From: Vibrio vulnificus CMCP6
GTDB lineage: Bacteria > Pseudomonadota > Gammaproteobacteria > Enterobacterales > Vibrionaceae
Direction of reading: 5' to 3'
Assembly (NCBI RefSeq): GCF_000039765.1
Contig: NC_004460.2
Span: forward strand, 1,410,001-1,442,000
DNA: 32,000 nucleotides
This document shows, piece by piece, positions 1 to 32,000 of this stretch (position 1 is the first letter of the stretch; every line of letters begins with the position of its first letter). The position numbers and the translations under genes were made by a program. The notes below the pieces were generated by a model that saw nothing but the letters and a program-made list of their open reading frames with translations, did not search any database and had not been told where the DNA came from.

Positions 1-831
1 TCCTTTCACGAGTGGAACCCCGTGGAAGGGTTGGGGGCGATGAACTATGTGGGGCTTGAGAATTACCACATCGCCTTAACCGATCCTTGGTTGTGGCGTT
101 CACTCAAAAATACCTTGTGGCTGGCCATTACCTCCGGCGTGGCGCAACACCTTGTGGCGTTACCTGTGGCTTACATCTTGGTGTCGATGAGTGATCGCCT
201 GCGTCATTGGCTGACATCGGCTTATTTTTTGCCGTTCATCACCTCAACCGTTGCCGCGTCGCTGATCTTCTTCAACATGTATTCACCCAATTCGGGGATC
301 ATCAACCAAAGCTTGATGGCATTGGCAGACAGTTCACTGCTGGGTTGGGCCTTCTCTTGGGTGAATGACTATCAGCCGATTCGCTGGCTTGATGACGCCA
401 GTATGGTCAAACCGTCCATCGCCATTATGGTGTTTTGGAAATACACCGGTTTCAATATCGTGCTCTACACCACCGGCCTCATGACCATTCCGAAAGAGAT
501 TTTGGAAGCGGCGCGCATGGATGGTGCCAATGCGTGGCGTCGTTTCTGGAGCATTTCTTTGCCAATGATTCGCCCGTTTATTTTCTTCGCTGTCACCATG
601 ACCATCATCGGCAACTTGCAGCTGTTTGAAGAGCCGTTTGTGCTGACGCGCGGCACCGGTGGCACGGGGCAGTCTGGCTTAACCATCTCGATGTATTTGT
701 ACAAAGTGGGTTGGGAGTGGCTTGAAATGGGCACGGCGTCTGCGATTTCGTGGCTACTGTTTATTTTGATTGCGGGCTGTACCGCAGTGCAATTTTTCTT
801 CTTTGGTAAGAAAGGGTTAGGGGAGCAATAA
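1..831 (+). CDS. ABC sugar-transporter permease, MalF/UgpA type (CUT1); 5' end cut by window edge
   Basis: Frame 1 is open from nt 1, so the track ORF 22..831 starts at an internal Met. Polytopic membrane protein with the EAA-loop segment 'LEAARMDGANAWRRFWSISLPMIRP' typical of binding-protein-dependent permeases. Stop 829-831 lies 1 nt before the next permease ATG (833). Confidence 0.9.
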   Translation, partial: SFHEWNPVEGLGAMNYVGLENYHIALTDPWLWRSLKNTLWLAITSGVAQHLVALPVAYILVSMSDRLRHWLTSAYFLPFITSTVAASLIFFNMYSPNSGIINQSLMALADSSLLGWAFSWVNDYQPIRWLDDASMVKPSIAIMVFWKYTGFNIVLYTTGLMTIPKEILEAARMDGANAWRRFWSISLPMIRPFIFFAVTMTIIGNLQLFEEPFVLTRGTGGTGQSGLTISMYLYKVGWEWLEMGTASAISWLLFILIAGCTAVQFFFFGKKGLGEQ

Positions 832-832
832 G

Positions 833-1714
833 ATGTCGACCAAACACAACGCATTATTGCCGTGGAAACCGAGTGAGCAAGCCTTGGCTCTGCTGACAAA
901 AAGCCTGATGGTATTGCTGGCGGTGGTGCTGATTGTCTCCGCCATCATGACGGTGTTTCCGTTCTTGTGGTCGGCGCTGCTGTCCACGCGAGATCGCACC
1001 GAAATCTTTGGTACAGGAATCAGCTTTGCCATTGGCGATAGCTTGGCGGTGAACTACGCCAAACTGTTGGAAATCATGCCGTTTTGGCAGGCGATGTTTA
1101 ACTCCATTTACATTGCCTTCCTTGGCACCACCATCTCACTGCTGTTTTGCAGCATGGGTGGCTACGCTTTTGCCGTTTACCAATTTAAAGGTAAGAATTT
1201 TCTCTTTGGCATGCTGGTGGGTTCAATGATGATCCCGCCCGTATTGAGCCTCATTCCCTACTTTATGATCGTCAAATTCCTCGGTTTGCTCGATAACCAC
1301 ATGGCGGTGTGGCTGCCCTTTACCACCACGCCATTCGGGATTTTCTTGATGCGTCAGCACGTGGTGGCCTCGATTCCCAAAGAGCTACTCGAAGCGGCGA
1401 AACTCGATGGCGCAGGGGAATTTCGCACCTACTGGAGCGTGGTGCTACCACTGATGAAACCCGCATTGGCGACCTTAGCGATTGTGCAGTTTGTCTTTTT
1501 CTGGAACAGCTTCATGAACCCGTTGGTGGTGCTGACCACGCCAGAGAACTACGTGATTACCCAAGCGCTGCGAAGCGTACAAGGCATTCCTAATACGCCT
1601 TGGGGGGCGGTGATGCTGGGCACCACCATCTCCATTTTACCGTTAGTGATTACTTACTTATTTGCCTCGAAACAGATGATCAGCGGCCTCACCTCCGGCG
1701 CAGTCAAAGGCTAA
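833..1714 (+). CDS. ABC sugar-transporter permease, MalG/UgpE type (CUT1)
   Basis: 293-aa polytopic protein with the EAA loop 'LEAAKLDGAGEFRTYWSVVLPLMKP'. Tightly coupled to the upstream permease. Confidence 0.9.
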   Translation: MSTKHNALLPWKPSEQALALLTKSLMVLLAVVLIVSAIMTVFPFLWSALLSTRDRTEIFGTGISFAIGDSLAVNYAKLLEIMPFWQAMFNSIYIAFLGTTISLLFCSMGGYAFAVYQFKGKNFLFGMLVGSMMIPPVLSLIPYFMIVKFLGLLDNHMAVWLPFTTTPFGIFLMRQHVVASIPKELLEAAKLDGAGEFRTYWSVVLPLMKPALATLAIVQFVFFWNSFMNPLVVLTTPENYVITQALRSVQGIPNTPWGAVMLGTTISILPLVITYLFASKQMISGLTSGAVKG

Positions 1715-1746
1715 GTGAAACAAAAAAATAATATAGGTTTAGAACC

Positions 1747-3096
1747 ATGAATAAATACCAATTACCCCAAGATTCTCAATTGCGTCAGGCGGATTTTCTG
1801 TTTGGTGTCGCCACCTCGTCTTATCAAATCGAGGGCGGCGCACAACTGGGTGGCCGCACCCCTTCGATTTGGGATACCTTCTGCAACCAACCCGGCGCAG
1901 TCGACAACATGGACAATGGTGATGTGGCGTGTGACCACTTCCATTTGTGGCAACAAGACATCGCACTGATCCAAGGTTTAGGCGTGGATGCCTATCGCCT
2001 TTCCATGGCGTGGCCACGCATCTTGCCGAAAGATGGCCAAGTTAACCAACAAGGGCTTGAGTTTTACGAGCGCATTATTGATGAGTGCCACGCGCGCGGC
2101 CTAAAAGTGTTTGTCACGCTCTATCACTGGGATTTGCCGCAATACTTGGAAGACAAAGGGGGTTGGCTCAACCGTGAAACCGCCTACAAATTTGCCGAAT
2201 ACGCAAAGGTAGTAAGTGGTTACTTCGGCAATAAAATCGATTCATACGCGACCTTGAACGAACCGTTCTGCTCGGCTTATTTGGGCTACCGTTGGGGCAT
2301 TCATGCTCCGGGTAAGAAGGGCGAGCGTGAAGGCTTTTTGTCGGCGCACCATCTGATGTTGGCACACGGTTTAGCGATGCCAATCATGCGCAAAAACGCG
2401 CCGCAATCGATGCACGGTTGTGTGTTCAATGCCACGCCTGCTTACCCGTATCGTGAGCAGGATGTCGCTGCGGCCGAATACAGTGATGCCGAGGGTTTCC
2501 ACTGGTTTATCGACCCAGTGCTCAAAGGGGAATACCCGCAAAGCGTGTTAGAGCGCCAAGCGCACAACATGCCAATGATCTTAGACGGCGACCTCGACAT
2601 CATCCGTGGCGATCTCGATTTTATCGGCATCAACTTCTACACCCGTTGCGTGGTGCGTTTTGATGCCAATGGCGACTTGGAAAGCATGCCTCAGCCAGAC
2701 GCAGAGCACACGTACATCGGCTGGGAGATTTACCCGCAAGCGCTGACCGATTTGTTGCTGCGCTTAAAACAGCGCTATCCGAACTTACCGCCAGTCTACA
2801 TTACCGAAAACGGTGCGGCAGGAGAGGATGCGTGTATCAATGGCGAAGTGAATGATGAACAGCGCGTGCGCTATTTCCAAAGCCACTTATTGGCCTTGGA
2901 TGAAGCCATTCGCGCCGGAGTCAATGTGCAAGGGTATTTTGCTTGGAGTTTGATGGACAACTTCGAGTGGGCCTACGGTTATAAGCAGCGCTTTGGCATT
3001 GTGCATGTGGATTACGCCACGCAAAAACGGACCTTAAAACAGAGCGCGATCGCGTATCGCAATACGTTGCTGGCGCGTGCAGAGGAGAAGCAATAA
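1747..3096 (+). CDS. GH1 beta-glucosidase, cytoplasmic (no signal peptide)
   Basis: Carries both GH1 signatures: acid/base 'TLNEP' and nucleophile 'YITENG'. The N-terminal 'FLFGVATSSYQIEG' is also typical of GH1. 449 aa. Confidence 0.95.
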   Translation: MNKYQLPQDSQLRQADFLFGVATSSYQIEGGAQLGGRTPSIWDTFCNQPGAVDNMDNGDVACDHFHLWQQDIALIQGLGVDAYRLSMAWPRILPKDGQVNQQGLEFYERIIDECHARGLKVFVTLYHWDLPQYLEDKGGWLNRETAYKFAEYAKVVSGYFGNKIDSYATLNEPFCSAYLGYRWGIHAPGKKGEREGFLSAHHLMLAHGLAMPIMRKNAPQSMHGCVFNATPAYPYREQDVAAAEYSDAEGFHWFIDPVLKGEYPQSVLERQAHNMPMILDGDLDIIRGDLDFIGINFYTRCVVRFDANGDLESMPQPDAEHTYIGWEIYPQALTDLLLRLKQRYPNLPPVYITENGAAGEDACINGEVNDEQRVRYFQSHLLALDEAIRAGVNVQGYFAWSLMDNFEWAYGYKQRFGIVHVDYATQKRTLKQSAIAYRNTLLARAEEKQ

Positions 3097-4193
3097 TGGC
3101 ACGAGTGGAATTTCGCGATATCAAAAAATCGTACGACGATGTGGAAGTGGTCAAACACTTTGATTTCACCGTCGAAGATGGTGAGTTTGTGGTGTTTTTA
3201 GGCCCCTCGGGCTGTGGAAAATCCACCACATTGCGCATGCTCGCGGGCTTAGAAAGCATCACCTCGGGGGAGATTTACGTTGGCGACAAACTGATGAACA
3301 AGATCGACGCCAAAGATCGCGATTTGGCGATGGTATTCCAAAGTTACGCGCTCTACCCGCACATGACGGTGTACGAAAACATCGCCTTTGCCCTCAAACT
3401 GAAAGGGATGGCAAAAGCGCAAATCGACGTAGAAGTACGCAAAGCGGCCAAAATGTTGGAACTGGAAGCGCTGCTGGATCGCAAACCCAAAGAGCTTTCC
3501 GGTGGTCAGCGTCAGCGTGTGGCAATGGGCCGCGCTATGGTCCGTACCCCCAAAGTGTTCCTCTTCGATGAGCCGTTATCAAACTTGGATGCCAAATTGC
3601 GCGGCACCATGCGTGAAGAGATCAAACAACTGCATCGAGAGCTGAAAACCACCACCATCTATGTGACGCACGACCAAATCGAAGCGATGACGCTGGCCGA
3701 CCGCATTGTGATCCTTAAAGATGGCTATGTGGCGCAAGTGGGCACGCCAACGGAGGTGTTTAAACGCCCGGCCAACAAGTTTGTGGCTCAGTTTATTGGC
3801 AACCCGTCGATGAACATGCTTGAAGCCAAGTTGGTCGGTGAAGAGGGCAACTGGCACATCGCATTGGGTGAGGTGACCATTCCGTTGCCAGAGCGCTTTC
3901 ACGCCCATGCTTCGAAGAATCTTGCTTTGCATTTTGGCATTCGTCCGACAGACATTCATTTGCGAGCCGAGCAAGTGGCGCACGAGCGCGTGTTGCCGAT
4001 AGAGGTGGCGATCAAAGACAAAGAGCTGTTGGGCGCGAGCATCTTGCTCAAAACCGAAGTGGCAGGGCAGCCCTTGATGGTGGAAACCCAAGCGGCGGAA
4101 GTGGACGTGCGCCAACTGACCTTGTACCTCGACTTGGACGCCATTCATCTGTTTGATGCCTTGAGTGAGAAGTCGCTGGCGAGCTTTGGGTGA
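3096..4193 (+). CDS. ABC transporter ATP-binding protein, MalK/UgpC/MsmX type
   Basis: Walker A 'GPSGCGKST', signature 'LSGGQRQR', Walker B 'VFLFDEPLS', plus a C-terminal regulatory (TOBE-like) extension. Its ATG overlaps the GH1 stop (TAATG at 3094-3098). Confidence 0.93.
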   Translation: MARVEFRDIKKSYDDVEVVKHFDFTVEDGEFVVFLGPSGCGKSTTLRMLAGLESITSGEIYVGDKLMNKIDAKDRDLAMVFQSYALYPHMTVYENIAFALKLKGMAKAQIDVEVRKAAKMLELEALLDRKPKELSGGQRQRVAMGRAMVRTPKVFLFDEPLSNLDAKLRGTMREEIKQLHRELKTTTIYVTHDQIEAMTLADRIVILKDGYVAQVGTPTEVFKRPANKFVAQFIGNPSMNMLEAKLVGEEGNWHIALGEVTIPLPERFHAHASKNLALHFGIRPTDIHLRAEQVAHERVLPIEVAIKDKELLGASILLKTEVAGQPLMVETQAAEVDVRQLTLYLDLDAIHLFDALSEKSLASFG

Positions 4194-4214
4194 TCACATC
4201 GCGTAAAGCAACGC

Positions 4215-4253
4215 ATCAACCGTGTTGGCTCTTTAAGGGCTAACACGGTTGAT
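4215..4253 (+). terminator. Strong hairpin after the CUT1 operon (possible terminator, poor T-tract)
   Basis: 15-bp stem, ATCAACCGTGTTGGC (4215-4229) pairing with GCTAACACGGTTGAT (4239-4253) with one G-T pair, and a 9-nt loop. The following sequence 'tgagcttgttg' is only weakly U-rich. Confidence 0.5.
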
Positions 4254-4359
4254 TGAGCTTGTTGAATGGGGAAACTATAGTAAAGTTGTGTGGCTAACTT
4301 CCGTGAACAGTGGATATTTAGCCGATAAAGTGACCAGTTTTGAGCTTGCTGGATAAAAA

Positions 4360-5382
4360 ATGAAAACCCAAAAAAAGAAAAAAAGTACCCCTTCCATCTA
4401 CGACGTTGCCAAGCTGGCTGATGTGTCACCGAGCACGGTTTCCCGCTTTCTCAATCGCACCACTTATGTCTCGGATGACAAGAGTGATCGCATCGAAAAA
4501 GCGATCAAATCTCTCAATTACAAACCCAACTATCTGATGAGTCGAGACAAAAATACCCGCTCGATGACCATTGGTGTGTTGGTCCAGCACCCAGAAAGTC
4601 CCTACACCAGTCGTATTCTCAACGACATGGAAAAAGTGCTGAATGCCCAAGGTTACTCCTTAGTCATTGCCACCGGGCATTGGCAGCGCAGTTTAGAAAC
4701 CCACGCTTTGGAGTATCTGGCCAAAAGCCATGTGGATGGGGTCATCATTGTGACCGGCAGCTTGAGCGAAGAGCAGATTTTGGCGTACGCCGAGCGCATT
4801 CCCGTGATTGCCGTGGGCTATCAAGTTTCGGGGCCCAATGTGCGCAGTGTGAACGTCGATAATGTGCTGGCGGGTTATATGGCGACGCTCCATTTGCTTC
4901 AGCAAGGGCACGTCAACATCGCCCATATTAAAGGATTGCTCAACCAACCTGATGCCGTTGCCCGCTTTGTCGGCTATAAAAAAGCGTTGAAAGAAGCGGG
5001 AATCAAAGTGCAAGCCAAACTGATCAAACAAGGGGATTTTAGTAGTGAAACGGGCTATGAAAAAACCGTCGAACTGATCCAGTCTCGTCACTACTTTTCG
5101 GCCATTTTTGCTGCCAATGATCAAACCGCTTACGGGGCAATTAAAGCCTTGCATGACCATGGTTTGCGCGTGCCTCAAGATGTGTCCGTGATTGGCTTTG
5201 ATGATCTGCCCGTCTCACAGTATTTCACACCTGCGCTCACGACCATGCGCCAACCGATAGAAGAGATTGGTGAAATCAGTGCGCGCAGCATATTAAACTT
5301 GCTCAATGGCGACCGTTCACCACAACGCTTACCGCCGATCGAACTGGTGGTGCGTGAATCCACTCAATCTAAATTTCGTTAG
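4360..5382 (+). CDS. LacI-family transcriptional regulator (paralog 1)
   Basis: N-terminal HTH 'SIYDVAKLADVSPSTVSRFLN' followed by a periplasmic-binding-protein-like sugar-binding core ('VDGVIIV', 'FAANDQTAYGAIKAL', 'VIGFDD'). Confidence 0.9.
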   Translation: MKTQKKKKSTPSIYDVAKLADVSPSTVSRFLNRTTYVSDDKSDRIEKAIKSLNYKPNYLMSRDKNTRSMTIGVLVQHPESPYTSRILNDMEKVLNAQGYSLVIATGHWQRSLETHALEYLAKSHVDGVIIVTGSLSEEQILAYAERIPVIAVGYQVSGPNVRSVNVDNVLAGYMATLHLLQQGHVNIAHIKGLLNQPDAVARFVGYKKALKEAGIKVQAKLIKQGDFSSETGYEKTVELIQSRHYFSAIFAANDQTAYGAIKALHDHGLRVPQDVSVIGFDDLPVSQYFTPALTTMRQPIEEIGEISARSILNLLNGDRSPQRLPPIELVVRESTQSKFR

Positions 5383-5399
5383 CCATTCAACGCAGCAGG

Positions 5400-6179
5400 C
5401 TAACGTGATAAGTAGCGAGGTTGAAAGCCCTGCCAAACTTGACTGAGAGCAGGGTTCATCAGCTCTATCACTTGGCGCTGTTGCGGATTCATTTGGTTTA
5501 CGCTGCGCGCGTAATGTTTCTCATACAACAGTTGTAACGTCCCTGCCTGCTCCAGTTTATTGAGCGCAGCCGTCATCTCTTTATGGAGCGCTGGATGCTG
5601 CGGCGCCACGTAGAACACCACGGGGAGTGGGTAGTACAGCATGAGGCTAGGTTCAATGGCGAGTTTTTCACTGGCATGAGGGTACTCCTCTAATAAGCTT
5701 TGCGCTTCATTGATGCCCAGTGGTATGAAATCGCACAACCCTTCTTGCAGCAGCAAAAACATCTGTTCCAGTGAGCCTTTTTCCAACACCTGATAGCCGT
5801 TTTGGCGCAGTAAGTCGGCATCTGCCCAAGTCGCGGGAATGCCCGCCACCATCGCTTTAAGCTGAGTTTCCGTCACATCCGCAAAGTGGGCAGTGTCGCT
5901 GGCTCGAACCACCAAAACCCGACAACCTAAAATACCACCACACAGCGCGTGACTCACTTCGAGAAACTGCCCAGGGGCAAATTTTTGATTGCCAGCCACG
6001 GTGGTCAGCAGATCAATTCCGGTTTCAAACACACGTCCTTCATCTTCCGCATTGGGGTAGGCGGTGGTGTCTTCGAGCATCGGCCAATAAGCGGACAATG
6101 CAGGCCGTAAAGCCTGTAAAACGTCCCGTTCGTGCTGTTGACGTGTCCAAGATTTATTGCCATTCCAAAATCGACTCAT
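5400..6179 (-). CDS. Hypothetical protein, family-3 solute-binding-protein-like fold, no signal peptide; start codon uncertain
   Basis: The track ORF runs 5400..6299. In-frame Mets lie at 6299, 6233 and 6179; I chose 6179 ('MSRFWNGNKSW...') because an operator-like palindrome sits at 6249-6270. Overall resemblance to orphan amino-acid-type SBP domains is by eye only. Confidence 0.45.
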   Translation of the reverse strand: MSRFWNGNKSWTRQQHERDVLQALRPALSAYWPMLEDTTAYPNAEDEGRVFETGIDLLTTVAGNQKFAPGQFLEVSHALCGGILGCRVLVVRASDTAHFADVTETQLKAMVAGIPATWADADLLRQNGYQVLEKGSLEQMFLLLQEGLCDFIPLGINEAQSLLEEYPHASEKLAIEPSLMLYYPLPVVFYVAPQHPALHKEMTAALNKLEQAGTLQLLYEKHYARSVNQMNPQQRQVIELMNPALSQVWQGFQPRYLSR

Positions 6180-6248
6180 GTTGCTACGGCGCTCCGTTGG
6201 GTTGTCTGTCTCGTTTGAGTTTTCCGCTATCATTCCATGCGCAATATC

Positions 6249-6270
6249 AAAAAGAAAGCGGTTTCTTTTT
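6249..6270. promoter_or_regulatory. LacI-type operator copy A (imperfect)
   Basis: AAAAAGAAAGCGGTTTCTTTTT, the 22-bp locus palindrome with one central mismatch (GCGG instead of GCGC). It lies upstream of the 6179 start of the minus-strand gene, or inside the ORF if 6299 is the start. Confidence 0.5.
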
Positions 6271-6533
6271 ATGTGAAGTGAATGTTTGATTTGCGACAAA
6301 ATCAGCGTTTGTGTGGGTTGATGGTCGTTAGGAGGAGAAAACGCTCCTCAGTTCACAAAATTCAATACGGCAATGAAAATATAACCAATTGATATATATG
6401 AAATTTTGTTATGTTACTAAATTGGATTTATATCTATCTTATTGATATTTAAGCATTAAATAGATGTGTGATCTATGGTTTGTTTTATCGACTTTGAGTT
6501 GAATATCACGCTTGAAAGAGGAAAAATCCTCAC

Positions 6534-6551
6534 AAAGAAAGCGCTTTCTTT
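6534..6551. promoter_or_regulatory. LacI-type operator copy B (distal site of the SBP operon)
   Basis: Perfect 18-bp palindrome AAAGAAAGCGCTTTCTTT. It fits the LacI/CcpA-type operator pattern nGnAAnCGnTTnCn and lies just upstream of a TTGACA hexamer (6558-6563). Confidence 0.7.
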
Positions 6552-6557
6552 TTCGTT

Positions 6558-6584
6558 TTGACACCCTAGTGGTTGTTTTATGGC
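6558..6584 (+). promoter_or_regulatory. Possible sigma70 promoter of the Opp/Dpp-type operon
   Basis: Perfect -35 TTGACA (6558-6563). The best -10 candidate, TATGGC (6579-6584, 15-nt spacer), is weak. The element is bracketed by operators B and C. Confidence 0.3.
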
Positions 6585-6614
6585 TGTCACCGCGGAAAAT
6601 TTTTTATAACAACA

Positions 6615-6628
6615 AGAAAGCGCTTTCA
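6615..6628. promoter_or_regulatory. LacI-type operator copy C (proximal site of the SBP operon)
   Basis: AGAAAGCGCTTTCA, a 13/14 match to the core. There are 29 nt between it and the ATG at 6658. Confidence 0.65.
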
Positions 6629-6657
6629 TGGGGTGTAACTAAAACAAGGACAATGTG

Positions 6658-8295
6658 ATGCAAAAGAAAACTCTGCTCGCAACTCTCGCTGCCGGTCTTA
6701 TGCTTTCTGCAACTGCTACAACAGCGGCTGAGATCAAACAGGGTGGTACGCTAACCGTGCCAATCATCAACACGGGGTTTGTTGATAACTTCAACCCGTA
6801 TACCACCAAAGATCTGCTGCACGGCGTGATGTTTGAACCTCTAATGGTGTTCAACAACATGACCGGTGAAACGGATTTCCGTTTGGCAAAATCGGTCGCT
6901 TACTCGGACGATCTAAAAACCATTACTCTGACACTGCGTGATGGCTTGAAATGGTCTGATGGTTCACCGCTCACGGCAGACGACGTCGTCTACAGCTTTA
7001 TGCTCACCAAAGACGCGCCAGCGTTTGACCAAAAAGGCATTTGGTCAGGCAAGAATCTCCAGACGATTACCGCTAAAGACGCCACAACGGTGGTCTTTAA
7101 CCTGAATGAAGCGGATTCTACTTTTGTTTGGAACCTAGAGCGTTACCACATTGTTCCTAAGCACATCTGGTCAAAAGTGGAAGACTTAACCACCTTTACC
7201 AACCCAAATCCAGTGGGTAGCGGCCCGATGACCGTGGTGAAATACGTTAAACCGCAACAAATGGAATTGTGCCGCAACCCGAACTACTACCTTGAAGGTC
7301 GACCATACCTTGATTGCGTGAACTTCCGTTCTTACAACGACAACTCGCAAATTCAACCTGCGTTGATCAAAGGTGAAATCGACTGGGGTTCAAACTTCAT
7401 TGCTGACGTGGAATCCACGTTTGTCGCGCAAGACAAAGCCAACAACCACTTCTGGTACCCAGCGAACGATGCGATTCACCTTTACGTCAACACTAAGAAA
7501 GCCCCATTTGATGATCTGCGTGTTCGCCAAGCGCTTTCTATCGCGCTTGACCGCGAAGCGATCGTTGATATTGCTGCGTATGGCTACCCAACGCCAAACT
7601 ACAATGTTGGCGGCATTGGCGAACTGTACAAAACACACATCGATCCACAAATCTCGAAAAAATACGGCTATCTCACGCAATATGACGCTGAAAAAGCGAA
7701 ACAATTGCTAGAAGAAGCGGGCATTGTTGACCGTAACGGCGACGGTTTCCGCGACAACAAAGATGGCTCAACTGTGCAGTTCGATATCGAAGTCGTTAAC
7801 GGCTGGACCGACTGGATTCAAGTGGTGCAGATGGTGACGGAATACTTCGAAGAAGTCGGCATCAAAGCGAACGTGAAAACCGTTGACTGGGCAGTGTATG
7901 ACGCCAACTTGAAAGAGAGCAAATACACCATGTCGATCAACTGGTCGATGGTCGCCACCAACCCAATTTTGGCTTACCAAGAGTACTTCGCGACATCGCG
8001 TATCGGCAAAACATGGCACGCGGGCCACGGTGTGAACTCGCCAGAAATCGACAAGTTGATTGAAAGCTTCGGCAAAATCGGCGATGCGAAGAAGCAAGAA
8101 GCGATCATTTCACAACTGCAGGAATACACGGCGGAAAACCTACCGTTCATTCCTCTGTTCTCTAACCCAACTTGGTTCCAATACAGCACCAAGAAGATTG
8201 TTGGCTGGCCAAATGCAGAAAACCCATATGTACAGCCAGTGTGGTATGACGGCGGTAAGCGCGTGATCATCCTCAACAACCTACACCTGAAATAA
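6658..8295 (+). CDS. Family-5 (Opp/Dpp-type) ABC substrate-binding protein, periplasmic; predicted oligosaccharide-binding
   Basis: Signal peptide 'MQKKTLLATLAAGLMLSATATTAAE' and a size and sequence style typical of SBP_bac_5 proteins. ATG 6658 is preferred over GTG 6655 because the AAGGA Shine-Dalgarno (6646-6650) is 7 nt upstream. The sugar specificity is inferred from context. Confidence 0.85.
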   Translation: MQKKTLLATLAAGLMLSATATTAAEIKQGGTLTVPIINTGFVDNFNPYTTKDLLHGVMFEPLMVFNNMTGETDFRLAKSVAYSDDLKTITLTLRDGLKWSDGSPLTADDVVYSFMLTKDAPAFDQKGIWSGKNLQTITAKDATTVVFNLNEADSTFVWNLERYHIVPKHIWSKVEDLTTFTNPNPVGSGPMTVVKYVKPQQMELCRNPNYYLEGRPYLDCVNFRSYNDNSQIQPALIKGEIDWGSNFIADVESTFVAQDKANNHFWYPANDAIHLYVNTKKAPFDDLRVRQALSIALDREAIVDIAAYGYPTPNYNVGGIGELYKTHIDPQISKKYGYLTQYDAEKAKQLLEEAGIVDRNGDGFRDNKDGSTVQFDIEVVNGWTDWIQVVQMVTEYFEEVGIKANVKTVDWAVYDANLKESKYTMSINWSMVATNPILAYQEYFATSRIGKTWHAGHGVNSPEIDKLIESFGKIGDAKKQEAIISQLQEYTAENLPFIPLFSNPTWFQYSTKKIVGWPNAENPYVQPVWYDGGKRVIILNNLHLK

Positions 8296-8362
8296 GGGAT
8301 TTGTGTTTTCAATTGTTAGGAGTCACCGCCACGGTGGTGGCTCCTAGGTTAAAAGGTGTGTT

Positions 8363-9337
8363 ATGTCGTTTTTAGTTCGCCGTTTTGGCTTTTATTTTAC
8401 TGCCTTCCTGATTGCGATTTCATTCAACTTTATGTTGCCGCGCTTGATGCCGGGGGATCCGGTGGATGCCCTCTTTGCCGCAGCACAAGGTCGAATGGAC
8501 CCCGCTCAGATGGACGCAGTTCGTGAGATGTATGGTTTTGTCGATGGCAACCTGTTTGAACAGTATCTGGCTTACATGAAAAGCGTGTTTACGCTTGAGT
8601 TGGGCCCTTCGGTACTGATGTTCCCTGTGAGCGTGTCGGATGTGATTGCCATGGCGCTGCCATGGACCATGTTCCTTGCGCTGGGCTCTTTGATTGTGGC
8701 GCTGATCATTGGTGTCAGTATTGGTACTTACGCCTCGTATCATCGTCAGGGCCTGTTTGGCCAAGTGGTGCCACCAGTGCTGGCTTTCATCAGTAACTTC
8801 CCTTATGTCGTCACCGCGCTGCTGTTGTTCTACTTCTTCGGTTTGAAGATGGAATTGCTGCCGCTGGCGTACACCTACGACCCAGCGTTAGAGCCGGGCT
8901 TTAACCTGGAATTTATTGCCAGCGTTGCGAAACACGCGGTGCTTCCAGTGGGTTCGATGGTGGTGGTTGGCATCGCGACGTGGGTATTTAACATGCGCAA
9001 CGCGATGATCAACGTGTTGGGTGAAGATTACGTCACCATGGCGGAAGCGAAAGGACTCAGCAGTTTCCGCGTGATGTACCGCTATGCTGGCCGCAACGCG
9101 ATTTTGCCAGTGGCGACAGCCATTGCGATGGCGATCGGTTTCTCCTTCGCCGGCTCGATCATGACGGAAGTGGTGTTCAACTACCAAGGGCTTGGCAACA
9201 TTCTCTTGAAAGGGATTGTGGCGCGTGACTACCCGCTGATCCAAGCCATCTTGTTGATTCTTGTGACGGCAGTACTCACGGCGAACTTTATTGCCGATCT
9301 GCTCTACGTCTGGCTTGACCCCCGCATTTCAAATTAA
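8363..9337 (+). CDS. Opp/Dpp-type ABC permease (DppB/OppB-like)
   Basis: 324-aa polytopic protein with the typical N-terminus 'RRFGFYFTAFLIAISFNFMLPRLMPGDP' and a C-terminal 'LYVWLDPRI' motif. Confidence 0.9.
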   Translation: MSFLVRRFGFYFTAFLIAISFNFMLPRLMPGDPVDALFAAAQGRMDPAQMDAVREMYGFVDGNLFEQYLAYMKSVFTLELGPSVLMFPVSVSDVIAMALPWTMFLALGSLIVALIIGVSIGTYASYHRQGLFGQVVPPVLAFISNFPYVVTALLLFYFFGLKMELLPLAYTYDPALEPGFNLEFIASVAKHAVLPVGSMVVVGIATWVFNMRNAMINVLGEDYVTMAEAKGLSSFRVMYRYAGRNAILPVATAIAMAIGFSFAGSIMTEVVFNYQGLGNILLKGIVARDYPLIQAILLILVTAVLTANFIADLLYVWLDPRISN

Positions 9338-9345
9338 GGTGTACC

Positions 9346-10338
9346 ATGGACAAGATAATCAATACTAATAAAGCGTCCGAACCAAGTGAAATGATTGCTC
9401 GTGAGCCTCGTTTCTCGTGGAAAAAGACGAAAAAAACACTGGGTAAAATTTACGCATTTTTCTATGGCAACCCGCCCGCCATTATCGGTGGCTTGTTGCT
9501 GACTATCATTCTCTGCGGTGCGCTGTTTGCGCCAGTATTGGCGACGCACAACCCAGAAAAGCGCGTTGCTCGCCCACATGTGGCACCAAACGCAGAATAC
9601 GTGCTTGGCACCACACGCAGTGGCCGCGATGTTTACAGCCAAGTGCTGCATGGTGCGCGCAAATCACTCACGGTAGCGATCGCCGCGGGTGTGATTGCCA
9701 TGAGCCTAGCGGTGATCATTGGTGTTTCATCCGGCTACTTCGGCGGCAAAATCGATGAGCGCCTTAACTTTCTGACCAACGTTTTTCTGGTGTTCCCACA
9801 ACTGCCCTTGCTGATTGTGCTCGCCGCCTTTCTTGGTCAAGTGGGCTCCTTAGTCATTACGGTTCTGCTCGGCATCACCTCCTGGCCGTGGGGGGCGCGC
9901 GTAATACGTTCGCAAACCATGGCGATTCGAAACAAAGAATTCATCATCTCAGCGGAAGTGATGGGTGAGTCAAAAATTCGCATCATCTTGGTCGAAATTC
10001 TGCCAAACCTCGTTTCCATCGTATTCGGTGGCTTCTTAGGCACCGTGATTTACGCCATGGGCGCGGAAGCGGGCCTAGGCATTCTTGGCTTAGGTGACGC
10101 AACCGAAGTGAGCTGGGGCTCGATGCTTTACTGGGCGCAAACTTCCTCGTCGCTCTACACAGGGGCATGGTGGGAGATGCTGGTTCCGGCGTCGGCACTG
10201 GCGATTACTGGCGGCGCGTTGGCGCTGATCAACATGTCGATTGACCAAGTGAGCAACCCGAAACTGCGCACTGGCCCACACATCAAACTGTGGCATCAAT
10301 TGAAAAAGCAAGCCGATAAACGCCGAGGTCTACTATGA
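9346..10338 (+). CDS. Opp/Dpp-type ABC permease (DppC/OppC-like)
   Basis: 330-aa polytopic protein with 'LGTTRSGRDVYSQVLHGAR' and a C-terminal 'DQVSNPKLR', both typical of the DppC/OppC family. Confidence 0.9.
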   Translation: MDKIINTNKASEPSEMIAREPRFSWKKTKKTLGKIYAFFYGNPPAIIGGLLLTIILCGALFAPVLATHNPEKRVARPHVAPNAEYVLGTTRSGRDVYSQVLHGARKSLTVAIAAGVIAMSLAVIIGVSSGYFGGKIDERLNFLTNVFLVFPQLPLLIVLAAFLGQVGSLVITVLLGITSWPWGARVIRSQTMAIRNKEFIISAEVMGESKIRIILVEILPNLVSIVFGGFLGTVIYAMGAEAGLGILGLGDATEVSWGSMLYWAQTSSSLYTGAWWEMLVPASALAITGGALALINMSIDQVSNPKLRTGPHIKLWHQLKKQADKRRGLL

Positions 10339-11288
10339 GTCAGTTACTTGAAATCAATAACTTGTGCGTAGATTACGTCTCACCAAATGGCGTGGCGCGC
10401 GCAGTGAACAACGTCAGCTTAACCATCGCTCCTGGTGAAACGCTCGGACTGGCTGGCGAATCGGGCTGTGGTAAAAGTACCTTAGCTTTCGCCATCTCGC
10501 GTCTGCATAAAGCGCCTGCGCTGATCTCGGAGGGGGAAATCCTCTACAAAGGGCAAGACGTGCTGAAGATGAACGATCGCCAATTGCGCGATTTTCGCTG
10601 GAACGATGTGTCGGTGGTGTTCCAGAGCGCGATGAACTCGCTCAACCCAGTGATCACCATTGGTGAGCAGCTTACGGATGTGATTTTGGCACACCGTAAA
10701 ATCCCTTACAAACAAGCTCATGAGCGTGCGGTGGAACTGCTGAAAGTGGTGGGGATTCACGGCGATCGCATGAGCAGCTTTCCGCACCAACTTAGTGGCG
10801 GTATGAGACAGCGTGTGGTGATTGCGGTTGCTTTGGCGCTTGAGCCGAAACTGATCATCATGGATGAGCCAACCACGGCGCTGGATGTGGTGGTTGAGCG
10901 TGAAATCCTCAACGAGCTGTACGAGCTCAAGAGCAAGTTTGGCTTCTCGATTTTGTTCATCAGCCACGACTTGAGTTTGATGGGTGAAATTGCCGATCGC
11001 ATTGGCGTGATGTACGCGGGCAACCTGATTGAGCTGGGCGAGGCGAAGCAAGTGTTTGGCAATCCACAGCACCCTTATACCAAAGGGCTTATCTCATCGT
11101 TCCCGACTATTCACGGGCCGAAAGAGCGCCTTTACGGTATTCCGGGCAACCCAGTGAACCTGCTCAACATCCCGACAGGGTGTAATTTCCAAGAGCGCTG
11201 CGGTGTCTGCGCGTCGGTTTGTAAGCAGCAAGACCCTCGTTTAATGCATGCCGATAACGGCAGCCTAGTCTCGTGTCATTTGGTGTAG
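10335..11288 (+). CDS. Opp/Dpp-type ABC ATPase (DppD/OppD-like)
   Basis: Walker A 'GESGCGKST', signature 'LSGGMRQR', Walker B 'LIIMDEPTTALD' and a Cys-rich C-terminal oligopeptide-transporter domain ('CNFQERCGVCASVC'). ATGA overlap with the permease stop. Confidence 0.93.
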   Translation: MSQLLEINNLCVDYVSPNGVARAVNNVSLTIAPGETLGLAGESGCGKSTLAFAISRLHKAPALISEGEILYKGQDVLKMNDRQLRDFRWNDVSVVFQSAMNSLNPVITIGEQLTDVILAHRKIPYKQAHERAVELLKVVGIHGDRMSSFPHQLSGGMRQRVVIAVALALEPKLIIMDEPTTALDVVVEREILNELYELKSKFGFSILFISHDLSLMGEIADRIGVMYAGNLIELGEAKQVFGNPQHPYTKGLISSFPTIHGPKERLYGIPGNPVNLLNIPTGCNFQERCGVCASVCKQQDPRLMHADNGSLVSCHLV

Positions 11289-11299
11289 GGAGCGGAAAC

Positions 11300-12286
11300 A
11301 TGCAACAAGTAAACACACCTGAAGTGATTCTTTCGATCAAGAATCTGGTGAAAGATTTCCCGCTGGGCCAATCGGTCAAAAGCAATTTGATGCGCGCGGT
11401 AAACGATGTGTCGTTTGAGCTGCGCAAAGGTGAAGCGCTGGCGATTGTGGGCGAATCCGGCTCGGGTAAAAGCACGGGGGCGCGTATTCTCACCCGTATC
11501 TACGAGAAAACCGCGGGGGAAGTGACGTTTAAAGGCCAGCCGCTGGCCGATTACATCAAAGAAAATGGCGAGCTGGAATACGCGCGCCAGGTGCAGATGA
11601 TTTTCCAAGACCCCTTTGGTTCACTCAATCCGGTGCACACCATTTATCACCACATTGCGCGCCCGTTGCAGATCCACCAACGTGCCGATAAAGCGGCGAT
11701 TCCTAAGTTAGTGTATGAACTGTTGGAACTGGTGGGTTTGTCACCGGCCAAAGAGACGGCGGAAAAATACCCGCACGAACTCAGTGGCGGCCAGCGCCAG
11801 CGCGTGGCGATTGCGCGTGCGATTGCTGTTGACCCTGAAGTGATTTTGGCCGATGAGCCCATCTCAATGCTGGATGTGTCCGTTCGCTTAGGCATTTTGA
11901 ACTTGATGGCGGATCTCAAAGACAAGCACGGCATCTCATTTATGTACATCACTCACGATATCGCAACCGCACGTTACTTCGCTGAGAAGACCGCGGTGAT
12001 GTACGTTGGCCACATGGTGGAGTGGGGCGACAGCGATAGCGTGACGCAAAATCCGCAGCACCCATATTCGCAACTGCTGCTCTCGGCAGTGCCAGAAGTG
12101 GGCAAGGCGGGCAAACGCGAGCTGCAGGCGAAAAAAGGTGAAATTCCACTGTGGAAGCCAAGCAGTGTCGGTTGCCCATTTGCGGCTCGCTGCCTTAAAG
12201 CCACCGAGTTGTGTACGCGTTCTCTGCCAGAACCGACGCAGATTGCGGAAAACCATTTTGCTCGTTGCCATCACCTTGTTGGGTGA
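11300..12286 (+). CDS. Opp/Dpp-type ABC ATPase (DppF/OppF-like)
   Basis: Walker A 'GESGSGKST', signature 'LSGGQRQRVAIARA', Walker B 'ILADEPISMLD' and a C-terminal 'CPFAARC...ARCH' domain. ATG 11300 with a GGGAG Shine-Dalgarno (11288-11292) is preferred over the track's GTG at 11273. Confidence 0.92.
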   Translation: MQQVNTPEVILSIKNLVKDFPLGQSVKSNLMRAVNDVSFELRKGEALAIVGESGSGKSTGARILTRIYEKTAGEVTFKGQPLADYIKENGELEYARQVQMIFQDPFGSLNPVHTIYHHIARPLQIHQRADKAAIPKLVYELLELVGLSPAKETAEKYPHELSGGQRQRVAIARAIAVDPEVILADEPISMLDVSVRLGILNLMADLKDKHGISFMYITHDIATARYFAEKTAVMYVGHMVEWGDSDSVTQNPQHPYSQLLLSAVPEVGKAGKRELQAKKGEIPLWKPSSVGCPFAARCLKATELCTRSLPEPTQIAENHFARCHHLVG

Positions 12287-12312
12287 TGGCCAGTTAACTT
12301 TTTAAAAAAGCG

Positions 12313-12334
12313 AAAAAGAAAGCGCTTTCTTTTT
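12313..12334. promoter_or_regulatory. LacI-type operator copy D (between the ATPase gene and the 1149-aa gene)
   Basis: Perfect 22-bp palindrome AAAAAGAAAGCGCTTTCTTTTT. The core ends 18 nt before the ATG at 12349. Confidence 0.7.
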
Positions 12335-12348
12335 GTTGGAATGAAATT

Positions 12349-15300
12349 ATGAAGCTAGAACATCAAAAAAATCAGAACGTTGAAGGTTCGTTTGTCGATT
12401 TGCTCGGTGAGCGTTACTACAAAATTGCCCACGTTGACAAAATGGCCCCATTTTTCATTAGCGTGGTCTCCTCCAGCGACCATTGGCTGTTTATCTCATC
12501 AACAGGCAGTTTGTCGGCTGGCCGAATTCGTCCTGAAAATGCTCTTTTTCCCTACAAGTCTGTGGATCATATTCATGAAAGCGCGGAAAACACGGGCTCG
12601 AAAACCATTGTCCGTGTACAGCAAGATGGCCGTTGGGTACTGTGGGAACCGTTCAACCGTTTCCACGATGGCTTGTACCAAGTCGAGCGCAATCTCTACA
12701 AAAACAGCATTGGTGACAAAATCGTTTTTGAAGAGCTTAACCACACGCTAAAGCTGAAATTCCAATACGCTTGGGCCAGCAGCGATGAGTTTGGCTTTGT
12801 TCGCCGCGCGCAAATCAGCGATCTCTCTGGTCAAGATCGTGAGCTGGATATTCTCGACGGTCTACAAAACCTGTTGCCATCGGGTGCACCATTGGCAGCG
12901 TTACAAACGCGCAGTGCCTTAGTGGATGCCTACAAGTGGAATGAACAAGTGGAAGGCACGTCACTGGCGCTTTACACCATGTACGCTAAGTTGAGTGACC
13001 GCGCAGAGCCTGCCGAATCACTGTTGGCGACCACGGTGTTTAGCATTGATAACGACTACGGCCAAATTCTTCTCAGCAGCGAACAGCTCGGCGCGTTCCG
13101 CTGTGGTGAGCCGATTGTCAATGAGCCACTGACGCGTGGCGTGCGCGGCAGTTACTTGATCAACAAAACCATCAAGCTGCCAGCTGGGCAGAGCAAGCAT
13201 TGGCTGATCGTCGCCGATATCGATAAAAACCATTGTGATGTGCGTGCTTTAGAGCAGCAACTTGCGACGCCAGCGAATGTGGAACAGCAGATCGAGGCGA
13301 GCATCGCGCAAAATCAGCAAGAGTTGGTTGCTCTGATGTCCGGCGGTGACGCATGGCAAGTGACCGCAGAAGAGACCACGTTTGTGCACCACTACGCCAA
13401 CGTACTGTTCAACAGCATGCGTGGCGGCGTGATTGAAAACAACTACCAGCTCGACAAGCAAGACGTGCTGAAAACCATGCGCAAAACCAATCAACAGGTG
13501 GTGGCGCGCCAGCAAACCTTCTTTGCCGACCTGCCTGAGAGCTTTACTCATGCAGAGTTGGTTCGTCTGGCAAAGCTCACTGGTGATGCGCAGTTGGTGC
13601 GTTTGAGCTACGAATACTTGCCACTAACGTTTGGCCGTCGTCATGGTGACCCAAGCCGTCCTTGGAACCACTACGAAATCAAACTCAAAGATGACAAAGG
13701 TGAGCGTTTACTCTCTTACCAAGGCAACTGGCGCGACATTTTCCAAAACTGGGAAGCGTTGGCGCTGAGCTATCCGGGGTTCATCTCTTCATTCATGGCG
13801 AAGTTTGTTAACGCCTCAACCATGGATGGCTACAACCCGTATCGCATCACCAAAGAGGGTATCGATTGGGAACTGCTGGAAGCGGATGATCCGTGGAGCA
13901 ACATCGGTTACTGGGGCGATCACCAGATCATCTATTTGCTCAAATTCCTCGAGTTGGCGAAGAAATATCAACGTGAAGAGCTCAGCGAGCTACTCACCAG
14001 CGATCTGTTTAGCTACGCCAATGTGCCTTACGAGTTGTGTGGCGTGGACAAGTTGTTCGCCAATCCAAAAGACACGGTGTCGTTTAACCACGAACTGCAA
14101 AAGCGTATCGAAGAAAAAGTGGCGAAGCTGGGCAGTGATGGCCGTTTGATCCTCGAAGGGGAAGACAGCGTTTACATGGTGAACTTGTGCGAAAAAGTGC
14201 TGGTGCCTTTGCTATCGAAACTGAGCAATTTGGTGTTGGATGGGGGGATTTGGCTTAACACTCAGCGTCCGGAATGGAACGATGCCAACAATGCGATTGT
14301 CGGCAATGGTCTTTCGATGGTGACTTTGTACTACATGCGTCGTTATGTGGCTTTCTTGCAGGGATTAATGAGTGAACTGCCGTCCTCTGTCTCGATGTCG
14401 AAAGAAGTGTTTGATTGGATGCTCTCCATCACCCGCATTTTGCAAGACGCGACCAAAGAGATCCGCCAAGGCACGGTGAATCGTCAAACACGCAAAGCGA
14501 TGTTGACGCTGCTCGAAAAATCCGCCGATGAGTTCAGACAACGTGTCTACCGCATGAATGGTTTCTCAGGCAAAACCAAAGTGGAGAAAAGTGCACTTGA
14601 GAAACTGTTGGAAGCGAGCCTTGTGGTGCTTGATTCCAGCATCGAAAACAACTTGCGTGAAGACGGCTTGTATAACGCCTACAACATCCTGACTTACTCG
14701 GGTGAAAGCTTAAATATCGAAAATCTCTACCCAATGCTGGAAGGGCAAGTGGCGGTATTGAGTGCGGGTGTGCTCACACCAAAACAAGCCGTTGAGTTGT
14801 TGGATAAGCTGTTTAGCAGCGATATGTACCGTGACGATCAGCAAAGCTTCATGCTCTACCCGGATCGCGAATTGCCGGCGTTTGTCGCGCGTAACCGCAT
14901 TGCGCCTGCGCAAGTGGAAACTCATCGCGTCATCAGTGACATGCTGGCCAAGGGCGATCAACGCATTGTGCAGCGCGACATCCAGGGCGATTGCCATTTC
15001 CACGCCGCGTTTGAAAACGTCGATGGCCTGCGTAACGCGGTTGCCCAAGTGAAAATGGACTACCCTGAGTTCAGCAAAGAGCAGTGGGACGAACTCGATG
15101 TCCTTTATGAGCAGGTGTTTAACCACCGCGCCTTCACCGGCCGCTCTGGTACCATGTTTGGCTACGAAGGCTTGGGCTGTATCTACTGGCACATGGTTTC
15201 TAAACTGCTGTTGGCGGTGCAAGAGAACTACCAACACGCTTGGGAGCAAGATGCAAACAGCGAAGAAACCAAGCAGTTGGCGCAATACTACTACCGCGTT

Positions 15301-15798
15301 CGTCAGGGCATTGGCTTTAACAAAACGCCACAAAATTACGGCGCGTTCCCAACCGACCCATACTCGCATACGCCAAAGCACGCTGGTGCGCAGCAGCCTG
15401 GCATGACGGGCCAAGTGAAAGAAGAAGTGCTAACGCGTTTTGCCGAACTGGGTATTGAGGTTAACGCGCAGCGCATTGGTCTTCAGCCAACGCTATTGAG
15501 AAAGCAAGAGTTCCTCACACAAGCTACCACCTTTAGCTGTTTGAGCGTCTCGGGTGAGAAGCGCAGCTACGTGGTGGAAGCCAGTCAGTTAGCCTTCACT
15601 TACTGCCAAGTGCCGTTCATTTACCAGCTCAGCGAGCAGGATAAAGGACACATTGAAGTGATGATGAGTGACGACAGCGTGCAGTTGTTTGAGCAACTTG
15701 AGCTTGATGAGCGTATTAGCCAAGCAATTTTCGCTCGCACTGGCGAGGTGGAAAAAGTGGTGGTGAGCTTGCCAGAATCGATGCTGTATCGCGGTTAA
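12349..15798 (+). CDS. Large cytoplasmic protein of unassigned family; proposed GH94-clan glycoside phosphorylase (GH149/GH161-like beta-1,3-glucan phosphorylase)
   Basis: Uninterrupted 1149-aa ORF with no signal peptide. 'RPEWNDANNA' (nt 14266-14295) resembles the catalytic (D/E)WND segment of GH94 phosphorylases. The gene sits in a beta-glucan locus behind its own operator copy. The CDS itself is certain; the function is a hypothesis. Confidence 0.55.
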   Translation: MKLEHQKNQNVEGSFVDLLGERYYKIAHVDKMAPFFISVVSSSDHWLFISSTGSLSAGRIRPENALFPYKSVDHIHESAENTGSKTIVRVQQDGRWVLWEPFNRFHDGLYQVERNLYKNSIGDKIVFEELNHTLKLKFQYAWASSDEFGFVRRAQISDLSGQDRELDILDGLQNLLPSGAPLAALQTRSALVDAYKWNEQVEGTSLALYTMYAKLSDRAEPAESLLATTVFSIDNDYGQILLSSEQLGAFRCGEPIVNEPLTRGVRGSYLINKTIKLPAGQSKHWLIVADIDKNHCDVRALEQQLATPANVEQQIEASIAQNQQELVALMSGGDAWQVTAEETTFVHHYANVLFNSMRGGVIENNYQLDKQDVLKTMRKTNQQVVARQQTFFADLPESFTHAELVRLAKLTGDAQLVRLSYEYLPLTFGRRHGDPSRPWNHYEIKLKDDKGERLLSYQGNWRDIFQNWEALALSYPGFISSFMAKFVNASTMDGYNPYRITKEGIDWELLEADDPWSNIGYWGDHQIIYLLKFLELAKKYQREELSELLTSDLFSYANVPYELCGVDKLFANPKDTVSFNHELQKRIEEKVAKLGSDGRLILEGEDSVYMVNLCEKVLVPLLSKLSNLVLDGGIWLNTQRPEWNDANNAIVGNGLSMVTLYYMRRYVAFLQGLMSELPSSVSMSKEVFDWMLSITRILQDATKEIRQGTVNRQTRKAMLTLLEKSADEFRQRVYRMNGFSGKTKVEKSALEKLLEASLVVLDSSIENNLREDGLYNAYNILTYSGESLNIENLYPMLEGQVAVLSAGVLTPKQAVELLDKLFSSDMYRDDQQSFMLYPDRELPAFVARNRIAPAQVETHRVISDMLAKGDQRIVQRDIQGDCHFHAAFENVDGLRNAVAQVKMDYPEFSKEQWDELDVLYEQVFNHRAFTGRSGTMFGYEGLGCIYWHMVSKLLLAVQENYQHAWEQDANSEETKQLAQYYYRVRQGIGFNKTPQNYGAFPTDPYSHTPKHAGAQQPGMTGQVKEEVLTRFAELGIEVNAQRIGLQPTLLRKQEFLTQATTFSCLSVSGEKRSYVVEASQLAFTYCQVPFIYQLSEQDKGHIEVMMSDDSVQLFEQLELDERISQAIFARTGEVEKVVVSLPESMLYRG

Positions 15799-15860
15799 TC
15801 ACTAAGCGCTAATGGCTAATCGTTAAGCTTTAAGCGCTTACTTAGCCACTCAAACAGAAA

Positions 15861-15884
15861 CCTGGCCTCGCGATAGAGGCCAGG
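15861..15884 (+). other. GC-rich hairpin upstream of the terminator
   Basis: CCTGGCCTC / GAGGCCAGG 9-bp stem with a 6-nt loop and no T-run. Confidence 0.5.
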
Positions 15885-15896
15885 TGAGAGACATAA

Positions 15897-15926
15897 AGAA
15901 CCCCACCTTTTGGTGGGGTTCTTTTT
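15897..15926 (+). terminator. Rho-independent terminator between convergent genes
   Basis: AGAACCCCACC-tttt-GGTGGGGTTCT stem-loop followed by a run of T. An A-rich stretch on its 5' side could serve the convergent LacI gene as well. Confidence 0.85.
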
Positions 15927-16036
15927 CTGTGTGTCAGTCACGAAAGTCAGCGCAGGAACCAGTGAGCAAAGCCAAGGCACAGGGAAGCTCGCTATGGATT
16001 TCGCTGACGGCAAGGATTGTGAGAGTCGAGCTTGCG

Positions 16037-17047
16037 CTACTTGGTTGCCGCTTGATGTGGTTTCACCGAATCTCTCACCACCAGTTCTGGCGTTAGCTTG
16101 TGCTTTAATGGATAACTCTGTTTATTCACCAAAGCCAAGACCCCTTTGGCAGCTTCGCAGCCCATTTCCATCACCGGGAAGTTCACCGTGGTTAAGCGTG
16201 GGCGAATGTGTTGGCTGTGGGTATCGTTATCAAAACCGACCACAGAGAGATCGTCGCCAATCGCCAATCCGCGTTCTGCGGCCACGTCATAAACTGCGAG
16301 GGCAATGTTGTCGTTTTGACAGAAAATGGCGGTGATTTGTGGATCGCGATCGAGCAGACGGCGCGCCGCTTCGTGGTTGCCTTGATGGTCAAAACGCCCT
16401 TCGACAATCAAATTGGCATCATAGGCAATACCAAACTCAGCCAGTGCATTGCGATAACCTTGTAAGCGATCGCGGCTGTCGCCTTTGCTTAGCTGGCCAG
16501 TAATGCACGCCACTTTGCTGTGGCCATGTTCCAGCAGGTGCTTGGTCGCCAAATACCCACCGAGTTCGTTATCGATAAAAATGCAGTGATCGGCAATTTC
16601 AGGAATGTAGCGGTTCAAAACAATCGTGGCGTTTTGACGCTCAACCACTTCAATCAGTTCATCATCAGAGAGCTTATCGGAATGCACAATCAAACCGTCC
16701 ACCTGCTTTGAGCGCAGGAAGTTGATCGAATCTTGCTCTTTGGTGTGAGACTCTTGACCACTGGTGACGATCAAGTGAATGTTGTTTTGTCTTACCGTGT
16801 CTTCGGCATGGTGCATCAGTGGGCCATAAAACGGGCCGTCTAGCGAGCCAACCAACATGCCAATGCTGTTAGAACGGCTAGATGCCAGCGCCTGAGCAAA
16901 GGCGTTTGGTTTGTAGCCTAGCTTTTCAATCGCTTCGAAGACTTTTTTGCGATTGGCTTCTTTGACCGTTGGATGGTTATTGAGTGCTCTTGAAACCGTT
17001 GATTGAGAGACATTCGCCAGCTCGGATACTTCTTTAATGGTGATCAA
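16037..17047 (-). CDS. LacI-family transcriptional regulator (paralog 2), probable repressor acting on the AGAAAGCGCTTTCT operators
   Basis: HTH 'TIKEVSELANVSQSTVSRALN' plus a sugar-binding core ('VDGLIVH', 'IFCQNDNIALAVYD', 'VVGFDN'). TTG at 17047 has a strong AGGGGAG Shine-Dalgarno 5 nt upstream; the track's start (17080) is also a TTG. The divergent promoter region contains two operator copies. Confidence 0.88.
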   Translation of the reverse strand: MITIKEVSELANVSQSTVSRALNNHPTVKEANRKKVFEAIEKLGYKPNAFAQALASSRSNSIGMLVGSLDGPFYGPLMHHAEDTVRQNNIHLIVTSGQESHTKEQDSINFLRSKQVDGLIVHSDKLSDDELIEVVERQNATIVLNRYIPEIADHCIFIDNELGGYLATKHLLEHGHSKVACITGQLSKGDSRDRLQGYRNALAEFGIAYDANLIVEGRFDHQGNHEAARRLLDRDPQITAIFCQNDNIALAVYDVAAERGLAIGDDLSVVGFDNDTHSQHIRPRLTTVNFPVMEMGCEAAKGVLALVNKQSYPLKHKLTPELVVRDSVKPHQAATK

Positions 17048-17233
17048 TGGAACTCCCCTTATATTGCCTTTTGAGTTCAAGCGGACAGTGTACCTGCGCG
17101 ATGTTCTCTCGCCTAGAATTCTGGTAGCGAAGATAGCAAAACTCTGAACTGCATAACGCCCTGCGAGAGCGGATGCTCACGCTTTGAGCAATTTAACCGT
17201 GTTGCAGGGGATTATAATGTGATCTACGCACAA

Positions 17234-17247
17234 AGAAAGCGCTTGCT
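17234..17247. promoter_or_regulatory. LacI-type operator copy E (distal, LacI/GH17 divergent region)
   Basis: AGAAAGCGCTTGCT, a 13/14 match to the core. It is preceded by ATTATAAT (17211-17218), which reads TATAAT on both strands, and by TGTGATCTA (17218-17226). Confidence 0.6.
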
Positions 17248-17401
17248 TGTTGGTGGCGCTCACGTTTTTCATCCTTATTTGTTTCTAGAATGGTTTTATC
17301 GACGGAGAACATTGTGAACTATGGGTTTGTCAATGTTATTTCTGTCGCTTAGCGAGAGCGCTCTGTCTTCTTGGTTCGTTTTCTCGCTCTTTTTTTAAAA
17401 C

Positions 17402-17423
17402 AAAAAGAAAGCGCTTTCTTTTT
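17402..17423. promoter_or_regulatory. LacI-type operator copy F (proximal to the GH17 gene)
   Basis: Perfect 22-bp palindrome AAAAAGAAAGCGCTTTCTTTTT, identical to copy D. The core ends 40 nt before the ATG at 17460. Confidence 0.7.
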
Positions 17424-17459
17424 GTTTTTGTTCCAATCCATAACGTAAGGACACAAAGA

Positions 17460-19307
17460 ATGAATCTGATGAAAAACATCATCAAGTCCGCGTTACTGCT
17501 CGGTTTTTCTAGCTTGTTGGTCGCGTGCGGAAGTGACAGCAAAACAGAAGCAGACAGTAATACCGGAACGCCAAATGAAGTCGTGCTTGCGCCTCAGCCA
17601 GCGCCAGAGGGCAACTACCCAACTGCGCGCAATGGCGAGCCGTTGCTGGGTAATGCCAATTATCCCGCCATTTCTTATGGCGCATTTCGCACCACCGAGC
17701 GTACCGAAGCCAATGTGCCTTCGGTCGCGGAACTGAAAGAAGATCTTCGCTTAATGGAAGCGATGGGCATCAAAGTGCTGCGCACCTACAACACCCAAGG
17801 GTTCAGCGATACGGCGAATCTGTTGATCGCCATTGATGAACTGATGGCGGAAGATGAAAACTTTGAAATGTACGTGATGCTGGGCATTTGGATTGATGCG
17901 CTGAACTCATGGACAAGCAACCCAATCGACCCGACACAAAACAACCCAGCTAACTACGCCGAAGTGGCGAAAGCGATTGAGATGGTCAATGCCTACCCTG
18001 AGATCATCAAAGTGCTGGCGGTGGGGAATGAGGCGATGGTGCATTGGGCACCTTACCACGTGACGCCAACCATCATTCTTGAGCATGTCAACACGCTGCG
18101 CGAGAAACGCGATAACGGTGAGATCCCTGCGAACGTTTGGATCACCAGTTCTGACAACTTCGCTTCTTGGGCTGGGCAAGGTGACTACAACCATCCGGAT
18201 CTCGCTAAGTTGGTGGAAGCGGTTGACTACATTTCACTCCACTCTTACCCGTTCCACGACACTCACTATGCGAATGCGTTTTGGTTGGTGCCAGAAGAAG
18301 AGCAAAGTCTGAACACGATTGAAAAAGTCGATGCGGCGATGCTGCGTGCCAAACAACATCTGCTTTCTCAGGTGAAACTGGTGCAAGACTACCTGGCGGG
18401 CCTTGGCGTGAACAAGCAGATCCACATCGGTGAAACCGGCTGGGCGTCAGAAACCAACGTTATGTATGGAGATGAAGGCTCGAAAGCGGCGGACGAATAC
18501 AAGCAAAAAGCGTTTTTCGATTTGATGCGTGCTTGGTCGCAAGAGTTTGGCGCGTCACTGTTCTTCTTCCAAGCCTTTGATGAGCCATGGAAAGGCGCGG
18601 CGGATAATCCGGGGGATTCTGAGAAACACTTTGGCCTGATTGACATCAACGGCAATGCCAAATACGTGATTTGGGATCTGGTTGACGCAGGCGCGTTCGA
18701 CGGCATCACTCGCGCGGGCTTGAACATTGTGAAAAGCCACGGTGGTGTGGAACAAAACGTATTGGACAGCGTGCTTGCGCCCAATGCCAAACCTGTGGTT
18801 GATCAACCGTCTGACGCCGATCAATTCATTGTGCTCGACAGCGCCTTGCTGACTGGCGGCGAAGCGATTGCATGGGAAGGCACGGCGTACCTCGCCGCAG
18901 AGGCCGGAGTGCTGAAGCTTACCACGCCACCAACGGCGGGTACCGCAAAAGACTGGGGTTGGGGAGCTGGCGTTGTGCTGGCGGGTCAAGCCGGTGCGAA
19001 CCTGACGGGCTTTGAAAATGGCAGCCTATCGTTTGAGATCAAAGGCACCACAGGTTCGGTGCTCAACATCGGTTTTCAAACGGGTTTATGGGGTAACAAC
19101 GATCGCCCGCAAACCAATAACTTTGTGGTGTTTGGTCCAACAGGCCGTGCCATTAGTACCGAATGGACAGCTTACACCGTCCCAATGAGCGAGCTGGTCA
19201 AAGGCAACCCCGATTTTAGCGACGTTACTTCGCTGATCTACTTCAGTGGCACTGCCGACATTGATGGCGGCGTTGTGGAAGTGCGCAATGTGGTCTTCAA
19301 CAAATAA
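17460..19307 (+). CDS. GH17 beta-1,3-glucanase/transglycosylase lipoprotein with a C-terminal beta-sandwich (CBM-like) domain
   Basis: Lipobox 'LLVAC|GS'. GH17 hallmarks are present: 'LAVGNEAMV' (acid/base), 'IGETGWAS' (nucleophile region), 'FQAFDEPWKG' and 'EKHFGLIDINGNAKY'. Confidence 0.85.
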   Translation: MNLMKNIIKSALLLGFSSLLVACGSDSKTEADSNTGTPNEVVLAPQPAPEGNYPTARNGEPLLGNANYPAISYGAFRTTERTEANVPSVAELKEDLRLMEAMGIKVLRTYNTQGFSDTANLLIAIDELMAEDENFEMYVMLGIWIDALNSWTSNPIDPTQNNPANYAEVAKAIEMVNAYPEIIKVLAVGNEAMVHWAPYHVTPTIILEHVNTLREKRDNGEIPANVWITSSDNFASWAGQGDYNHPDLAKLVEAVDYISLHSYPFHDTHYANAFWLVPEEEQSLNTIEKVDAAMLRAKQHLLSQVKLVQDYLAGLGVNKQIHIGETGWASETNVMYGDEGSKAADEYKQKAFFDLMRAWSQEFGASLFFFQAFDEPWKGAADNPGDSEKHFGLIDINGNAKYVIWDLVDAGAFDGITRAGLNIVKSHGGVEQNVLDSVLAPNAKPVVDQPSDADQFIVLDSALLTGGEAIAWEGTAYLAAEAGVLKLTTPPTAGTAKDWGWGAGVVLAGQAGANLTGFENGSLSFEIKGTTGSVLNIGFQTGLWGNNDRPQTNNFVVFGPTGRAISTEWTAYTVPMSELVKGNPDFSDVTSLIYFSGTADIDGGVVEVRNVVFNK

Positions 19308-19411
19308 TCGTTGATCCGCGACGAAGGGCTATGCCAGTGGCATAGCCTGTTTGCCGTTCAGCGGATCCAACACCGACAATGCAGTCACGGGGCATCCCGT
19401 GCGGAGGAATC

Positions 19412-21013
19412 ATGACATCGAACAATCGTAATCGAATTAACCAGCTTGCTTTGGCCGTTTCTCTTGGCCTTTTAGTGGGCTGCAGCCAAACCGGCGACAG
19501 CGCATCCGCAACTGATCTTGTCCAAACCAAAAAGCCTGTGATGCTACAGGATCAACCTACGCCGCCAAGCGATCAGTGGCAATTGGTGTGGGTCGATGAG
19601 TTTGACGGCGACAAAATCAACAAGCGCAACTGGAGTTTAGAAGAGAACTGCTGGGGCGGCGGCAACAACGAGCAGCAGTGCTACACCAAACGTGCGCGTA
19701 ATGCCTTTGTGCAAGATGGCTATTTGCATATCGTCGCGCACAAAGAGAGCTACAGCGGCCCAGACAATCCAGAGGGTAAAGTCGGCGCTGGTGCCAACAA
19801 AACCTTGCCATTTACCTCCGCGCGTTTGCGCACCAAAGGCAAACGCGACCACAAATATGGCCGTTTTGAAATTCGCGCCAAACTGCCATCAGGGCAGGGA
19901 ACGTGGCCAGCGATTTGGATGCTGCCGACCGACAACAAATACGGCACTTGGGCGGCCTCTGGTGAAATCGATATCATGGAAGCGGTTAACCTGAAAGCGC
20001 AATCCGATGCGCCAGGAGCACAAGCGGGTGATGGTGAAAATCGCATTTACGGCAGCCTGCATTATGGCAAAGCATGGCCAGATAATGTCTACAGTGGGCA
20101 AGGCGCGTCACTGCCGAACAACATCAACCCTGCTGATGACTTCCATACCTACGCGATTGAGTGGGAAGAAGGGGAAATTCGTTGGTACGTCGACAACATT
20201 CACTACGCGACACAAACGCAAGATGAGTGGTACAGCCAATACAAAGTCGATGGAGCTCTGGTCAACGCCAAAGGCGCAGCACCGTTTGATGAACGTTTCC
20301 ATTTGCTGCTCAACCTTGCCGTAGGCGGCTCTTGGTCGGCCAATGCCAACCAAAAAGGGATTGACAAGTCGGACTTCCCGAAAACCATGCTGGTGGATTA
20401 TGTCAAAGTATATCGCTGCTCGGCGGATCGCTGGAAAGGCAAAGGCTGCGCGACCATCGGTGAGCAAGCGGTGAAGGTCAAAGGGCATCAAGCTCCGGCG
20501 ATTTTGGCGCAGGATGACCGCTACGCCGATGGGCCAAACCTAGATATTTTCTCCGAAAGCCTCAACAGCAACTTGGCGTACGGCAGTTACGATCCGATGG
20601 ACATTGTTTCGCACCAAGAAGTGGCCGATGGTGATCACGGCCAAGTGCTGAAAATCACCAAGCAAAATGGCGCGGGCAACCTCTATTTCCGCTCACCCAC
20701 GACTGACGTGAGCCATTGGTTAGAGAGTGGCGAGTTGATCTTTGATATCAAAGTGGAGTCGATGACCGACGGCAGTGAGTTGATGGTGAAGATCGACAGT
20801 GGCTGGCCAAAAACCAGTGACATGACGGTGGCACTACCTCCGATTGGTCAGTGGGGGGAAGTGCGCATCAAACTGGCGGATCTCTTAGCGCAGTCCAACC
20901 GCTTTGTTGCAGGTAACCAAGCCGATCCTAAAATGATCAACAACTTACTGGTGTTTGAACCGACTGCCGCAATGACATTCAGTTTGGATAATATTCGTTT
21001 CGAAAAACGCTAA
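19412..21013 (+). CDS. GH16 endo-beta-1,3-glucanase (laminarinase) lipoprotein with a C-terminal CBM-like domain
   Basis: GH16 catalytic motif 'GEIDIMEAV' and typical laminarinase blocks ('WVDEFDG', 'FTSARL', 'GTWPAIWMLP', 'LNLAVGGSW'). ATG 19412 has a GGAGGA Shine-Dalgarno and gives the lipoprotein signal 'MTSNNRNRINQLALAVSLGLLVGC|SQ'. Confidence 0.92.
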   Translation: MTSNNRNRINQLALAVSLGLLVGCSQTGDSASATDLVQTKKPVMLQDQPTPPSDQWQLVWVDEFDGDKINKRNWSLEENCWGGGNNEQQCYTKRARNAFVQDGYLHIVAHKESYSGPDNPEGKVGAGANKTLPFTSARLRTKGKRDHKYGRFEIRAKLPSGQGTWPAIWMLPTDNKYGTWAASGEIDIMEAVNLKAQSDAPGAQAGDGENRIYGSLHYGKAWPDNVYSGQGASLPNNINPADDFHTYAIEWEEGEIRWYVDNIHYATQTQDEWYSQYKVDGALVNAKGAAPFDERFHLLLNLAVGGSWSANANQKGIDKSDFPKTMLVDYVKVYRCSADRWKGKGCATIGEQAVKVKGHQAPAILAQDDRYADGPNLDIFSESLNSNLAYGSYDPMDIVSHQEVADGDHGQVLKITKQNGAGNLYFRSPTTDVSHWLESGELIFDIKVESMTDGSELMVKIDSGWPKTSDMTVALPPIGQWGEVRIKLADLLAQSNRFVAGNQADPKMINNLLVFEPTAAMTFSLDNIRFEKR

Positions 21014-21026
21014 CTGACACAGAGTG

Positions 21027-21066
21027 GCCCAAGCTCGTGGTGAAAATCACGGGCTTTTTGTTTTTT
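21027..21066 (+). terminator. Probable rho-independent terminator after the GH16 gene
   Basis: Imperfect (bulged) stem GCCC..CGTG / CACGGGC followed by TTTTTGTTTTTT. Confidence 0.55.
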
Positions 21067-21169
21067 AGGGCATTTTTAAGGCACTTTTCGTTTTTTAAGG
21101 CACAAAACGGCTTAAAAGTGTTTCTTTCATTCATTGATAAGCGAAATATCAATTTGTGATGAATGTCCG

Positions 21170-21183
21170 AGAAAGCGCTTTCT
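21170..21183. promoter_or_regulatory. LacI-type operator copy G (distal, porin promoter)
   Basis: Perfect 14-bp core AGAAAGCGCTTTCT. TGTGAT (21155-21160) lies just upstream. Confidence 0.65.
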
Positions 21184-21343
21184 TTGATGAGGATGATCAC
21201 GGTTTTATCTTAGAAGATCCTTTTATACTTCTCTTGCACTGAACAAGGCGGTTGAGGCTCTTAATTTATTAGCTTCATTGCATAGTTGAACGTGAATTCC
21301 TGATTTGCGTTCGTCATCGATGTTCAGTTTTTTTATAAAGAAT

Positions 21344-21361
21344 AAAGAAAGCGCTTTCTTT
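21344..21361. promoter_or_regulatory. LacI-type operator copy H (proximal, porin promoter)
   Basis: Perfect 18-bp palindrome AAAGAAAGCGCTTTCTTT. The core ends 32 nt before ATG 21392 and lies immediately downstream of a TATAAA -10-like hexamer. Confidence 0.7.
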
Positions 21362-21391
21362 TAAGGGCTAATGATGGAACATGGAGTTAAT

Positions 21392-22675
21392 ATGAAACTT
21401 TCTAAGCTTACCCTCGCTTGTCTAGTTGCGACTGCGGGCCTATCCGCTGCACCTGTTGTTCATGCTGAAAAATCAGATGGTTTTGAGTTCCACGGTTACT
21501 TCCGTGCGGGCGCACTGTACAGCAAGAATGACGATTTCAAACGTTCAAAATTCCCAGCATCTAAAGAGCGTCTAGGCCGCTTGGGTATTGAATCGGACAA
21601 CCATTTTGAGCTTGCGCTACAGAAAAACTTTGAAAACGATGACGGCCAAAAAATTCGCATCAAAACGCGTGTAGGTGCCGATAACGCACAGTCAGCTGGC
21701 AACAACCAACTTGGCACCAACGCAGATGCGGCGAACAGCAGCATCGGTATGGTAGAAACCTTTGTTGAGTTTGATGGCGTGACTGAAACTGGCACGCTTT
21801 GGGGCGGTACGCGCTTCTACGGCAAAGACAACTATATCTTCATGACCGACTTCTTCTACACCGACATGTCGGGTACCGGTGTGGGTATCGAAGGCGTTCA
21901 ACTGGGTGATTACAAGTGGGATTTCGCGTATGTCGCCAGTGATAACGCAGAAGATTCATTCTGGGCAACCAACTCGAACAACCCAATGCACGCGGTGCAC
22001 GTAGGCGTTGATTTTGATGGTGTTGAACTGCACGCCATGGGTAAATATCTACCAGACAACTTTGTCGATGGTACAGAATACGCCAGCAATGGTGTCGAGA
22101 TGACCGCGATTGTTCACTCAGACAAAGTGTTTGGTCTATCAGACAAAGGCTTTACCAAGTACATCGCTCAGGCAGGTAAAGGTCTTGGCTCTGGTCAGCT
22201 ACTTGGCGGTACGCTCACCACTTACAACGCATGGAAACCGGGCAATGGCGCATTGGAAGGCCCTTCCAAAATGAAGAAAGTGGAAAGCGGTGATGTCTCT
22301 GCGCGTGCATTGGTATGGGGTGGCTACTTCTTTGAAAACGGCGTCAGCATCTTCCACTCTATCCAAGGTCAATACAACGATCTCGATAACGGCGGCAAAG
22401 ATAGCTGGGCATCGGCGATGATTCGTCCATCATTCCCAGTGGCGCAAAACTTCTTCATCGCGACAGAAGCTGGCTTCCAGTACAACAAATGGGAAGATGC
22501 AAACGGTGTGGGTGACGATGCCACTAACTACAAACTGACGGTTGCACCAACCATCATCGTTCCAACGGGTTTTGGCCCAGCACCTGAAATTCGTTTCCTT
22601 GCCACATACCTAGACGGATCAATGCGTGACAAAGCGGACATCCTTGTGGGTATCCAAGCAGACATGTGGTGGTAA
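21392..22675 (+). CDS. LamB (maltoporin)-family carbohydrate porin, predicted gluco-oligosaccharide channel
   Basis: Signal peptide 'MKLSKLTLACLVATAGLSAAPVVHA|EK'. 'FEFHGYFRAG' matches the maltoporin N-terminal motif and the protein ends '...GIQADMWW' like LamB. ATG 21392 (GGAG Shine-Dalgarno) is preferred over 21371. Confidence 0.85.
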   Translation: MKLSKLTLACLVATAGLSAAPVVHAEKSDGFEFHGYFRAGALYSKNDDFKRSKFPASKERLGRLGIESDNHFELALQKNFENDDGQKIRIKTRVGADNAQSAGNNQLGTNADAANSSIGMVETFVEFDGVTETGTLWGGTRFYGKDNYIFMTDFFYTDMSGTGVGIEGVQLGDYKWDFAYVASDNAEDSFWATNSNNPMHAVHVGVDFDGVELHAMGKYLPDNFVDGTEYASNGVEMTAIVHSDKVFGLSDKGFTKYIAQAGKGLGSGQLLGGTLTTYNAWKPGNGALEGPSKMKKVESGDVSARALVWGGYFFENGVSIFHSIQGQYNDLDNGGKDSWASAMIRPSFPVAQNFFIATEAGFQYNKWEDANGVGDDATNYKLTVAPTIIVPTGFGPAPEIRFLATYLDGSMRDKADILVGIQADMWW

Positions 22676-22685
22676 GCCACCTGTA

Positions 22686-22741
22686 GGGTAATGGGAGAGA
22701 TTACCCAGTAGGGAGTGGCACTTTAGGGGACCGCCACTCCC
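22686..22741 (+). other. Two stem-loops in the porin 3' region
   Basis: GGGTAAT/ATTACCC (22686-22706) and GGGAGTGGC/GCCACTCCC (22711-22741). Neither has a proper T-run. Confidence 0.5.
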
Positions 22742-22819
22742 AGTTTGGCAACAGGCAAGTCGAGCAATACGGGGGAACTTGTTTTTGTTGCATGAATGCA
22801 TGCCACTGCCATTCATTAC

Positions 22820-22843
22820 GCCGCTGACAACAGCGGCTTTTTT
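22820..22843 (+). terminator. Rho-independent terminator of the porin gene
   Basis: GCCGCTG-acaa-CAGCGGC followed by TTTTTT. It abuts the stop of the convergent AraC gene. Confidence 0.75.
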
Positions 22844-23712
22844 CATTTTGGCTGCCGAGCGTATTGGCGAGGGCTTAGGCCAAACTTCTGCTTAAAGCAC
22901 TTGGAAAAATAGTTGCTATCACTAAATCCACACTGCTCTGCTACGTGTTGAATCGACATACCAGCTTCGTTATTCAAGAGATCGCGCCCGTAATTGAGCT
23001 GCATTTCACGCAAATACAAGTTGGGAGAGGTGTTGAGAAACTGCTTAAACAGCCGCTCCAATTGGCGTTGGCTGACAAACGCTGCTTGAGCGACATCCCC
23101 ACTGTGGATCTCGCCGTCGGCAAAATGCTGCTCAATAAAAATCAGTGCGCGGCTGAGCGCCAGCGTGGTGTTGGGCAGATCGTGCGTTTGCTGCTGATAC
23201 ATGCGCGCAAGGGTGATGACCAATTGCTGCATCAAACTGGTGAGCATGGTTTCAAAGCCGCTTTCCCCTTGTTGGTATTCGTGGCGAATCGCTTCAATCA
23301 ACTGCGTGATCAATGGTTGTTGCTCGTCATTGAGGGTGAGCTTGGCGCGGTATTCGCCGGTTTGGCGGGCAATTGGCTCAACCTTAAACATCGCCTGATA
23401 ACCGGAGAGTTTTCTCAATGAGGGTATTTCGAAAAATGGCGTACCCGCTTCAAACATCAAATTAATGATTTCCAGCCGATCGACATCCTGAAAGGCGTGC
23501 TCAATATCGCCGTTGATCACAAACACATCCCCAGCAGTGAGTGGATAGACATGAGAAGCAACAAGGTGGTTGCCTTTGCCACTCACCACCAAAAACAGCT
23601 CAGAAAAATCGTGTTTATGCAGGCCAAAATCGCTGTGGTGGTGGCCATCAACGTAAGCAAATTTGAAGTGGGGATAGCGAAGATGATGTTGCAACTGATA
23701 GGTGATGCTCAT
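22843..23712 (-). CDS. AraC/XylS-family transcriptional regulator with an N-terminal cupin sensor domain
   Basis: C-terminal double HTH ('VAQAAFVSQRQLERLFKQ', 'IQHVAEQCGFSDSNYFSKCFKQKFGLSPRQYA') and an N-terminal cupin-like 'HKHDFSELFLVVSGKGNH'. Divergent from the GH3 gene. Confidence 0.9.
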   Translation of the reverse strand: MSITYQLQHHLRYPHFKFAYVDGHHHSDFGLHKHDFSELFLVVSGKGNHLVASHVYPLTAGDVFVINGDIEHAFQDVDRLEIINLMFEAGTPFFEIPSLRKLSGYQAMFKVEPIARQTGEYRAKLTLNDEQQPLITQLIEAIRHEYQQGESGFETMLTSLMQQLVITLARMYQQQTHDLPNTTLALSRALIFIEQHFADGEIHSGDVAQAAFVSQRQLERLFKQFLNTSPNLYLREMQLNYGRDLLNNEAGMSIQHVAEQCGFSDSNYFSKCFKQKFGLSPRQYARQPK

Positions 23713-23846
23713 GTCGCTATTTTCCTTTTATTGGTCGGTATATTGGTAGAATTGCGCACTTGGCAAGCTTACACTGAAGCTAAATCAATGAGAATGCCGC
23801 AGGCAAAAATAAGGCCAAGATAAGGCAAGAAGAGGGCGATAAAGCG

Positions 23847-26648
23847 ATGAGAAATCCAGCGATAGAAAAAGCGCAGCAAGCACTGGTGTCAGTGAGTCGA
23901 CAAGCCGCGGCAGAAGGCATTGTCCTGCTGAAAAATGATGACCAAGCCCTGCCGATTGAGCCATCGCAGGTGCTCTCTTTGTTTGGCCGTTGCCAGATGG
24001 ATACCTATCGCAGTGGCACGGGCTCTGGTGGCGCGGTGAACGTGCCTTATGCGGTGACTGCATTGCAAGGTTTGCAAGCCAACCCCACGATTCAACTCAA
24101 TACTTCGTTAATCGCCCTGTATCAAGATTGGCTAGCCCACCATCCGTTTGATGATGGCGGCGGTGGCTGGGCGGCAGAGCCGTGGTTTCAACATGAAATG
24201 CCACTGACCGACGAGGTGGTGGCGCAGGCAGCATCGCAGTCAGACAAAGCGGTGGTGTTTATTGGCCGCACCGCCGGTGAAGACAAAGATTACGCCGATG
24301 AAGCAGGCAGCTACCGCTTAACGGAATTGGAAACGGACATGCTAACGAAAGTGTGCCGCCATTTCTCCTGTGTGATCGTGGTGATGAACGTCACCAACAT
24401 TATCGATATGTCGTGGTTAACTCGCCTTGAAAACCATCAAGCGATCAAAGCGGTGCTCTACAGTTGGGCGGCGGGGATGGAAGGCGGTCATGCGCTGGCC
24501 GATGTGCTCTCTGGGGCTGTCTCACCCAGTGGCCGTTTGACCGATACCATCGCCCATCGTTTGCAAGATTACCCCTCTTCCGCCCATTTTGGCCGCAAAG
24601 ATTTCAATCTCTACGCGGAAGATATTTACGTTGGCTATCGCTACTTTGAAACCTTTGCCCCAGAAGCGGTGCAGTTTGAATTTGGTGCGGGCTTATCCTA
24701 TAGCCAATTTGAGCGCCGTTTGGTGCAGTGCTCGAGTGACGTGGCCGATGCTGGCGGCGATCTTACCAACGCCAAGTCGCTGTATTTTGAGATTGAAGTG
24801 CGCAACATCGGCCAGCAATTTAGCAGCAAAGAAGTGGTGCAGCTGTATGTTGAAGCGCCACAAGGCCAACTTGGCAAACCGGCCAGAGCGCTGTGTGGAT
24901 TTGCCAAAACCAGCGAACTAGCGCCAAACTGCAGCGAAGTGGTGCGCATCAGTGTGCCGGTGGCTTTGCTGGCGTCGTTTGATGATAGCGGTGCGAGTGG
25001 TTACCCAAACAGTTATGTGCTTGAAGCAGGGCAGTACCATTTCTACCTTGGCGGCAGCGTGCGCCAAGCGCAGAAAATCGACGCGACATGGTGGGTTGAG
25101 CACACCACCTCACTGGAAACACTCAGTGAAGCCTGCGCGCCAACCCGTGAGTTTGAGCGTCTTGTGCCTGCCGAGCGCCACGCCAATGGCGTCTATCAAC
25201 CCCGCTATCAGCCTGTGCCACAGCGTACGGTGGATCTGGCGCAGCGAATCGAAGCGAATTTGCCGCCAACCTATGCGTTCACGGGCGATCAAGGCATTAA
25301 GCTGGCCGATGTCGCCCAAGGTCGCGCCAGCCTAGAAGCGTTTGTTGCTCAACTCACAGCCGAACAACTGGCCATTCTGGTGCGTGGTGAAGGCATGTGC
25401 AGCCCGAAAGTGACACCGGGCACTGCCGCAGCGTTTGGCGGGGTATGCACTTCACTGTTTGAGTTTGGTATTCCGGTGGCCGCAGCGGCCGATGGCCCAT
25501 CGGGCATTCGCATGGACAGCGGCCATCAAGCGACCCAAGTGCCAATTGGCACGCTGCTCGCCTGCACATGGAACACCGAGCTCAATCAACAGTTGTATTA
25601 TTTGCTGGGCCAAGAGTTGCAAGCCTACCAAATCGACACTTTGCTCGGTCCGGGCATCAACATTCATCGCCATCCACTTAATGGCCGTAATTTCGAATAT
25701 TTCTCGGAAGATCCACTGTTAACCGGTTGGATTGCGGCTGCGCAAACCACGGGCTTAAAACAAGCGGGTGTTTCCGGCACCATCAAACACTTTGCGGCCA
25801 ACGATCAAGAAACCGCACGCGTGGATGTGGATAGCGTCATGTCGCAGCGTGCGCTGCGTGAAATCCACATCAAGCCGTTTGAAATGGCGGTGAAGTATGG
25901 TCAGGCGTCGACCATCATGACCGCTTACAATCCGGTCAACGGCCATTGGGCCGCGTCCAACTACGATCTCAACACCACCATTTTGCGCGGTGAATGGGGC
26001 TATACCGGCATCGTGATGACCGACTGGTGGGCGAAAATGAATCATCCCGTGGATGGGGGTGAAGAGAGTAAGCGCTTTACTGGCTATATGCTGCGAGCGC
26101 AAAACGATCTCTACATGGTGGTGGAAAACGACGCCGCTGAGCGCAATCCCATGGACGACGACACCTTGCACGCGTTAGCGCATGGCGAGTTAACGTTAGG
26201 CGAGTTGCAGCGCAGCGCGATGAACATCTGCCGCTTTATTTTGCAAGCGCCAGTGATGCAAAGGCCGCTGCAGGCGTATCAGGCGGTGAAACCTTTTGCG
26301 CCGCTAGCGGACGCATTGCCCGATGCCGCACCGCTGTTGCCTGTGACGCAGCGCATGGTGGTGAACAGCCAAAACCATTGCGAACTCTGGGTGGAAGTCG
26401 CGCAAGCGGGGCATTATCTCTGTTTTGCCGAAATGGCCTATGATCGCGAACCATTGGCGCAATCCTCTTGCAGTCTGAGCATCAATGGTGAATTTGCCAT
26501 GTCGCTGCCCACCAATGGCACCGAGGGAAAAACCGTTGAAATCGAAGGCATCGCCATCCATTTACAAGCGGGGATTTATCGAATCGACACCCAATTTGTG
26601 AAGAAAGGAGCCGAGCTGAAAACCTTGCGTTTTGAGGGGCAAGCGTAA
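23847..26648 (+). CDS. GH3 beta-glucosidase, cytoplasmic, with reversed (circularly permuted) domain order and a C-terminal beta-sandwich extension
   Basis: The GH3 alpha/beta-sandwich block ('VLLKNDDQALP', 'VVFIGRTAGEDKD', 'AGMEGGHALADVLSGAVSPSGRL') comes first, then an Fn3-like block ('GAGLSYSQFE'). The TIM-barrel block follows ('DGPSGIR', 'NIHRHPLNGRNFEYFSEDP', 'KHFAANDQE', nucleophile region 'IVMTDWW'). Confidence 0.88.
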   Translation: MRNPAIEKAQQALVSVSRQAAAEGIVLLKNDDQALPIEPSQVLSLFGRCQMDTYRSGTGSGGAVNVPYAVTALQGLQANPTIQLNTSLIALYQDWLAHHPFDDGGGGWAAEPWFQHEMPLTDEVVAQAASQSDKAVVFIGRTAGEDKDYADEAGSYRLTELETDMLTKVCRHFSCVIVVMNVTNIIDMSWLTRLENHQAIKAVLYSWAAGMEGGHALADVLSGAVSPSGRLTDTIAHRLQDYPSSAHFGRKDFNLYAEDIYVGYRYFETFAPEAVQFEFGAGLSYSQFERRLVQCSSDVADAGGDLTNAKSLYFEIEVRNIGQQFSSKEVVQLYVEAPQGQLGKPARALCGFAKTSELAPNCSEVVRISVPVALLASFDDSGASGYPNSYVLEAGQYHFYLGGSVRQAQKIDATWWVEHTTSLETLSEACAPTREFERLVPAERHANGVYQPRYQPVPQRTVDLAQRIEANLPPTYAFTGDQGIKLADVAQGRASLEAFVAQLTAEQLAILVRGEGMCSPKVTPGTAAAFGGVCTSLFEFGIPVAAAADGPSGIRMDSGHQATQVPIGTLLACTWNTELNQQLYYLLGQELQAYQIDTLLGPGINIHRHPLNGRNFEYFSEDPLLTGWIAAAQTTGLKQAGVSGTIKHFAANDQETARVDVDSVMSQRALREIHIKPFEMAVKYGQASTIMTAYNPVNGHWAASNYDLNTTILRGEWGYTGIVMTDWWAKMNHPVDGGEESKRFTGYMLRAQNDLYMVVENDAAERNPMDDDTLHALAHGELTLGELQRSAMNICRFILQAPVMQRPLQAYQAVKPFAPLADALPDAAPLLPVTQRMVVNSQNHCELWVEVAQAGHYLCFAEMAYDREPLAQSSCSLSINGEFAMSLPTNGTEGKTVEIEGIAIHLQAGIYRIDTQFVKKGAELKTLRFEGQA

Positions 26649-26729
26649 CGCGACTTAACCATAAATTTTGTGTGTCTTTGTGCGCAGTTCCTATACAATA
26701 AGGCACACATTTCAAATTATCATTTTTGA

Positions 26730-26765
26730 CTGCTCCGCATCCGTTTTGTGGAGCAGTTTTTGTTT
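26730..26765 (+). terminator. Rho-independent terminator after the GH3 gene
   Basis: CTGCTCC (26730-26736) pairs with GGAGCAG (26750-26756), followed by TTTTTGTTTT. Confidence 0.75.
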
Positions 26766-26801
26766 TACTGACAGTGTATTTTCAACCTTAAGGTCAACAA
26801 C

Positions 26802-28142
26802 ATGGCTAAAACCCAAAATATCAACCAACGCATGTCTATCGTGACGCTCGCGTGGCCGATATTAGTGGAAATTTTGCTACGGACAGCGCTCGGCACCAGC
26901 GACGTATTCATGCTTTCTGGCTATTCAGACAAAGCGGTGTCGGCGGTGGGGGTGATCACCCAACTGACGTTCTTCCTCATCATTGTCTCTACCTTTGTCA
27001 GTAGCGGCACTGGGATTCTCATTGCTCAATACAACGGAGCAGGGCGCGATCAAGATTCCACTCACGTTGGGGTGGCGAGTATTGCGCTTTCCAGCGTCAT
27101 CGGCGTGATGCTCAGTGTGTTGGCGGTGCTCGGTGCGATGCATTTGCTCCCTTACTATGGCTTGGAAGCTCAGGTGGAACAATACGCGCAAGAATACCTG
27201 CTCATCAGCGGGGCGATGACCTTTAACGTCACCATTGGCATTGTGTTCACCACCATTTTGCGCAGTCACGGTTATTCACGTTCGCCCATGACGGTTAATC
27301 TCATCAGTGGCGTGCTCAACATCATCGGTAACTACATTGCGCTCTATCAGCCGTTTGGTTTGCCGGTGTATGGCGTGCAAGGAGTGGCCATTGCGACGGT
27401 AGCCAGCCAGGTGATCGGCACAACGATTCTGGGCGTGCTGCTGTGGCGCAGTTCCATCGCCTTGCCGATGCGTTCACTCGCGCAAGTGCCTAAAGCGGTC
27501 TACAAGAAAATTCTCAAAATCGGCGGCATGAACGCAGGGGAAGTGCTTTCGTACAATATGGCGCAAATCACCATCGTCTATTTTGTGGTGCAGATGGGCA
27601 CCTCGTCTCTTGCGGCGTTTACCTATGCGCAGAACATCGCGCGTTTCTCTTTTGCGTTTGCTTTAGCCATTGGCCAAGCAACGCAAATTCAAACCGGTTA
27701 CTACATTGGTAAAGGCTGGATAGAGAGCATCACCAAACGGGTGCAACTCTACTTTTTGGTTGGCTTTGCCTCTTCGGTCACGGTGGCGAGCACCATCTAC
27801 TTTATGCGTGATGCGATCTTAACTCTGTTCACTCAGCAGCCAGAGATCCTCTTGTTGGCGGGTTCCCTCGTGATGGGCTCCATTGTGTTGGAAGCGGGGC
27901 GCGTGTTTAACCTGATTTTCATCTCGGCGCTGAAAGGGGCGGGGGACATCAAATTCCCAGTGCAAATGGGCATTTTGAGCATGTGGGGCTTAGGCGTGGT
28001 GTTTTCATATCTGCTTGGTATTCACTGGGGCTATGGCGTATTCGGTGCATGGATGGCGATTGCCCTCGACGAGTGGTTCCGTGGCCTCATCATGGCAAGG
28101 CGTTGGCGCTCGCAAGTTTGGACGCGTTATAAACTCAGCTAA
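26802..28142 (+). CDS. MATE-family multidrug/toxic-compound efflux transporter
   Basis: 446 aa, about 12 predicted TM segments. The N-terminal 'LAWPILVEILLRTALGTSDVFMLSG' and overall layout are typical of the MATE (NorM/DinF) family. Confidence 0.88.
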   Translation: MAKTQNINQRMSIVTLAWPILVEILLRTALGTSDVFMLSGYSDKAVSAVGVITQLTFFLIIVSTFVSSGTGILIAQYNGAGRDQDSTHVGVASIALSSVIGVMLSVLAVLGAMHLLPYYGLEAQVEQYAQEYLLISGAMTFNVTIGIVFTTILRSHGYSRSPMTVNLISGVLNIIGNYIALYQPFGLPVYGVQGVAIATVASQVIGTTILGVLLWRSSIALPMRSLAQVPKAVYKKILKIGGMNAGEVLSYNMAQITIVYFVVQMGTSSLAAFTYAQNIARFSFAFALAIGQATQIQTGYYIGKGWIESITKRVQLYFLVGFASSVTVASTIYFMRDAILTLFTQQPEILLLAGSLVMGSIVLEAGRVFNLIFISALKGAGDIKFPVQMGILSMWGLGVVFSYLLGIHWGYGVFGAWMAIALDEWFRGLIMARRWRSQVWTRYKLS

Positions 28143-28302
28143 CGCATCGCGTTATGTACCAAAAAATTAACGTGCGCTATAATAGTGTCCGTTATTTTAT
28201 ACAAAGCTGGAATATGAGATTTCAAGGCTGGCTTATACATTCAGTAGAGTGATGGGATTATACTCCTCCCCCTTATTCTTCACACTCGCTAGGTGGTAGG
28301 TA

Positions 28303-28800
28303 ATGAATATCCAAGTAAAAGATTCATTAATCGCAGGACTGATAAACGGTGCCATTAACGGCTATATCGCAAGTCACCACTTCAAAGGAATGAGTTCGGT
28401 CCCAATGTCGATGGAGATGATCTCCAATTCGCAAGTGACCGTTTGGGGACAAGCGATTTCCTTAACCTTTGGTTTGGGGATCATTTTGTCTTTGATCACC
28501 TCAAAGCTGTTTCTTCGTCAGCTCAAAACCAGTCACCCTCAACAGAGCCATGAACTGCAACGTTCATTTTGGAAAGATCTCCTGCCCATCGCATTAATGC
28601 AGGCTGGGGCTTTGTTTGGTTGGTTCGTCGCCTTAGCGGTGATTTGGACCAAATACGCCGGTGAAGTGCTGGTTTCGCCAAATACCGCCGTGATTCTCAT
28701 CGGAGTATTTGCGTTCATCATTACCTTATTTGTTGAGGTGAGAACGAAAAAGAGCATTATCTATAAGAAAGTCAATCTACTTGAGCAGAACACGATTTAA
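28303..28800 (+). CDS. Small integral membrane protein (3-4 TM segments), family unassigned
   Basis: 165-aa ORF with hydrophobic segments ('WGQAISLTFGLGIILSLITSKLF', 'LLPIALMQAGALFGWFVALAVIW', 'AVILIGVFAFIITLFVEV'). It ends 10 nt before the HlyD gene, whose GAGG Shine-Dalgarno lies in the gap. Confidence 0.6.
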   Translation: MNIQVKDSLIAGLINGAINGYIASHHFKGMSSVPMSMEMISNSQVTVWGQAISLTFGLGIILSLITSKLFLRQLKTSHPQQSHELQRSFWKDLLPIALMQAGALFGWFVALAVIWTKYAGEVLVSPNTAVILIGVFAFIITLFVEVRTKKSIIYKKVNLLEQNTI

Positions 28801-28810
28801 TTGAGGAACA

Positions 28811-29920
28811 ATGATGTCAGAACAAAACACCACAACAGGCGCATCAGAAGACAATAAAAAGCTCAAACAAGCGCGCTCATTCACGTACTACATTTTTGCC
28901 GTCGTGATTGCCCTTTGGGTTTATACCCTGTGGGCCGACCGCGTGACACCGATGACCGATCAAGCCCGTGTCAACGGCCAAGTGATCCGCATTAGCCCAG
29001 AAGTGTCCGGGCCAATTTCTCAAATCCACGTTGCCAATAACGCCACGGTCAAAGCTGGGGATGAGTTGGTGAACATCGACCCTCGCCCTTTCGAGCTGGC
29101 GGTTAAAGCGGCGCGATTTGACCTGCAAAAAGCGGCGCAATCCTACCAAGCGGATTCCGCGGCGATCAACGTGGCCAAAGCCAACGAAGTGGCCGCGCGC
29201 GTGCGAGTCGCCAACGCGAGAAAAAACGTTGAGCGTAACCGCGTGCTTGTCGAGCGTGGCACCATTAGCCAAGCAGCGATGGACAACATGGTTGCAGAGC
29301 TAGACACGGCCGAAGCCAACCTCGCGCAAGCCTCTTCTGCGCTGGAAAAAGCCAAACAAGAGTTTGGCCCTCGTGGCAAAGAAAACCCAGAGATCCAAGC
29401 GGTGTTGAACCGTCTTGAGCAAGCGTTACTTAACCTCAACCACACCAAATTGCTTGCGCCTGCCGATGGCGTGATCACCAATATGGATGTCGCTGTGGGC
29501 GACTACGCAGGCGCTGGCCAACCGCTGCTGACCTTCGTGAACAACCACAGCCTTTGGTTAACCGCGATGGTTCGAGAAAACTCACTGGCGTACCTAAAAA
29601 CGGGCGACAAAGTCAAAATCGTCTTTGATGCTTACCCAGGAGAAGTGTTTGAAGGCAGCATTTCATCTATTGGTTGGGGCAGCAGTGGCAACGGTAGCCT
29701 TTCAGTGGATGCGGGCACAGGCTTGATGTCATCGCCAACCAACAACCCGAAAGCTCAGCGTTTCCCAGTCAACATTGAGTTTTCCGATTTACCAGACAAC
29801 ATTACCCTAAGATACAGTGGCCGCGCGGTGGTTGGCTTCTATCCAGAGGAAAGCTACATTGCAGAAAGACTGCAAGACCTATGGATCTGGGCATGGAGCT
29901 ACATTAGTTATGTTTCGTAG
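28811..29920 (+). CDS. HlyD/EmrA-type membrane fusion (periplasmic adaptor) protein
   Basis: N-terminal TM anchor, then a lipoyl-like 'VNGQVIRISPEVSGPISQIHVANNATVKAGDELVNID', a long coiled-coil, 'LLAPADGVITNMDV' and a beta-barrel region. This is the classic MFP layout. Confidence 0.9.
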   Translation: MMSEQNTTTGASEDNKKLKQARSFTYYIFAVVIALWVYTLWADRVTPMTDQARVNGQVIRISPEVSGPISQIHVANNATVKAGDELVNIDPRPFELAVKAARFDLQKAAQSYQADSAAINVAKANEVAARVRVANARKNVERNRVLVERGTISQAAMDNMVAELDTAEANLAQASSALEKAKQEFGPRGKENPEIQAVLNRLEQALLNLNHTKLLAPADGVITNMDVAVGDYAGAGQPLLTFVNNHSLWLTAMVRENSLAYLKTGDKVKIVFDAYPGEVFEGSISSIGWGSSGNGSLSVDAGTGLMSSPTNNPKAQRFPVNIEFSDLPDNITLRYSGRAVVGFYPEESYIAERLQDLWIWAWSYISYVS

Positions 29921-30908
29921 CGCCGCGAATCCTCTGCTTAGAGTCGCGATGTTTCCCGTACTGCTGTTGTTCTGGCAGTACGTATTCGGTACGGATTTAC
30001 CCTTGCTGGCGCCTGCCATGTGTGTGGTGTTTTTAACCACCACTCATGAGCCACCACCGCTGGCGATGATTTTGGTCATGGGGGGAATTCTGTTTATTAC
30101 CGCTTGGGTACAGGCGTTCGTAAGCAACCTACTGATTGACTATCCGCAGGTCTACTATCTGTTCTTATTTGGCGTGTTTTACTGGTGTATGGAACGCACC
30201 AAAAAGAACTCACAAGACGTGCTGGCGATATTGTTGATTGTTTCCACCGCCATGATTGCGGTATTCACCCAACAAAAAGGGATCGACGTAGAGCAAATCC
30301 CATTTGCCTTGTTGGCGAACATCTTCATTGCGGGATTCACAGCCTATCTGGCGTATTTCATCTTCCCCGGTGGTGAGCCACTGGCAGAGAACGTGGCAGC
30401 ACGCTCTTCAAGCATGAAATACACGCTCGATTGGCAGACGCTGATGAAAACCATCATCATCATGGTGGTGTTAGTTTTCACCATTCGTCTCGATTTAGAG
30501 CAGAGCACCATCATCACCATCATTGTGGCCTTGGTGCTCAAAGATCCCGACCCCATCGTCGGGCGCGATTATGGCGTGAGAAGGCTCATCACCACCTACG
30601 CCAGTGTGCTCTATGCAGTGCCGCCGTTGATCGTCAGCTTGTTCCAAGTGAACTTGGTGGGCTCGCTAGGCGCGGCATTGGTGAGTTCGCTCTTTATGGG
30701 CATTCATGCGATGGAGAAAAAAGCCAGCTTCAACTCCATTCAACTGATGTATTCGAGCTACGTCGTGCTGGTGTTTTACGGCATCACCTCAACCAGCATC
30801 AGCGCCATCAGCGATGATCTGGTGCGCTTTGCCTCGGTGATGTTCGCCGTATTGCTCGGCATCATGAGCTTAATCAGCTTGCTGCCCAAACAACGCAGCA
30901 CCAGCTAA
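29910..30908 (+). CDS. Polytopic membrane protein, half-size FUSC-like (DUF2955-like by recollection)
   Basis: In-frame ATG 29910 (GGAG 11 nt upstream) overlaps the HlyD stop by 11 nt. The track start 29817 would overlap HlyD by 104 nt. About 332 aa and very hydrophobic throughout. Confidence 0.6.
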   Translation: MFRSAANPLLRVAMFPVLLLFWQYVFGTDLPLLAPAMCVVFLTTTHEPPPLAMILVMGGILFITAWVQAFVSNLLIDYPQVYYLFLFGVFYWCMERTKKNSQDVLAILLIVSTAMIAVFTQQKGIDVEQIPFALLANIFIAGFTAYLAYFIFPGGEPLAENVAARSSSMKYTLDWQTLMKTIIIMVVLVFTIRLDLEQSTIITIIVALVLKDPDPIVGRDYGVRRLITTYASVLYAVPPLIVSLFQVNLVGSLGAALVSSLFMGIHAMEKKASFNSIQLMYSSYVVLVFYGITSTSISAISDDLVRFASVMFAVLLGIMSLISLLPKQRSTS

Positions 30909-30956
30909 ACCAGCGCGCTTTAAACGAAAGCAAAGACGCAAACTCAAGACACAAAC

Positions 30957-30988
30957 AAAAAGCACTGAACTCACTCAGTGCTTTTTTA
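30957..30988 (+). terminator. Rho-independent terminator after the membrane module
   Basis: AGCACTGA-actcac-TCAGTGCT followed by TTTTTT. An A-run on the 5' side could allow bidirectional use. Confidence 0.8.
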
Positions 30989-31080
30989 TATTTGGCGTAT
31001 CTCACTTTACCCCATCAAGATTCCTCGCCCTTCTTTTAGCGAAGTCGCTCAGATTGTGATTGAGATTCATGAACAATAGA

Positions 31081-31133
31081 TTGACACATCACCAAGCTAG
31101 TATAAGATTTAAGCGTACGGACAAGTGACGTAC
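31081..31133 (+). promoter_or_regulatory. Candidate promoter and operator of the TA module
   Basis: TTGACA (31081-31086), a 16-nt spacer, then TAAGAT. This is followed by the inverted repeat GTACG-N9-CGTAC (31115-31133), a plausible antitoxin autoregulation site. Confidence 0.4.
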
Positions 31134-31174
31134 ATTAGGTTTGAAGTGAGAGCGGAAAATAAGTAGGTACAACT

Positions 31175-31465
31175 ATGTCTGCACTAAAAAAAGAACGTGT
31201 GGAATTGAGAGTCACAGCAGAAGAGAAAAGGGCACTTGAAGAAGCCGCCTTGCTGAGCAATACCACCGTGAGTCGGTTCATTGCAGAAACGGTCGCGCAG
31301 AGAGTGGAATCGGTAATCGCGGAGCAAAAGCGATTGTTGGTCGCTCATGAACAATGGGAAAGTGTCATGTCTGCGTTGCAAAACCCTGTTGAGCCCACCG
31401 AGTTAATGAAAGAGATTCTAAGTTCATCCATGGAGGATTCTTGGTCGGTAAAAATCAACAAGTAA
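31175..31465 (+). CDS. DUF1778 ribbon-helix-helix antitoxin (TacA-like)
   Basis: 96 aa. The N-terminal 'RVELRVTAEEKRALEEAALLSNTTVSRFIAETV' is the characteristic DUF1778 RHH. The gene overlaps the downstream GNAT gene. Confidence 0.85.
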   Translation: MSALKKERVELRVTAEEKRALEEAALLSNTTVSRFIAETVAQRVESVIAEQKRLLVAHEQWESVMSALQNPVEPTELMKEILSSSMEDSWSVKINK

Positions 31466-31989
31466 GCGTTGAGCGATACGACGCCGAATCAGACTATGAT
31501 TTCGAACCATTTGACTGTGGCATTGAACACCTCAATCAGTTCCTCAAGTCGAGAATGCATAAGGAAGCAGATAAGGGGCTACTGGTCCCTTATCTTTGTT
31601 TCTACCTCAATGATGAGGGGAAAAAAGAAGTCATCGGTTACTTCACTCTCAGCAGTGGCAGTATTGAAAAAGCCGCGCTGACGGTCAGGCCAAGGCGGGA
31701 TGTCTCCTATTCAACAGTACCTTGCATCCTGCTCGGGCGGCTTGCTGTGTGTCAGTCTGTTCAGGGGCAAGGCTTGGGCAAATTCTTGCTCGGTAAAGCC
31801 ATTTTGCAATCACTCGTCAGTTCCAAAGCCATTGGCGTTTATGCCATCGCATTGCGTGCCGAGGAACATAACTGGCCGTTTTACCTTCAAGCGGGTTTTA
31901 CTCAGTCTAAGCACCATGATGGCAAAACCTTCTTCTACTCATTGAAGCAAGCTGAGCAGTACTACAAAACGCTCGCCAAGCCACGTTAA
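31441..31989 (+). CDS. GNAT-family acetyltransferase toxin (TacT-like)
   Basis: 'FDCGIEHLNQFLKS' and the acetyl-CoA-binding block 'LLGRLAVCQSVQGQGLGKFLLGKAI' match GNAT toxins that pair with DUF1778 antitoxins. The putative TTG start at 31441 overlaps the antitoxin by 25 nt, so the start is uncertain. Confidence 0.82.
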   Translation: MVGKNQQVSVERYDAESDYDFEPFDCGIEHLNQFLKSRMHKEADKGLLVPYLCFYLNDEGKKEVIGYFTLSSGSIEKAALTVRPRRDVSYSTVPCILLGRLAVCQSVQGQGLGKFLLGKAILQSLVSSKAIGVYAIALRAEEHNWPFYLQAGFTQSKHHDGKTFFYSLKQAEQYYKTLAKPR

Positions 31990-32000
31990 ATCAGAACGGT

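Follow-up and report, generated by a model that had tools for sequence, protein, structure and literature searches.

A predicted GH149 beta-1,3-glucan phosphorylase in a putative LacI-controlled laminarin module of Vibrio vulnificus

Described GH149 systems and their relatives

Laminarin makes up a major pool of carbon in the sea, and bacteria living on it save ATP when they use phosphorolysis in place of hydrolysis. Only three characterised GH149 enzymes have been listed, EgP1, Pro_7066 and GH149_H (PMC8950772), and a literature search found no characterised member from Vibrio. The characterised enzymes phosphorolyse beta-1,3-oligosaccharides of a degree of polymerisation (DP) of 2 or more to glucose and alpha-glucose 1-phosphate (PMC5827456, PMC6484121). 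The domain boundaries of the family were defined on the structure of Pro_7066, in which D653, within the loop W651-N652-D653, is the predicted catalytic residue (PMC6771811). The GH161 enzymes require a DP of at least 3 and do not cleave laminaribiose, whereas GH149 enzymes can do so (PMC6484121).

The genomic setting of GH149 genes has also been described. In Proteobacteria, including Vibrio spp., a "Type I" cluster combines a COG0747 substrate-binding protein (SBP), two permeases, two ATPases, GH149 and a regulator of the LacI or AraC type (PMC5827456, Fig. 7A). Such clusters are said to have neither a laminarinase outside the cell nor a transporter in the outer membrane, and have been suggested to scavenge small oligosaccharides only (PMC5827456). 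Both the enzyme family and this cluster architecture are thus already known, and the locus described below is compared with them.

Family assignment of the 1149-residue protein

The window, which is the whole stretch of 32,000 nucleotides of V. vulnificus CMCP6 DNA that was analysed, has as its longest open reading frame a gene at 12349-15798 (plus strand, ATG start) encoding 1149 aa; the runner-up encodes 933 aa. Judged from its sequence, the product is very probably a GH149 (clan GH-Q) inverting beta-1,3-glucan phosphorylase that would perform the final step in a laminarin pathway under LacI control. It is predicted to be cytoplasmic, and its N-terminus (MKLEHQKNQNVEGSF...) is without a hydrophobic signal segment, unlike the products of the SBP, GH17, GH16 and porin genes of the same locus, which have one. 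A preliminary description of this DNA, made from its letters and a list of open reading frames, had correctly pointed to the size of the gene and to the absence of a signal peptide, but had called the protein an orphan. This label does not hold, as the protein has at least 8000 homologues at E<=1e-10 in a database clustered at 90% identity (8000 of the 8000 candidates scored) and 889 clusters of relatives at E<=1e-30 after clustering at 50% identity. The impression of an orphan, in that description and in the deposited annotations alike, probably arose because Pfam gives no match: a scan of the protein returned 0 families, even at E<=1, and the 99%-identical V. vulnificus records as well as most other Vibrio homologues are named "hypothetical protein".

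The family is identified by a curated profile and by a crystal structure. The NCBIfam equivalog NF058639.1 'GH149_beta_1_3' (1,3-beta-D-glucan phosphorylase, GH149 family) matches with E=0 and 1789.3 bits, the curated cut-off being 1150 bits, and the match covers residues 8-1141 of the 1149 and profile positions 2-1133 of 1134. Pro_7066 (metagenomic, Flavobacteria-like; PDB 6HQ6/6HQ8; Kuhaudomlarp et al. 2018, 2019) matches with E=0 and 1080 bits, from query residues 11-1145 to chain residues 39-1173, so that the two proteins align end to end with 44% identity over 1123 columns. The earlier statement that the protein carries no hydrolase-family signature is therefore true of Pfam and untrue of NCBIfam and the PDB, and the fallback that it might be a protein of unknown function gives way to a routine CAZy family member. 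For this window the practical value of the result lies mainly in annotation, since the curated model and the crystal structure identify GH149 unambiguously despite the "hypothetical protein" labels.

An AlphaFold model gave the same order of relatives. This model (pLDDT 74, pTM 0.65) has the beta-sandwich, linker, (alpha/alpha)6 barrel and jelly roll of the GH149 fold with moderate confidence only, and the most conserved active-site loops have a pLDDT <50, probably because the 35-sequence alignment was shallow and closely related; the model therefore served for ranking folds and not for active-site geometry. In Foldseek, GH149 came first (6HQ8 and 6HQ6 as best PDB matches, E=2e-91, 43% identity, TM 0.61), followed by GH161 (E=3e-30, 14% structural identity) and GH94 (E from 1e-13 to 1e-21, 9-12% identity, with a laminaribiose phosphorylase at E=2e-21). 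The NCBIfam match, the PDB sequence match and the structural search thus support the earlier proposal of a GH149/GH161-like phosphorylase and narrow it to GH149.

GH161 and GH94 are distant clan relatives only. The GH161 enzymes (PapP, THA_1941; PDB 9QQK, 9GY9) have the same substrate class and retain the catalytic Asp and the phosphate His, but are only about 14% identical to the Vibrio protein. The GH94 enzyme ChbP of vibrios (e.g. V. proteolyticus, PDB 1V7V; Foldseek E=1.9e-13) has the clan GH-Q fold and the Asp-loop mechanism in common with it; however, ChbP belongs to another family, with about 10% structural identity, a length of about 780-800 aa, no Dom1 or Dom2 insertions and, unlike GH149, GlcNAc-beta-1,4-GlcNAc as its substrate. 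The logic of the ChbP chitobiose operon is the same as that proposed here: after an Opp/Dpp-type importer, an inverting phosphorylase in the cytoplasm releases a sugar 1-phosphate.

Domain architecture and active site

All four domains of Pro_7066, as well as its insertions Dom1 and Dom2, can be aligned in the Vibrio protein. Mapped from Pro_7066, these are an N-terminal beta-sandwich (aa 16-294), a helical linker (295-332), a catalytic domain of the (alpha/alpha)6 type (333-1034) with the insertions Dom1 (361-421) and Dom2 (843-927), and, at the C-terminus, a jelly roll (1035-1144). Dom1 aligns over 59 of 59 columns with 29% identity, and Dom2 over 85 of 87 columns with 25%.

The active-site residues are identical in the two proteins, neither of which has a targeting peptide. 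The segment RPEWNDANNA occupies residues 640-649, with E642-W-N-D645 encoded at nt 14272-14283, where it had been placed in the preliminary description and compared with the (D/E)WND loop that carries the catalytic Asp. The WND motif of the catalytic loop (W643-N644-D645, codons at 14275-14283, plus strand) corresponds to W651/N652/D653 of Pro_7066, and the RD motif for sugar 1-phosphate recognition (R462-D463, codons at 13732-13737, plus strand) to R470/D471. Within the segment from E940 to H948 (15166-15192, plus strand), E940 aligns with the donor-subsite contact E951, and H948 with H959, which takes part in phosphate recognition. Each of the residues R462, D463, W643, N644, D645, E940 and H948 is invariant in 106 of 106 diverse family members (36-51% identity). 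D645 is accordingly well placed as the catalytic Asp of the loop, and, as the counterpart of Pro_7066 D653, would be the predicted general acid.

In contrast to the active site, the surface site that binds laminarihexaose in Pro_7066 is largely replaced in the Vibrio protein. Two of its eight residues are kept (Y993, R1062), whereas K831, E838, Y841, E982, E990 and E994 are changed to F, D, Q, S, Q and R, respectively.

Gene neighbourhood

Pro_7066 comes from a Bacteroidetes PUL, whereas the Vibrio gene lies in a gamma-proteobacterial ABC/LacI cluster. As the preliminary description had noted, it directly follows an Opp/Dpp-type ABC importer of five genes (6655-12286, plus strand), namely an SBP gene (SBP_bac_5, with signal peptide; 6655-8295), two permease genes (BPD_transp_1; 8363-9337 and 9346-10338) and two ATPase genes (ABC_tran+oligo_HPY; 10335-11288 and 11273/11300-12286). 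In the 62-nt gap between the end of the last ATPase gene (12286) and the GH149 start (12349), no terminator-like site was found, nor did a promoter scan find a sigma-70-like promoter; the importer and GH149 are probably co-transcribed. A strong pair of terminator-like hairpins, one per strand (15860-15924; stems of 13 pairs at 15895-15924 on the plus strand and of 10 pairs at 15885-15860 on the minus strand), closes both this transcription unit and the convergent LacI-family gene.

The composition is that of the published Type I cluster, with an identical order of ABC cassette, GH149 and LacI, and this order recurs in the comparison loci L001, L002, L003 and L006. The published Type I clusters differ in what lies downstream, since the window, L001 and L006 have GH17/GH16 glucanases of the lipoprotein kind and a porin of the LamB family immediately after this cluster, with the same operator. 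In the window these are a GH17 endo-beta-1,3-glucanase gene (17460-19307, plus strand, 615 aa) and a GH16 glucanase gene (19379-21013, plus strand), both of whose products have lipoprotein-type signal sequences, then a terminator-like site (21031-21056) and a LamB-family porin gene (21371-22675, plus strand). The GH17 gene appears, from matching size and species only, to be that of the published VvGH17, whose main product is laminaribiose (PMC9026390). The different abilities of GH161 and GH149 to cleave laminaribiose matter here because the adjacent GH17 enzyme would be expected to give mainly this disaccharide. Cytoplasmic GH3 and GH1 beta-glucosidases are also encoded at the locus. It is a modest addition that, in V. 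vulnificus and related vibrios, the "Type I" cluster is extended to a complete laminarin pathway.

Operator and candidate regulator

A perfect LacI-type operator palindrome, AGAAAGCGCTTTCT, lies at 12317-12330, in the gap that separates the last ABC gene from GH149. Its centre is 25 nt upstream of the ATG, and 18 nt (12331-12348) remain between its end and the ATG, in agreement with the preliminary description. It belongs to the AAAGCGCTTT type of even palindromes, which have CG in the middle, and such sites lie near the regulator gene and in promoter regions; a comparable motif of a LacI-family transcription factor is that of AglR, nnntcAAAGCGCTTTgannn (PMC4052901). Counting sites with at most 2 mismatches to AGAAAGCGCTTTCT, 8 were observed in the window against 0.27 expected, 5 of them perfect, and none of 100 shuffled sequences reached 8 matches. 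All eight sites are intergenic or in 5' regions, and together they cover every promoter region of the module, preceding the importer, GH149, LacI, the GH17-GH16 pair and the LamB-type porin. Besides the GH149 site there are pairs upstream of the SBP gene (6536-6549, perfect; 6615-6628, 1 mismatch), between the LacI and GH17 genes (17234-17247, 1 mismatch; 17406-17419, perfect) and ahead of the porin gene (21170-21183 and 21346-21359, both perfect). The position of the operator upstream of GH149 is kept in three other genomes (L001, L002 and L003). The common operator and its conservation in other genomes support the earlier suggestion that GH149 is co-regulated with the glucanases and the porin.

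The 12317 palindrome was also considered as a terminator or attenuator, which was rejected: its RNA fold has -7.9 kcal/mol (z = -0.40), it is absent from the terminator scan, and copies of the same palindrome also precede operon-leading genes in divergent promoter regions. At its position before GH149 the operator may control an internal promoter, or it may be a second site that belongs to the promoter upstream.

The cognate repressor is probably the LacI-family protein encoded at 16037-17080 (minus strand; 336 aa from the start used in public records, which corresponds to 17047), as judged by sequence comparison and by the operators at 17234 and 17406, which sit in the divergent promoter region of its gene. 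With the only LacI of the V. breoganii GH149 cluster it has 51% identity. A second LacI-family protein, encoded at 4360-5382, is a less likely regulator, as it is 33% identical to the same V. breoganii protein and the window scan found no operator copy near its gene. No literature on a named regulator of the AGAAAGCGCTTTCT operator was found. The conserved operator of 14-18 bp delineates a putative LacI regulon of surface glucanases, porin, importer and phosphorylase. This too is a modest addition; neither the regulon nor the extended cluster alters the understanding of the system.

Proposed pathway and alternative readings

In the proposed pathway, laminarin would be broken down by the surface lipoproteins GH17 and GH16 into beta-1,3-gluco-oligosaccharides of short length, for the most part laminaribiose. 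These would enter the cell through the LamB-type porin, followed by the Opp/Dpp-type ABC importer. Using inorganic phosphate, and with D645 in the WND loop as its general acid, the GH149 phosphorylase would split off the glucose at the non-reducing end. It would release alpha-glucose 1-phosphate and leave a chain shortened by one unit, until only glucose is left. Hydrolysis and a subsequent kinase step would cost one ATP more per bond. The LacI protein encoded at 16037-17080 would bind the AAAGAAAGCGCTTTCTTT palindromes, from which it would presumably be released by a laminari-oligosaccharide. The GH3 and GH1 beta-glucosidases could hydrolyse the same substrates as GH149, which counts against this explanation.

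That the protein is a member of GH161 or GH94, and not of GH149, is hardly conceivable: the common clan GH-Q fold and catalytic Asp loop, the Foldseek matches to both families and weak sequence matches to the GH161 structures 9QQK and 9H8V (E=3.8e-10) would favour it, but the latter amount to 41 bits in three short stretches against the full-length 1080 bits for GH149, and structural identity is far below the 43% seen with GH149. For GH94, the PDB sequence search gave no chain of that name at E<=10 and Pfam no match at E<=1, hence no GH94-type model, so that the likeness is at the level of the fold only; moreover, the length and the Dom1/Dom2 insertions agree with GH149. Both memberships were rejected. 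It is also very improbable that the enzyme is mainly synthetic in vivo, making beta-1,3-glucan from glucose 1-phosphate, or that it is a hydrolase or transglycosylase instead of a phosphorylase. GH149 reactions are reversible in vitro, with Pro_7066 products of up to DP 11 (PMC5827456), and the clan relatives include the GH94 domains of cyclic beta-1,2-glucan synthase (8RF0, 8RFE); the gene, however, stands in a catabolic module that comprises secreted glucanases, porin and importer and is controlled by a sugar-type repressor, the protein keeps the His for phosphate recognition as well as the RD motif, and no glucan export or synthase genes were found among its neighbours in the window.

A GH149 enzyme with a substrate or chain-length specificity other than that of the characterised members, for example strict laminaribiose, branched beta-1,3/1,6 oligosaccharides or another beta-linked glucoside, has a small but larger chance. 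With only 44% identity to Pro_7066, the chain-length preference could differ, identity falls to 25-29% in Dom1 and Dom2 near the active-site gate, the surface binding site is not conserved, and the kinetics of EgP1 and Pro_7066 already differ at 45% identity (PMC5827456); the VvGH17 apparently encoded next to it, giving mainly laminaribiose, points the same way. Against this stand a score far above the cut-off of an 'equivalog'-type model, the invariance of all donor-subsite and phosphate-site residues, and the neighbouring enzymes of the regulon, which all belong to beta-1,3-glucan-active families (GH17, GH16, GH3). A GH149 phosphorylase with the specificity of its family is thus the preferred reading. 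A more far-reaching and rather doubtful extension of it is that the Vibrio-clade enzymes may form a distinct subtype, without the Pro_7066 surface glucan-binding site and tuned to GH17-made laminaribiose, within a complete laminarin pathway from outer membrane to cytoplasm under a single repressor (lipoprotein GH17/GH16, LamB porin, ABC importer and phosphorylase), perhaps including a 259-aa neighbour of PBP fold. If true, this would revise the published view of Type I clusters as scavengers of small oligosaccharides only.

The 259-aa neighbour (5400-6179, minus strand) gave no sequence match in the PDB; it is a conserved, signal-less protein of PBP fold with a sub-threshold match to SBP_bac_3 only.

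Family assignment

The gene at 12349-15798 (forward strand) starts with ATG and encodes a protein of 1149 aa; no ORF in the window is longer, and the GC content of the gene is 51.0% vs 50.8% for the window as a whole. All coordinates in the preliminary description of this locus proved correct. That description regarded the gene as an orphan, a view that does not hold, as 8000 of 8000 scored candidates in a 90%-clustered database matched at E<=1e-10, and 889 clusters of a 50%-clustered library did so at E<=1e-30. The closest homologues in the 90%-clustered database are from Vibrio vulnificus (99% identity), and an identical protein sequence is found in V. vulnificus record CP012740.1, a 1.9-Mb replicon. 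The orphan appearance probably arose because a Pfam search of the protein is empty, with no match even at E<=1. Named homologues nearly all carry the label 'hypothetical protein', which is annotation lag rather than a gap in knowledge; the family, its structure and mechanism and the Vibrio cluster type have already been published, and a curated HMM names the protein.

The single NCBIfam match was the equivalog NF058639.1 ('1,3-beta-D-glucan phosphorylase, GH149 family'; E=0, 1789 bits, the curated cut-off being 1150 bits), spanning residues 8-1141 and positions 2-1133 of the 1134 in the profile. A PDB sequence search retrieved Pro_7066, the crystallised metagenomic GH149 enzyme (6HQ6/6HQ8), at E=0 and 1080 bits, with residues 11-1145 of the query aligned to 39-1173. 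When the Pro_7066 chain was reassembled from the printed alignments and re-aligned to the query, the two were 44% identical over 1123 columns and all four domains aligned, including the GH149-specific catalytic-domain insertions Dom1 (59/59 columns) and Dom2 (85/87 columns). The same PDB search matched the GH161 structures 9QQK and 9H8V at about 4e-10, in three short stretches only.

A search with the predicted structure, suggested as a check in the preliminary description, was also run. Foldseek comparison of an AlphaFold model (pLDDT 74, pTM 0.65) with the PDB placed GH149 first (E 2e-91, 43% identity), followed by its GH-Q relatives: GH161 (E 3e-30, 14%), GH94 laminaribiose phosphorylase (E 2e-21, 12%) and other GH94 enzymes including the Vibrio chitobiose phosphorylase 1V7V (E about 1e-13, about 10%). 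This is the order expected of a GH149 member of clan GH-Q. Membership of GH161 or GH94 was set aside on the equivalog and Pro_7066 matches and the Foldseek ranking. The earlier proposal of a GH149/GH161-like phosphorylase is thus supported in its GH149 part and loses its GH161 part, and the sequence comparisons support narrowing the assignment to GH149. The model has pLDDT below 50 at 425-463, 498-522, 637-653, 928-945 and 991-1021, and these lowest-scoring segments coincide with the best-conserved parts of the protein, those that form the active site. An artefact is the probable explanation: the alignment is shallow (64-95% identity to the query) and its invariant columns supply no covariation signal.

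Active site and surface site

The active site of Pro_7066 comprises W651/N652/D653, of which D653 is the predicted catalytic residue, together with R470/D471, E951 and H959 (PMC6771811). Alignment identifies W643/N644/D645, R462/D463, E940 and H948 as the equivalents in the query, and all of these positions are invariant (106/106 sequences) in a MAFFT alignment of the query, 104 full-length representatives (36-51% identity) and Pro_7066. The motif RPEWNDANNA does occupy residues 640-649, with the EWND codons at nt 14272-14283, and the suggestion that D645 is the catalytic Asp is borne out: since it aligns with D653 and is invariant, D645 is the GH149 catalytic Asp. The surface binding site that holds laminarihexaose in Pro_7066 is not conserved in the window protein, which keeps 2/8 of its residues. 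Such loss agrees with the remark that more distantly related bacterial GH149 sequences retain this site less well (Kuhaudomlarp et al.).

Operator copies and regulation

GH149 directly follows a five-gene Opp/Dpp-type ABC cassette (6655-12286), as first described, with a 62-nt gap between the end of the last ATPase gene at 12286 and the ORF start at 12349. It also has its own perfect copy of the 14-nt palindrome AGAAAGCGCTTTCT at 12317-12330, exactly 18 nt 5' of the ATG. Allowing <=2 mismatches, the window contains eight copies (five perfect) vs 0.27 expected, and 8/8 sit in 5' regions. Besides the 12317 copy, these are at 6253-6266 (1 mismatch), about 80 nt 5' of a minus-strand gene for a 259-aa protein; at 6536 (perfect) and 6615 (1 mismatch), 5' of the gene for the importer's substrate-binding protein (SBP); at 17234 (1 mismatch) and 17406 (perfect), between a LacI gene (16037-17080, minus) and the GH17 gene; and at 21170 and 21346 (both perfect), before the gene for a LamB-family porin. 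The extended consensus, AAAGAAAGCGCTTTCTTT, is a candidate operator with the form of a typical LacI-family even palindrome. A comparable motif of a LacI-family transcription factor is that of AglR (PMC4052901).

Terminator-like hairpins are located after GH149 (15860-15924), after GH16 (21031-21056) and after the porin gene (22820-22837), and none is present in the 62-nt gap. On the simplest reading, GH149 is therefore gene six of the importer operon and is preceded by an additional operator. A terminator formed by the 12317 palindrome itself was considered; RNA folding around 12317 is unremarkable (z = -0.40), and the site is therefore not a terminator. Both the gene order and the operator 5' of GH149 are kept in three other genomes, the operator as a perfect GAAAGCGCTTTC in a V. 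parahaemolyticus-type contig (L001), as GTAAGCGCTTTC in V. breoganii (L002) and as GAAAGCGCTTAC in Psychromonas (L003). As to which of two LacI proteins would act here, the only LacI of the V. breoganii cluster is 51% identical to that encoded at 16037-17080 and 33% identical to that at 4360-5382, which makes the former the likelier repressor.

A 'Type I' GH149 cluster has been reported for Proteobacteria, and GH149 occurs in many Vibrio species (Kuhaudomlarp et al. 2018). The likeness is exact for the ABC cassette, GH149 and LacI. One small difference concerns the neighbours: Type I clusters were described in that paper as having neither an outer-membrane transporter nor an extracellular laminarinase, with scavenging of small oligosaccharides suggested as their role, and here GH17/GH16 glucanases and a LamB porin are encoded directly downstream. 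In the window and in L001 these downstream genes bear the same operator.

Proposed laminarin pathway

GH149 enzymes are inverting phosphorylases that convert beta-1,3-gluco-oligosaccharides of DP 2 and above to alpha-Glc1P, down to free glucose, and, unlike GH149, GH161 does not cleave laminaribiose (PMC5827456, PMC6484121, PMC8950772). As previously noted, the N-terminus of the window protein (MKLEHQKNQNVEGSF...) lacks a hydrophobic signal segment; one is present in the products of the SBP, GH17, GH16 and porin genes of the same locus. The GH17 and GH16 genes span 17460-21013 (+), and their lipobox-type signal sequences, LVAC (LLVAC) in GH17 and LVGC (LLVGC) in GH16, suggest surface-anchored rather than free secreted glucanases. 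The 615-aa neighbour is assigned to GH17 by its match to PDB 6FCG at 6.9e-125, with no Pfam match above threshold. It has the size and species, the two features on which it is likened, of the published VvGH17, an endo-beta-1,3-glucanase making mainly laminaribiose and consisting of a GH17 domain and a novel C-terminal glucan-binding domain (PMC9026390).

In the most likely pathway, which has four steps, laminarin would be cut by surface GH17/GH16, the products would pass through the LamB-type porin before uptake by the SBP/ABC importer, and cytoplasmic GH149 would then carry out phosphorolysis to Glc1P and glucose. The comparisons above show the family and the conserved residues; what we infer is the enzyme activity, the inducer and how the flux through GH149 compares with that through the cytoplasmic beta-glucosidases GH3 (23847-26648, +) and GH1 (1747-3096).

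The GH3 protein (933 aa) has a permuted domain order, with the GH3 C-terminal domain at aa 25-264, an Fn3-like domain at 329-404 and the GH3 N-terminal domain at 540-794. In L001 and in a V. cholerae-labelled locus (L006) its gene is likewise kept as the right-hand end of the module, and it is paired with its own AraC-type regulator (22843-23712, -) and not with the LacI operator. This protein is a possible counterpart of the LamN-type laminaribiase named in PMC5827456.

Neighbouring genes and comparison loci

The 259-aa protein (5400-6179, -) has no signal peptide, no Pfam/NCBIfam family (sub-threshold SBP_bac_3, E=0.016) and no PDB sequence match; public records name it 'ABC transporter substrate-binding protein / type 2 periplasmic-binding domain'. 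ORF calling stretches the gene to 6299 (TTG start), and homologues begin MSRFWNGNK. Synteny with the GH149 cluster extends to L001 (protein identity 45%), L002 (51%) and L003 (44%), and L006 has a 258-aa gene in its place, matched by position alone. The gene may belong to the laminarin regulon without having been recognised as such.

GH149 homologues labelled V. cholerae share 94-96% identity with the V. vulnificus protein. In L006 (GCA_015749305.1) the module is complete (258-aa gene, importer, GH149, LacI, GH17, GH16, LamB, AraC and GH3), and the left flank differs, with a DEAD helicase and LysR in place of the GH1/sugar-ABC/LacI block. This locus, with the species as labelled, suggests that a module of roughly 20 kb moves between Vibrio species.

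That second sugar block (22-5382, +) encodes CUT1-type ABC permeases, the GH1 beta-glucosidase (TIGR03356, E=2e-187), a MalK/UgpC-type ATPase and another LacI. The window scan found no AGAAAGCGCTTTCT copy near it. Its captured part (GH1, ATPase, LacI) is present in L001, and the block is absent in L006. In L003 (Psychromonas sp. KJ10-10, CP178826.1; 6000-19200) the permease, ATPase, LacI, LamB and GH3 genes are each in two or more fragments, owing either to sequencing errors that shift the frame in this assembly or to decay of the locus, and GH149 is intact (1153 aa) amid these neighbours. Further downstream in the window, an HlyD/EmrA-type adaptor gene (28811-29920, +) overlaps by 104 nt an ORF with a GTG start encoding DUF2955 (29817-30908, +), the start of which is probably over-extended; the pair (28811-30908) looks like an AaeAB-type efflux system, unrelated to the GH149 finding.
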